64,000 nucleotides of DNA from an uncultured delta proteobacterium (GTDB lineage Bacteria; Desulfobacterota; Binatia; Binatales; Binataceae): contig CAWEEQ010000002.1 of NCBI GenBank assembly GCA_963808235.1, positions 160,001 through 224,000 of the forward strand. The letters run 5' to 3'. Below, in pieces: positions 1 to 64,000 of the stretch. Both the position numbers and the translations under genes were made by a program. Below the pieces are notes generated by a model, which worked only from the letters and a program-made list of their open reading frames with translations, was not told the DNA's origin and did not search any database. The stretch's first letter is position 1; each line of letters begins with the position of its first letter.

Positions 1-1290
1 GGACACGACGTCGCCGCCGCTGCTCACTATCTCGAATCCGTGATCCGCGAGATAGTTCGGGTCGCGCAAAGACTTTGGAACCAACTCCGATCTCTGGATC
101 GAAGGCGGTACATTCCAATACGGGCGGAAGATCAGGTAGCGCATATTGTCGGCGAACACCGGGGTCTGCCGGCGCATCGCCTTGCCGACAACTACTCTCA
201 TCGTCAAATATGGCGCCGGCTGCTTACGTAGGGTGCGCAGACGGAACTCCGGGATGTTGACGACGATGGGCGGCTCGGGGAAGTCGGGCGGAATCCATCG
301 GTAGCGCTCGAGCGTAAGCTCAAGTTGTCGCACCCGGTAGCTGAGCGGCCGATTCAGTTGGGTCGCAGTGTCCTTGCCCAACACGCCGTCGGGCTCGAGT
401 CCATGGCGCTGCTGGAAATGTTTCACCGCGTCGACGACGACGCCATCGTAGACAGTCTCATTCGTCGGCAGTGTGGCGGTCTGCGCCAGGTCTCCGAGCT
501 GGTGAAGCCGCGCGACCAGTTGTGGCATTCCCGCAAACGACATCCGTGGACGGACGCCTTTTTGCGGCGTCGGCACAGCGGGCGCATCACCCGCACCGGC
601 GAGCTTCAGGTAGATCGCGAGAGCATCTTCGGCTCGTCGGTAACCTTCGTAAGGTGGCTCGTCTTTCGCGATTAGTGCCGGAACGTCCGCGACTGTCAGC
701 ACTTGGGTTCGAATGAATTCGGGCAGATCAAATTTCTTCGGTCCAACCTCAAGACCAAACTTGAAATGCTGAGGGTTGACCCTTCCGATGCGCAAATCGG
801 AGATGTAGCGCATCGTGGATACCGTCAGGGCGAGATCGATGTGCGCTACGTCCGAGTCCGACGGCACGCGTTGCAACTTCGCGATTCGCGCATCCCATAG
901 CGCCGCATCGTAGTCATCGGGATTGAGACCCCTAAGCGAAGCTTGTTTGAATAGCGTAATCATCGCGAGCGCCTGAGGGATGGGCTGCTTGCTTTTGATC
1001 CACGCGGGCGAATTCGCTCCCGAGTCATAAAACTTTTTGACGTCCGCCCGGTAATCGGTGAAATTCGGCCAGTGCAAGTCGGTGAGAGTTCCCGCCGAGA
1101 TGAGAGTGGCGAGTTCCGTCTGGGCGGGCGTCGATAGATTCGAAACTTGCGTCGCGGTTGCGCCGGCCATAGGAGAGCTCGCAGGTTGCTGGCACATCGC
1201 CGGGACCGGATGCATCGCAATGGTCATCGCCAACGTGACCCCGCAAACTTTCCATGATCGCATCTTCATCATCGTGTCTCTCATTCTCAT
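1..1290 (-). CDS. Murein L,D-transpeptidase (YcbB/LdtD-like), 3' end runs off the window
   Basis: Not in the ORF track (no stop in window). Manual minus-strand translation gives a signal peptide, a PG-binding motif (AVKHFQQRHGLEPDGVLG) and a YkuD-type segment (VVNIPEF..RVVVGK..TPVF..FRPYWNVPPSI). Start is uncertain among ATGs at 1263-1290. Confidence 0.85.
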   Translation of the reverse strand, partial: MRMRDTMMKMRSWKVCGVTLAMTIAMHPVPAMCQQPASSPMAGATATQVSNLSTPAQTELATLISAGTLTDLHWPNFTDYRADVKKFYDSGANSPAWIKSKQPIPQALAMITLFKQASLRGLNPDDYDAALWDARIAKLQRVPSDSDVAHIDLALTVSTMRYISDLRIGRVNPQHFKFGLEVGPKKFDLPEFIRTQVLTVADVPALIAKDEPPYEGYRRAEDALAIYLKLAGAGDAPAVPTPQKGVRPRMSFAGMPQLVARLHQLGDLAQTATLPTNETVYDGVVVDAVKHFQQRHGLEPDGVLGKDTATQLNRPLSYRVRQLELTLERYRWIPPDFPEPPIVVNIPEFRLRTLRKQPAPYLTMRVVVGKAMRRQTPVFADNMRYLIFRPYWNVPPSIQRSELVPKSLRDPNYLADHGFEIVSSGGDVVS

Positions 1291-1448
1291 TGGCAGAACA
1301 CTCTACATAAGTTGCGTCGTTAAGCCTCCCAATCCCCGGACATAAAATTCGGCGTCAGCGGGCACTTTCGCCCGGTCGGCTCGCCATGCTTTAGATACAA
1401 AATCAGGCAAGCACTCGAGCGTCTTGATGAGAAAGAGATGAAAGCAAC

Positions 1449-4400
1449 ATGATCCCGAAAAGTCTTTTGATCGCCAACCGCGGTGAGATCGCAATTCGCG
1501 TCATGCGCGCCGCCGCCGAAATGAACATCGGCACGGTGGCAGTTTTCTCGGAGGACGACGCGCGTTCTCTCCACACGCGCAAGGCTGACGAAGCCCGTCG
1601 CCTGAACGGGATTGGCGCCGCCGCTTACCTTGACATGGAACAAATTATCGAGGTTGCCAAACTGGCAGGATGCGACGCCATCCATCCCGGTTATGGCTTC
1701 CTCAGCGAGAAGGCAGGCTTCGCGAGGCGATGCGCCGACGAAGGGATCATGTTTGTGGGTCCGCGTCCCGAGATACTCGAGCTGTTTGGCGACAAGGTAC
1801 AGGCTCGCGCATTGGCGGCTCAGTGCGGAATCCCCCTGCTGCGAGGCACTTCGGGCGCCACCAGCCTCGATGAAGCGAGAGAATTTTTTTCATCGCTGGG
1901 CAGTGGCGCTTCGATGATGATCAAGGCGGTTGCCGGCGGTGGCGGCCGCGGCATGCGCATCGTCCATCGCGTCGAGGAAATCGCTGAGGCTTATAAACGC
2001 TGTCAGTCCGAAGCGCGCGCCGCATTCGCGAACGCCGATGTTTACGTCGAGCAGTTGATGCCGCGTGCGCGTCATATCGAAGTGCAAATTATCGGCGATA
2101 AATCGGGCGGCGTCAGTCACCTCTGGGAGCGCGAGTGCAGCATCCAGCGGCGCAATCAGAAAATCGTCGAAGTCGCGCCGAGCGCGGGGCTCGCGCCTGC
2201 CCTTCGCGATCGATTGACTGCGGCTGCGGTGCGAATGGCGACCGAGGTCCGCTACGACAATCTCGGCACCTTCGAGTTCCTGGCCAATGCTGCATTGGAA
2301 AAAAACGACGAAGCGGCGTTCGCATTCATCGAGGCCAACCCTAGACTGCAAGTCGAACATACGGTCACGGAAGAAGTGACCGGCATCGATCTCGTCAAGC
2401 TGCAACTACAACTGGCGGCGGGCAGCACGCTCGCGGAGCTAGGGATGCGGCAAGCCGAAATTCCGAAACCGCGCGGGTTCGCGATTCAGATGCGAATCAA
2501 CATGGAGTCGATGTCCGCGGATGGCGGCGCAAAACCGTCGGGCGGAACGTTGACCGCATTCGACGCGCCATCGGGACCCGGTGTGCGCACCGACTCGTTC
2601 GCATATGCCGGCTACACCACGAGTCCTAACTTCGACTCACTGCTCGCCAAAGTTATCGCACGTTCGCCGTCGAACGACTTCGCCGCGGCAGTTAGCAAGG
2701 CGTATCGCGCGCTCTGCGAATTCAGAATTGAAGGCGTTTCGACCAATGTTGGATTCCTGCAAAGCCTTTTGCGGCATCCCGATTTTGTAGCAAATCGCGT
2801 CTACACAAGATTCGTAGAGGACCATATCGCGGAGCTCGTCGGTCGAGCGAATTCCGACCATCAGCGTTTTTTCTTCGACGAAACGCCGGCCAAGCAGCCC
2901 GCGGATCTCCGGAAGATTCCCTCCGCCACTGACGTGGCGGGAAAGCGCGCCGGAGCAAAAATAGATGCGAGCGATCCTCTCGCCGTACTTCATCACGGCA
3001 AAACCGGCGGCGAGATCGGCGTCCGGACCGCATCGGAAGTATCGACGCGCGCTGCTTTGCGCTCGCACGAGATCGAGGCGCCCGCGAACACCGTTGCGAT
3101 CGCTGCCCCGATGCAGGGAACGATTGTTTCGATCGATGTGCAGGAAGGCGAGCGAGTCCATCGCGGTCAACAGCTGTTCGTCATGGAAGCGATGAAGATG
3201 GAGCACGTTATCCAGACGGACAAGAGCGGCATCGTGCGGCGCATCACGGTCGCTATTGGCGACGCGATCTTCGACGGACATCCGCTCGCGTTCATCGAGG
3301 AGGCCGATGTCGAGACTGCTGCGACCGCGGACGCGGAGCAGGTCGATCTGGATCGCGTGCGTCCCGATCTCGCCGAAGTTCAGCAACGTCATGCGCTCGG
3401 GCTCGACGCGGCACGCCCGGAAGCAGTTGCTCGCCGCCGCAAGACCGGCCAGCGCACCACTCGCGAAAATATCGACGACCTGTGCGACCCCGGCACATTT
3501 GTGGAATACGGGCCGCTGGTCATCGCGGCCCAGCGTCGGCGCCGCACGATCGAAGACCTGATCAAAAATACTCCTGCCGACGGGATGGTCGCCGGGATCG
3601 GACGCGTCAATGGCGACTTGTTCGAGGAATCCAAATCTCAGTGCATTCTCATGTCCTATGACTACACGGTGCTCGCCGGCACTCAGGGTCAGCAGAACCA
3701 TCGCAAGAAAGATCGGATGTTCGAAATCGCGCAGAAGTCGCGTCTGCCGGTGGTCTTCTTCACCGAGGGCGGTGGAGGACGTCCCGGCGACACCGACGGC
3801 CTGGGAGTGGCAGGACTAGACTGTCTCGCCTTCAACTACTGGGGAAAATTGAGCGGCCTGGTGCCGCTGGTCGGGATTAATTCGGGGCGATGCTTCGCGG
3901 GAAACGCCGCGTTGCTCGGGTGCTGCGACTTGGTAATCGCGACCAAAGGCTCGAACATCGGGATGGGCGGTCCCGCGATGATCGAAGGAGGCGGACTAGG
4001 TATCTTCCGTCCCGAAGAAGTAGGCCCGATGGATGTGCAAGTAGCTAATGGAGTCGTGGATATTCCGGTCGCCGACGAGCTCGAGGCGGTACGCGTGGCG
4101 AGGAAGTACCTATCTTACTTTCAGGGTGCGCTGCGCGACTGGGCATGCGCCGATCAGCGTCTTTTGCGCGGAATAATTCCCGAAAACAGGCTTCGCATTT
4201 ATGACGTTCGAGCGGTTATCGAAACCCTTGCCGACACCGGCTCGGTGCTCGAGATACGCCGCCATTTTGGTCTCGGGATGGTGACCGGCTTGATCAGAAT
4301 CGAGGGCCATCCGGTCGGCCTCGTCGCCAACAACCCCGTTTATCTCGCGGGCGCGATCGACAGCAACGGCGCCGACAAAGCCGCGCGATTCATGCAGTTG

Positions 4401-4913
4401 TGCGACGCCTTCGACATACCGATCCTGTTCCTCTGCGATACTCCCGGCATCATGGTTGGTCCCGAGGTCGAGAAAACCGCGCTGGTGCGCCACGCGTCCA
4501 GGATGTTTGTGACCGGCGCGAACATCACCGTTCCCTTCTTCACGATCATACTTCGCAAGGGCTACGGCTTGGGCGCGCAGGCGATGGCGGGCGGCAGTTT
4601 CAAAGCGCCGTTCTTCACGGTCGCGTGGCCGACCGGCGAGTTCGGAGGCATGGGACTCGAAGGGGCAGTTAAGCTTGGCTACCGCAACGAACTGGCCGCT
4701 GTCGAAGAACCGGACAAGCGCAAAGCACTCTTTGACGAGATGGTCGACCGGATGTATCGCCACGGCAAGGCGGTGAATACCGCGTCGCACTTCGAAATCG
4801 ATGACGTTATCGATCCATTCGATTCGCGCAAATGGATAGTCGGTGCACTGCGCTCAGCGCCTCCGACTGCGCCGCGTCACGGCAAGAAGCGTCCCAACAT
4901 CGACACCTGGTGA
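1449..4913 (+). CDS. Single-chain acyl-CoA carboxylase (biotin carboxylase + BCCP + carboxyltransferase)
   Basis: LIANRGEIA, GGGGRG, ERECSIQRR and EANPRLQVEH (BC motifs); EAMKM biotinylation motif; C-terminal carboxyltransferase (GMGGP, DTPG). Confidence 0.93.
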   Translation: MIPKSLLIANRGEIAIRVMRAAAEMNIGTVAVFSEDDARSLHTRKADEARRLNGIGAAAYLDMEQIIEVAKLAGCDAIHPGYGFLSEKAGFARRCADEGIMFVGPRPEILELFGDKVQARALAAQCGIPLLRGTSGATSLDEAREFFSSLGSGASMMIKAVAGGGGRGMRIVHRVEEIAEAYKRCQSEARAAFANADVYVEQLMPRARHIEVQIIGDKSGGVSHLWERECSIQRRNQKIVEVAPSAGLAPALRDRLTAAAVRMATEVRYDNLGTFEFLANAALEKNDEAAFAFIEANPRLQVEHTVTEEVTGIDLVKLQLQLAAGSTLAELGMRQAEIPKPRGFAIQMRINMESMSADGGAKPSGGTLTAFDAPSGPGVRTDSFAYAGYTTSPNFDSLLAKVIARSPSNDFAAAVSKAYRALCEFRIEGVSTNVGFLQSLLRHPDFVANRVYTRFVEDHIAELVGRANSDHQRFFFDETPAKQPADLRKIPSATDVAGKRAGAKIDASDPLAVLHHGKTGGEIGVRTASEVSTRAALRSHEIEAPANTVAIAAPMQGTIVSIDVQEGERVHRGQQLFVMEAMKMEHVIQTDKSGIVRRITVAIGDAIFDGHPLAFIEEADVETAATADAEQVDLDRVRPDLAEVQQRHALGLDAARPEAVARRRKTGQRTTRENIDDLCDPGTFVEYGPLVIAAQRRRRTIEDLIKNTPADGMVAGIGRVNGDLFEESKSQCILMSYDYTVLAGTQGQQNHRKKDRMFEIAQKSRLPVVFFTEGGGGRPGDTDGLGVAGLDCLAFNYWGKLSGLVPLVGINSGRCFAGNAALLGCCDLVIATKGSNIGMGGPAMIEGGGLGIFRPEEVGPMDVQVANGVVDIPVADELEAVRVARKYLSYFQGALRDWACADQRLLRGIIPENRLRIYDVRAVIETLADTGSVLEIRRHFGLGMVTGLIRIEGHPVGLVANNPVYLAGAIDSNGADKAARFMQLCDAFDIPILFLCDTPGIMVGPEVEKTALVRHASRMFVTGANITVPFFTIILRKGYGLGAQAMAGGSFKAPFFTVAWPTGEFGGMGLEGAVKLGYRNELAAVEEPDKRKALFDEMVDRMYRHGKAVNTASHFEIDDVIDPFDSRKWIVGALRSAPPTAPRHGKKRPNIDTW

Positions 4914-4917
4914 CCTG

Positions 4918-6546
4918 ATGCGGGAAGGGCCGAAGAAGCTTGACGACATTCTCGCCGACGACCGCGAGACGCTCCGTCAGCTCGGCTACGCTCAGGAATT
5001 GTTTCGCGAGATGGGCGGTTTCGCGAACTTCGCCGTTTCCTTTTCGATCATTTCTATCCTTACCGGCACCGTCCTTCTCTTCGGTTACGGTCTCAAGTTC
5101 GGTGGGCCGATTATCAACACGGTCGGATGGCCGATAGTCAGTGTCTTCGTACTCTGCGTCGCAGCATCGATGGCGGAAATAGCCTCGGCCTATCCCACCG
5201 CTGGCGGTTTGTACTATTGGGCTTTTCGAATGGGCGGCCGCGAGTGGGCCTGGAGTTGCGCGTGGCTGAATATGATTGGCCAGATTACTATCACCGCCGG
5301 AGTGAATATCGGAGCTGCTACTTACCTTACGGGTCTACTTACTAATGCACTGGGTATACCGCCCAACACTTCCGTACCGATACTCGGCGCGGTAAACGGT
5401 TGGAACTTCTGGCTTGCCGCGATGGTCGCGCTGATGGTGCCGCAAGTCCTCATAAACATGCGAGGTCTCAAGTTGGTATCGATGCTCAGCGATTTCAGCG
5501 TCGTCTGGCATATCGCCGGCGTGACGATACTTGCCTTGCTGCTCACCTTCGCCGGCGAGTATCGAAACGGCTGGCACTTTCTTTTTTCGACGACCCATCC
5601 GGCCAACCCGATAGATCAAATGACGAGCTTCGCGATCGGTCCAATCACAGTTCCATCTCTAATCATGAAGATCCCGGGCGTCCGCGAGCTCTATGCGTCG
5701 GGCCCTTACGCGTTCAGTTTCATGCTCGGCCTTCTCCAGGCGCAATGGACCTACACCGGTTACGACGCGTCTGCGCACATGGCCGAAGAGACGTACCTGG
5801 CGCGCATGAATTCCGCCTGGGGAGTGTTCCTGTCGGTCGCCGTCTCGGCGGTCGTTGGTTACGTCGCCTTGCTTGCACTGACCAACTCGATTCCACCGGG
5901 AAAGATTGCCGAGACAGTCGGCGATCCGTATCCGGTGTTATACATAGTCAGAAACGCGTTGCGTCCATTTTTTGCTAATTTGATCGCATTGATTATCGCG
6001 GGCGCCATGTGGCTATGCGGCCTTGCTTCGATTACATCGATGGCGCGGGTTTGCTTCGCCTTCAGCCGTGACAGAGGCCTTCCCGGCAGTAACCTGCTGA
6101 GTCAGGTCAGTCGCAAATGGGGGACGCCGGTCAATGCGATCATAGTTACCAGCCTGATGGTGGTAGTCGTAACCTTCTACTCAGCTACATATGCAGTAGT
6201 TACTTCCATGAGTACGACTGCTCTCTATCTCGCGTATATCATTCCGGTGTTTTTGAACTATCGGAACAAGCGTCGCCAACATGGTGAGTTTACTACCCAG
6301 GTTTTAGCTCCATGGAGCTTAGGCAGATTCGGTCCGGCTATTAATCTGGTTTCGATAGTCTGGGTAGTCTTTATAACCGTGCTGTTCTCGATCCCGCCCA
6401 ACGAACTTGCCGGACTGACGATGGTAGGTCTCGGAGTCATTCTTTTTTTATATTGGCAGTTGTCACAGAAACATCATTTTCAGGGACCACGAAAGGCCGG
6501 TGCCGTAGACATGGGCGAGGCGGTAGCGAGTCCGCGGCCGACTTGA
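4918..6546 (+). CDS. APC-family amino acid permease
   Basis: LGYAQEL..NFAVSFSIISI, MAEIASAYPTAGGLY and GYDASAHMAEET motifs; about 12 hydrophobic segments. Confidence 0.9.
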   Translation: MREGPKKLDDILADDRETLRQLGYAQELFREMGGFANFAVSFSIISILTGTVLLFGYGLKFGGPIINTVGWPIVSVFVLCVAASMAEIASAYPTAGGLYYWAFRMGGREWAWSCAWLNMIGQITITAGVNIGAATYLTGLLTNALGIPPNTSVPILGAVNGWNFWLAAMVALMVPQVLINMRGLKLVSMLSDFSVVWHIAGVTILALLLTFAGEYRNGWHFLFSTTHPANPIDQMTSFAIGPITVPSLIMKIPGVRELYASGPYAFSFMLGLLQAQWTYTGYDASAHMAEETYLARMNSAWGVFLSVAVSAVVGYVALLALTNSIPPGKIAETVGDPYPVLYIVRNALRPFFANLIALIIAGAMWLCGLASITSMARVCFAFSRDRGLPGSNLLSQVSRKWGTPVNAIIVTSLMVVVVTFYSATYAVVTSMSTTALYLAYIIPVFLNYRNKRRQHGEFTTQVLAPWSLGRFGPAINLVSIVWVVFITVLFSIPPNELAGLTMVGLGVILFLYWQLSQKHHFQGPRKAGAVDMGEAVASPRPT

Positions 6547-6637
6547 AAGCGGGTTCGCCAAGTTCGCGGCCGGATTGGCCGTCGCGAGACCCGCACGCCG
6601 CGGATGGTTAAAGCTCAATCGCAAGAGGAGTCGGCCG

Positions 6638-7321
6638 ATGCTGGCAAAGATCAGGCGCAATATCGTCGCGGGAATTCTGACCTTCATTCCTATCTGGGTT
6701 ACGGTCTGGGTGATCAGTTTCCTGGTCGGACTCCTGGTTTCGCTGGGCAGCCCGATTGTCAGTGCATTTGTAGCGCGGCTGCGCCAACAGTCGCCGACTC
6801 TGGCCGAAGGATTTTCTGCGCCATGGTTTCAGGCGACGATCTCAATCGCGATCGTGCTCGCGGCCCTGTATGTTCTCGGCGAGATTGCTACCGCGGTCGC
6901 GGGCCGCCGATTGCTCGCGGCTTTCGACTACCTGATGGCGCGCATTCCGATCGTGCAATCGATCTACGGCGCCGCGCGACAACTGGTCGCGAGCTTCCAG
7001 AGCAAGCCCGGCGGTTCCGAGCGCGTCGTTCTGATCGAATTTCCGTCGCCGGAAATGAAAACGATCGGCCTGGTGACCCGAATCTTTAGCGACGCCGACA
7101 CCGGCGAAGAGATCGCCGCCGTCTACGTGCCTACCACGCCGAATCCGACTTCCGGTTATATGGAGTTGGTCCCGACCAGCCGGCTCGTGATGCTCGATTG
7201 GACGATCAACGAGGCAATGACTTTCATCATGTCAGGCGGCGCGGCAGCGCCCCCAAAGCTGCACTATTCGCGAGGTGCGAGCGCGTCGACATCGACGCCG
7301 AACACGAGGCCCCGCGCGTAG
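6638..7321 (+). CDS. DUF502 family membrane protein
   Basis: RIPIVQSIY..RQL, VVLIEFP and VYVPTTPNPTSG motifs. Confidence 0.9.
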   Translation: MLAKIRRNIVAGILTFIPIWVTVWVISFLVGLLVSLGSPIVSAFVARLRQQSPTLAEGFSAPWFQATISIAIVLAALYVLGEIATAVAGRRLLAAFDYLMARIPIVQSIYGAARQLVASFQSKPGGSERVVLIEFPSPEMKTIGLVTRIFSDADTGEEIAAVYVPTTPNPTSGYMELVPTSRLVMLDWTINEAMTFIMSGGAAAPPKLHYSRGASASTSTPNTRPRA

Positions 7322-7339
7322 TATCGCGCGTCCGGAGAA

Positions 7340-7600
7340 TTACGCTGTCGCGCTTCGCCCTGCGACTGCGTGATACAGAACCAGCAGCACCACTGCGCCG
7401 ACGGTTGCGACCATGATGCTTCTGAGGTCCAGCCCAGTCACGCCCGCCGATCCCATCGCAGTGAAAATCCACCCGCCGATAAAAGCGCCCACTATTCCGA
7501 GCACGATATCGCGGATCATTCCTTCGCCGCCGCGATTCACAATCAGGCTGCCCAGGTAGCCGGCGATTAGTCCCACAATAAGCCACGCGATAATACCCAT
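7340..7600 (-). CDS. GlsB/YeaQ/YmgE transglycosylase-associated membrane protein
   Basis: MGIIAWLIVGLIAG..IVLGIVGAFIGG..ATVGAVVLL pattern. Confidence 0.9.
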   Translation of the reverse strand: MGIIAWLIVGLIAGYLGSLIVNRGGEGMIRDIVLGIVGAFIGGWIFTAMGSAGVTGLDLRSIMVATVGAVVLLVLYHAVAGRSATA

Positions 7601-7926
7601 GATTCACCTTTAGCGCGCTGTGTTCGTTCGTTTACGACTGATCTTCATGTTACCACAAATCCCGATTCCTCTTGTTGCAATTTGAGTTCCCTTCAGCACC
7701 GACACTTGTTGTTGAATTTCGCATTAACTGAGTAAGCTGACTTAGTAACGATGCCGCGGCGAAAATCAGGCAAAATTCCTGGATTCCTGCGAGGATCGTG
7801 TAACTCTTGCATACCTGCTGGAAGAAAGGTTGGCGCCCTGGATTCGATAGTACGTGGACTTTTTCCGGTACGGGATTTGCGTCATTTAGGAGGTTTGGAT
7901 CGTCGATAATAAAGGAGAGTGAAAGT

Positions 7927-8289
7927 ATGAAACGCTTATCAACTCTGATCATTGCATTCGCACTCCCTGTCGCTTTCGCCGCTCCGGCGTTGGCGCAAGA
8001 TGGCAAGACGCTCGGCACTGTCGTCAACGGCAACAAAACGATCGAATTCAAAGCGGCCGATTCCCACGACATCGACACCGCCAAGCTCAAGATCTGGAAT
8101 GACTTTGCGGCCGAGCATCCGGAGATTGCGAAGCAACTTGCCTACAAACCGGCGCTGATCAACGACGACGCGTTCGCGAAGAAACATCCCGAGCTCGACT
8201 CGTTCTTCTCCGCACATCCTGATATTCGCGAGGCGATGGCCGAGAACCCGGGCAACTACGTCGCGATTCCGCCTCGTCCGGGCGAATAG
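7927..8289 (+). CDS. Secreted hypothetical protein with short HPE/HPD repeats
   Basis: AAGGAG RBS, signal peptide ending ALA-Q, and repeated HPEI/HPEL/HPDI units. Confidence 0.75.
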   Translation: MKRLSTLIIAFALPVAFAAPALAQDGKTLGTVVNGNKTIEFKAADSHDIDTAKLKIWNDFAAEHPEIAKQLAYKPALINDDAFAKKHPELDSFFSAHPDIREAMAENPGNYVAIPPRPGE

Positions 8290-8341
8290 CGGCGCGCTCT
8301 GCGAGCAATAGATCCGGCTGGATCTAATCGCTCGACAGTTT

Positions 8342-8396
8342 GATCGAATGACTACTGGCCCAGTATCAACTCGCGCCGGTAGTCATTCGATCTTTT
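8342..8396 (+). terminator. Intrinsic terminator-like hairpin between convergent genes
   Basis: 14-bp inverted repeat GATCGAATGACTAC...GTAGTCATTCGATC followed by TTTT. Confidence 0.6.
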
Positions 8397-8500
8397 CACT
8401 ACTAGTTAGACAGTAGCCTGAACAAGGTGACCACCGGTGCGCGCCTATGCCCACGCCGGCAGTCGTCGATCGTTTCTATTGAGTCTTGCCTGAAGTCCGG

Positions 8501-10825
8501 TTACTCGTACTCGCCGTTGCGTTCTCTAACCGCGCGGCGGGCGAAGCCTTTTGAACGGCGCTTTTTGACTTTGGTTGCTTCGGTTCGACGAGTTTCCGCG
8601 AAGTCAATCAACACTTGCTGGCAAGCCGGGGCGGCATCGGCCGCCGCGGTCCTGATATAAGTCCCGTCGGATTGCATTTCCCACTGGCATCGGTTCGGCT
8701 TCAGTTGGATATCGAGCACCGCGCGCAATTCCTTGCGCAGTTGCGGATCTTCGACCGGCGCCACCACCTCGACGCGGCTCTCGAGGTTGCGTTTCATGCA
8801 GTCGGCAGAGCCGAGCAGAAAATCCTCGGTACCGCCGTTGCGAAAATAGTACAGTCGGCCATGCTCCAGGAAACGTCCGACGATACTCACCACGCGTACA
8901 TTGTCCGACAGCCCAGCAATCCCCGGACGCAGCCTGCAGGTATCGCGCACGATCAAGTCCACTTTCACTCCGGCTTGCGAGGCGCGGTATAGCGCACGCG
9001 TAATATCGACGTCCTCCAGCGCGTTGATCTTCATCTGGATCAATCCCGGCGACGCTGAGGAGTGAGCTTTTATTTCGCGTTCGATCCGGCTCAGCAGCCC
9101 GGGTTTGAGGAGCGTCGGCGCGGGCAGGATTTTTCGATAGGTACGATCCGGCATATAGCCAGTCGTCAGATAATTGAACAGCTGCGTCAGGTCCTCGCCG
9201 ATAGTGTCGTCGCAGGTGAGCAATCCGTAGTCGGCATAAAATCTCGCGGTCACCGGATGATAGTTGCCCGTGCCGATATGCGCGTAGCGGCGAAGACCGG
9301 TGTAGTCCTGGCGAATCACCAGGATAACTTTGGAATGCGTCTTGAGCCCGATCACTCCGTAGGTTACGTGAATCCCGAATTCCTCGAGCCGGGTCGCAAA
9401 CTGGATGTTCGCCGCCTCGTCAAAACGCGCTTTCAGCTCGACGACCACGGCAACCTGCTTGCCGTTTCGCGCCGCATCGCACAGATACCCGATAATCTTC
9501 GAATCGCTCGAAGTCCGGTAAAGGGTCATCTTGATCGCGCGGACTTTTGGATCTTCCGCGGCTTCGCGCAGGAACCGTTCGACCGAGGTCGAGAACGATT
9601 CGTACGGATGCAAGAGCAGGAACGATCCGGCGTCTCGAATTACGTGGAAGATGCTTCTGCCGATCGTCAGGCGCGGATGATCGACCGGATGATGCGGCGG
9701 ATCGTGCAACTGGGGCGCGTCGATCGACGCCAGCTCCTGCAAGTCGCGAATAGCCATCATCCCGTCAACTTCGAAAACGTCGGAACGCTCGTCCAGGCCG
9801 AGTTCTGCCGCCAGCATCCCGCGATGCACCGGGTTCATGCCGGTCAATACTTCAAGCCGGACAATAGGCGCGAAGCGGCGATCGCGCAGTTCGGATTCGA
9901 TCAGCGCCAGCAAATCGTCGGCCTCGTCTTCGTCGCGTTCGGTGTTGGCGTTGCGCGTCACCCGGAATAGTTCGTACGAATCGATCAGCATCGAGGGAAA
10001 CAGGAGATCGAGGTTGTTCGCGACGACGTCTTCGAGCCTTACGAAGTCATTCTGATTGGCGATTCGGAGGAAGCGCGGGATTCCAAAACCGATCGGCACT
10101 TTCACCCGCGCCATCATCGGGTCGGAGTCGTTCTCGTAGCGCGCCGTGACCAGCAGGTTGAGCGACAGGTTGGAGACAAACGGGAACGGATGCGCCGGAT
10201 CCATCGCCTGCGGAGTGACCAGCGGGAAAATATTTTTATAGTAGTATTCGCGGATCGTTTTGCGCTCGTCCGCCGCCAAGCTGCTGTAGGGGCGCAAACG
10301 AATTCCGAAATTCTCGAGCTGACCAAGGATCTCCGGCCCCAGTTCGCGCTGGCGCTGCTCGATCTCGCGCACCACCAGGTAGCATTCAGCGATCTGTTGT
10401 TGCGGCGTGCGTCCATCCACCGTCAGCTCCTGCATCCCGGCGACGACCTGCTGCTTCAGGCCTCCGATCCGCTTCATGAAAAACTCGTCGAGGTTGGACG
10501 CGGTTATCGCGAGAAACTTGAGCCGCTCGAGCAACGGATTACGTTCGTCTTCAGCTTCATGCAGAACGCGCCGGTTGAACGCAAGCCAGGTAAGCTCGCG
10601 ATTCAGGAACAAGTCGGGTGAGGCGAGATCCTTGTCGATTTTCGGCGGCGGTGGTTTTTCAATCGCGGGGACGGCTGCGTCGACTACAACGGCTGCCCCG
10701 GGCAGATCGATCGATGCGCCGTTCTGAGCGCCCCGCGCATTCGCCTCGATTGGCTCGAGGTTTAACCCGGGCGTATCAGTTTGATTTCCCATAGATGCAA
10801 AATCGGTCGGATGTTGCCCCGCCAT
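8501..10825 (-). CDS. ppk1: Polyphosphate kinase 1
   Basis: NRELTWLAFNRRVL, SNLDEFFMKR, DPAHPFP, KMTLYRT, ELKARFDE and VGRFLEH motifs. Start codon uncertain. Confidence 0.96.
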   Translation of the reverse strand: MAGQHPTDFASMGNQTDTPGLNLEPIEANARGAQNGASIDLPGAAVVVDAAVPAIEKPPPPKIDKDLASPDLFLNRELTWLAFNRRVLHEAEDERNPLLERLKFLAITASNLDEFFMKRIGGLKQQVVAGMQELTVDGRTPQQQIAECYLVVREIEQRQRELGPEILGQLENFGIRLRPYSSLAADERKTIREYYYKNIFPLVTPQAMDPAHPFPFVSNLSLNLLVTARYENDSDPMMARVKVPIGFGIPRFLRIANQNDFVRLEDVVANNLDLLFPSMLIDSYELFRVTRNANTERDEDEADDLLALIESELRDRRFAPIVRLEVLTGMNPVHRGMLAAELGLDERSDVFEVDGMMAIRDLQELASIDAPQLHDPPHHPVDHPRLTIGRSIFHVIRDAGSFLLLHPYESFSTSVERFLREAAEDPKVRAIKMTLYRTSSDSKIIGYLCDAARNGKQVAVVVELKARFDEAANIQFATRLEEFGIHVTYGVIGLKTHSKVILVIRQDYTGLRRYAHIGTGNYHPVTARFYADYGLLTCDDTIGEDLTQLFNYLTTGYMPDRTYRKILPAPTLLKPGLLSRIEREIKAHSSASPGLIQMKINALEDVDITRALYRASQAGVKVDLIVRDTCRLRPGIAGLSDNVRVVSIVGRFLEHGRLYYFRNGGTEDFLLGSADCMKRNLESRVEVVAPVEDPQLRKELRAVLDIQLKPNRCQWEMQSDGTYIRTAAADAAPACQQVLIDFAETRRTEATKVKKRRSKGFARRAVRERNGEYE

Positions 10826-10994
10826 TGTAGCCGCCCCGACCGGTAATTTCCTATCCTCGGTGCGATATATCTGCAAAAGCCCAAGACTTCAGAGATGTTT
10901 TACTTCGTTGCAACGGTTTGTCATGGAAACGTCGATTGTGTACAAGAGGCCAAGGCCGTCGCTCCCTCGACTGAACTTCGCCGCATGACTGAAT

Positions 10995-12176
10995 ATGAAT
11001 GACTATTTGTACGAAGTTGCGCGTCGGCTGGTGGAGTTCGACACCGTCAGCGCCAAAAGCGATTTGCCCGCGATCGAATATTTATCGAAAGAGCTCGCCG
11101 CCCGCGGCTTCACGACAGCACTTCAACCGGTCGAGCTTTTGGGCGTCTCGCAGGCCAATCTGGTTGCGTGGGCAGGACCGCCTCGTGCCGACGGGCTGAT
11201 CATTTCGGGACACGTCGACACCGTGCCCTACCTCGGCCAGCCGGGATGGGAGCGGGAGCCGCTCAAGCTCGAAATAGCCGGCGAACGAATCTACGGCCGC
11301 GGCACCACCGACATGAAGGGATTCATCGCGCAATGCCTCGATGCGTCGCGAACTCTCGTTGCGACCAAACTCAAGCGCCCGTTGGTGTTTGTATTCACCG
11401 CGAGCGAGGAAGTGGGATGCCTGGGTGCGCACAGCGTCGCGCCGGCGTTGGCGCAGATTCTGGGTGAGGTACCGGTGCCGCGACTCGCATGGATTGGCGA
11501 GCCGACTTCCTACACTGTGTGCCACGCGCACAAAAGCATCGTCTCGTTCAACGTGACGGTTCGCGGCATCGGTGGCCATAGTGGGGCGCCCGCGAAGGGC
11601 GTCAACGCGATAGCTGTGATGGGGCGCGTGATCGATGCGATCGGCCGGCTGCAGGAAGAGCGGCGCATCGCTGCGAATCCCGAGTTCGCTGCGGTCTTTC
11701 CTGACGCGCCGTGCGATGTACTCAACTTTGGAAGCATCCAGGGCGGAATCGCATCGAACATGATTGCCGAGGAATGCAGGCTGAGGATCAGTTACCGCAC
11801 GCTGCCCGACGAGGACCCGCTCGAGATACATCGCGAGATCGGCCGCCGCCTTGCCGCCCTCGATACGCACGATTACGCAGGTCGCGAAAATCGAGCGAAG
11901 ATCGAAGTGGGGCCCACGAGCGTCGTGCCGCCGCTCAACTCGCCACGCGGTACCCCGCTCGAAGCAGTTCTGTTCGATGCGACCGGTGCCCGATCCAGCG
12001 GCGGCGCGCTCTACGGCACCGACGGCGGATGGTTTACCGGCTCGAACATCGTGTCGCTGATATGCGGCCCCGGCGACCTAGACCAGGCGCATCAGCCCAA
12101 CGAATACGTCCGCCGCGACGCATTTGAGCGCGGCCCCGCGATCGTGCACAAAGTAATCGACAAGATGTGCTGCTGA
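10995..12176 (+). CDS. argE: M20 family metallopeptidase, acetylornithine deacetylase-like
   Basis: SGHVDTVP, GRGTTDMKG, EEVG, IGEPT and AHQPNE motifs. Confidence 0.8.
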   Translation: MNDYLYEVARRLVEFDTVSAKSDLPAIEYLSKELAARGFTTALQPVELLGVSQANLVAWAGPPRADGLIISGHVDTVPYLGQPGWEREPLKLEIAGERIYGRGTTDMKGFIAQCLDASRTLVATKLKRPLVFVFTASEEVGCLGAHSVAPALAQILGEVPVPRLAWIGEPTSYTVCHAHKSIVSFNVTVRGIGGHSGAPAKGVNAIAVMGRVIDAIGRLQEERRIAANPEFAAVFPDAPCDVLNFGSIQGGIASNMIAEECRLRISYRTLPDEDPLEIHREIGRRLAALDTHDYAGRENRAKIEVGPTSVVPPLNSPRGTPLEAVLFDATGARSSGGALYGTDGGWFTGSNIVSLICGPGDLDQAHQPNEYVRRDAFERGPAIVHKVIDKMCC

Positions 12177-12262
12177 GTAAGGGCCGCTGTTTCCTCATCG
12201 TTGCCTTCATCATTTTGGAGTATGTACTTCACGCAAGTCCCCAAGATGCGCGGCGTAGAGCG

Positions 12263-13225
12263 ATGAAACGGAACACGGGAGTCGCGGACCATATCGTGAT
12301 TTTTGGCGGCAGTGGCAGTCCCAAGCTGACGCTCAAGATTTGCCAGTACCTGAAAACGCAACCCGGGGTCGGAGAAGTGTTGCGGTTTTCGGACGGGAAT
12401 CTGTTCGTCCGGGTCAAAGAAAATGTGCGTGGTCGCGACGTATACCTAGTCCAGTCAACGGTCTTCCCCACCAACGACAATTTCATGGAACTGCTCTTCT
12501 GGATTGATGCGCTGAGGCGAGCGAGTGCGGAGTCGGTGACCGTCGTTATGCCCTATTTCAGTTATGCGAAAGGCGACAAGAAAGACGAACCCAGGGTTTC
12601 AATCCGCGCCCGCGTCTGCGCTGATGCGATTGCGGTGGCCGGAGCTGATCGGGTGGTGACGCTGGACTTACACGCACCACAGATCCAAGGCTTCTTCCAC
12701 ATTCCCGTGGACGACTTGTATGCCCTGCCGGTGCTCGGCAAGGAGATTGAACGATGGAAATTGCCGGACCTCGTTGTGGTTTCCCCTGACACCGGCTTTG
12801 CAAAGCAGGCCCGGAAGTATGCGTCGTTTTTGGGTACTTCCATCGCTATAGCGGACAAAGAGCGTAAGGCCCACGATGAGCAGGCTGAGATCCTGGAGAT
12901 CATTGGCGAAGTCCGGGGCAAGACGGCGCTGCTGGTCGACGACTTCACGATCTCCAACGGCACGCTGGTCAGCGCGGCGGAAAAGCTCGTCGAGCTAGGT
13001 GCAAGAGCCGTGTACGCGGCCGTCTCTCATGGGGTCTTCAGCGAAGGTTCGATGGAACGGCTAGAGCGGAGTCCGATTCAGCGTCTGCTGGTGACAGACT
13101 CGATCGAAACACAACCTGTGGTGTTTTCGCGCAAAGTCCAAGTTGTCTCGGTGGCACCCCTCTTTGGAGAGGCAATCCGGCGTATCCATGACCGGGAAAG
13201 CATCAGCGTGCTGTTCCCAAAGTGA
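12263..13225 (+). CDS. prs: Ribose-phosphate pyrophosphokinase
   Basis: RFSDG, ENVRG, PYFSYA, DLHAPQIQGFF, VSPDTG and LVDD motifs. Confidence 0.95.
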   Translation: MKRNTGVADHIVIFGGSGSPKLTLKICQYLKTQPGVGEVLRFSDGNLFVRVKENVRGRDVYLVQSTVFPTNDNFMELLFWIDALRRASAESVTVVMPYFSYAKGDKKDEPRVSIRARVCADAIAVAGADRVVTLDLHAPQIQGFFHIPVDDLYALPVLGKEIERWKLPDLVVVSPDTGFAKQARKYASFLGTSIAIADKERKAHDEQAEILEIIGEVRGKTALLVDDFTISNGTLVSAAEKLVELGARAVYAAVSHGVFSEGSMERLERSPIQRLLVTDSIETQPVVFSRKVQVVSVAPLFGEAIRRIHDRESISVLFPK

Positions 13226-13356
13226 AGCCACAACGTCGGCATTCCCAGCCGTTCGGCTATTTCACTGAGATTGGGATTCGCACGTCGAAGGACGACGCAA
13301 GCGCTACGCCGTTTTTTAATGCCGGGAAGAATTTCCATTGCTTGAAAGTCTCGAAA

Positions 13357-14154
13357 TCACCGCAGTCTCCCGCTCACATAGCTCGCCGCGAATCCTAGTG
13401 CCAAAAACGCCACGATCGTCGGGCCGGTCGGAAGATCGAACCAGTACGACGCGAATATCCCCAGCAAGCTGCAGGTCAGCCCGAGGCCGGTCGCGGCTAT
13501 AAACGCGACGCCCAAGCTTCCCGCCACCGACAGTGCCGCCGCACCCGGTGCCACCAGCATCGTGAACGTCAGCAGCGCGCCCACGCCGCGAATCGCGATC
13601 GCGACCGCAACTCCCGCGGTCACGTAAAAAATCGTGTTCCATACCTCGACCCGGATTCCGAGCGCGCGCGCCATGTCCGGATCAAACGCGACGATCAGGA
13701 ATTCCTTGTAGGCGAAATATTGAATTGCGATTACCAGCGTAAACGCCACCAGCATCGTCCATAGCAGCGGCACCGATACGGTCAAAATATTTCCGAACAG
13801 AACGTTTACGATATCGGCCTCTCCGCGCGGCGCTTTGACGATCAGCAATACCGCCGCCGCCGACCCGCCCGCATACAGCATCCCGATCAGCGCTTCGAGC
13901 GGCAGCCGCGGCGAATCCGCGACTCGCGATAGCACCAGAAACGTCAGCACTGTCAGCACCAGCGCGACTGCGAACGGCTCGTATTGCAGCAGGACCGCCA
14001 GCGCCACTCCCGCCGACGAGATCTCGGCGACTGCCGCGCCGACAAATACAATTCGCCGAAGCACCACGTAGACGCTGAGCGGCGCCAGTCCGAGGGCCAC
14101 AAGGACGCCTGCTAACAGCACGTGGCGCATGAAGGGAATTGCCAGCAGATCCAT
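13357..14154 (-). CDS. Zn/Mn-type metal ABC transporter permease (ZnuB-like)
   Basis: Highly hydrophobic; LFGNIL and FDPDMARALG motifs; in operon with the ATPase and SBP. Confidence 0.9.
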   Translation of the reverse strand: MDLLAIPFMRHVLLAGVLVALGLAPLSVYVVLRRIVFVGAAVAEISSAGVALAVLLQYEPFAVALVLTVLTFLVLSRVADSPRLPLEALIGMLYAGGSAAAVLLIVKAPRGEADIVNVLFGNILTVSVPLLWTMLVAFTLVIAIQYFAYKEFLIVAFDPDMARALGIRVEVWNTIFYVTAGVAVAIAIRGVGALLTFTMLVAPGAAALSVAGSLGVAFIAATGLGLTCSLLGIFASYWFDLPTGPTIVAFLALGFAASYVSGRLR

Positions 14155-14871
14155 CTACTCCGCTCCCGCGTATGCGCGTGCCAGCATCTCGGGCGACAGC
14201 ATCGTCTGCTTCTCGCCGATCAGCATCCCGCCCGCGCGCGTGATGAGCGCCACCCGACGCGCAAAGTGCTCGATCGCGCTCTGCAGATGGGTCACGAAGA
14301 CGATGGTCGTCGATCGTTCGCGCTGCAGGTCCATCAGCAGCTCCATGATCGCGCGCTCAGCCTGCACGTCCATTCCGTTGGTGGGCTCGTCGAGTAGCAG
14401 AGCTTCGGGCTCTCCCGCTAGAGCGCGGGCGATCAGGACGCGCTGCTGCTGTCCGCCGGATAGTTGCCGATAGGGCCGATTGACGCGGTCGGCCATCCTG
14501 ACCCGCTTGAGGCACGAGCGCGCAATCTCGAAATCGCGCCCGCTCGCCGCGCGCATCGAGGGAATCAGTCCATAACGGCCCATCACCGCCACTTCCAGCG
14601 ACGACAGCGGAAAGTGCGGATCGAGCCGCTCGCGCTGTGGAACGTAGCCGAAGCGCGGCGATTCACCGTTGCTCCCCGGAAATTCGATCGTACCCCTAAG
14701 CGGCGGCACCAGCCCCAGGATCGCCTTGATTAGGGTGGTCTTGCCCGACCCATTCGGACCCATCACGCCGAGAAAATCACCGCGCTCGATCGTAAAGTCG
14801 AGCTTGTCGAGCACCACGTGCCCGCGGTAGCCCAGCGTCAGGTCGCGGCCACGAACCAATTCAACTGTCAT
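14155..14871 (-). CDS. Metal ABC transporter ATP-binding protein (ZnuC-like)
   Basis: GPNGSGKT, YVPQ, LSGGQQQR and LLLDEP motifs. Confidence 0.93.
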   Translation of the reverse strand: MTVELVRGRDLTLGYRGHVVLDKLDFTIERGDFLGVMGPNGSGKTTLIKAILGLVPPLRGTIEFPGSNGESPRFGYVPQRERLDPHFPLSSLEVAVMGRYGLIPSMRAASGRDFEIARSCLKRVRMADRVNRPYRQLSGGQQQRVLIARALAGEPEALLLDEPTNGMDVQAERAIMELLMDLQRERSTTIVFVTHLQSAIEHFARRVALITRAGGMLIGEKQTMLSPEMLARAYAGAE

Positions 14872-15772
14872 GGCCGCTGAACGCCTTCACGAACTGGTTC
14901 ACGACGTAGTCGATCATCGAGATGTAGTCCTTCTGCTCCGACGTTCCGCCCACGTCTATTGTCAGATTCAAGCACGGCACACCGGCCTGGGTCGCGATCA
15001 ACTGGGCTACCGAGACGTTGTAGTAAGGCTCGGTGACTATCGCGCGCACCTTTTCCTTCTTCGCGATTTGGATCACTTCCTGCACCCGCGAGGGTGACGG
15101 CGCGAACCCAGGCTTGTTCTCGATGGTAGTCGGAATCGTGAGCTTGAAGGCGCGCGCGAAGTAGTCCCACGATTCGTGATAAGGAATGAAGGCGCTGCCC
15201 GCGAAGGGCGCCATCTCAGCGTCCCAATTTTTCTCCGCGGCCGTCAGCCGATCGTCAAACGTCTTGAGGTTGCCGGCAAAGTAGTCCTTGTCCGCGGGGT
15301 CGACATAAGAAAGCGCGTTGAACACGTTCTGCGCCATGATTCGCCCGGCTTCAGGGTCGAGCTGGTAGTGCGGATTTCCGTAGGGGTGAATATCGCCGAA
15401 GCTGTAATCCACGCGCCCCTTCGGGACGTCCATCAGCGGAATCCCGACCGAGACCTGCGCCTTCACCAGGTCCGAGTTGTTGGCCTCGTCGACCAGGTCG
15501 CGGGACCACTCCTCGAGTCCGAGTCCAATTTGCATGAACAGTTTTGCGCGATGAATCTTGAACAGGTCGCTCGGGCGCGGTTGGTAAAAGTCCGCGTTGA
15601 AGCCGCCCGGCACCAGCGCCTCGACCTCGATTTTGTCGCCGCCCACCGTCGTAACCAGCGAGGCGAGATCCGTGGTGGTGGTCACGACCCGCAGCGATGC
15701 GGCGTCGCATCGCGCGACCATCGTCACCATGATCGCAATCGTCGCTAAAATTTCAGCAAGAGGTTTTCGCAT
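14861..15772 (-). CDS. Metal ABC transporter substrate-binding protein (ZnuA/TroA family)
   Basis: Signal peptide; VVTTTTDL, GDIHPYGNPHY and YHESWDYF motifs. Confidence 0.9.
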   Translation of the reverse strand: MRKPLAEILATIAIMVTMVARCDAASLRVVTTTTDLASLVTTVGGDKIEVEALVPGGFNADFYQPRPSDLFKIHRAKLFMQIGLGLEEWSRDLVDEANNSDLVKAQVSVGIPLMDVPKGRVDYSFGDIHPYGNPHYQLDPEAGRIMAQNVFNALSYVDPADKDYFAGNLKTFDDRLTAAEKNWDAEMAPFAGSAFIPYHESWDYFARAFKLTIPTTIENKPGFAPSPSRVQEVIQIAKKEKVRAIVTEPYYNVSVAQLIATQAGVPCLNLTIDVGGTSEQKDYISMIDYVVNQFVKAFSGHDS

Positions 15773-15776
15773 TTGG

Positions 15777-17222
15777 TCAGTCCAGTGGTTTCAGGTTTCC
15801 GAGTGAGAAAGTCGCCTGCAGAAAAACCTCGTCGGCCGCGCGCAACGGTCCCGTCGCGGCCTGCGTCCCCGTCGAATGCGTGTACTGTAAGCGCAGCCGG
15901 GTGTTGTCGGAAACGAAGTAGGTGAGGATCGGCGAGAGTCCGAGTTCCGTCCCACTCGGCACTCCCGGAACGTCGGCGACGTTGACCAGCGCTCCCGCAT
16001 GCCAGCGCAGCCGGAAGTTGTAATCGAGCAGCGTGTAGATGCCGCGCTTCAACCCGTGATCGTTGGCTCCGGTCCGTTCCGAGAGCAGTGCCTCCAGATT
16101 CCAGGTCCATACCTGCCGCTGGGTTGGCGAATACCGCAATTGGATATACGGATCGGCCATGTAGGTCGCGCCACCCGGCCCGGGACCGCCCGCGAAGCTC
16201 GCCCCGGTGGTCAGCGCGCCGGTCGTGAACAGGTCGCGCGAGTAGTCAAGCGTGCCGATATACGCGAAATCGTAGTTGCTGCCCTGACGATGGTTGAAGC
16301 TGATCGCGTTGATACCGCTGACGAAGTTGAAGTCGGCCTTGAGCGGGAGGTCCCACGGATTCGGGATGTAACCCTTGAGATTCAATCCCGGCTCGATCAG
16401 TCCGTCGTCGCCGATATAGAACGCGAGCGCGTTGGGCCGGTTCAGCATCGGCAATTGAAAAGTGTCGGTCTCGTTGAGCAGTCCGAACTCCGGCCGGAAC
16501 TGCCCCGCGCGCAGCGACAAGTCATACGGCAGCTTGTTGAAGGTCAGGAACGCTTCCTCGATATTGAACGCGCCGTTGTTGGGCTTATCGATCGAAATCT
16601 GCGCGGTCGTGTACGGATCGATCGGCGAGAAGAAGATCAGTTGGGTGTCACGCGGCTGAAACTTGTCGTCCGCCGGATTGTAGCGCGCGTCGCCTTTGCG
16701 AATGTCGCTCTGCCTGAAAGTGAAATCGCCGACCGCGCCGATATCGGGGATAAACGTTTTCGAAACTCCCTCCAGTCCCGGAACGATCACGCCTTGTCCC
16801 GACGGCTCCGCGTTGGCGTAACCGGGTGCGAGCGAGGTTGGTCCCGAGACCGGCCCCGGCATCAGTTTCTTGACCGCGCTTCCAAGCGTAATTCCAGGCG
16901 GAGGATTTGCCGGAAGCGGCTCTCCCGCAGGCGTCACACCCGGCGGTGGACCGCCCTGCGCTGACGCGGCAGGGTTGGCAGACGCCGCGTTCTCAGGAGA
17001 TCCAGTTTTCACGGCGCCGCTGTTGACTCGCTCCTCGAGCGCATCCATCCGCTGATGCATCGAGCGAAGTTCAGCCTGAAACTCCGCCAGCTCTTTTTTC
17101 AATTCAACATTCTGCGCCTTCAACGCGTCGTCGCTATCCGCATAGAGAGGATTCGCAAAAACGATCAGCAGACCCGCATTCAGTACCCAAATCCATCGCC
17201 AAAGATTGGCCGCATTTCTCAT
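15777..17222 (-). CDS. Outer-membrane beta-barrel protein with N-terminal coiled coil (metal-uptake associated)
   Basis: Signal peptide, coiled coil, Pro-rich linker, IDPY..IEEAF..RAGQF and amphipathic C-terminal strand (FLQATFSLG). Confidence 0.75.
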   Translation of the reverse strand: MRNAANLWRWIWVLNAGLLIVFANPLYADSDDALKAQNVELKKELAEFQAELRSMHQRMDALEERVNSGAVKTGSPENAASANPAASAQGGPPPGVTPAGEPLPANPPPGITLGSAVKKLMPGPVSGPTSLAPGYANAEPSGQGVIVPGLEGVSKTFIPDIGAVGDFTFRQSDIRKGDARYNPADDKFQPRDTQLIFFSPIDPYTTAQISIDKPNNGAFNIEEAFLTFNKLPYDLSLRAGQFRPEFGLLNETDTFQLPMLNRPNALAFYIGDDGLIEPGLNLKGYIPNPWDLPLKADFNFVSGINAISFNHRQGSNYDFAYIGTLDYSRDLFTTGALTTGASFAGGPGPGGATYMADPYIQLRYSPTQRQVWTWNLEALLSERTGANDHGLKRGIYTLLDYNFRLRWHAGALVNVADVPGVPSGTELGLSPILTYFVSDNTRLRLQYTHSTGTQAATGPLRAADEVFLQATFSLGNLKPLD

Positions 17223-17319
17223 CGTAGTCACTCCCTTCCGCTCAGAGTTGGCGGAACGGCGACGCGTGAATCTTCGTCACGCAACGAAACAGGACGTATG
17301 TCTACAAACGAGGGGGGAT

Positions 17320-17643
17320 CTATGCGGCTATGGGAGGAGCCCGCGTCAGCGCCGACGCGGAATCGAACGAAGCGAAACCAATCCAGGAATCGGTGCTCGC
17401 GACTGTGCTTTCGATCTGCAGAGGCTCGACGAACGGCGCGCTGGTTGAATTGAGACTCGAATGGAACGCGAGCTGGCAAACAGGGCAGAGTCCATTGTCG
17501 GCGCTGAACTCGGCGGTTATTACCCAATCGCGCGAGACGACGCTCTCATGAAAATGAATTGCGCCGATGAGTTGAGCGAAGAGGACCAAGGTCGCGCCCA
17601 TGATCGCGACCGTGTTCCCTCTTTTCTGGAACCAGGAAATCAT
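17320..17643 (-). CDS. DUF2946-like leader protein (HxH, CxxC, C-terminal RAPP)
   Basis: N-terminal TM, HFH, CPVCQ and terminal TRAPP, located upstream of the outer-membrane/metal ABC operon. Confidence 0.7.
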   Translation of the reverse strand: MISWFQKRGNTVAIMGATLVLFAQLIGAIHFHESVVSRDWVITAEFSADNGLCPVCQLAFHSSLNSTSAPFVEPLQIESTVASTDSWIGFASFDSASALTRAPPIAA

Positions 17644-17779
17644 CGAGTCATGCGAATACTGCCGACAATGGAGCCTGCCGCGCGACAATGCGATGTGTCA
17701 AGCGAGTACACGGGCCAGCCGATGGCTTGGCGAATTCGTCACGATCGGGTTAAGTTGCGTTTGAGACGGAGGCATCGTC

Positions 17780-18631
17780 ATGAACCAGTTTAAAGTCGGC
17801 GACGTGAAGATAACTCGAATCATCGAGAGCGAGGCGCCGTGGCCCGGGACCTGGCTGCTGCCCGACGCGACCCGTGAGAACGTTCAGAAAGAAGCGGACT
17901 GGCTCTACCCGACTTTTACTGACGAGAAGGGGAAGTTGCGGATGAGCATCCACGCGCTTGTGCTCGAGTCACAGGGCAAGCGCATCATCGTCGATACCTG
18001 CATCGGCAACGAGAAGCAGCGCTCGAATCCGGCGTGGTCGAATCTGCAAACGCCGTTCCTGAAGGACCTCGAGGCGGCGGGTGTTACGCGCAACAACGTC
18101 GATCGCGTCATCTGCACGCATCTGCACGTCGATCACGTTGGATGGAACACGATGCTCAAGGACGGGAAGTGGGTGCCCACGTTTCCCAACGCGCGCTACC
18201 TTATCGGCGGCACCGAGTGGGACTACTGGTCAACCTTCGACGGAAAAGACATGCGCGACCCGGTCGAGGATTCGGTGCGGCCGATCGTTGAGACAGGCAT
18301 GGCCGACATGATCGATTCGAACTTTCGCGTGACTGACGAAGTATGGCTCGAGCCGAGTCCCGGACACACTCCCGGCCATCACAGCGTGCGAATCTCATCG
18401 AAGGGACAGAACGCTGTGATCACCGGCGACCTGATGCACCACCCGATTCAATGCCGATATCCCGAGTGGGACGACGCGTTTGATTCCGACGGAGCGATGG
18501 CGAAAAAAACCCGGCGCGCATTCTGCGAGAAATACGCCGACAGCGGAGTGCAGGTCTTCGGCACTCATTTCGCGACGCCGTCTGCGGGAAAAATCGTTAA
18601 GAAGGGCGACTCGTTCCGCTTCATCGCATGA
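17780..18631 (+). CDS. MBL-fold metallohydrolase (lactonase-like)
   Basis: THLHVDHVGWN, PGHTPGH, GDLMHHP and GTHF motifs. Confidence 0.92.
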   Translation: MNQFKVGDVKITRIIESEAPWPGTWLLPDATRENVQKEADWLYPTFTDEKGKLRMSIHALVLESQGKRIIVDTCIGNEKQRSNPAWSNLQTPFLKDLEAAGVTRNNVDRVICTHLHVDHVGWNTMLKDGKWVPTFPNARYLIGGTEWDYWSTFDGKDMRDPVEDSVRPIVETGMADMIDSNFRVTDEVWLEPSPGHTPGHHSVRISSKGQNAVITGDLMHHPIQCRYPEWDDAFDSDGAMAKKTRRAFCEKYADSGVQVFGTHFATPSAGKIVKKGDSFRFIA

Positions 18632-18640
18632 GCGCCTTTT

Positions 18641-19294
18641 ATGGGTGACGTAACACTCTCGTTCGACAACGGTCCCAATCCCGAGGTCACCCCGCTGGTA
18701 CTCGACGTGCTCGCGCGCCGCGGGGTGAAGGCGTCGTTCTTCGTCCTTGGGATGCATCTCGAGTCGCGCGAGCGGATGAAACTTGCCGAGCGCGCGGCGG
18801 CCGAAGGGCATCGCGTCGGCAATCACTCATTCACCCATCGCGTGCCGCTCGGAATCGATCCCGCTCCCGATGCGGTCGAGCGGGAGATTGCCGCGACTGA
18901 GCGCGTCCTGGGCACGCTCGCGCAAAATCCGAAACTGTTTCGTCCGTTCGGCGGGGGCGGAAAGATAGGGCCTCATCTGCTCAGCCCGGCCGCGGTCGAG
19001 CACCTTACAGCCAACCATTACACCTGCGTGCTCTGGAACAGCGTGCCCGAGGATTGGATCGATCAAGATGCGTGGGTCGCGCGCGCGATTGCCGACGCCC
19101 GGTCGCGGAGCCACACTCTGGTCGTGATGCACGACATCCTGCCTCGCGCGATGAGCCATCTTGACGGATTCATCGGCGCGCTGCTGGACGAGGGCCATCG
19201 TATCGCCGATGAGTTCCCCCGCGACTGCGTTCCGATCGAGGGCGGCGAGATCGTCCGCGACATCTCGGGCTTCGTATCGCGCGGCGCCGCTTAG
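18641..19294 (+). CDS. Polysaccharide deacetylase (NodB family)
   Basis: LSFDNGP, GNHSFTH, FRPFGG, DW and MHD motifs. Confidence 0.88.
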   Translation: MGDVTLSFDNGPNPEVTPLVLDVLARRGVKASFFVLGMHLESRERMKLAERAAAEGHRVGNHSFTHRVPLGIDPAPDAVEREIAATERVLGTLAQNPKLFRPFGGGGKIGPHLLSPAAVEHLTANHYTCVLWNSVPEDWIDQDAWVARAIADARSRSHTLVVMHDILPRAMSHLDGFIGALLDEGHRIADEFPRDCVPIEGGEIVRDISGFVSRGAA

Positions 19295-20069
19295 GAAATC
19301 TCGCTCGAGAACCGAATCGTCTTCTTCTTCAATCCTTCGAGCACCACCTCGACCCCGCCGCTCCGCATCATCCATTCCAGCCGATGGTCGCGGTATTGCC
19401 GTGCGAACGCTCCCGATTCCAAAACCTGCGGGAGCGAGCCCATCGATCCCGCGAATTGCTGCGCCGCCTCGAGCGTTTTGCGCACGCTCGGCCGCTCCTC
19501 GACGCGCGCCAGCCATCCGGCAAGCCGAGTGCCCGCCTTCGGCTCGACGCCCCAGACCACCGAGCCGCGTACGTGCGGGAAAACGCTTAAGTCGCCGTAT
19601 CCGAACGATGCGCCGTTGAAAAATTGCGCCGTGCCGAGTTCGCGTTCGAGCCACGCGTGCACACCCGCGGTCTGTTCGACTGCTTTTGCTTCGATTCGCT
19701 TCGCCGGCTCGCCGCTGACGCGTTTCCACGCCCGCACTTCCATCAAGCCCCAGTTGATCGCCTCGTAGTAAGTGTCGCAGACGTTTCGATCATTCTGACC
19801 CGCGCCCGCTCTCGCGGCGTTGGCGGCAACATCGCGGGCGCCGGCCATTTCTCTTCGATGTAATCGAGGATGATCGTCGAGTCGAAAATCGCAAAGCCGT
19901 CGTCGATCAGCGCGGGCACCTCGAGGCGCGGATTGGTTTTCGCAAACTCGGTCGGCGCACCGCTGAACGCGTCAGGCACTTCGACTTCGAAGGCGACGTT
20001 CTTTTCGTAAAGCGCGATCTTGACCTTTTGCACATACGGCGAGAACGGATGCTCATAAAGTTTGGGCAT
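19291..20069 (-). pseudogene. Glutathione S-transferase, frameshifted near 19785
   Basis: N-half reads HPFSPY..NPRLEVPAL..DSTIILDYIEE. One base is missing at ATC GAA ACG TCT; restoring it gives IEDVCDTYYEAINWG in the frame of ORF 19291..19848. Confidence 0.8.
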
Positions 20070-20135
20070 GACGACAACCTCCGGCGCCAATGATCAGTCT
20101 TTGCGGAACATAGCAGGTCTGTTAGCCTTTTGAGT

Positions 20136-20645
20136 ATGAGATCGTGGTTGCGGAGAGTATGGAGCCTTAACGGCGCCTTGGCTTTTGTCGTCGTCGTGGC
20201 GATTGCCTCATCGGCGTTCGCGTTCGATATCGGAAAGATCCTCAACAACAAACCCAAAGAGCCCGACCAGTTCGCGATCATCCGCGTCGATCGGCTCGCG
20301 TCACTGATGGCCGATTCGAACTCACACGTTAACATCTACGATGCGAACGGATGGGGCCTGCGCTCGCGTACCGGCGTGATTCCCGGAGCGCATCTTCTAA
20401 CCAGCGACGACAAGTATGATGTAGCCACCGAGTTGCCGTCCGACAAAAGCGCGAAGCTCGTCTTCTATTGCGCCGACTTGCATTGAACTGCGTCTCATGA
20501 AGCCGCCCGGCGGGCGGAAGCAGCGGGTTACAGCGACGTGAGCGTCATGAGCGACGGAATCCAGGGATGGAAGCAAGCGGGCAAGCAGGTTGACTATCCC
20601 GAGCTTGGCGCAAAGCAAGACGAACCAAAAAAACAGGACGATTGA
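20136..20645 (+). CDS. Exported rhodanese-domain selenoprotein (UGA at 20484-20486 read as Sec)
   Basis: FYCADLH-UGA-TASHEAARRAEAAGYSDVSVMSDGIQGWKQAG completes the rhodanese C-terminal signature. A hairpin CCGCCC-GGC-GGGCGG has its loop 22 nt after the UGA. Confidence 0.8.
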
Positions 20646-20697
20646 AGTTGTTGTCTGATCCTCGCGCGGGCTGACGGCGATTACATATAGTGTCGGC

Positions 20698-22497
20698 GTG
20701 CCGCGCGATACTTCAGAGCCTACCGCCGCGATCGAATCCACAGTTCCGCGCGAACTGACTCCGCGCAGCATTGGACTGGGAATCGCACTCGCGCTTGTTC
20801 TTGGCGCGGCGAATGCCTACCTGGGGCTCTACGCAGGGTTGACGGTTTCGGCGAGCATCCCGGCGGCCGTCATCTCGATGGCTATTTTGCGGATGCTGGG
20901 CGGGTCGACGATCCTCGAGAACAACGTGGTGCAGACGATCGCGTCGGCGGGAGAGGCCGTCGCGGCCGGCGCGATCTTCACTTTTCCCGCGCTCGTCATC
21001 CTGGGCGGAGTGAAGACGCTGCCCTACGTCGAAGTGACCGCGCTATGCGTCGTCGGCGCGACGATGGGCTCGTTGCTGGTGGTGTTTCTGCGCCGGGCAT
21101 ATATCGTAGAGGAGCGTTTGCCATTTCCGGAGGGCGTCGCGTGCGCGCAAGTACTTCGCGCCGGCGATGCGTCCGCGAACGTTCGCCCGCTCGTGCTAGG
21201 TGGCATCGTCTCGTCGTTATTGAAGGCACTTCAGGATCTGATCGGAGTCATTCCCGGCGCAGTGTCGGGTGCGCGATGGATCGGAACCGCAGCGTTTGCG
21301 GGCTCGATCGATATTTCCGCGGCGCTGCTCGGCGTCGGCTATATCATTGGCATCCGGATCGCGACGCTGGTTTTCGCGGGCGGCGCATTCGCATGGCTCA
21401 TCGCTATTCCATTTCTGACTGCGTCGCATCCGCAACTCGCAGCGCGCGATGCTGCGACCACTGCCTCCCAGTTGTGGAGCAGCCAGGTGCGTTACCTCGG
21501 CGTCGGTGCGATGCTCACCGGCGGCGTGGTCACGCTGTGGCGCTTGCGGATCCGAATCGGCGCCGCGATTGCCGATAGCATCCGCGTTGTCCGCTCGACT
21601 CAAGTCGTCGCCACCGCGCGCGAGGACACCGATCTTTCGCCGCGCGCTGTGCTGACCGCGGTTGCGCTCTGCGTGCCCGTGATCTTCGCGATCTGCCTCG
21701 GCCTCAGCGGGCAGATTGCACTCAGCGCGGCGCTGGCGATCCTGCTCACGCTGATTTGCTTCTTTGCGACTTCGATCGCCGGTTATCTGACCGGAATTGT
21801 CGGCGCGTCCAACAACCCGGTCTCCGGCGTAACGGTGATCGTGCTACTTGCGGTGGCGCTGTTTCTGAAATTCGTCGGCGTGTCGCAAACCGTCGGACCG
21901 CAACTCGCGATTCTTTCCGGCGCGATCGTATGCACGGCGGCTGCGATGGCCGGTGATTCGACGCACGACCTCGCAACTGGCTTCCACGTTGGCGCGACGC
22001 CGCGCTCGCTCGAGATTGGCGTGCTCGTCGGCGCGATCGCGTCATCGTTCCTGATGGCGCCGATTTTGAATCTTCTAATCGCCGGCTACGGAATCGCAGG
22101 CACCGCGACCGCGCGCGCCGGCGCGCTGGCGGCGCCGCAGGCATTTCTGATGGCGAAAGTTACTGAAGGCGTTTTTCACGGCGGCTTGCCGCTCGGAACG
22201 ATCGCGACGGGCGCGGCACTCGCCGCGATCCTGGGATTTACCGACCGCTATCTCGAGCGCGCCGGCTCCAGTTGGCGTACGCCGATCATGCCCGTCGCGA
22301 TCGGTTTGTATCTGCCGTTCGGATTAGGCGTAACGATTTTTCTCGGCGCGCTGGTTCATTCGATCTTTGGATCCGAAAACGCCGACGAAAGCGGTCCGGG
22401 AATTTTGCTCGCGGCCGGCCTGGTCGCGGGCGAAGCACTGATGGGTGTGGCGAGCGGCGCGCTTGTGACCGCGGGAATCCGGCTGCCGCTCTTTTGA
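20698..22497 (+). CDS. OPT family oligopeptide transporter
   Basis: NAYLGL..GLTVSASIPAAVIS, ENNVVQTIASAGE, SNNPVSG and APQA motifs. Confidence 0.92.
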   Translation: MPRDTSEPTAAIESTVPRELTPRSIGLGIALALVLGAANAYLGLYAGLTVSASIPAAVISMAILRMLGGSTILENNVVQTIASAGEAVAAGAIFTFPALVILGGVKTLPYVEVTALCVVGATMGSLLVVFLRRAYIVEERLPFPEGVACAQVLRAGDASANVRPLVLGGIVSSLLKALQDLIGVIPGAVSGARWIGTAAFAGSIDISAALLGVGYIIGIRIATLVFAGGAFAWLIAIPFLTASHPQLAARDAATTASQLWSSQVRYLGVGAMLTGGVVTLWRLRIRIGAAIADSIRVVRSTQVVATAREDTDLSPRAVLTAVALCVPVIFAICLGLSGQIALSAALAILLTLICFFATSIAGYLTGIVGASNNPVSGVTVIVLLAVALFLKFVGVSQTVGPQLAILSGAIVCTAAAMAGDSTHDLATGFHVGATPRSLEIGVLVGAIASSFLMAPILNLLIAGYGIAGTATARAGALAAPQAFLMAKVTEGVFHGGLPLGTIATGAALAAILGFTDRYLERAGSSWRTPIMPVAIGLYLPFGLGVTIFLGALVHSIFGSENADESGPGILLAAGLVAGEALMGVASGALVTAGIRLPLF

Positions 22498-22787
22498 TTG
22501 ACGGGAGATCCACTATGCCGCGCTTTGCGTTTTCGTCGCGGCGCAGTTTTTCTCCCCGTCGATCTTTCTTGCATCGGCACAAACTCCGGTGTCGCAGCTC
22601 TCGGTGCGCGAGACCAGCGTGGTCCGCTTCGTACCGTCGGTGCCGTCGGGTGAAGCGTGCGAGGGCTCGTGCTGGATCTGGAGCAGCAGCGGCGGAGAAA
22701 GTTCCGGTTAAGACGATCTGGAAGTGAAAGAGTTCACGTAAAAGCCGGTCGCGCGTCGGCGCGCGGTTGCGCGACGGGACGACCTTT

Positions 22788-23645
22788 TCATTGCGCGATC
22801 CAAATAGGCGCGCTTGCGAAAAGATGGTCGACGATCCCGATATGATAGGCGAGAAAGAGGCCGAAGCCGAAGCTTAGAAGTCCCGAGCCGGTCACGAGTC
22901 CCTGGTGCAGCCACGAAACTCTTCGCGACGCTACCACGAACGGCGCGGCGATCGTGGCAGTAATCAGTGCCATGCCGATTATCGTTCCGACGCAGAAAAT
23001 CGCGAGATAAATAGTCGCCCACAACGGTTGTGGAATCGCGCTCAACACGAGCAGCGCGATCGCCGCGCTGCCGGCGAGCCCGTGAACGAGCCCCACTCCG
23101 AATGATTTGAGCAGTGGCCGGTGCGATCCGAATGTCGGCAGCGTCTTGGAGTCGATGCGATGATCCCGGTGAGTTACCGTGTGCGCATCTTCGCCGCCGT
23201 CGATATGAACGTGAGGATGCGAATGCTCCGTTTCGCCATGAGTGTGAAGATGCGCATGGACTATCAGATGTTCGTGCAGATGTTCGTCGGAGTCTTTGTT
23301 ACGCGACGAAGATCCAGTCACCCGCGCCGCGAATTTACGGATCAAGCTTGTTGCCGCTCCGAACCCGAGCAGTATCAAAACAATCGCAACCGCGAATTCC
23401 ATCGCGAGTCCGAGGCGAGTCGGAATCGCAATTTTGAAAACGATAATCGCGGCGCCCACCAGCATCACCGTGAGCGTGTGGCCAAGACCCCATACGACAC
23501 CGATCCGAGCGGCCGTCATCAGGCGCCGCTCGCGGCTCAGGATCGTCGTGACCGCGATGACATGATCGGGATCGGTCGCATGGCGCATACCGAGCACCAG
23601 TCCTAGGACCGCAATTCCAAGTGGCGCGGCATGAGCGGGATTCAT
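22788..23645 (-). CDS. High-affinity nickel/cobalt transporter (NiCoT/UreH-like)
   Basis: GMRHATDPDH, WGLGH, His-rich loop and GLVHGLAGSA motifs. Confidence 0.88.
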   Translation of the reverse strand: MNPAHAAPLGIAVLGLVLGMRHATDPDHVIAVTTILSRERRLMTAARIGVVWGLGHTLTVMLVGAAIIVFKIAIPTRLGLAMEFAVAIVLILLGFGAATSLIRKFAARVTGSSSRNKDSDEHLHEHLIVHAHLHTHGETEHSHPHVHIDGGEDAHTVTHRDHRIDSKTLPTFGSHRPLLKSFGVGLVHGLAGSAAIALLVLSAIPQPLWATIYLAIFCVGTIIGMALITATIAAPFVVASRRVSWLHQGLVTGSGLLSFGFGLFLAYHIGIVDHLFASAPIWIAQ

Positions 23646-23677
23646 CACATGAATTTGCGGATTTCGAAGGTCTAATT

Positions 23678-23721
23678 TGGTGGACGCACCTGGACTCGAA
23701 CCAGGGACCTCTTGCATGTGA
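23678..23721 (-). tRNA. 3' half of tRNA-Val(CAC); truncated att-site remnant
   Basis: Reverse complement is TCACATGCAAGAGGTCCCTGGTTCGAGTCCAGGTGCGTCCACCA (anticodon loop to CCA). No D-arm or 5' acceptor strand upstream. Confidence 0.8.
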
Positions 23722-23868
23722 GTTGTGCAACCTTGCGTAAACGCCAGAATAGTCTGATATCGCTCGATAGCGCTACAAGGTAGCGAAAGCGCTGTGGCAG
23801 AAGGGTTTTCTGTGCACGACTAAAGTGCGACCATCAGTTACAGAGTACTTTCGATTGATCTCCGGTTG

Positions 23869-23908
23869 GGGCACAGAATCGGGCACAGAGGGCACAAAAT
23901 TGGGCACA
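23869..23908. repeat. 4x GGGCACA direct repeats (putative integrase arm-type sites)
   Basis: GGGCACA at 23869, 23881, 23890 and 23902, about 150 bp inside the tRNA-Val remnant. Confidence 0.55.
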
Positions 23909-23928
23909 GCAAATCGGACGCCGGCGCG

Positions 23929-24810
23929 TCACATCCACGAAGCCTTCTGCGGATCCCAGCGGCCGGTCGCGCGGCCGGCCAGCACAGGATCGAGCAGCGC
24001 CGCCGCTTGCGCATAGCCCCGACGCAGGTCCGGATCGAGACCAACTTCGTTGGCCAGCTTCCGGTATGGGACCGCCCATTCGGGCGGCGGTGGCGGGAAC
24101 CGATCCGGAAGACCATGTTGACGCCTTCCCTCAAAAACTCCTTCGAGCGCACTGCGAAGGCGAGCGGCGTCCAGCACCATGAGTTGTTTCACGAGGACAA
24201 GATCGACGAGATCTTTTGCGCGACTGCTCCGGCGACCTTGGCCGTAGGTTTTTGTGTATGCGTGGACCTTCTCCGCGATGTGTTGCTCAAGCGGCAGGAC
24301 TGGCACTTCGATCGGTTCGATGTCGGCGAACGCCAGTAGATCCTGTCCGCGAATCGGTTCGGGCTTCCATTTCAGCGAGTCTGAAAACCCGATATCGACC
24401 ATGACTTCCTCGAACCGCCTGCCTGCGAGTTCGGCTCGGACGCGGTATCTCACCGCGAGACCTTCAACCTCTTTACCCGGCGCTCCGACCTTTTCTATGT
24501 CGAAGGTAAAGTAGTCGTCGATCTCGACAGCTTGGGCGGCTATGAAGTCAGCGGTGGCCGCCGTCTCGTCGTCGCGGTGAAAGATATCCATGTCCTTCGT
24601 GGTCCGCGTCCGTTCTCCCATCCGGAAGTCGAGGGCCAGCGCTCCCTTAAGAACCCAGCGGCCTGGCGCGGCGATCGCGAGACGAAAGAGAAGGCGGTCA
24701 AAGACGACGGCCTTTCGCAGCCGGACAAGGGAAATGCCCTTGTCACGCGATCGCGTGAGCAGACGCTGCTCAAGTGCTTGACGAAATGCGGCTCCGCTTT
24801 GGTACTTCAT
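23929..24810 (-). CDS. abiEii: AbiEii-type nucleotidyltransferase toxin (type IV TA)
   Basis: WVLKGALAL..RTTKDMD, AEKVHA and RAKDLVDL motifs; ATGA overlap with the antitoxin. Confidence 0.88.
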   Translation of the reverse strand: MKYQSGAAFRQALEQRLLTRSRDKGISLVRLRKAVVFDRLLFRLAIAAPGRWVLKGALALDFRMGERTRTTKDMDIFHRDDETAATADFIAAQAVEIDDYFTFDIEKVGAPGKEVEGLAVRYRVRAELAGRRFEEVMVDIGFSDSLKWKPEPIRGQDLLAFADIEPIEVPVLPLEQHIAEKVHAYTKTYGQGRRSSRAKDLVDLVLVKQLMVLDAARLRSALEGVFEGRRQHGLPDRFPPPPPEWAVPYRKLANEVGLDPDLRRGYAQAAALLDPVLAGRATGRWDPQKASWM

Positions 24811-25427
24811 TTGCGGTGTCGCGCCTCGAGAACTTGTCGAACAAGGCGCTCGACTCGACCTCCACGCGTCTTCGCAACCCCGAGGAGTTTTGATTCGGTT
24901 GCCATGCCTCGGTCGAGTGCCTGGCCGACTGCGGCCATTATCTGCTCCGGGGCGGTTCCCGCTTGGGCCGCGTCGATGATCGAGCGCGCCGGTGCGGTCA
25001 CTCGAACTCCGTCGCGCACCACGACGTCGGACTTGGCAAGGCGCCGCGTTGTCGTGTGTATCGCGACGCCCAGAGATGCGAAGCGATAGCGCCTCGCTCG
25101 GGGGACGGTAAGGTGAACGACCTCGGGCACCACGTCGGAAAGCCCGAGGATGTCGAGCGCGCTTTCATGCGATACAACGGTGTTCTCTCTTCCCGACCCA
25201 AGCCACGCCGCGATCACGTCTTCGCGGGGTGAACTCGGGTATTCGCGAATGCGGTAGAGGCCCTGACGGACTCGGGAAAAGCGGCCTGATTTGGCATGAT
25301 GCGCCAGTAGCGATTTACTAAAGCCGCACGAATGCGCCTGAGCGGCAGTGAAATATCCCCCCTGCTCAGAGGCGATTTCGAAGAGCTGTGCGCGCCGCGA
25401 CTTTGATTCGAGATCATTGTCACGCAT
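24807..25427 (-). CDS. abiEi: AbiEi-type antitoxin / transcriptional regulator
   Basis: IASEQGGYFTAAQA wHTH, RVRQGLY, SHESAL and VTAPARSIID motifs. Confidence 0.88.
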   Translation of the reverse strand: MRDNDLESKSRRAQLFEIASEQGGYFTAAQAHSCGFSKSLLAHHAKSGRFSRVRQGLYRIREYPSSPREDVIAAWLGSGRENTVVSHESALDILGLSDVVPEVVHLTVPRARRYRFASLGVAIHTTTRRLAKSDVVVRDGVRVTAPARSIIDAAQAGTAPEQIMAAVGQALDRGMATESKLLGVAKTRGGRVERLVRQVLEARHRK

Positions 25428-25679
25428 AGGTCAAATGATACTTGACTTTATCATGACATCAAATACTGCAACAGATTGTTCAGGCTTCGGAGCTTGTTTC
25501 TCGAAAATGAATGTTCCACGTTACGTGGAACAGCAGGTTTCGCGCATCGCAGCGGCGCATTCGCCGCTCGACGAATGACGGCGACGACTCCAGAGGGTAT
25601 TGAACGACATCAATCCTTACGCCGATTCACTTCTATTCATGGCAACCTGAATTAGGCCTCAACTAGGACAGGAAAAGCG

Positions 25680-25871
25680 ATTACTGAAACATGTAAGTTA
25701 TGCGGTGAGGAATCGACACCGTGGGAATACATCGACGTGCTCGACGGTCACGTGTGCGCGGACTGCAGCTACCGGCTGGCTGCGCTGTTCGCGAATGATG
25801 GGTCGCTATCACGGGCCGACCTGCTTGCGGTGTACGGAACCGAAGCCCGGAAGAAGGCGGACTTGCCATGA
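25680..25871 (+). CDS. Small C4 zinc-finger protein with non-canonical (ATT) or lost start
   Basis: Frame reads ITETCKLCGEESTPWEYIDVLDGHVCADCSY..., with AGGA upstream and no in-frame ATG. Confidence 0.35.
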   Translation: MTETCKLCGEESTPWEYIDVLDGHVCADCSYRLAALFANDGSLSRADLLAVYGTEARKKADLP

Positions 25872-25939
25872 GGCGGTTGGAGATGCTCGCTTTGATCTGA
25901 TCTCACTTCAATGTGGCCGCGCTCACGTGAGCGCGGAAA

Positions 25940-26014
25940 CGAAATGGCATACGCAGAGGACTTAAAATCCTCTGGAGCGAAAGCTCCGTGCGGGTTCGAG
26001 TCCCGCCCCCGGCA
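25940..26014 (+). tRNA. tRNA-Leu(TAA) lacking its first ~10 nt (att remnant / pseudo-tRNA)
   Basis: D-loop AAATGGCATA, anticodon arm GAGGA-CTTAAAA-TCCTC, long variable arm GGAGC-GAAA-GCTCC, T arm GCGGG-TTCGAGT-CCCGC and 3' CCCCGGCA. The expected 5' GCCGGGG strand is absent. Confidence 0.8.
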
Positions 26015-26072
26015 ATTGAAAATTAAGGGTTTTCTGGCGAGTCGTCGCTGCAAGCGGGACTAGTCTGCGCCG

Positions 26073-26097
26073 TTGACAGCCACGTTTGACAGCCACG
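26073..26097. repeat. 2x TTGACAGCCACG direct repeat (putative arm-type sites)
   Basis: TTGACAGCCACG-T-TTGACAGCCACG, about 60 bp downstream of the tRNA-Leu remnant. Confidence 0.5.
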
Positions 26098-26123
26098 GGT
26101 TCGCGGATTCTGTTGCTAGACTA

Positions 26124-26367
26124 GGTTCGCAACGTAGGGGTCGAGAGTTCAAATCCCCTCTGCTCCACACCTCAGTCTCCAGGGTTTCGGACATGGCGGA
26201 GAATCGATCGAAATCCGCGCGTGTGCGCGCGAATTGCGCACATGTGCGGACCCGGAGAATATCTCTGTCGCCCAGAATTGGCCTAATCTGGCGAAACCTA
26301 TCCCGGCGCGATTAGCCTAGGTCCGCGGATCATCGCCATGCATTCGCCTTTTCTTTTTCAGCGCTCC
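26124..26367 (+). repeat. tRNA-headed dispersed repeat, copy 1 (tRNA-Ala(CGC)-like 3' half + ~200 bp body)
   Basis: TTCGCAA..GGGGTC..GTTCAAATCCCCTCTGCTCCAC, then TCAGTCTC..GAGAATCGATCG..TGCGCACATGTGCGGACCCGGAGAA..TCTGGCGAAACCTATC..CTAGGTCCGCGGATCATCGCCATG. Confidence 0.85.
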
Positions 26368-26656
26368 GCCAGCTTAGAATCAGGAATCTCCAAATGCACG
26401 GGTCGCGGGTCGAGTTGGTTTTTAGGGTCAAAGGTAAGCTCCTCGCCACTGACCTGCCGCCCGAATTTCTCGGAACGCGCAACCAATGGCAGCCAATCCA
26501 AGTGCGCAACCTTGACGTATGTATAGACGGTAGTGTTAAGTGGCAGGGACTGACTTGTCTGTGGCTTAGTTTCCGAAGACAATCTGCCACCTCTTGCAGA
26601 GATGCGCTCAGGTAATGCCGATGCCGCGTGGGCAAGGCGGTTTCGCGGGAGGGTTC

Positions 26657-27124
26657 GTGCGTCTGAAAAAAGGGTTTCTGCTGATCTTATTCTTAGCCTT
26701 GACATCCTGCGCTTCCAACAACTCCACTCCGACGCCGCCGAGATCCCAAAGCAACGCCGGACAGGCTGTATCAAAAAAAGACACGGAAACAATCCAGTCG
26801 GCATCGGGCGAGAAGTGCATCATAGATGAGAAGAGAATCTGCGAAGAGGGGGCGGCGGGAGTAGCGAACGATCCCTTCGGCGCTGACAACAGCGAGGACA
26901 TACGTGAACGAATCGCCTCGGGTGATGATACGGGCGGGTCGAAAACCTACACCTCGACGCTGCGCTATGGAGTCTCTCTTCTTCAAGGGGAGCGACCGGT
27001 GAATTTGTTTTGCGGCATGAACATGCACCAACGCGCGTTTGCTTACGGTCAATTGTCTACGAGCGGCACCCCCACCGATACAGATGTCGCAAAGCTGCGC
27101 GCCGGGGGGTACTGCTCCAACTAA
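26657..27124 (+). CDS. Hypothetical lipoprotein
   Basis: GGGAGG RBS + GTG; lipobox LTSC; four further Cys. Confidence 0.7.
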   Translation: MRLKKGFLLILFLALTSCASNNSTPTPPRSQSNAGQAVSKKDTETIQSASGEKCIIDEKRICEEGAAGVANDPFGADNSEDIRERIASGDDTGGSKTYTSTLRYGVSLLQGERPVNLFCGMNMHQRAFAYGQLSTSGTPTDTDVAKLRAGGYCSN

Positions 27125-27142
27125 GACTGGAGGAGGCCAGCT

Positions 27143-29866
27143 ATGCCGACAACGATCCGCAGGATCACAATCGGCAACAATCGGGCTTGGAGATCGATGC
27201 GTACGAATATCCGCCTGGGCTGCGCGGTCTCAATGCTCACATTCTGTGTTTTGGCTTCGTCCACAGTTCGATCCGAAAGCAATCCGGTTCCTATTCCCTC
27301 TCCCGCGGGAAGTCGTGACCAGGCGGTTGACAAGACCGAAGCAGCGCTTCGCGACGAGCTGCGCACGCTAGAAGCGCAAAATCCCAATAGTATTGAGGTC
27401 ACCAAAGATCTCGATCTCCTTGCTTGGTACTATTGGAATCACGGCCGGTTCTCCGACGCTGAACCATTGTTGATACAATCGCTAGCAATCAAGGAGAAGT
27501 CACTGTCGGCAGATGATTCTGCGATCGAGGAGAATATAGATAGGCTTGGGGAACTCTACGCCTGGGAGGGGCGATTCTCGGAAGCGGAGCGACTCCTAAA
27601 TCGCGCGCTCCAGAGCCCGGGTGAAGAAGATGTGGCGAACCCGTGGTTGGCGGGCCGCGCGCACATTTTTCTCGGCACCGTATACCTCGAGGAGGGAAAG
27701 CTGCAAGAGGCGGAAACGTTGCTCAAGCAGGGCCTCGAACTCCGGCTTAGAACCACCACACGAGGCACCGGAATCGAAATTACCTACGATCTACGAAGCT
27801 TGGCCGAATTGTATTGCGAGGAAGGGCGTTTCGCAGAAGCGGAGCCTTTGGGATCCCAAAGTATGAAGCTGAGCGAGCCCAATAGTCTCATATATGCGTA
27901 CGCGCTTGACACGCTCGCTGACGCCTATTACGGCGAGGGCCGGTATGCCGACGCAGAACGTCTATATTCCGAATCGGGTCCAATCCTCCTGCGTCAAATG
28001 GGAGACGCTCACGTCTACTACGAACAGAATTTGGGCTCGCTCGGACTTACGCTCGCGAAGGAAGGAAAAGTCCAGCCGGCGCGGGACAGCTTTCGCAAAT
28101 CATGGGCGGTCAATCTAAATACCTGGCATGCGGCGACGCAGTCGGGCAGCGAGTCTTTGCGTTTTCTCAGGAACAAAAGCGATCAATATGTCCGAGGTTA
28201 TCTGGAATTGCTGGCCGCGATCGCGCGCCATCCAGAAATGGACCCGGGCGGTGCGTCACCGGCACCCGAGGCGTTCATGGTCGCAGAACAAGCGCGCCGG
28301 GGTATCACCGATCTTGCACTGGTCAAAGCGGCGGTGCGGCTTGCAGTCGCCGACCCGGATGCCGGCGAGGCTGCCGCCGAAGTGCAGCGCCTCAGCGAGC
28401 GGCGGGCTGGGATGGCAATGCAGCTTTCGACGCAATTCGGCGCTTCGAAAGAAAATCAGCAAGACGCAGCTAAAGTTCTCGCAGAATCGCAACAGCTTGA
28501 CCATGACCTGGAGATCGCAAACCAGCGACTGATTCAAGTCTTTCCAAAATATGGCGAGTTAGCGACGCCGTTGCCTATCGACGTAGACGGCGTACAACGA
28601 GTACTGCGCGCCGACGAGGCGCTGGTCAGTTACTACACGCTCAACGACCGGCTACTGGCGTGGTGCGTGCGACCCGGTCATCCGCTGGCATATCGCGATA
28701 CCGAAGTTAAGCGCGCAGATCTGATGGCGATGGTCGCGCAGGTTCGCGAGAGCCTTCGTCCCGACAAACCGTTCGACTTCGTTGACTCATACGCGCTCTA
28801 CCAGTTGCTTATAGCTCCGTTGAAAGATGAGCTTGCCAGCACCAAGTTACTTATCATCGTACCGGACGGGGTAACTCTGCCGATTCCTTTCGCCGCGCTG
28901 GTCACTGACAATACGGGCGATGCGTTTGCGGCGTTGGCACGAGATTATAAGCAAGGTCTCGCGCCATCGCCCGCTGAGTTGAAGGACAACTATCCCCGTA
29001 TTGCCTGGTTCGCAAAGAGAAGTATGAGCATTAGTCTCCTACCTACGGCCACTTCTCTCCGACTACTCAGAAATCGGGTCGAAGCGAGCAACACCGCGAA
29101 CGCGTCATCGGCCAAGGCTTACCCCTTCGTCGGAATCGGCGATCCGTTGCTGAACGGCAAGGGCGAAGAGCGTGGTAGCTCGATGGTGGCGACGCGAGGC
29201 GCCGAAGCAATCGACGCGGTGCGGAATCTGCCGAGACTTCCCGGTTCGCGCGAGGAGCTAATGGCTGAAGCTAAGGCGCTCGATGCCAATCCTCAAGAGT
29301 CGCTCTTCATGGAAGAACGGGCGACCCGGCCGCAGGTGCTGGCGCTGAGCAAAGATCGTTTGCGCGACGCAAAGGTAATCTCGTTTGCGACACACGCGCT
29401 CATAGGTGGCGAGATAAAGGGAGTCATGGAACCGTCTCTGGTGCTCACACCACCCTCGCAGCCGAGCACAGACGATGACGGATTGCTTACGATGGACGAC
29501 GTGATGGGATTCAAGTTGGTCGCCGACGAGTGGGTAATCCTCTCTGCCTGCAACACGGCGGCTCCTGACGGAAGTGGCGAAGGACTGTCAGGCCTGACCC
29601 GCGCGTTCTTTTACGCGGGCACTCCATCGCTGCTGGTCTCGCAATGGGCCGTTGATGACGCAGCGACCGATCAGCTGATGACCGCGGTGTTCACGGCTTA
29701 CGGAAGCAGCGGCGGAGTCTCGCGCTCAACGGCGCTGCAGGGAGCGATGCTCAAGCTGATGGACATGCCGCGCACTGACCCGACACACGCCTACTTCGCC
29801 CATCCGTTCGCCTGGGCATCATTCGTCGTAGTCGGCGAAGGCGGCGGTTCTCAACCGACCAAGTGA
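27143..29866 (+). CDS. Exported TPR + CHAT (caspase-like) domain protein
   Basis: Signal-like N-terminus, TPR repeats (GRFSEAE..L), catalytic-type FATHA and LSACNT, SQWAVDD and HPFAWA motifs. Confidence 0.9.
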   Translation: MPTTIRRITIGNNRAWRSMRTNIRLGCAVSMLTFCVLASSTVRSESNPVPIPSPAGSRDQAVDKTEAALRDELRTLEAQNPNSIEVTKDLDLLAWYYWNHGRFSDAEPLLIQSLAIKEKSLSADDSAIEENIDRLGELYAWEGRFSEAERLLNRALQSPGEEDVANPWLAGRAHIFLGTVYLEEGKLQEAETLLKQGLELRLRTTTRGTGIEITYDLRSLAELYCEEGRFAEAEPLGSQSMKLSEPNSLIYAYALDTLADAYYGEGRYADAERLYSESGPILLRQMGDAHVYYEQNLGSLGLTLAKEGKVQPARDSFRKSWAVNLNTWHAATQSGSESLRFLRNKSDQYVRGYLELLAAIARHPEMDPGGASPAPEAFMVAEQARRGITDLALVKAAVRLAVADPDAGEAAAEVQRLSERRAGMAMQLSTQFGASKENQQDAAKVLAESQQLDHDLEIANQRLIQVFPKYGELATPLPIDVDGVQRVLRADEALVSYYTLNDRLLAWCVRPGHPLAYRDTEVKRADLMAMVAQVRESLRPDKPFDFVDSYALYQLLIAPLKDELASTKLLIIVPDGVTLPIPFAALVTDNTGDAFAALARDYKQGLAPSPAELKDNYPRIAWFAKRSMSISLLPTATSLRLLRNRVEASNTANASSAKAYPFVGIGDPLLNGKGEERGSSMVATRGAEAIDAVRNLPRLPGSREELMAEAKALDANPQESLFMEERATRPQVLALSKDRLRDAKVISFATHALIGGEIKGVMEPSLVLTPPSQPSTDDDGLLTMDDVMGFKLVADEWVILSACNTAAPDGSGEGLSGLTRAFFYAGTPSLLVSQWAVDDAATDQLMTAVFTAYGSSGGVSRSTALQGAMLKLMDMPRTDPTHAYFAHPFAWASFVVVGEGGGSQPTK

Positions 29867-29920
29867 TGCTACGGCTGACAAAGGGACAGGTAATCTTGCG
29901 AGCGCTTTAGGAGCGCGATC

Positions 29921-30514
29921 ATGCGAAGGAGCGTTCGTGAAATACTGGGCGACGGTCTAGTAGGCATTGTCGGCGCCGCGATCGGATTCGGAATTTCTCA
30001 AGGAGTCAACTTTTACAGTTTGTCAAAAACTCTTGAGACCACCAGAGACATCCAGATGGTTAATCTGGCGCGGCAACTCTCGGGCGACTTTGAAGAGAAC
30101 AAGGACTTCGAAGACTTCCGGATGGCTATCGAAAGATGCGACCCGCTGTTCAACGGTTGGCGCTGGCCAGCCGGAAACGGCCCTACAGTCTGGCGGGGAA
30201 GGTTTAACAATGATCAGGTGAACAGATATCTGAACTTTTTCGACGATATAGGATTCTACAATAAACGTGACGATCTCAACCTTGAGATCGTTCGACAGAT
30301 GTTTGGGCCATATGTTGTCGAAGCGTATGAAGAGCCGGAGATAAAGTGCTACATAGAGGGCTTACATACTCAGGCGCATCAGTCTTCGGCCTTCTCGCAT
30401 TTTGTACTATTAGCGCGTGGACTCGAAGCTGCAGAACCTGATCTGGCTGCCTTTGAGCGGAATAAGTTCGCGAAAATCTCTCACTTTGACTGCCCGCTTT
30501 CAGGGAAAAAATGA
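29921..30514 (+). CDS. Membrane-anchored hypothetical protein (DUF4760-like)
   Basis: N-terminal TM; YLNFFDDIG..L...IVRQMFG pattern. Confidence 0.55.
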   Translation: MRRSVREILGDGLVGIVGAAIGFGISQGVNFYSLSKTLETTRDIQMVNLARQLSGDFEENKDFEDFRMAIERCDPLFNGWRWPAGNGPTVWRGRFNNDQVNRYLNFFDDIGFYNKRDDLNLEIVRQMFGPYVVEAYEEPEIKCYIEGLHTQAHQSSAFSHFVLLARGLEAAEPDLAAFERNKFAKISHFDCPLSGKK

Positions 30515-30553
30515 CCAACATGCAGCGGAGTAAGGGCGGTAGAGGAGAAAAAA

Positions 30554-30907
30554 GTGATCAAACAAATCGCGGTGGTGGCGGCTTCGGCGATGGTCGTGGT
30601 GACGATAGCATTCGCGGCTGGGGCACCTGCCGCATACGCTGCGCCCAAGGTTGATTGCGACACCGTCATGAATGAATTGCATAAAGGCAAGGATGCCAAC
30701 GATGTAGCAACGGCCCTGTCAATCTCAGTCTCGAGCGTCGATCAATGTAAGAGGCACGCCAAGGCCGCGGCCGACTCTGGCACAGGCGCCTCCAGCGAGA
30801 AGTCGCAGCCGCAGGCTTCGCCGGTTCTCCGAGGCGGTGAGTCAGAAGAGAGCGCGGGAGGATGTCCGCAGGAGCCTTGCCCTCCAGACGCAAGCAACCC
30901 TCGATAG
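30554..30907 (+). CDS. Small secreted protein with HTH-like Cys-flanked core
   Basis: GAGGAG RBS, signal peptide, KVDC..VATALSISVSSVDQC. Confidence 0.65.
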   Translation: MIKQIAVVAASAMVVVTIAFAAGAPAAYAAPKVDCDTVMNELHKGKDANDVATALSISVSSVDQCKRHAKAAADSGTGASSEKSQPQASPVLRGGESEESAGGCPQEPCPPDASNPR

Positions 30908-31183
30908 GCGGTAGGATTTCGGAAGGTTCAGCGCGATGATCTCCGATGCCGCGCGCCGAACGCTGGAAATGTCTGACAGGTCGCACAGAACCGATGCCGC
31001 ACTCTGCCCTTTTTGGTCGATGATCTTCTTAACGTCGTCGAGCCTCTGGCTTTCACGGCCGACCAGCATGACATGCCGTGTTTGGCAAGTTGCCAGGGCC
31101 GTCGCACGGCCGATCCCCGAAGTCGGGCGGGTGATGAGGTACGCTTTGCGAGTTGACGCGTTCTTAAAACCGGTCTCCGGCAT
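30908..31183 (-). pseudogene. Short-chain dehydrogenase N-terminal remnant
   Basis: YLIT(R)PTSGIGRATAL..LVGR..CDLSDISSVRRAA; local compensating indels; truncated after about 90 aa. Confidence 0.7.
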
Positions 31184-31234
31184 ATCTGTCTCCATTTTTG
31201 TCTGTCTAGTCAGTCTTTCCTTGGCCAAAAAAAT

Positions 31235-31470
31235 TTAGGCGACGATTCGCCAGAGGGCCTCGAACGCACTCGCGCCATGTTTGCCTCGTTGACTGGGTCG
31301 CGGATCACGAAGTCGATCGTTGCTTTCGCCAGCCCGTTCATCAAAGGCTGCGACGAACCCCAGCGGAGTGTCGCGCATTGGCCCATTTTCACGGCTCCGC
31401 TCCAGTAGCTTTGCGACGCCAGCCATCGCCCGGCTCGCATTCCGATGGCTCTCCAAGCCGATCCTAGCGA
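31235..31470 (-). pseudogene. Degraded TetR-family regulator C-terminus
   Basis: Pieces in different frames: RENGPMRDTPLGFV / LMNGLAKATIDFVIRDP / AFEALWRIVA, directly upstream of the SDR remnant. Confidence 0.45.
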
Positions 31471-31600
31471 TACCGTCAAGATCTTCCCTGGAGAAAAAGT
31501 CGCGAAGAGCTGGCGATGATTATCTCTGCGGCACAGCTGCTTTAATCTTCGGCGAATTTGTCGCCAAATCCGCGGACAATTTTGCGATGAAAAGGCGAAC

Positions 31601-31824
31601 TAGGGGCCGGCGGTTCAAATCCGCTTTGCTCCACCATTCAGTCTCTCGATTTTCGGACATCGCGGTAATCGGCGCGTGTGCGCGCGATTTGCGCACATGT
31701 GCGGACCCGGAGAATCTCTCTTGTCGCGCAGAATTGGCCGAATCTGGCGAAACCTATCGCGGCGCGATTTGGCTAGGTCCGCGGATCATCGCCATGGATT
31801 TGCCTCTTCTTTTTTCAGCGCTCC
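31601..31824 (+). repeat. tRNA-headed dispersed repeat, copy 2
   Basis: GGTTCAAATCCGCTTTGCTCCACCA followed by a body closely matching copy 1 through TTTTTCAGCGCTCC. Confidence 0.88.
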
Positions 31825-31852
31825 TCCTGGGGTGACAGCAGAATCCTGGCTG

Positions 31853-32935
31853 CTATGGGCGGACTTCATAGTAGGCGTTGATCGGGTTATCGAAGTCCTT
31901 GGTTGCGAAGCGCGTGAATCCGGCCTCCGCCGTCATCTTGCGGGCGACCGGTTCGGGAAATCCGAGCGTGCCCAATCCCAAGCCGTCGGGCTCAGAAAGA
32001 GCTGACGACATACAGCAAATCACTGAGAAGCCATACATGAGCGGCGCCAGGGGATTTTGCTTCAGGTTTTCCTCGAACGTCGGCATCCCATGAACGTCGG
32101 CGATCAGCCACGTTCCGTCGGATTTGATGGCTTTGCGAATGGCCTGCATCACGAGGTCAGGCCGCGTCATGTCGTGGAGGCAATCGAAGGTTGTGATGAA
32201 ATCGCAACTAGCATCACCGGGCAGAGGATCGACGGCCACGTCATGCAGATGCACGTTCTTCACTCCGGCCTTCCGCGCGTTTTCTTCTCCGCGCTGGAGG
32301 GGCAACTTAGCGATATCGTAGCCGTGAAACTCCGACCGCGGATAAGCCTTTGCCATCTCGATAATTGCAACGCCTGCGCCACATCCGACATCCGCTGCTT
32401 TGGCTCCTGCATTCAGCTTTGCGACGACGCCGTCAAGCCTTGGCAAGGCGTTGGGTACAAGCTGGGTCCGAAACCACGGGGCGAGCAGTCGTTCGACGCC
32501 GACATTCACTTCCGAACCGAACTGGTCATAAGACAGGCCGAGTCCGCTCTTGAACGACCGCGGCAGTTCGTTCAACAGCGCCATCTGCTGCGGGAGTGCG
32601 CAAAAGCCGCCGGCAAGAAAAAAGGGACTGTTTTCGTCCGCTAGCACCAGGGCACCTTCGGGGCTGAGCTCAAAACGTGACTCACCCCTGTAGTCTATTA
32701 CGTTCGCGGATGCCTGCTGATAGAGCCACTCGCGAACCCAGCGTTCATCAAGGCCGGTCTTGCGCGCGAGTTCTTCGCTGGTGAGAGGACCGGCACCATT
32801 CAGCGCCCTGTAGAGACCCATGCGTTCGCCAAGATGGATCATGCCCGAGACCAGCGCTCCCGCGAGGTGGCTGAAGACCTCCTGCGCGAACTTTTGCGTT
32901 TTCTCGACATCGATCAGATAATTTTTGTCAGACAT
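31853..32935 (-). CDS. wHTH + class I SAM methyltransferase (Rv2258c-like)
   Basis: ERWVREWL, DVGCGAG, FDCLHD, CMSSAL and GLGTLG motifs. Confidence 0.9.
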   Translation of the reverse strand: MSDKNYLIDVEKTQKFAQEVFSHLAGALVSGMIHLGERMGLYRALNGAGPLTSEELARKTGLDERWVREWLYQQASANVIDYRGESRFELSPEGALVLADENSPFFLAGGFCALPQQMALLNELPRSFKSGLGLSYDQFGSEVNVGVERLLAPWFRTQLVPNALPRLDGVVAKLNAGAKAADVGCGAGVAIIEMAKAYPRSEFHGYDIAKLPLQRGEENARKAGVKNVHLHDVAVDPLPGDASCDFITTFDCLHDMTRPDLVMQAIRKAIKSDGTWLIADVHGMPTFEENLKQNPLAPLMYGFSVICCMSSALSEPDGLGLGTLGFPEPVARKMTAEAGFTRFATKDFDNPINAYYEVRP

Positions 32936-32973
32936 AGCGAAACCTCCCAACTCGCGAAAATCCTCGCGGAGTC

Positions 32974-33768
32974 CTATCTTCCCTTGAAGACGGGTTGGCG
33001 TTTCTCGAGGAATGCCTTGCGCGCTTCCTTTGCGTCCTCGCTGCTGAAGGCGATGCGAATATTAGACAACTCATAGCGGAGTTGCTGTTCCATGTCGCTC
33101 GTCTCCAGGGACTTCACCATTCCGCGCTTGAGAAGCCGAAGCGTGATGGGCGACCAGTTGCAGAGTTCTGCGCAGTAGCGCGCCAAGCGGTCGGCGAACT
33201 GCGCGTCATCAACCAGTTCTCCGGCCATGCCAAGCGCGACCGCCTCTTCGCCCAGCACCGTCCGGTTCTCCATCATGAAACGCATCGCCTGCTCGTAGCC
33301 TATAGCTTGCGGCAGGGTGATCGTAAGGCCGGCGTCAGGTGAACCGCCAATTCTCGTATAGCCGGCCATGAGCCTCGCGCCGCGGCTGACCAGCCTTACG
33401 TCGGTCGCCATTGCGAGACCGAGACCGGCGCCGACGGCTACTCCGTTGATGCCGCCGACGACAGGTTTGTCGCACCGTTTGCGGATCGCCAAGAGGAAAT
33501 GGCCGACCCAGGAAATGTCATCGAGCTGAGCCGATTGTGCAGACAGCGGCGTAGAGCGATCGGCACCGGACAAATCCAAGCCGGAGCAAAACGCGTCGCC
33601 GCTGCCGGTAATTGCGATCACCCAGACTTCATCCGTCCGCGCTGCATCCTCAACCGCAGCGATCACACCCCACGCGAGGGCATTGCTCAACGCATTCTTT
33701 TTTTCCGGGCGATTGAGCGTGATGGTTCTGACATGGCCCGCATCCGTGATTTTCACGATGTCTGTCAT
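32974..33768 (-). CDS. Enoyl-CoA hydratase/isomerase family protein
   Basis: LNRPEKKNAL, FCSGLDL, NGVAVGAG, PDAG and AFLEKRQPVFKG motifs. Confidence 0.93.
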   Translation of the reverse strand: MTDIVKITDAGHVRTITLNRPEKKNALSNALAWGVIAAVEDAARTDEVWVIAITGSGDAFCSGLDLSGADRSTPLSAQSAQLDDISWVGHFLLAIRKRCDKPVVGGINGVAVGAGLGLAMATDVRLVSRGARLMAGYTRIGGSPDAGLTITLPQAIGYEQAMRFMMENRTVLGEEAVALGMAGELVDDAQFADRLARYCAELCNWSPITLRLLKRGMVKSLETSDMEQQLRYELSNIRIAFSSEDAKEARKAFLEKRQPVFKGR

Positions 33769-33968
33769 TTCGCTTGCCTTTCTATGGCTAAGGGATTTCG
33801 ATCGCGCTCCGATTCTGGCTCATCCGCTGTGCTCAGGTCCAACTCCGGAGGACTTCACAGAGAGCGTGCTGCGTTTTTCCATTCGCTGGGCACTTTGCTG
33901 GACGATTCGTTGCCGATTTGATGACCGGGGCGTTGGCTCTCAGCCGGCAGACGCGAATGTGAACAACG

Positions 33969-34207
33969 GGCTGTCGTCGGGCAGATGAGAAACTGGGCTT
34001 ACAGTTCAAACCCCTTCTGCTCCGGATTTCAGTCTCCAACTTTCCGGAGATCTCAGAGAATCGATCGAGGTCGGCGGGTGTGCGCGCGATTCGCGATCGA
34101 GCGCGGACCCGGAGAACGCCTAGGTTGGCGCAAATCGGCAAAATCGCGTAAAGACCCATCCAGGCACTATTTTGCTAGGTCCGCGGATCCTCGTCGTAGA
34201 TTCGCCT
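33969..34207 (+). repeat. tRNA-headed dispersed repeat, copy 3 (diverged)
   Basis: AGTTCAAACCCCTTCTGCTCC..TTCAGTCTCC..AGAGAATCGATCGA..GTGTGCGCGCGATT..GCGGACCCGGAGAA..GCTAGGTCCGCGGATC. Confidence 0.75.
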
Positions 34208-34256
34208 GCGGACCGCGCACGTAGTCAGGCGCGCAATTCGCGCAGGGGAGCAGCAA

Positions 34257-34928
34257 ATGACCCCACAGTTCTCGGCCTTGCAAAGGATGCTCGCGATCAT
34301 AAAATACCGATCACCTCTAGGTAGTCTGCGCAGGCGCAACGCTGACCGAACCAGGGCGTTACTCTTCGTGAAATTCGATCCTGAGACAGGAGCACCCAAA
34401 TGGTCGCCGCGCGTTCGGATGGAGAAGATCCGCATGCTCTATCGGAACGACGCCACTGGTATCCTCGATGAAGAGTTGCTCGACGACGTCGGCATCACGC
34501 TTTATTGCCGATGCGAAAGCATCCTCGACGCATCGGACGCTTTGCTCGGTAAGGTCCACTGCCCGAGCTGCGCGAACGTGATTAGGCGCAAGCGCGCGAG
34601 CGGAGGCAACCACGAGGAGGTAAAGCGTGAGCAGCTCGTCTGCGCCAAATGTGGCTGGACGATCCGATGGCTCGATTACCAGAAAACCTTTCAACACAAG
34701 GACTTGTGGGGCATTGGATTTGCGGATGCGATGCATGAGTTTATGGCGCGTTGGAAATCGTGCGGAAGCGCTCGCGAGAAGATGTTACTCATCGACCGGC
34801 TGATTCACATCTGGCATTGGCAGTTCAGCGACGAACGTGGCGCGAGCCGCCCCGCCGCGCCGACGTTCATCGAGGGCGGTAGCAGAAAGGAAATCATCAG
34901 ATTTCTCGACGATCTCTCGAAGTCTTAG
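34257..34928 (+). CDS. Hypothetical Zn-ribbon protein
   Basis: CPSC..CAKC pairs; KIRMLY..DA.GI.DEELLDDVG and LIDRLIH. The true start is probably downstream of 34257. Confidence 0.7.
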   Translation: MTPQFSALQRMLAIIKYRSPLGSLRRRNADRTRALLFVKFDPETGAPKWSPRVRMEKIRMLYRNDATGILDEELLDDVGITLYCRCESILDASDALLGKVHCPSCANVIRRKRASGGNHEEVKREQLVCAKCGWTIRWLDYQKTFQHKDLWGIGFADAMHEFMARWKSCGSAREKMLLIDRLIHIWHWQFSDERGASRPAAPTFIEGGSRKEIIRFLDDLSKS

Positions 34929-35043
34929 TTGACCGCTAGCGGATTGAGCCGAGGTATTGTTCATTGGTCAGGCGGAACCACTCTGTCTCGCTGTTCGCGG
35001 ACGCACGTTAGACTTACACACGCCGACGTTAAACGGAACGATT

Positions 35044-35144
35044 GGCTGTCGTCTGGCTGACGAGAAAAGGGGCTGAAAGTTCAAACCCACTCTGCTCCAC
35101 ATTTCAGTTTTCCAGGGTTTCGGACATCCCAGAGAATCGATCGA
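35044..35144 (+). repeat. tRNA-headed dispersed repeat, copy 4 (truncated, abuts integrase 3' end)
   Basis: GGCTGTCGTC..GAGAAA..AGTTCAAACCCACTCTGCTCCAC..TTCAG..TCCAGGGTTTCGGACAT..GAGAATCGATCGA, after which similarity stops. Confidence 0.75.
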
Positions 35145-35167
35145 GCGCGCTCGTGAAACCTAGGGAA

Positions 35168-36346
35168 CTAGCCGTTGAGGATCGTGTCCATTTTGTCGGC
35201 CATATCCTGCATCATAGATGGCATGACGTGGCTGTAGGTATTGGCTGTCAGAGCGATCGTGCTGTGACCAAGGAGTTCCATGATTGCCCGGAGCTGAACG
35301 CCTTGGGCTAGCAATAGGCTTGCAGCGCTGTGGCGCAAATCATGAAACCGGGTTGATAGCGGAATCTTGGCGTCAGCTTCGGGTCCGTTGGCCTTCTCCA
35401 GAATCCGCTTGAAGTCTCTGACGGCAGAACGCGGCTCTATCGGCGTTCCGATTCCGGTCGTGAAGACGAGTCCGCGCTCGGTCCATCCGAAACTGGCGAT
35501 AAGGCGTTCTTGAAGCTGGCGCGCACGATGAGCGCGTAGTGATCGAACGAGCGCATCGGGTATTCGCAGAGTTCGCCTGCTACGGTCCGTCTTCGGCTCG
35601 ACAAATTGGAGCCTGCCGGGACCTGTTCCGAATCGCTTGCCGCCCACTCGCTGCAGCGATTGCCGAATCGTAATTTGCTGCCGTTCCAGGTCCACGTCCA
35701 TCCAGCGCAGCCCGAGTGCCTCGCCCTCGCGAAGTCCGAGCCCGAGCGCCACGCTGTACAGTGCTTCGAGCCGTTCGCCTTTGGCTGCATCAAGGAATTT
35801 GCGCGACTGATCGAGATCCAGGGGTTTGATCTCCGGGCGCCGAACCTTCGGGGTATCAACGAGCTTGGCGACGTTGCGGCCGACGAGGCTCCACTTCACC
35901 GCAGTCTGAAGGGCGTGCCGAAGGATTACCAGACTGAGCTGGACTGTGCGCGGCGAAAGGTCGCTCTTGAGCCTTTCGTTCACGAAGGTCTGAACATGCT
36001 GAGGCGACAGTTTCGAAAGCCGTTGCTTTCCCAGTGAGGGCCCTAGGTAAAGTCGAACATGCTGATGGTACTGCTGATACGTTGCCGGGCGAACGCTTGA
36101 TTTCACGGAGTCCTCAAGCCAGTGGTCGAGGAATTCTTTGACCGTCTGTAGCTCGACCGACACCGGAAGGCCGCGAGACTGGTCGAAACGCGCTTTGAGC
36201 AGCTCGTCTCGTACCTCAGCGGCTGTCGCGGCGTAAAAGTGCCTTCGTTTACGCTTGCCGCCTTGCCAGCCCAGATTGAGAGAGCCGACCCAGCGCCCAT
36301 CCTTGCGCTGGAAGATCGAACCCTCGCTTGTTCCGCGCTTCGCCAT
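35168..36346 (-). CDS. int: Tyrosine integrase
   Basis: Arm-binding N-terminus (EGSIFQRKDGRW), GLREGEALGLRW, KT, FHDLRHSAAS and LGHS...TANTYSH. Confidence 0.96.
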   Translation of the reverse strand: MAKRGTSEGSIFQRKDGRWVGSLNLGWQGGKRKRRHFYAATAAEVRDELLKARFDQSRGLPVSVELQTVKEFLDHWLEDSVKSSVRPATYQQYHQHVRLYLGPSLGKQRLSKLSPQHVQTFVNERLKSDLSPRTVQLSLVILRHALQTAVKWSLVGRNVAKLVDTPKVRRPEIKPLDLDQSRKFLDAAKGERLEALYSVALGLGLREGEALGLRWMDVDLERQQITIRQSLQRVGGKRFGTGPGRLQFVEPKTDRSRRTLRIPDALVRSLRAHRARQLQERLIASFGWTERGLVFTTGIGTPIEPRSAVRDFKRILEKANGPEADAKIPLSTRFHDLRHSAASLLLAQGVQLRAIMELLGHSTIALTANTYSHVMPSMMQDMADKMDTILNG

Positions 36347-36350
36347 GAAA

Positions 36351-37304
36351 TCAGCGCTTGGTAATCCACCTTTTGACCTGCTCGACGCCGGTATCGAGAC
36401 GCTTTGCAATTTCCCGAACTGAGAACTTTTTATCGCGGAGCTGGCGAGCCTCGATTTTTCGGTCCGAATACAATCTGATGCGACATGCGTTCGAGCAGGT
36501 CTTTCGATTCGTTCGGTACCCTGATCCTTCCGCTGCCACTAGCATCGGCTTTCCGCAGCTTTCGCAAAGACGAAACTTCTGATGACCAGCGATCGCGTCT
36601 GCGAGTTGAAGCCAAAGACAACCGATCAGGGTGCTTGGGACAATGAACAGACCCATTTCGTTGCTATCTGGAGCTTTCCAAAGGAGACGGGAAGAGACCA
36701 ACTCAGCCAGAGACTTGTTGACCACTTCCTGTAGGTAGAACCGCGCCGGCTTCAGTACATCGCCGCGCTGAAACCTCTCGAGAAGGTGCGAATTTATTCC
36801 AGGCGCCGCTATCGTGGCGTGGGTGCTCCACGGGGTGTTCAATTCGCTCGATGGCGGCCAGTCGTACGTTATGTGATCGCGGCGCCGCCAATGGATGCAG
36901 CTAGCGAGTACTGACGAGTTCTCGGCCTTAATAGCTTCCCAGAGCGTGACCGCGGCCTTCATTCCGTGAAGATGTTCCTGCCAATGAGATCGTAGTTCCC
37001 CGGTTACGGCGGTCGTGCTCGCGCCTTTGCGTTCCGGTTCCGGCGCGATCCATCGAGGACCGCGTCCGAGCAATCCGTAGCTGTTCGCGAAGTGAAGGAT
37101 CTCGACATCGGCATTTGGGTCAATGCTTGCGAACTTCAAAAAGAGGTCGGGATCGGGCTTGTACGGCCGCGAATTTTCGCCGAGTGCGATTAAAGCCGGT
37201 TCGTCGTGTTTCCGGACGTTGGCTCCGAACACCCGAATTGGGCCGCTTCGCCATTCGTGCCCGTCTTCCGCGACTTGCCAGATGAATTGAAAGAGTTCGT
37301 ACAT
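36351..37304 (-). CDS. CGNR-type zinc finger + C-terminal HTH protein (putative regulator)
   Basis: LWLQL..FRLCESCGK..RKTCSNACR followed by SVREIAKRLDTGVEQVKRW. Confidence 0.7.
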   Translation of the reverse strand: MYELFQFIWQVAEDGHEWRSGPIRVFGANVRKHDEPALIALGENSRPYKPDPDLFLKFASIDPNADVEILHFANSYGLLGRGPRWIAPEPERKGASTTAVTGELRSHWQEHLHGMKAAVTLWEAIKAENSSVLASCIHWRRRDHITYDWPPSSELNTPWSTHATIAAPGINSHLLERFQRGDVLKPARFYLQEVVNKSLAELVSSRLLWKAPDSNEMGLFIVPSTLIGCLWLQLADAIAGHQKFRLCESCGKPMLVAAEGSGYRTNRKTCSNACRIRLYSDRKIEARQLRDKKFSVREIAKRLDTGVEQVKRWITKR

Positions 37305-37408
37305 TTCAGCACCTCACATGACCACACAGTTATGCACAGTGCAAGTGTGTGGATTGTCGTTGTGAAAACTGATAGCAATTAGATCGACGGCGCACAAGTC
37401 GTACGAGA

Positions 37409-37615
37409 GTGGAGGACGTGGTGGACAGCATCAAAAGCGAATTCGTGTTCGTGAAGCCGGTTCGGGCGGCGAAACTCCTGGACATGTCGAAATCGAAAAT
37501 CTACGAGATGATTCAGCGCAACGAGATACCGTTTGTGAGGCTCGGCGGCTGTCTGCGAATCCCGATGTCGGCCCTGGATGACTTCGTTGCGAGGGCCAAA
37601 GGCGAAGCGCGTTGA
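37409..37615 (+). CDS. Excisionase-like HTH DNA-binding protein
   Basis: AAKLLDMSKSKIYEMIQRNEIPFVRLGGCLRIP; divergent from int. Confidence 0.88.
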   Translation: MEDVVDSIKSEFVFVKPVRAAKLLDMSKSKIYEMIQRNEIPFVRLGGCLRIPMSALDDFVARAKGEAR

Positions 37616-37775
37616 CGTCCGCCGCTCCAGAAAACGATCCGACGATCTATCCCGATGAAGTGGCGACGGCAAGGCTCGCCTCCATCGAGCGGTTCAACTT
37701 TGCCGATTTTCCAGTGTCTGTTGCGCGACAAAGGAATGCTGACTCAGCATCACGTACCGAAGCGGAGGGCGGCTG

Positions 37776-38639
37776 GTGGGAGGAAAACTCGGTTGGTTCC
37801 CATTCTATCCCCGGGATTGGAAGTCTGATCGTCAACTCGGGCGAGCGTCGGCCACGAGCCGCGGCGTCTGGATGGAGTTGCTTTCGACGATGTTTGTAGA
37901 AAACGCCGATCAGATTTCCGGAACGATCGATGAACTCGCGCGTGACGCGCGATGCAGCGTGGCGGATATCACTACCTTCATTGAGGACGCTAGAAGTCAG
38001 AAATTTTGCGACGTAACCGAATGTAACGGCGTCTACACCGTCGTCTCTCGTCGGTTCACTCGTGAAGCGAAGGACCGTGAGAGGAACAGAGAAAAGGTAA
38101 GTCGCTTTCGTTCAAACCAGTCTGCTCATAAACAAAGTAACCGCGGTGTAACCGCTGCGAAACCAAATGTAACTTCTGTCTCTGACTCTGGATCTTCCTC
38201 TGATTCCCATTCTGGATGTGATCTGAAGCGAAAGCCTGGAACTCCGTGGCCAGAGGATCTGAGGCTCACGGAGGAGATGAGGAGGTTCGCTGGCGTGGGA
38301 CAGATTGACGCCGAGCGTGAGTTCGCTGCGTGGCACGATGACTGCCTGGCGCACGATCGTCGCTACTGCGATTGGCAAGCGGCGTGGAGAGCTCGTATTC
38401 GAAACGCACCTAGGTTCGCCGGTCCCTCGATCGCAACCGAAAGACCTCTGCGCGGAACCGTGAATCTTGGCAACACGGGTATGGCCAATCTCGCAAAACA
38501 CCTGGGGCTGGGCGATGAAACACGAAGAGATGGTCAAGCTGCTGATACTAGTCAAGGGCAACTGGTACCGCCAGCCGACGGACGACCTGACGATCCGCGC
38601 GTGGCAGGAGATTCTCAGCGAAGAGATAGACGGGGGTGA
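37776..38639 (+). CDS. Phage-type replication initiator (DUF1376/YdaU-like N-terminus, DnaT-like C-terminus)
   Basis: WFPFYPRDWKSD..RGVWMELL, NREKVSRFR and DWQAAWR motifs. Confidence 0.7.
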   Translation: MGGKLGWFPFYPRDWKSDRQLGRASATSRGVWMELLSTMFVENADQISGTIDELARDARCSVADITTFIEDARSQKFCDVTECNGVYTVVSRRFTREAKDRERNREKVSRFRSNQSAHKQSNRGVTAAKPNVTSVSDSGSSSDSHSGCDLKRKPGTPWPEDLRLTEEMRRFAGVGQIDAEREFAAWHDDCLAHDRRYCDWQAAWRARIRNAPRFAGPSIATERPLRGTVNLGNTGMANLAKHLGLGDETRRDGQAADTSQGQLVPPADGRPDDPRVAGDSQRRDRRG

Positions 38640-39003
38640 TGCTGCCGAGGCTGTTTTGGAGTTTGCTCGCTCCGGTGCGAAAGAACCGCCGACGCCGGGA
38701 ATGGTCTTTCGAGCGGCGACGGAACTGGCGCAACGCCGCGAAGATCAAGAACGCCGCACGAGAAAATCGATCGAGGAGCTACCCGGCGATGAGGAACGGG
38801 AGAGAATGAGACAAAATTTCAACGATCTTATCGATAAATTGACGTGTTCCATGGCAAGAGGGGACACCCAGGACGTGGCATCGGAGGCGGTTGGTGCATT
38901 CCAGAGTGCAGCGTCGACGCCGGTCGATGCGCGCAACATCGACCCAGAGACCAAACGCGCCCAAGAAATCATTCTCAGGAAGCGTCGAGTGAAACTAAGG
39001 TAG
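38515..39003 (+). CDS. Putative helicase loader/inhibitor-like phage protein
   Basis: M..EE..KLL....W....A..AV....PPTPG pattern, directly after the rep gene. Confidence 0.5.
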   Translation: MKHEEMVKLLILVKGNWYRQPTDDLTIRAWQEILSEEIDGGDAAEAVLEFARSGAKEPPTPGMVFRAATELAQRREDQERRTRKSIEELPGDEERERMRQNFNDLIDKLTCSMARGDTQDVASEAVGAFQSAASTPVDARNIDPETKRAQEIILRKRRVKLR

Positions 39004-39149
39004 ATGCAGAGAAAGACGCCATCGGTGGCAGTGGACGCCGGCGGACACTCTCTTGAAACGCGGAATAGAAAGATTGATGGAAAAACGGGAATGAGAGTTG
39101 TTCGCGGCGTACCGACAGACATGAGACTAGGGCTTGTCAGCATCAGAGC

Positions 39150-39240
39150 CGGGTAGGGGGTCAAAATCTCTGGGAGTCGGAGAACGTTGACCATTGGCTG
39201 GCTTCACGCGTGTGGCCGCAAGTTAGGGGGTAGGGGGTGT
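39150..39240 (+). other. cos-like packaging region
   Basis: GGGTAGGGGGTCAAAATCTCTG..GACC..TCACGCGTGTGGCCGCAAGTTAGGGGGTAGGGGG resembles the sequence preceding P27-type terS in cos phages (pattern recognition only). Confidence 0.5.
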
Positions 39241-39247
39241 CGGTGGG

Positions 39248-40573
39248 GTGGTCGATATAACAAGCAAAACTATTCGCGATCGAATTTTGGAACTGCGCCG
39301 GGTTGCCGCACGTGACCTGGTGCCCAATCCGAAAAATTGGCGGCGGCATCCAGCGCGCCAAGCAGCGGCGCTGCGCGGCCTTCTACAGGAAATCGGCTAC
39401 GCTGACGCGCTTCTAGCACGCGTATTGCCCGACGGCCGTCTGATGTTGATCGACGGTCACCTCCGCGCGGAGACCACGCCCGACCGATTGGTGCCTGTGC
39501 TGGTGCTCGACGTCGATGAAAACGAATCTCACAAGCTGCTGGCAACTCTCGATCCGCTGGCAGCGATGGCAGAGACCGACAAGCTCGCCTTCAAGGACCT
39601 GGCTGGTTTCGTCCAGACCGACAGCGCGGAGCTGCGCGAGCTGCTCGACGGCACGGCTGGTATCGCGAGGGAGACTCAACAGGACGCGATTCCCGCGCTT
39701 CCGGTAACCCCAGTGGCGCGGTTGGGCCAAATCTGGCAACTCGGCAAGCACCGCCTTCTATGCGGCGATTCTACGCGCCCGGGCGAAGTCGCGCGCCTGA
39801 TGGGCGAGGAACGGGCCGTCCTGTTCCAAACCGACCCTCCCTATGCCGTTGGCTACACCGGAGGGTCGCATCCGGCGACCAGAGCGAATCGCGGCAAGGC
39901 GAATCGAAACAAAGACTGGTCAGGCCAGTATCGCGAAGCGGCACCATCTCCGGATATCGAAAGCAACTCCGAACTCGGCCGCGAGTTCTATCTTCGATTC
40001 ATTATGGCCGCTATCGAACGCGCGATCGCGCCAAACGCAGCCTTTTACTGCTGGCACGCGAGCGCACGCCAGGCGATGCTCGAGGCGGTCTGGAACGAAG
40101 TCGGCGCGTTCATGCATCAGCAGATCATTTGGGTGAAGAGCCGGCCGGTACTGACTTATTCGATCTACATGTGGGCTCACGAGCCGTGCATGTTCGGCTG
40201 GATCAAGGGCCAGAAGCCCGAGGTCGAACGCAAGCAGGAAGGTGGGTATCCGTCTACGGTCTGGGAAGTTCCTAGTGCCGAGATCGAAACCAACGAGCAT
40301 CCGACCTCGAAACCGAATCGGCTCTTCGCGATCCCGATGGAGCTACACACAAGTCCGAATGACCTCTGTTACGAACCGTTTAGCGGCAGCGGGTCGCAGC
40401 TGATCGCGGCAGAGCAACTCGGTCGCCGCTGCTATGCGATCGAGCTGGAACCCCGCTTCGTCGACGTTGCGATCTCGCGATGGGAGAAACTGACCGGTCA
40501 GAAAGCTGAAGTGATTGGAGAGGAGGAGGTAGACGCGGATGAAGACACCAGGACCACCGCCAACACCGACTAA
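39248..40573 (+). CDS. ParB-like domain + N4/N6 DNA methyltransferase (phage type)
   Basis: PNPKNWRRH..IDGHLR (ParB-like); HRLLCGDS, TDPPY, HPTSKP and EPFSGSGS (beta-class MTase). Confidence 0.92.
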   Translation: MVDITSKTIRDRILELRRVAARDLVPNPKNWRRHPARQAAALRGLLQEIGYADALLARVLPDGRLMLIDGHLRAETTPDRLVPVLVLDVDENESHKLLATLDPLAAMAETDKLAFKDLAGFVQTDSAELRELLDGTAGIARETQQDAIPALPVTPVARLGQIWQLGKHRLLCGDSTRPGEVARLMGEERAVLFQTDPPYAVGYTGGSHPATRANRGKANRNKDWSGQYREAAPSPDIESNSELGREFYLRFIMAAIERAIAPNAAFYCWHASARQAMLEAVWNEVGAFMHQQIIWVKSRPVLTYSIYMWAHEPCMFGWIKGQKPEVERKQEGGYPSTVWEVPSAEIETNEHPTSKPNRLFAIPMELHTSPNDLCYEPFSGSGSQLIAAEQLGRRCYAIELEPRFVDVAISRWEKLTGQKAEVIGEEEVDADEDTRTTANTD

Positions 40574-41018
40574 TTTGAAGCTGCTTAGAGGGAACCCCGG
40601 CAAACGGAAGCTGAACGCGAATGAACCCGATCCTGCACCATCGATCCCGCCTTGCCCCAGTCATCTCGATAAAGTCGGCAAGAAAGAGTGGCGCAGAATC
40701 AGCAAGGAACTATTTGCGCTGGGGATAATCTCGAAGCTGGATCGCGCCGCACTCGGCGGTTACTGCGACGCGTACGGGCGGTGGGCGGAGGCGGCACTAC
40801 AAATTCAGAAATACGGTCTGGTTTTCAAATCGCCGAGCGGCTACCCGATGCCGTCGCCATATCTTGCGATTCTTCATACGGCGCTTGACCAAATGCGCGC
40901 TTTCCTCACTGAATTCGGATTGAGTCCCGCCTCGCGCTCGCGCGTGAAGGTCGCCAATCCCAAACAACGCGACCTGTTCAGCGATTTTCTCGATCTCGAT
41001 GACGAAGATGCGGGGTGA
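40539..41018 (+). CDS. terS: Phage terminase small subunit, P27 family
   Basis: GPPPTPT.LKLLRGNPGKR, EWRR, YCDAY and EFGLSPASRSRV motifs. Confidence 0.92.
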   Translation: MKTPGPPPTPTNLKLLRGNPGKRKLNANEPDPAPSIPPCPSHLDKVGKKEWRRISKELFALGIISKLDRAALGGYCDAYGRWAEAALQIQKYGLVFKSPSGYPMPSPYLAILHTALDQMRAFLTEFGLSPASRSRVKVANPKQRDLFSDFLDLDDEDAG

Positions 41019-41208
41019 AACCGATTATTCACGCGATGAGCGCGCCTCGGGTCTATCTTTGGGCTGTTGCTCATTGTTCCCTTGTCAGAATTGCAGCTGG
41101 CCGAGAAGCGAATTCGAAGCTACTGCCACTTCGTCAGCTGAGGAATCCGTGCCGGGAGTGGTTTCTCGCCGCCATGAAAGGCAACGGGCGCAGAGGCTCT
41201 TCTAAATT

Positions 41209-42540
41209 GTGAAGCGACTATCCTATAAAGGTGAGCGAATGAAGGCGTTTCGTCCATATGTCGGCAGCTTGCACGAGCTTCTGAAACGGTCGACGCGCCT
41301 ACCGGCCCAGATCAATTCCAAAGCGGATATCGAGGCCGCACTAGACGGACAGCCAGCAGCCGAATTACGCCGCTGCGTTTCCGTAAAGCGCCTTCGCGCT
41401 GCGGGCGCTTTCTTTACCGGCTCGGCCATGGCTCACCGCGCGATTGCGGCCGCCGGTCTTTCGCAGCTGAAGCGCGATGCAACCGTGTTGGATCCAGCCT
41501 GCGGCGTCGGCGACCTACTCGTGGCTCTGGTCGAGCATTTGCCCCGATCCAACGATTTCCTTTCCACTCTCTCCGATTGGGGCGGTCGGATATTGGGCCG
41601 CGACGTTCAGGCGGAGTTTGTTAAGGCAACCAAACTTCGACTTGCGCTCGCAGCAATTGGCGCGGAACCGCTTCGGCGCGCCCTTCAGCTGCCGAGAATC
41701 CGCGAGCTCTTTCCAGGAATCACCGCGGGTTCAAGTTTGACCGGCGACGACAGTTTTGGAGCGGCTTCGTACATTCTCATAAATCCTCCCTTCACCCAGG
41801 TTCCCGCTCCCGCGGATTGCGCATGGGGTTCGGGAAAAGTGAATTCCGCCGCGTTGTTCCTGGACGCATGCGTGACTCGATCCGAGCCAGGAACTCGTAT
41901 CGTCGCAATTCTTCCAGACGTTCTTCGAAGTGGCTCGCGCTACGAGAGGTGGCGAAGCCTCTTTCAACGTCGCGTTGATCTTAGCAAAGTCGAAATCGTC
42001 GGCCGATTTGACCGCTACGCCGACGTTGATGTTTTCATAGCCGTTGGAACCATCAGAAAGAAAATAAGTGCGACCGGTAAGGCGAATTGGACTCCATCTG
42101 AGAAAGACAACGGGAGTACTATCGGTGAACGGTTTGATGTATCTGTGGGCGCCGTAGTGTCTTATCGAGATCCACGTCGCGGACCGTGGCATCCGTTTAT
42201 TCAGGCGCGCGGAATACCCGCTTGGGATGTGGTGAGCTCTATATCAGACCACCGCAGGTTTAGGGGAAGAACATTTAAGCCCCCGTTTGTCGTCGTCAGA
42301 CGCACTTCTAGGCCGGGAGACAAACATAGAGCAGTGGGCACCCTCATCCGGGGACAGAGTTCAGTTGCAGTGGAAAACCATTTGTTAGTTCTCAAGCCGA
42401 ACGACGGTACCTTGGCAACGTGTCGCCGACTGCTAGCTCTACTTCAGCAGAACGGGACGACTGATATGCTCGACAGGCGCATCCGCTGCCGGCATTTGAC
42501 CGTATCGTCGCTGCGCGAATTGCCTTGGAGAGACGCGTGA
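41209..42540 (+). CDS. N6-adenine DNA methyltransferase (gamma class) with C-terminal TRD
   Basis: GAFFT, LDPACGVG (motif I), INPPF (motif IV) and a C-terminal FVVVRRTSRP segment. Confidence 0.88.
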   Translation: MKRLSYKGERMKAFRPYVGSLHELLKRSTRLPAQINSKADIEAALDGQPAAELRRCVSVKRLRAAGAFFTGSAMAHRAIAAAGLSQLKRDATVLDPACGVGDLLVALVEHLPRSNDFLSTLSDWGGRILGRDVQAEFVKATKLRLALAAIGAEPLRRALQLPRIRELFPGITAGSSLTGDDSFGAASYILINPPFTQVPAPADCAWGSGKVNSAALFLDACVTRSEPGTRIVAILPDVLRSGSRYERWRSLFQRRVDLSKVEIVGRFDRYADVDVFIAVGTIRKKISATGKANWTPSEKDNGSTIGERFDVSVGAVVSYRDPRRGPWHPFIQARGIPAWDVVSSISDHRRFRGRTFKPPFVVVRRTSRPGDKHRAVGTLIRGQSSVAVENHLLVLKPNDGTLATCRRLLALLQQNGTTDMLDRRIRCRHLTVSSLRELPWRDA

Positions 42541-43712
42541 CGAATACCTCAGCGGCCCTCAGATTTTCGCCAGACATTTTGAGACGCTTGGGTGAAGAGC
42601 TCAACCCGAGCCTCGACCAAAGTATTCTTGAACTCGTTAAGAATTCGTTTGACGCGGACGCTAGAGACTGCGCCATTGTTTTGAAGAAGACGGACAGCCC
42701 GGGCGGGTCTATTGAAATTTCCGACAACGGCGACGGAATGGACGCCGAAGGAATCTTGAACGGATGGTTAATTCTTGGGCATTCAAGTCGAAACCCAGAG
42801 CAACGCACCCGTCTAAACAGGGTTCCGGCGGGCAGTAAGGGTTTGGGGAGGCTGGCCGCCCTTCGGCTCGGCGGCGCCGCGACTCTCAGAAGCCGACCCA
42901 AAGGAGATGCAAAGCGAGAATATCGTCTGCGAATCGATTGGTCGCGCTACGATGCCGCCCCCGTAGTCGAAGATGTACCGCTATCAGTTGAGGAACTTGC
43001 CAGACCTATTGGCAGCTCGGATGGCACCGACATCACGATTGAAAATCTCCACGCGACCGTCAGCCGTGCCGAAGTCAAACGGCTCGCGCGATCGCTCATC
43101 CTGCTCGCTGATCCTTTCGACGATAATCCAGAAGGCTTCAAGCCAGTCCTGCAGGCTCCCGAATTTTCAGACTTGGAGGCTGTTGTAGAAGCTCGCTACT
43201 TTAAAGATGCGGAGCTTCATTTGATTGCTACCGTCGACAGGAATGGTCGGGCACAAGCTAAAATAGTTGATTGGAAGGGCAAGGCGCTCTTCACTGCGAA
43301 GCACCGGGACATGAGCAACCGCGGAGAAGACCTCCGCTACAAATGCCCCGAAGCGACCTTCGACCTCTGGGCCTTCATTCTCAACGCCGATACTTTTGCC
43401 ACTCGGACCTCAACCATTGATGAAGTGCGCGAATGGTTGAAGTTCTTTGGCGGAGTTCACCTTTACCAGAATGGGTTACGCGTAAGCCCCTATGGGAATC
43501 CAGGAAACGACTGGCTCGACATGAACCTTAGACGGTCGCAGAGCCCTGAAGAGAGGCCTTCGACTAATAACTCTATCGGTAGAGTTTCTATTCAGGAGAC
43601 TGAGGGACTCTTGGTCCAGAAGACCGATCGCTCAGGCTTTATCGAGGGTGACTCCTTCATTGAGCTCAAACGCTTCGCTACAGACGCGCTCGAATGGATG
43701 GCACGACGTTGA
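42537..43712 (+). CDS. GHKL (MORC/Hsp90-like) ATPase; N-terminal part of an ATPase-histidine kinase fusion ending at an in-frame TGA
   Basis: ELVKNSFDA, DNGDGM, GSKGLGRLA, GT and GV.LYQNGLRV.PYG..DWL; GTGA overlap with the MTase stop. Confidence 0.88.
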   Translation: MTNTSAALRFSPDILRRLGEELNPSLDQSILELVKNSFDADARDCAIVLKKTDSPGGSIEISDNGDGMDAEGILNGWLILGHSSRNPEQRTRLNRVPAGSKGLGRLAALRLGGAATLRSRPKGDAKREYRLRIDWSRYDAAPVVEDVPLSVEELARPIGSSDGTDITIENLHATVSRAEVKRLARSLILLADPFDDNPEGFKPVLQAPEFSDLEAVVEARYFKDAELHLIATVDRNGRAQAKIVDWKGKALFTAKHRDMSNRGEDLRYKCPEATFDLWAFILNADTFATRTSTIDEVREWLKFFGGVHLYQNGLRVSPYGNPGNDWLDMNLRRSQSPEERPSTNNSIGRVSIQETEGLLVQKTDRSGFIEGDSFIELKRFATDALEWMARR

Positions 43713-44609
43713 ATGCGCGAGGCCCAGAAGAGGCGCGGCAAGGAACGGCGCGAAACCCCTCAGCGATCAACCGAGGCCAAACTCAAGATAAAGGAGGCGA
43801 TCAAACGTCTTCCCGGCAAAAAGGGCCAAGCCGTCGAACAAGCATTCGACAAGTACGAGAGTTTTCGTGACAAGGAGGTTAAGACATTACGTAAAGAGGT
43901 ATTGCTCTACAGGACTCTGAGCACCGCTGGAATCACGGCTGCGACCTTTGCTCACGAGTCAGCGGGCAATCCTATCAAGGCGATTGACCAGGCGGCCAAG
44001 TCTGTGCAGAGGCGAGCGCGGAAAGAGTTGGGAGAGAAATATGATCAGCTCCTTTCGGAGCCCATAGATTTGATCATCCGCTCCACGGATGCGTTGAAGG
44101 TGTTAGGAAACGTAACGTTTAGTCTACTGGACCATGAAAAGCGGCGCTCTTCTCGAGTTGAAGTCCATAAGGTAATCGAATCGGTGATAAGAACATACAA
44201 GCCGTTCACTCAAGAACGCGACGTTAAGATTGTACCTCGACTCGCTAGTGGGAATCCGTATCTGAGAGGAAGCGAAGCGGCCATCGAATCGATTGTCACA
44301 AATTTCCTAAACAATAGTCTAGTCTGGTTCGAGAAGGTGCATGAGAAAAAGCGCGAGATTCTGATCCGTACCGAAACCACGAACAGCACTCTAAAGTTGG
44401 AATTCGCTGATAGTGGGCCTGGAATAGAAGGAATCGATGTCGAAGACGTTTGGCTCCCGGGGGAGACAACCCGACCAAACGGTACCGGATTGGGCCTCGC
44501 AATTGTTCATGACACCGTCGAGGATCTGGGAGGTAGTGTTAAAGCTTTCCCTCGCGGTGAATTGGGCGGGGCCACGTTCTTAGTTGAAATACCGATCTTG
44601 GGGACGTGA
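43713..44609 (+). CDS. Histidine kinase (phospho-His + HATPase_c), same frame as the upstream ATPase
   Basis: FAHES H-box, NFLNNS N-box, DSGPGI and GTGLGL. The ATG immediately follows the upstream TGA. Confidence 0.88.
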   Translation: MREAQKRRGKERRETPQRSTEAKLKIKEAIKRLPGKKGQAVEQAFDKYESFRDKEVKTLRKEVLLYRTLSTAGITAATFAHESAGNPIKAIDQAAKSVQRRARKELGEKYDQLLSEPIDLIIRSTDALKVLGNVTFSLLDHEKRRSSRVEVHKVIESVIRTYKPFTQERDVKIVPRLASGNPYLRGSEAAIESIVTNFLNNSLVWFEKVHEKKREILIRTETTNSTLKLEFADSGPGIEGIDVEDVWLPGETTRPNGTGLGLAIVHDTVEDLGGSVKAFPRGELGGATFLVEIPILGT

Positions 44610-44610
44610 A

Positions 44611-45285
44611 ATGTCAAGAACAATTCTCGGCCAAGAAATTTCACGCGTGAAAATCATTGATGACGACCCAGCCGCAAGAGGCGCGATGGTATTCACAGTG
44701 ACCGACGCGGATTTTCTGGCCCTGCCCGACGATGGTCCTCTGCCGAAGCTGGAAGAGTTTGTCCAAAGTGCCAAACAGTCGGTGGATGCTGTCGTATGCG
44801 ATCACCGCCTCAAAGGCACTTACGCAAAGTTTAATGGAGCGGAGGCGGCAGCGCACCTTTACAAAGAAAAGTGCCCGGCCGTGCTGTGCACGCGCTGGAA
44901 CACAGCCGACATCGATGCAATGCGCCAGTACCTTCGGTACATTCCATCTCTTCTATCAACCGACAATGTGGACCCCGAAACCATCGCCGGTGGGATTGCT
45001 CGATGCATCCAGGAGTTCAACAATGACCCCCCTCCAAGCCGAAAGCCTTGGCGTACTCTCCTTGCGGTAGAATCGGTGGCCTCAGACCTGCTTCCGCCTT
45101 TGTTTTATGTTGCGATCCCTGGTTGGGACTCAAAGGAAATCGTACGTTTGCAGCTCGATCTCATTCCCGAGGATCAAAGATTTCGAGTTCAACCTGGATA
45201 TCGTTTCTTCGCAGCTGTGAACAAGGGAGCAGAGCGCCCTGAAGAACTGTTCTTTTCAGACTTCGAGTTTCCGAAGAAGGGGTGA
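44611..45285 (+). CDS. Atypical response regulator: receiver + small C-terminal beta-rich domain
   Basis: IIDDD, VCDHRL (phospho-Asp), NGAE and VLCT; no HTH output domain. Confidence 0.8.
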   Translation: MSRTILGQEISRVKIIDDDPAARGAMVFTVTDADFLALPDDGPLPKLEEFVQSAKQSVDAVVCDHRLKGTYAKFNGAEAAAHLYKEKCPAVLCTRWNTADIDAMRQYLRYIPSLLSTDNVDPETIAGGIARCIQEFNNDPPPSRKPWRTLLAVESVASDLLPPLFYVAIPGWDSKEIVRLQLDLIPEDQRFRVQPGYRFFAAVNKGAERPEELFFSDFEFPKKG

Positions 45286-46274
45286 TGCCAATGGGCGAGC
45301 CGACCCTCTCGATTCTAGATGTGGGCCACGGAAACTGCGCCGTTCTCGTCGACGACAAAGTCGTAGTGATTGATGCAGGCCCCGGAACAACTCTGTTGGA
45401 GTTTCTGGAGAGGGAAGGAATTAAAGAAGTCAGTGTAGTGCTTGTCTCTCACGCTGACGAAGATCACGTCAAAGGGTTGGTAGGCTTGGTCGAGTCTCAA
45501 GCCGTCACTATTAGCACCATCCACGTCAATTCCGACGCCATCAAAGAGTCGGCGACGTGGAGTCACCTAGCGTATTTGTTGGATGAGGAAAACAAGGCGG
45601 GACATATACGGTTCGAGGTCGGCCTGACGACGAATCACTCGGATCAATTCAGTACAGCGTCGATCACCGTGGAAATCCTAGCGCCCTCTCCAGGCATCGT
45701 GATGAAGGGTGTGGGCAGTCACGATCATAAGGGCAGAAAACTGACTAGCAACACCATGAGCGCGGTGGTGCGTCTGCTACGAGAAGGTACCCCTCTCGTA
45801 CTGCTTCCAGGCGATCTTGATGAGACCGGCTTAGAAAACTTAATAGAGTCCGGTCGGGACCTGCACGCTGCGATAGCTATCTTTCCCCATCATGGCGGAG
45901 GATCGGCCGGTAGCGATCTGTCCCAATTCGCTTCGACATTCTGCTCAGCAACCACTGCGCGAATCTTAATCTTTTCGATAGGCCGAGGCAGATATGGGAC
46001 GCCTCGGCCGGAAATCATCGCCGCCGCGCGCGCTCATTCGACCAACCTGCGCGTACGCTGTACTCAACTTTCCGAACACTGCGCGAGTGAATTGCCCAAG
46101 TCCGACCCGACTCATTTGACCGACAAGATTTCCAGAGGCCGGGAGCTACGCAAGTGTTGTGCTGGTACACTCGTACTGAACCTAGGAAAAAATCCTGTTC
46201 TTCTTCCGATGGCAGAAGCACATCTGCAGTTCATTTCGGACTCAGCACCGTCCGCTCTTTGCACGAAGTCTTAA
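45282..46274 (+). CDS. ComEC/Rec2-type MBL-fold nuclease-like protein (soluble)
   Basis: LDVGHGNC, IDAG, SHADEDH, LPGD, PHHGG and SIG..YGTP motifs; Cys-rich tail; GTGA overlap with the regulator. Confidence 0.85.
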   Translation: MMPMGEPTLSILDVGHGNCAVLVDDKVVVIDAGPGTTLLEFLEREGIKEVSVVLVSHADEDHVKGLVGLVESQAVTISTIHVNSDAIKESATWSHLAYLLDEENKAGHIRFEVGLTTNHSDQFSTASITVEILAPSPGIVMKGVGSHDHKGRKLTSNTMSAVVRLLREGTPLVLLPGDLDETGLENLIESGRDLHAAIAIFPHHGGGSAGSDLSQFASTFCSATTARILIFSIGRGRYGTPRPEIIAAARAHSTNLRVRCTQLSEHCASELPKSDPTHLTDKISRGRELRKCCAGTLVLNLGKNPVLLPMAEAHLQFISDSAPSALCTKS

Positions 46275-46366
46275 GCGGCCTCTCAGTGAGGAAGCGCAAG
46301 CAGCGTCAATCCGCACCAAGATTACTGAGAAGGGCTCAAAGATCGAGGCCGGTCCCGAAGTGCTCG

Positions 46367-46663
46367 TTAGGCAAGCGCGACCGACGCACGCGCGCCAAGC
46401 GATGGGAGTAGCCGGACGAAGATATTGACTACGCGGCGAAGGATCTGGATCGTTCGGACGTAGTCAACCCGCGCGAAGTTGGCATAGTCAGCGAAGTCTT
46501 CGCCGTCGTCAGTGACTACTTGCGGCGGAGCGACCCCATCCCATGGCAGCTTGCCCACTTCACCGATTTCCTGATCCGTCATAGGACTTACAGTTCCGCT
46601 CTCGTTGAGGTCAGTAAAGAGGTTCCATCTCAGCGCCGGCGCGCGGAGCTGACCTTTGGCCAT
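46367..46663 (-). CDS. Hypothetical protein or gene fragment
   Basis: Open frame with protein-like composition; no motif recognised. Confidence 0.3.
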   Translation of the reverse strand: MAKGQLRAPALRWNLFTDLNESGTVSPMTDQEIGEVGKLPWDGVAPPQVVTDDGEDFADYANFARVDYVRTIQILRRVVNIFVRLLPSLGARASVALA

Positions 46664-46780
46664 TCCCGGACAACATCGCCTCGCCCTCCGGCAGTGACAT
46701 AGTCGTCTTCATCGTGTGGTCTAGGCTTGGCACGCCGCTGCCTGAGAAGACGGCGCTGATCCTCGGTGAAAAACCGTCTC

Positions 46781-48265
46781 TCACTTTCCGGCGCTCTCGC
46801 CGTCGGCCTTCAGGTCGGCGAGGAGATTTTGGTAGACCTGCGACTGATCGAGAATTTCGCCGGCAGCCTGCTCGAGTCGCTGAATGTCTTCGTCCGGCAG
46901 TTGCAAAGTCGTTGGTATCGCCTGGAGCGCGGCGCGCTCTGCAGGCTTGCTGATCGCTCCGAATTGGACATGAATTTCGTAGTACTTGGGAACCCGCGGG
47001 CGGAATGCGTCCGTCGCGTTAAGTGCGAGGTAACATTGCTGCTGATGATCTTGTTGACAGCTATGGCCGCTCGACCCTTGGCATAGCTCACTGGCGAGAT
47101 TATCGCAGTCCGACTTTCTCGTCTGGTAATCTTCCAAGGCCTTTCGCTGCTCTTCGATAAAAAGCCGCAACGACTCGATGGTATCGAATGAGTAGTTGTC
47201 AATCGGGTTGGTGGCTGACGCCTCGAGCACGGTCGTGAACAGTGGCCGTCGCGAAGACTGATCGATCGCGCCTAGGCTCCCAGACTTGGCGTCGACGACG
47301 ATCATGACCACGCGTTCCACCTGCTTCTTATCCAGCACGTGCCAAGGCGAATCGGTGCTGCTAAGCGAGACTTCGGGCCCGCGAAGTCCGATGTTATCAG
47401 CGATTCCGCCGTCGCTCAGATGGATGTACGGCCGCGCAGCTGAGTCTTCATATGACGTCCAGATCTCGGCACGATGGAAGCGCGTCGGATTGAGCTCGAA
47501 GTCCTGCAGGGCGCCGGTGACCAATAGCGGCCTGCTGGATCCGCACTCCCGCTGCCCGTAGTTCTTCAACGTGATCGGAGTGAACGCAACCGGGAACGCC
47601 GATGAAGCCAACACCCCGCGAGCGACCGGAATTCCCTGAAGATCGGAACAGATAAGATCGAAATCGTCCTGGCTGAAACTGAATCCGGCTCCCGTCGTGA
47701 GGTCGGTGGCGTTGAGAATCACGTATGGACGGCGGCGGGGCATGTCGGCATAGGTACGGCCGTCGAAGATGTAATCGTTGTAGTACTTCTCTGCCAAATC
47801 GCTTCGACCGTACAGCAGCATGTCAGGCCAGTTCCACGGTGCGGCGATTCTGAGCAGAACATCACGTTCGATCTGCCGCTCCAGAACATCGCGGTGGAAG
47901 TCTTGTAGGAATTTGTCCTTGCCGAAGAGCCCCAGGTAAGCCGCGGCGAAGCTCCCTCCTGAAACCGATGAAATCACATCGACTTCATCGAGCAGCGTCG
48001 TACCGCTGCGGTCGAGTTTTACGCGGCTCATGTGCTCAGCCACGCCATAGGCCAGCGCGGCTGCCCGAGTGCCGCCGCCGGACATGGTAACGATGATGAA
48101 GTTCTTTTCGGTGTTGTTCGCTGGTGTTTCGGTCAGGTTGCGGTAACGATATCCGCGCTTGGCAGCGAGGTCGTCTCGCGAGAGGGGCGGGTTGACCCGA
48201 TATAGCCCGCAAGCAGTGACAAAAAAGACTACGAAAACCGCGGCACTGATCGCGAGTCGCCTCAT
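46781..48265 (-). CDS. Patatin-like phospholipase, lipoprotein
   Basis: Lipobox VTAC; SGGGTRAA, SSVSGGS nucleophile elbow, ASSAFP and DGG motifs. Confidence 0.9.
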   Translation of the reverse strand: MRRLAISAAVFVVFFVTACGLYRVNPPLSRDDLAAKRGYRYRNLTETPANNTEKNFIIVTMSGGGTRAAALAYGVAEHMSRVKLDRSGTTLLDEVDVISSVSGGSFAAAYLGLFGKDKFLQDFHRDVLERQIERDVLLRIAAPWNWPDMLLYGRSDLAEKYYNDYIFDGRTYADMPRRRPYVILNATDLTTGAGFSFSQDDFDLICSDLQGIPVARGVLASSAFPVAFTPITLKNYGQRECGSSRPLLVTGALQDFELNPTRFHRAEIWTSYEDSAARPYIHLSDGGIADNIGLRGPEVSLSSTDSPWHVLDKKQVERVVMIVVDAKSGSLGAIDQSSRRPLFTTVLEASATNPIDNYSFDTIESLRLFIEEQRKALEDYQTRKSDCDNLASELCQGSSGHSCQQDHQQQCYLALNATDAFRPRVPKYYEIHVQFGAISKPAERAALQAIPTTLQLPDEDIQRLEQAAGEILDQSQVYQNLLADLKADGESAGK

Positions 48266-48483
48266 TAGACTTTGGTGAAGACAATTTTCATCGGATTGGC
48301 CGGTATCGTCCCCGTTACCCTGCACCAGTCGGTCGCTGGCCGGTAGTTGAGCGGCTGCCCGAGATTGAAATAATGAGTGCCTTCCTCGAGTTCAAACATT
48401 TCGTTTGTGGTCGCGACCGAGTCATCGCCGTCGTCGACGAACACGTCGCGGGCGTCTGTAAACTCAACGATGACATACTCCAT
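48265..48483 (-). CDS. Small beta-rich (PEGA-like) protein
   Basis: VFVDD..TN..FELEEGTHYF; TAATG coupling with the patatin gene. Confidence 0.6.
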   Translation of the reverse strand: MEYVIVEFTDARDVFVDDGDDSVATTNEMFELEEGTHYFNLGQPLNYRPATDWCRVTGTIPANPMKIVFTKV

Positions 48484-48981
48484 AGGTCGTCCCCCGCCGA
48501 AACGCGATTCTGCCAACGGCGCGTGCCAAAGACAATCTCCGATTCAGCGCCGCGAGTTCAGCTGCTAGTAGGCGGTCGAGCCTCCGCGGTAGCGGCTAGC
48601 CTTTGCGACCGCCAACGCGGACCTACCTCGCTGGCCCTCGAAGTCCTTCCTGAATCGTATCCGCTCAACTTGACCCGCAGTCAGTCCACATCGTCTTGCT
48701 ATCTCATCGTAAGAGATTCAAGCAGCGTTTGATTTCTCAGGCGGCGGCGATTGGGCTTAGTGCTCGTTCGGCGCTGTGGGCCGCCGTTGTCGAGCGTAGT
48801 CGAAGCGCCATGCGTCGACGGTCGTCGCGTGTTTCGAATCCCGATCGGCTGAGTCCCAAGCCGCGAATCAGTCTAGTTCATCGAATAGCTTCTCCGCTCG
48901 CGGCTCAAACTCGCCCTATCGACGGTTCGGTCGCGTCCACAGTGCCGCCGTAGGGTATCGATCGTAAACTGGCTCGACCCT

Positions 48982-58658: not shown

Positions 58659-58847
58659 ATGAAGAAAGTTGAAGCTATCATTCGGGCGGCCAAGCTTGAC
58701 AGCATACGAGATGCGTTGGCTCGAATGGGCGTCAGCGATGTTACGGTCGAGCCACACTTTTCGTCCGGATTTAAGATCGCTGTGATCGTTTCAGACGAGA
58801 TTACGTCTCAAGTTGTGAATACAATCGAATCGATGGCCCTCCATTAG
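58659..58847 (+). CDS. Miniature PII-like protein (T-loop and C-terminus missing)
   Basis: MKKVEAIIR..KLD..RDAL..MGV..VTV, then KIAVIVSDE...VVNTI; 62 aa. Confidence 0.65.
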   Translation: MKKVEAIIRAAKLDSIRDALARMGVSDVTVEPHFSSGFKIAVIVSDEITSQVVNTIESMALH

Positions 58848-59250
58848 CCAGCTTCGAAATTCAAACGGGCCAGCGCGCCTCTACGCTAGCCCGCTGCTGA
58901 CCGAGCGGGGATCAGCACTCAGCCGACAATTTCGCAATTACTAAATTTTCGCGTACGCGTCTATTAGGATCGAAAACGGGCCAGCCCATGAGAGAACACT
59001 AGCCCGAGCGCAGACTGGCAAATGGGGGGCAAAAAACCAGCCAATGCCTGCTTCTGTACTAAATTGCCGCGCGAGCGTCTATCGGACTATCATTTCGAGT
59101 GTATGTTTGGTGTTTCCGTTTCGGGTAGGTCATCGCGAGCACTCGGTTCGATGCATAGTGATTGCGGGGTCGCCTTTTGCCCCGGGCTGACGCCATTGTT
59201 TTGGCCCAAATTGATTTTCAATGCTCACAAGGGAAACTGGAGGAGTATGT

Positions 59251-59598
59251 TTAGCGAATAGGACTGTCCTTTTTTCGCTCAAGGCGAAGATCATTTGTTG
59301 AAGCACATTTCATCTGGGCCGAGGCTTTGTAGGTCGCAATTCTCTTCTGGTCTACTTGTGCATCGTTATTTGCTGCCGACCACAAATCACTTTCCTCACT
59401 GTCCCGTGAGTCTCGTTGCCGTTTTCGCCTTTCTCTTTCGCACTGACTAGCTGAATCAAAAGTGTTTTCAGTTCTCCACTTCCACAATGGCGCTTTTAGA
59501 TCGATCAACGGCTGATCGGGTCCACGGACTGACAATATCGGCGGCGATAGGAGAACCCAACCCAACAGGACGATCATCGCACCGTGACGGTGAGCCAT
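59251..59598 (-). CDS. Small exported hypothetical protein
   Basis: Hydrophobic N-terminus; GW.LL.PP..APL.KW....FDSA..C...C...D.RL with two Cys. Confidence 0.55.
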   Translation of the reverse strand: MAHRHGAMIVLLGWVLLSPPILSVRGPDQPLIDLKAPLWKWRTENTFDSASQCERERRKRQRDSRDSEESDLWSAANNDAQVDQKRIATYKASAQMKCASTNDLRLERKKDSPIR

Positions 59599-59940
59599 TA
59601 GCAAAAGTCTACCATATGAAAGTGGAGCAGAGAAACTCTCCGCGAGTGGCTCCTTGATTGGGCCAGTGTGCCTGAGACCACACCTGGCATACCATTTGCC
59701 CACCCAGACCATAAGACACAGATATCCAATTGCACGTGGGCAGGGCGCCGCAAAGGCCGTGCGCGGGCGTTTGCCCGGATCAAACGCCTTGCCTTGGGGT
59801 CTTGGTGCGCATTTGCCAGCAGGTCTTTAAGCGCCCGCGAGTCGAGCGAACAATTCACCGTGATCACCTGAAATGGATCCGACGATCCGCTCATATCTAT
59901 CCCTGACGTTCTACATGCGTCTTGGTTTTTCCCGGAGAAC

Positions 59941-61658
59941 CTAAGCTCCCTCCGGCCAAGGTGGCCAAGGGAAATAAGGGGGAATTGGGTCGGGCAAGAA
60001 GTACCAGCGGTGTCCCTCAGGCACCTGTGGCAGCGGGAGTGGGCACATTCGCGTAGGATAGTGCGAAGGAAGACCAGGTGGCTCCTCTGGGGGTAGCAGA
60101 ACACCTCCGTTAGGGTCGTAATCAGGATTCGAAGGCGGGTACCACCACTGAATCGGTTCGTGCGGTGGAACGCTCAGTCCGGATGGATCGGGGAAAATTA
60201 TGGGGTTATTCAGGGCATAGCTATACAGATTTGGTCCTCCCCTAGCGAATCCGGTCGGATCCTGCGCGATGAACCTCTGGAACGTGGGGCTGTAATATCT
60301 CGCGCGGTTGAAGTACAACCCCGTGCTGTCGTTTTCCCGGCCGGTGAACTCGTAGCTGCTGCCGTTGGCGACGCCGCTGATGGTTGTGGCCCCGAATGGC
60401 TGGTACGTGTAGCTGGTTGCGATGCTCTGTGCCGAGCCAACGAGTCCGATCGTCGAGCCCAACGTGTCCTGCAGCAGTGTCGAAACATTGTTGCTGGAAT
60501 CCGTTCGCGTGAAGTACTCATCGATGCGCAACCCGGTCACGAGACTGGCGACGACTCCGTCGCTGCTGTTCAGTTCCTGCACCGGATTGAACCCATCGTA
60601 GAGGAACTGGGTCGTCGTTCCCGCGACCACTTTATTCATCCTCCGTCCGAACGCATCGTACACAAAGTTCGCGGTCGATCCGCCACTCATCGCGGTCAAA
60701 TGATTGCGTGCGTCCCACGTGTAGGTATTAGTTCCGTCCGAGGTCAGATTGCCGTTGGTATCGTAGCTCAGCGTCGCGCCGTTGAAGCCGGTCATCGCAT
60801 TATCCGCATTGAAGGTGATGCCGGTCACTGTCGCAGGCATACCGGTTGACGCCAAGCTCCCGGTCTTTGCGGTCACCCGGCCGTTTGTATCGTACGAGTA
60901 GTTCAGGTTGCCCAGGTTCGAGGGTGGGCTCGAACAGCTCCCGCCCGTGCCGTACGTGAGCCCGGTTACGCGCGAGTCATTGTCGTAGCCGTAGCTCGCG
61001 ATTACGCCGTTGGGCAGCGTCAGGCAGGTGCGCCGGTTGGCATTGTCGTAGTTCATTCCCACGCTTTGACTTCCCTGGCTGATACCGGTGAGCCGGTTGG
61101 CGTTGTCAAAGGTATACGCCGCCTGGCTCTGCCCGGCCACCTGCATCGTGTCGCGCCGGCTCGCGTTGTCGTAAGTATAGTTGATGGTGCCTTGCAGCGT
61201 GGTTTCCGCCAGGAGATTATCAAGTCCGTCGTAACTGCGGTTGATCGTCCCGGCAATCGAGTCGGCCAGCCCGGTCAGTCGGTTGCCCAAATCCCAGGTG
61301 TAGCGGACGGTGCTCTCGTAGCCGCTGCCGTTGTACCCAAAACCCGCGAGCGTCCGCCGGTCGAGGTTATCGTACTGATAGACCGTGACCTTTTCCCTGC
61401 GGTCGGTGAATTGGGTCAAGTTACTGTCGGCATCGTATTGGTAGGACGCAGCCTGCCCCAACGGATCTGTGCGAGTAATTGCCCGATTGCGGCTATCGTA
61501 CGAATAGCTGGTCGTGTTCTGATTGGCGTCGGTAAGACTCAGGAAGTTCTCATTTGCGTCGTAGCTGAACGCAGTGATACCGCCAATAGAATCGATAGTC
61601 TGGGTGACGCCATCCAGAGGGTCATAGCTGAATTGGGTAGTATTTCCCAGTGGATCAA
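59941..61658 (-). CDS. Orphan RHS module (YD repeats + core + Pro-rich C-terminal extension)
   Basis: YD repeats, FTGREND.TGLYF.RARYYSP..RF..QDP and DPSGL cleavage motif. The 5' part duplicates the upstream RHS, and there is no start codon at the homology boundary. Confidence 0.85.
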
Positions 61659-61675
61659 GCTCGTGCTTTCGTAGT

Positions 61676-62104
61676 TCACTTAGAACGAGGGCCTAGCTTA
61701 TCGCCAGGCGATTTTTCAAGAGCTTGAATTTTCATCACGATCGATTCTTTTTCATCCCTCGCGATCCTGCCGGGCGGCAGAAAATGCTCATGATCGAAGG
61801 TCTTGAGCGCCTTCTTATACATATCGAGTGCAAACTGTCGATTCCCTCTGCGCGAATAGATGTCTGCCAGCATCTCATAGGATCCGTAGAACTCAGGATC
61901 TTTTGCGGTGGCTTGGCCCAAGATCAAGATCGCCCGGTCTTCGTCGCCAGACTTTTCATACTGTTGAGCCATATCAAGAGCAACCCAAGCCCAGGTTCGT
62001 GCGACACGACTAACAGCAATATGCACCAGTACAATGGCGGTGACCGCCCCGAATACAGCAGCTGCTACAATGCTAAGAAGGATCCTGCTTCTCGAAGAAA
62101 GCAA
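61676..62104 (-). CDS. Membrane-anchored TPR protein, putative RHS immunity
   Basis: N-terminal TM plus two TPR-like repeats; immediately downstream of the RHS C-terminus. Confidence 0.6.
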   Translation of the reverse strand: MLSSRSRILLSIVAAAVFGAVTAIVLVHIAVSRVARTWAWVALDMAQQYEKSGDEDRAILILGQATAKDPEFYGSYEMLADIYSRRGNRQFALDMYKKALKTFDHEHFLPPGRIARDEKESIVMKIQALEKSPGDKLGPRSK

Positions 62105-62119
62105 TGTTCTACCTACTCC

Positions 62120-64000
62120 TCAATACGAACAGTTAAGACCATCTAGCATGTAGGCTACACATTCGGTACCCAGGCCAACTTTGCGGCAGGCGCAACTCGC
62201 AACGGCGATCGGAACGCTGGCGGGTGCCCCATATTTGCTGCAGAAATCCTGCGCGCACACAGCGCTGTCTAAGTTTTTGATAAGGTCGTTCGACGGGTTA
62301 TCACATTTCTGTAACTCCGCTAGGCATTCGTTCTTCGCGGCAATAAGTTGAGATGTTCTTCTCAGCAAACTTATGCAATCAGTGACGCCTTGCCCAGACG
62401 GATCGGTGTAAGTCTGAGGACTGTTAAGAGCATATCCGTAGAGGTCGAAATCACCGCCTCGAAATTCTAACGGGTCTTGACTGACGAAACGCTGAAATGT
62501 GGGGCTGTAATACCTCGCGCGGTAGTAGTCGAGACCAGTACCGTCATTCTCGCGTCCCGTGAATTGGTACGGATTCGAGCTCGAACGTCCCAGTCATTGT
62601 TGTATTGCCGAATGGATCGTAAGTATACCAGGTCTGGATCGTTCCGCTTGAGTCGGTCAGCGCGAGTGTGCTGCCCAAGATGTCAGTAAGATAATCACGA
62701 GCACCGGTGGAGTCGGTTCGTTGGAAGTATTCGTCAACACCGAGCCCCGTAACCAGATTTGCGCTCGGGGCGCCATTCTGGAGTTCCTGAACAGGATTCA
62801 AGCCGTCGTAAAGGAACTGCGTAGACGTACCATTGATCGTCTTTTGGGCGCGGCGCCCATCGGCATCGTACAAGAAGCTCGAGGTGTTTGATCCTGTGAT
62901 CCCGGCCAGGTGATTTCGCGCGTCCCACGTATACGTGTTCGCACCATCGTTCGTCAGGTTGCCGTTGGCGTCGTAGGTGAGCGGCGTACCGTTGAAGGCC
63001 GTCATTTCGTTCGCTGCGTTGAATGTATTACCGGCCACAACTGCGGGCAGCCCATTTTGCGCGAAGCTGCCAGTCTTTTGAGTCACCCGGCCCTCTGCGT
63101 CATAGGAGTATTCGAGATCGCCCACCGCGCTGCTTCCCAACTTCCAATTCATTGCCGTCACACGCGAATCATTGTCATAAGTATACGTCAGCACGATCCC
63201 GTTGGGCAGCGTCAGTGTGGTCCTTCGGTCGGCGTTATCATAACCGAACGGGATCGAGGTGGTTCCCTGAGTAATTCCGGTCAGCCGATTCGTGTTGTCC
63301 CAGCTATAGGACACATTGGGTTGGCCGACAACGGTCATCGATTGACGCCGCCGAGCGATATCATAGGTGTAGCCTATCTCGCCCTGAGCCGTCTGCTCGT
63401 CGGTCAAGTCGTCCAGGCCATCGTAAGTCCGTGCGATCGTTCCCGCGATCGAGTCGGTCAGCCCGATGACGCGGTTGCCCAGATCCCAGGTGTAGCCGAT
63501 AGTGCTCTCGTAGCCGCTGCCGTTATACCCGAAGCCCGCAAGCGTCCGCCGATTGAGGTTATCGTACTGATAGACCGTGACCTTCCCCCGGCGGTCGGTG
63601 AATTGGGTCAAGTTACTGCCAGCATCGTACTGGTAGGACGCAGCCTTCCCCAAGGGATCTGTGCGAGTAATTGCCCGATTGCGGCTATCGTAGGTGTAGC
63701 TGGTCGTGTTCTGGTTGGCGTCGGTAAGACTCAGCAAATTCTCGTTTGCGTCATAGCTGAAGGCGGTAATGCCGCCAATAGGGTTGACAATCTGGGTGAC
63801 GCCGTTCACCGGGTCATAACTGAATTGCGTAGTATTCCCCAGTGGATCAATCAATGAAAGGGTCCGTCCGGCCGCATCAGCAAACCGCCTCTGCGTATTC
63901 CCCAGAGGATCGGTGATTGATGAGAAATCTCCAAAACTATAGGCAAAAAGGGTGGTGTCGCTCGCGGGATCCGTGACCGACAGTGGCTGTCCTTCGGAGT
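62120..64000 (-). CDS. RHS/YD-repeat protein (5' end beyond the window), +1 frameshift near 62585, Cys-rich C-terminal domain
   Basis: Frame is open to the window end. An extra base in ACG TTC GAG, when removed, restores SSSNPYQFTGRENDGTGL.YYRARYYSP..DPSG and joins ORF 62120..62368. Confidence 0.85.

Follow-up and report, generated by a model that had tools for sequence, protein, structure and literature searches.

A methylase, kinase, receiver and ComEC-type hydrolase cassette on a phage-derived island, probably an uncharacterised relative of Ambrosia

The cassette and its genomic setting

A cassette of methylase, kinase, receiver and MBL-fold hydrolase genes was found at positions 41239-46274 (+ strand) of the window (the whole 64,000 nucleotide stretch of DNA that was analysed), and we judge that it most likely, with a probability of roughly 60%, protects its carrier, be it cell, prophage or plasmid, from phage or other foreign DNA, acting like a restriction-modification (R-M) system gated by a two-component phosphorelay. 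This predicted function is drawn from the catalytic and phosphorelay residues, the protein folds, the synteny and mobility of the genes, their prophage cargo sites, their homology to an HNH-type cassette and the protection given by the Ambrosia system.

The cassette is cargo of an island of about 11 kb, at the left end of which is a tyrosine integrase (35171..36409, - strand; Phage_integrase 9.6e-22, phrog_1 5.3e-74). Adjoining the integrase is a repeat resembling a tRNA 3' end (35078..35146, + strand), present four times in the window where chance predicts 0 copies; the copy here is probably the left attachment site of the island, and no right-hand att copy was found. The block from 39151 to 46295 (+ strand) has 86.5% nucleotide identity (blastn) to the closest relative and holds a phage-type protein with a ParB-like nuclease domain and a DNA methyltransferase (39248..40573, + strand; N6_N4_Mtase 1e-15, phrog_498 1.2e-84), a P27 family phage small terminase subunit (40539..41018, + strand; Terminase_4 7.2e-29, phrog_83 3.3e-51), a 68 amino acid ORF and the cassette, its right edge lying 21 nt past the stop codon of the MBL hydrolase. 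Beside the cassette the island has only the integrase, ParB-methylase, small terminase and small ORFs, with no capsid or large-terminase genes.

All five ORFs of the cassette are present on the + strand (two of them making up the kinase gene), and a direct reading of the sequence shows start and stop codons that overlap or adjoin, with GTGA at 42537-42540 between methylase and kinase, a TGA at 44607-44609 ending the kinase one base before the receiver ATG at 44611, and GTGA at 45282-45285 between receiver and MBL hydrolase. The gene content and operon structure of the original prediction are thus confirmed, as is its view that a classical restriction nuclease is absent, since no PD-(D/E)xK or HNH family was matched among the cassette proteins in Pfam, PADLOC and NCBIfam profiles. 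As it had also anticipated, PADLOC gave no full match for the cassette; no known system was matched because the kinase core and the receiver have no PADLOC model. A membrane helix is not predicted: over 19-residue stretches the Kyte-Doolittle score peaks at 1.44, too low for one.

The first gene encodes a gamma-class N6-adenine DNA methyltransferase of 433 amino acids (41239..42540, + strand), matching PADLOC MTase_II (E 4.8e-11) and mad2 (E 1.2e-10), with a weak match to Pfam N6_Mtase (E 1.6e-3). In an alignment of 58 sequences motif I precedes motif IV, and D95 and G99 (of DPACGxG) and N192-P193-P194 (of NPPF) are invariant. The reading frame extends back to GTG 41209, which had been taken as the start, but ATG 41239 is the most likely start because homologues begin there and a Shine-Dalgarno-like AAGGTGA is found just upstream.

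A dual-GHKL kinase interrupted by a TGA codon

The second gene (42537..44609, + strand) encodes a dual-GHKL sensor kinase, comprising a MORC-like ATPase and middle domain (42537-43709, + strand) and, after a coiled linker, a C-terminal part with a DHp domain (H-box FAHES) and a CA domain (43713-44609, + strand). The N-terminus matches Pfam HATPase_c_3 (E 4.2e-18) and the C-terminus HATPase_c (E 5.8e-11), NCBIfam matches are to the N-terminus of BbrUII/HgiDII restriction enzymes (E 2.6e-20) and to an AtoS/ZraS-like kinase core, and profile positions of about 441-687 are matched by kinase cores in the PDB. Alignment of homologues showed invariant Bergerat residues in the N-terminal part (E36, N40, D43, D67, G69, G71 and G103-G108) and invariant H477-E478, N593, N597, D629, G633 and G653-L658 in the C-terminal part; judged by these residues, the N-terminal “sensor” is apparently a catalytically competent MORC/MutL-type ATPase. 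The MORC-like ATPase and soluble histidine kinase domains of the original prediction are therefore upheld, but the two ORFs that encode them belong to one gene, as homologues are single proteins of about 690 amino acids and 77 of 79 loci have an uninterrupted kinase frame.

In the window the kinase frame is broken by an in-frame TGA (43710..43712, + strand), followed directly by an ATG at 43713, where all 23 aligned homologues have Arg and the closest relative has a CGA codon. A genome search flagged one TGA in the kinase of genome G000 but none in that of G700, the copy from the same genus. The sole public contig over base 43710 (from run X4 of the same study, 151 nt) reads C, giving Arg, and is otherwise identical to the window over its 151 nt, but this is weak evidence because its depth is only 2.3. 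The TGA reflects either a nonsense change or an error in the consensus and, as it lies at an invariant Arg, the window copy is therefore broken, or makes two halves by use of the adjacent ATG, or has been mis-called in assembly. We give only slightly less than an even chance to the window copy, and this copy alone, being a dead remnant with a kinase inactivated by nonsense mutation in a decaying island. The invariant Arg codon at which the TGA sits, the lack of capsid and large-terminase genes in the island and the failure to find a right-hand att copy are consistent with decay, whereas the other four reading frames are intact, the catalytic residues are all present, the ATG right after the TGA means that both kinase halves could be made, and the X4 contig, for what its low depth is worth, reads Arg.

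Receiver, MBL hydrolase and a proposed phosphorelay

The receiver (224 amino acids, 44611..45285, + strand) matches Pfam Response_reg only at E 3e-3 and was recognised from its AF2 model (pLDDT 95.4), its structural matches and its invariant residues. The model comprises a CheY-like (beta-alpha)5 domain (residues 1-139), matching receiver domains in both Foldseek and VIA (best 3jte, Z 12.9, residues 2-138), and a conserved beta-rich C-terminal domain (147-219) of five strands and one short helix, in the order beta1-3, helix, beta4-5. The family comprises 407 clusters at E<=1e-30, with lengths of 213-241 amino acids in all 150 listed. No helix-turn-helix (HTH) or winged helix is seen in the AF2 model, in keeping with the predicted lack of a DNA-binding output, and no DNA-binding family was matched even at E<=5. 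D18, D64, G76, R144 and N204 are invariant in 71 sequences, and on this alignment the receiver has the acidic pair and the phospho-acceptor Asp. Phosphotransfer to it is plausible but uncertain, as the Lys expected in beta5 is not conserved among the same 71 sequences and Thr is only the majority residue at position 94.

The last gene (45282..46274, + strand) encodes a soluble ComEC-type MBL-fold hydrolase of 330 amino acids, presumed to be a nuclease, which matches Pfam Lactamase_B (E 7.4e-11) and NCBIfam TIGR00361 ComEC_Rec2 (E 5.3e-7). The top Foldseek match of its AF2 model (pLDDT 95.6) is the ComEC beta-lactamase-like domain 9ic4 (E 2.5e-19, TMt 0.79), followed by the phosphorylcholine esterase Pce (E 3.2e-13). 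H57, D61, H62, D178, H203 and H204 are invariant, D59, C260, C267, C293, C327 and H314 are nearly so, and the C-terminal part is conserved and rich in Cys and His. By residues and model, then, this is predicted to be a ComEC-like hydrolase with an intact metal site, although MBL hydrolases also act on RNA, phosphodiesters and small molecules, which counts against the nuclease reading.

We propose that the MORC-like module engages DNA and signals that it is foreign or abnormal, possibly from its methylation state, whereupon the kinase core would autophosphorylate at the FAHES histidine and phosphorylate the receiver on Asp64. In this state the receiver, having a beta-rich domain in place of an HTH, would activate the MBL nuclease through contact or recruitment to DNA and not at the level of transcription, and the activated nuclease would then break down the invader.

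Alternatively, the relay may work as published for Ambrosia of Pseudomonas aeruginosa (AbrR-AbrA-AbrB-AbrC-AbrD; XRE, N6 methylase, kinase/HATPase, REC-wHTH and HNH proteins), an experimentally validated system which protects its host, needs the receiver Asp for defence, is barely expressed before infection and acts through transcription (bioRxiv 10.1101/2025.09.30.679545). The phosphorylated receiver would then raise methylase and nuclease expression on infection, its beta-rich domain binding DNA or RNA polymerase, with no regulation by contact. We regard this as unlikely, though the precedent itself argues for it and the strand order of the C-terminal domain would fit a small nucleic-acid-binding barrel; the receiver model has neither HTH nor winged helix, no DNA-binding family was matched and there is no XRE partner. 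Moreover, translational coupling joins all four genes into a single operon, which could be induced only from a promoter preceding the methylase; a search of that region, albeit a weak test, revealed no promoter-like site. Because AbrA methylation gave phage no protection, according to the available text on Ambrosia, it should not be assumed that the methylase marks self, as the original prediction would have it, and given Ambrosia both that self-marking and the post-translational step proposed above may be wrong for this cassette.

Distribution and mobility

Synteny was compared across 80 fetched loci, which span more than ten phyla, with the outcome that the four-gene order, which the original prediction had named as a check along with defence-island enrichment, was very strongly conserved. 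The receiver and MBL genes follow the kinase in 76/80 loci (in the other 4 the contig runs out at the kinase or within it), and the methylase is upstream in 73, directly adjacent in 72, with 4 loci having no methylase nearby. There are 276 relatives in species-representative genomes, with record titles naming Acidobacteriota, Planctomycetota, Bacteroidota, Actinomycetota, Chloroflexota, Verrucomicrobiota, Spirochaetota, Pseudomonadota and others, while the cassette is present in only 1/36 same-genus and 0/24 same-class genomes. The full-length kinase is found on 4 plasmids, two of which were examined and carry genes annotated as methylase, kinase, response regulator or hypothetical protein, and MBL hydrolase. 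It also occurs on 6 IMG/VR predicted viral contigs, all four genes being on 5 of them; in the 5 that were scanned, the cassette has its place among hallmark prophage genes, flanked by integrase and excisionase/repressor or by repressor and integrase, following the lysis genes, or next to the portal gene in a P2-like head module. A published defence hotspot of P2-like phages is the cos-proximal stretch that separates gpA from the portal gene (PMC9122126). The cassette is a widespread, horizontally mobile and accessory rather than core gene set, and its predicted place as cargo of a phage-derived element is seen both in these prophage positions and in the terminase/ParB-methylase/integrase island of the window.

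Such mobility could also mean that the cassette serves the element and not the host, as an addiction or exclusion module degrading host or competitor DNA on loss or induction, with the methylase as antidote. It occurs in prophages, a small-terminase island and plasmids, toxin-antitoxin genes adjoin it on a Burkholderia plasmid, and its distribution is patchy with occasional decay (stops in the methylase of L023 and L073, the receiver of L008 and L023 and the MBL gene of L029, and a kinase frameshift in L071). Simple post-segregational killing needs no kinase-receiver relay, though, and exclusion of competitors is itself anti-phage defence, differing mainly in its beneficiary, and so we hold this explanation to be quite improbable.

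Enrichment of defence genes near the cassette was not clear in a crude PADLOC count (17/120 nearest-neighbour ORFs from 31 loci matching models at E<=1e-10, against 10/100 control ORFs from six arbitrarily picked stretches in two carrier genomes), which speaks against a defence role. A neighbour count no higher than control, the catalytic versatility of the MBL fold and the poor understanding of bacterial MORC-like ATPases (PMC8011034) would suit a module outside immunity, for methylation-linked signalling or repair, in which the MORC-like kinase reports chromosome state and the MBL substrate is RNA, a nucleotide signal or a phosphodiester. We consider this very unlikely, as a DNA nuclease domain is the best fold match by six orders of E-value, and the cassette is accessory and mobile, sits in prophage cargo sites and is homologous to an HNH-type cassette.

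Comparison with known systems

Several known systems resemble the cassette in part. The MBL protein resembles the ComEC nuclease domain (PDB 9ic4), its best fold match, and has the H-x-D-x-D-H and HH metal motifs, but unlike ComEC it is soluble and stand-alone without OB or membrane competence domains, is extended by the extra Cys/His-rich C-terminal part and belongs to a defence-like operon. The first 175 residues of the kinase resemble the BbrUII/HgiDII GHKL restriction enzymes at their ATPase end (NF050001; PADLOC REase_II 1.9e-12), although the match of 72.5 bits is far under the family cut-off of 550; those enzymes combine ATPase and nuclease parts in one protein, whereas the C-terminal half here is a histidine-kinase core. 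Detocs (a TPR sensor kinase, the buffer receiver DtcB and an effector fused to a receiver; Rousset et al., bioRxiv 10.1101/2023.01.24.525353) is described as using a His-Asp phosphorelay as a direct anti-phage switch with a non-transcriptional output, and its effectors are swappable, endonucleases among them, but as described it has no methylase or MORC-like ATPase, and the effector of the window cassette is a separate protein.

Bellieny-Rabelo et al. (2021, PMC8011034) predicted pairs of MORC-type kinases and receivers (HEF_HK / Response_reg_2) beside R-M genes. As described there, HEF_HK proteins are likewise soluble kinases with an N-terminal HATPase_c_3 (paraMORC-like), a His-Glu DHp and a C-terminal HATPase_c, adjoined by a stand-alone receiver-like protein and linked to DNA methylases; we found examples of this type on B. 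glumae and C. jejuni plasmids. They differ in that their main partners are C5 methylases, Vsr and HNH_2, the words “lactamase” and “MBL” are absent from the main text of that paper, and PF19191 and PF19192 were unmatched by the window kinase and receiver even at E<=5.

With Ambrosia the cassette was compared by published description. On that description the two share one gene order, N6-adenine methylase followed by histidine kinase/HATPase, receiver and nuclease, and mix R-M and two-component logic, and a Klebsiella variicola plasmid carries a cassette with the gene content published for Ambrosia (N6 methylase, broken dual-GHKL kinase, REC-like protein, HNH protein and XRE gene), the methylase of which is 39% identical to that of the window (394 amino acids, E 1e-94) and the kinase pieces 26-38% identical to the window kinase. 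The original prediction knew of no experimentally characterised system of like composition, and in this it is superseded by the validation of Ambrosia and by the kinase/receiver pairs of 2021. The cassette is thus not wholly new in kind; going by sequence it is probably an uncharacterised relative of Ambrosia, differing from the published system in its ComEC-type MBL effector in place of a type IV HNH, in a receiver with a beta-rich domain instead of a winged HTH, in having no XRE regulator, and in its presence in many phyla where Ambrosia is reported, in the text available, only from Gammaproteobacteria.

Organisation of the operon and its methylase

Five open frames in a row occupy positions 41209-46274 (+) of the window, and the co-oriented, translationally coupled operon that had been predicted from them is borne out, with GTGA overlaps read directly from the sequence at 42537-42540 and 45282-45285 and, at the predicted 1-nt gap, a TGA (44607-44609) separated by a single base from the ATG at 44611. 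For the methylase gene ATG 41239 is a more probable start than GTG 41209, judging by the starts of its homologues and an AAGGTGA upstream, and we refer to 41239-46274 (+), encoding this N6 methylase, a dual-GHKL kinase, a receiver and an MBL hydrolase, as the cassette. The four proteins were searched for hydrophobic stretches suggesting a membrane helix and none was found.

The first gene encodes a DNA methylase (PADLOC MTase_II, 4.8e-11; Pfam N6_Mtase, only 1.6e-3) whose DPACGxG (residues 95-101) and NPPF (192-195, numbered in the 443-aa frame) motifs are both invariant in 58 aligned sequences. The motif order is that of the gamma class, with motif I before motif IV and then a conserved C-terminal part of 240 residues. 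Family searches of the operon gave neither a PD-(D/E)xK nor an HNH restriction enzyme, as originally predicted, which differs from classical type II restriction-modification, where the methylase is paired with a PD-(D/E)xK or HNH enzyme of the same site.

The kinase and its in-frame TGA

Frames two and three share the same phase, and all that divides them is a TGA at 43710-43712, with an ATG (43713) directly after it. A search for kinase relatives using a read-through query (X at the stop) gave 2545 proteins at E≤1e-3 from 8000 scored candidates, and the best 120 consist almost entirely of undivided 685-713-aa proteins bearing both PF13589 and PF02518, the exception being the window's own 391-aa piece. 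The predicted MORC-like ATPase and histidine kinase domains stand, and in the relatives they form one protein. A MORC/MutL-type GHKL ATPase (HATPase_c_3, 4.2e-18) makes up the N-terminal half; it also matches the BbrUII/HgiDII restriction enzyme N-terminus (2.6e-20), and its Bergerat motifs are all invariant among the aligned relatives. The C-terminal half corresponds to a histidine-kinase core in which the FAHES H-box and the N, G1 and G2 boxes are invariant.

The position of the TGA is occupied by Arg in 23/23 homologues and by CGA in the closest relative (locus L002), and on these grounds selenocysteine or other recoding was ruled out. At 77 of 79 loci a single open frame spans both halves of the kinase; in L002 a stop precedes the real kinase start, the ORF (7013-9079) encoding 689 aa, while the kinase of L071 is frameshifted, and the copy in a genome of the same genus (G700) has no stop. 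Base 43710 is covered by only one 151-nt contig from four public runs of one study, which reads C there and is otherwise identical; in every run most of the interval 43300-44100 has no contig coverage. At a depth of 2.3 the 151-nt contig is too thin to tell a strain-level nonsense allele from a consensus error. The disputed base falls within GTYGAA (43707-43712), the C variant of which would contain TCGA, and it is conceivable, as pure speculation, that a methylation-linked base-calling error arose at 43710 if the source assembly was built from long reads. As its kinase reads as interrupted, the window's own copy is of smaller interest.

Conservation and spread of the cassette

A scan for the kinase using one genome per species gave 276 relatives, from which 80 loci were retained, and the four-gene synteny to be expected of a real system was found to be conserved: the receiver and MBL genes follow the kinase in 76/80 loci (by tblastn) and the methylase precedes it in 73/80, directly adjacent in 72. 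The four loci lacking receiver and MBL genes are contigs ending at or inside the kinase. Among the seven lacking the cassette methylase, one has an Eco57I-like methylase downstream, another has a BsuBI/PstI restriction-modification pair upstream, one lies immediately behind an Hma-like helicase and methylase, and four show no methylase nearby. In the Hma-type case, a Spirochaetia locus (L034, 443-10717), the first gene of a kinase-receiver-MBL trio without a methylase of its own begins only 3 nt past the SNF2 helicase (HmaA, 1.8e-92), itself preceded by an HmaB-like methylase, suggesting that the trio is able to combine with methylase systems other than its own. Inserted DNA was also seen: about 1.3 kb parts kinase from receiver in an Opitutales locus (L047, 9008-10353), and in L028 a 460-aa ORF intervenes between the methylase and the kinase.

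By record title the carriers, with kinase identities of 40-60%, belong to the Acidobacteriota, Planctomycetota, Latescibacterota, Bacteroidota, Verrucomicrobiota, Chloroflexota, Actinomycetota, Spirochaetota, Gemmatimonadota, Myxococcota and Pseudomonadota. The receiver family comprises 407 clusters (50% identity) at E≤1e-30, and the 150 clusters listed are all stand-alone proteins of 213-241 aa. Nearer to the window's genome, 60 relatives yielded the cassette in 1/36 of the same genus and 0/24 of the same class. The full-length kinase is carried by four plasmids, in two of which the annotated order was examined and runs from an N-6 methylase or "type I M subunit" through an ATP-binding protein or sensor kinase and a response regulator or hypothetical protein to an MBL hydrolase; no phage record in INPHARED covers 80% of the kinase. 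Intact copies are present in cultured, non-pathogenic bacteria and on plasmids; by record title, the cultured carriers include Chryseolinea sp. H1M3-3, Demequina aestuarii NBRC 106260, Microbacterium tenebrionis YMB-B2 and Albitalea terrae S-16, and the plasmids that of Hymenobacter volaticus. Intact motifs and modelled folds make all four predicted activities plausible, and the compared loci show the genes to be inherited as a unit.

The receiver and the MBL hydrolase

The Pfam match of the receiver is weak (3e-3), but its AlphaFold model (pLDDT 95.4) superposes on the CheY-like 3jte (Z 12.9, rmsd 3.0, 121 residues) and has the (beta-alpha)5 fold, with an acidic pair after beta1 and a putative phospho-acceptor Asp after beta3. 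D18 and D64 are invariant across 71 sequences, and D17 is near-invariant. At the Thr/Ser place after beta4, Thr94 is shared by no more than a majority of them; no Lys is conserved at either level, and Ile-Pro112 fills the usual Lys-Pro place of beta5. The conserved stretch from residue 147 to 219 is modelled as a beta-rich domain with five strands and a single short helix. Foldseek and VIA matches span residues 1-139 only, an ESM Atlas search with residues 140-224 gave no usable match, and a profile of the C-terminal domain alone, searched against PDB sequences, returned two designed proteins (E 4e-4) and otherwise noise; the domain may be OB- or SH3-like, but this is only our reading of the modelled strand order.

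The absence of a DNA-binding output, which had been claimed for this receiver, agrees with the model, where no helix-turn-helix is seen, and with the lack of any Trans_reg_C or HTH match (E≤5). This bears on one of the main rivals to a post-translational relay, namely that the cassette works by transcriptional control, as in Ambrosia, the published anti-phage system of Pseudomonas aeruginosa (AbrR-AbrA-AbrB-AbrC-AbrD), whose region is induced on infection according to the preprint (bioRxiv 10.1101/2025.09.30.679545). The Ambrosia receiver AbrC has a winged-HTH output, whereas the cassette receiver is predicted to end in the beta-rich domain. Neither of two small ORFs upstream of the cassette (40999-41202 and 41015-41209) matched an HTH family at E≤5, Pfam gave no HTH family in the remaining operon, and a scan of 40400-47000 for promoters and terminators gave counts at or below those of shuffled sequence.

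The last gene encodes an MBL hydrolase (Lactamase_B, 7.4e-11; TIGR00361, 5.3e-7), the model of which (pLDDT 95.6) has as its best fold match the beta-lactamase-like domain of Moorella glycerini ComEC (9ic4, E 2.5e-19, TMt 0.79), followed by phosphorylcholine esterase (3.2e-13). H57, D61, H62, D178, H203 and H204 are invariant, giving an intact metal-binding motif, and four cysteines and one histidine are near-invariant in the C-terminal region. ComEC is a membrane DNA-uptake protein with OB and competence domains, whereas the window's protein is soluble, 330 aa long and without these domains.

Genomic setting

The window's cassette forms the right-hand cargo of an island of about 11 kb, with a tRNA-3'-end-like repeat at 35078-35146 (+), an integrase (phrog_1, 5e-74), a ParB-methylase (phrog_498, 1e-84) and a small terminase (phrog_83, 3e-51); capsid and large-terminase genes were absent from the phage-family scan of the island, and a right-hand att site was sought there and not found. 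L002 shares only 39151-46295 with the window, at 86.5% identity, and the shared block ends 21 nt past the MBL stop; outside this block a 49-nt perfect match joins 23674-23722 (-) to L002 3367-3415. Copies of the repeat also lie at 26146-26166, 31612-31632 and 34003-34070 (+), making four where none is expected by chance, and downstream of an Rfam tRNA match at 25931-26014 (30.4 bits) they cut the region into consecutive segments; ARAGORN called no tRNA within the window. The arrangement resembles a tandem array of islands integrated at one att site. One repeat-bounded segment holds a 907-aa TPR and CHAT-protease protein (CHAT, 9e-49; 27143-29866, +) followed by a DUF4760 protein (29921-30514, +), which may be another conflict-type gene pair.

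The proposal that the cassette travels as cargo of phage-derived elements gains from six IMG/VR contigs that carry the kinase, five of them with all four genes, amid hallmark prophage genes. Flanks were scanned in five contigs (45 ORFs; L116 was omitted as a near-duplicate of L115), and the cassette lies between an integrase and an excisionase/repressor in L111, after tail, endolysin, spanin and phage methylase genes in L112 and L113, between a repressor and an integrase in L114, and adjoining the portal gene within a P2-like head module in L115. In P2-like phages the cos-proximal gpA-portal region is a defence hotspot (PMC9122126). In a second main rival, the cassette serves the mobile element itself, by exclusion or addiction.

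A third main rival is a role in non-immune signalling. The expected enrichment in defence islands did not emerge clearly: in a crude count of single-HMM matches, 17/120 nearest-neighbour ORFs at 31 loci matched a PADLOC model at E≤1e-10 compared to 10/100 control ORFs, the latter taken from six 20-kb regions chosen arbitrarily in two carrier genomes. The neighbour matches include Cas1, SIR2, type IIG restriction-modification, HmaA/B/C and PDC-S28, while those of the control are mostly to generic ATPase or regulator models. Downstream of the window cassette, on the opposite strand, lies a patatin-like phospholipase gene (46781-48325, -), and another is found directly upstream of the cassette on a Hymenobacter volaticus plasmid (L083, 3960-5264). 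Further along the window are a 768-aa ORF (48982-51288, -) matching nothing in Pfam, NCBIfam or PADLOC, and an RHS-repeat protein (59941-61461, -; RHS_repeat, 3e-19), possibly a polymorphic toxin locus.

Proposed mechanism

The cassette is real, strongly conserved and mobile. In the mechanism that we propose, the MORC-like ATPase would sense DNA, the kinase would phosphorylate Asp64 of the receiver, the beta-rich domain would activate or recruit the ComEC-like nuclease post-translationally, and the methylase would spare the carrier's DNA. A more specific and tentative form, to which we give about a 30% chance, is a "two-component restriction enzyme", in which the MORC-like domain is a DNA clamp that fires the His-Asp relay non-transcriptionally; the trigger would be DNA without the cassette's methyl mark, and the small beta-barrel of the receiver would dock on the nuclease and unlock it within seconds. 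If true, restriction would be licensed by phosphotransfer, with a bacterial MORC-type ATPase as the kinase sensor, in a system far more widespread than Ambrosia (many phyla, prophage hotspots).

Comparison with known systems

Full-text literature searches for a defence system of kinase, receiver, methylase and MBL protein returned only CoCoNuTs papers and the Ambrosia preprint. A precedent for a phosphorelay activating an effector without transcription is Detocs (bioRxiv 10.1101/2023.01.24.525353), a sensor kinase with a buffer receiver and an effector-fused receiver, whereas the cassette has one receiver and its effector as a separate gene; the PADLOC Detocs models matched nothing in the window operon. 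Kinases with HATPase_c_3, HEF_HK and HATPase_c domains adjoining Response_reg_2 proteins near restriction-modification genes are described in Bellieny-Rabelo et al. 2021 (PMC8011034), where those neighbours are mostly C5 methylases with Vsr or HNH_2, and neither "lactamase" nor MBL occurs in the main text. The window kinase has the same soluble HATPase_c_3, DHp and HATPase_c architecture, and the cassette likewise places kinase-like and receiver-like genes side by side near restriction-modification genes; neither of the Pfam families HEF_HK (PF19191) and Response_reg_2 (PF19192) matched the window's proteins at E≤5.

Paralogous dual-GHKL kinases of 720-790 aa occur beside C5, Eco57I-like N6 and N6_N4 methylases in Pseudomonadales-order genomes (L096-L099) and on plasmids (L100, L101), adjoined by partner proteins of 340-415 aa mostly without a Pfam match, and only such kinases beside other methylases were found in 301 sampled genomes of the order of the Pseudomonadales-labelled carrier. 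The variety of methylases and partners points to a wider modular family of the kinase. A Klebsiella variicola plasmid, pBM374-1, carries a look-alike with an N6 methylase (39% identity to the window's over 394 aa, E 1e-94), a broken dual-GHKL kinase (pieces 26-38% identical to the window kinase), a 168-aa REC-like protein with no BLASTP similarity to the window receiver, a 224-aa HNH protein (E 3.4e-4) and an HTH_3 gene. These similarities indicate that methylase and kinase are shared while receiver output and nuclease are swapped. The HNH protein was found in 0/401 sampled genomes of its class and, among plasmids, only in pBM374-1 itself.

The nearest known counterpart is Ambrosia, with which the cassette was compared from its published description. 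The preprint reports from Gammaproteobacteria only a five-gene system (XRE regulator, N6 methylase, sensor kinase/HSP90-like ATPase, REC-wHTH and type IV HNH) that protects P. aeruginosa PAO1, loses defence with the receiver mutant D60A, and has a methylase, AbrA, whose methylation gives phage no protection (bioRxiv 10.1101/2025.09.30.679545). The N6-adenine methylase is common to both, and the domain content of the cassette kinase fits the description of AbrB as a sensor histidine kinase/HSP90-like ATPase, but the cassette has no XRE counterpart of the HipB-like regulator AbrR and, in place of the type IV HNH nuclease AbrD, encodes the MBL hydrolase, with no HNH match. The cassette is thus Ambrosia-like, of an MBL type, and not a categorically new system. 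If it defends, the newly reported Ambrosia principle of restriction-modification parts under a two-component relay extends beyond Gammaproteobacteria, in a family spanning 276 species-representative genomes, at least 407 receiver clusters and many phyla, and the cassette offers a tractable system for asking what bacterial MORC-like ATPases sense and whether a His-Asp relay gates a nuclease directly. It differs from Ambrosia in both its nuclease and its proposed non-transcriptional output.
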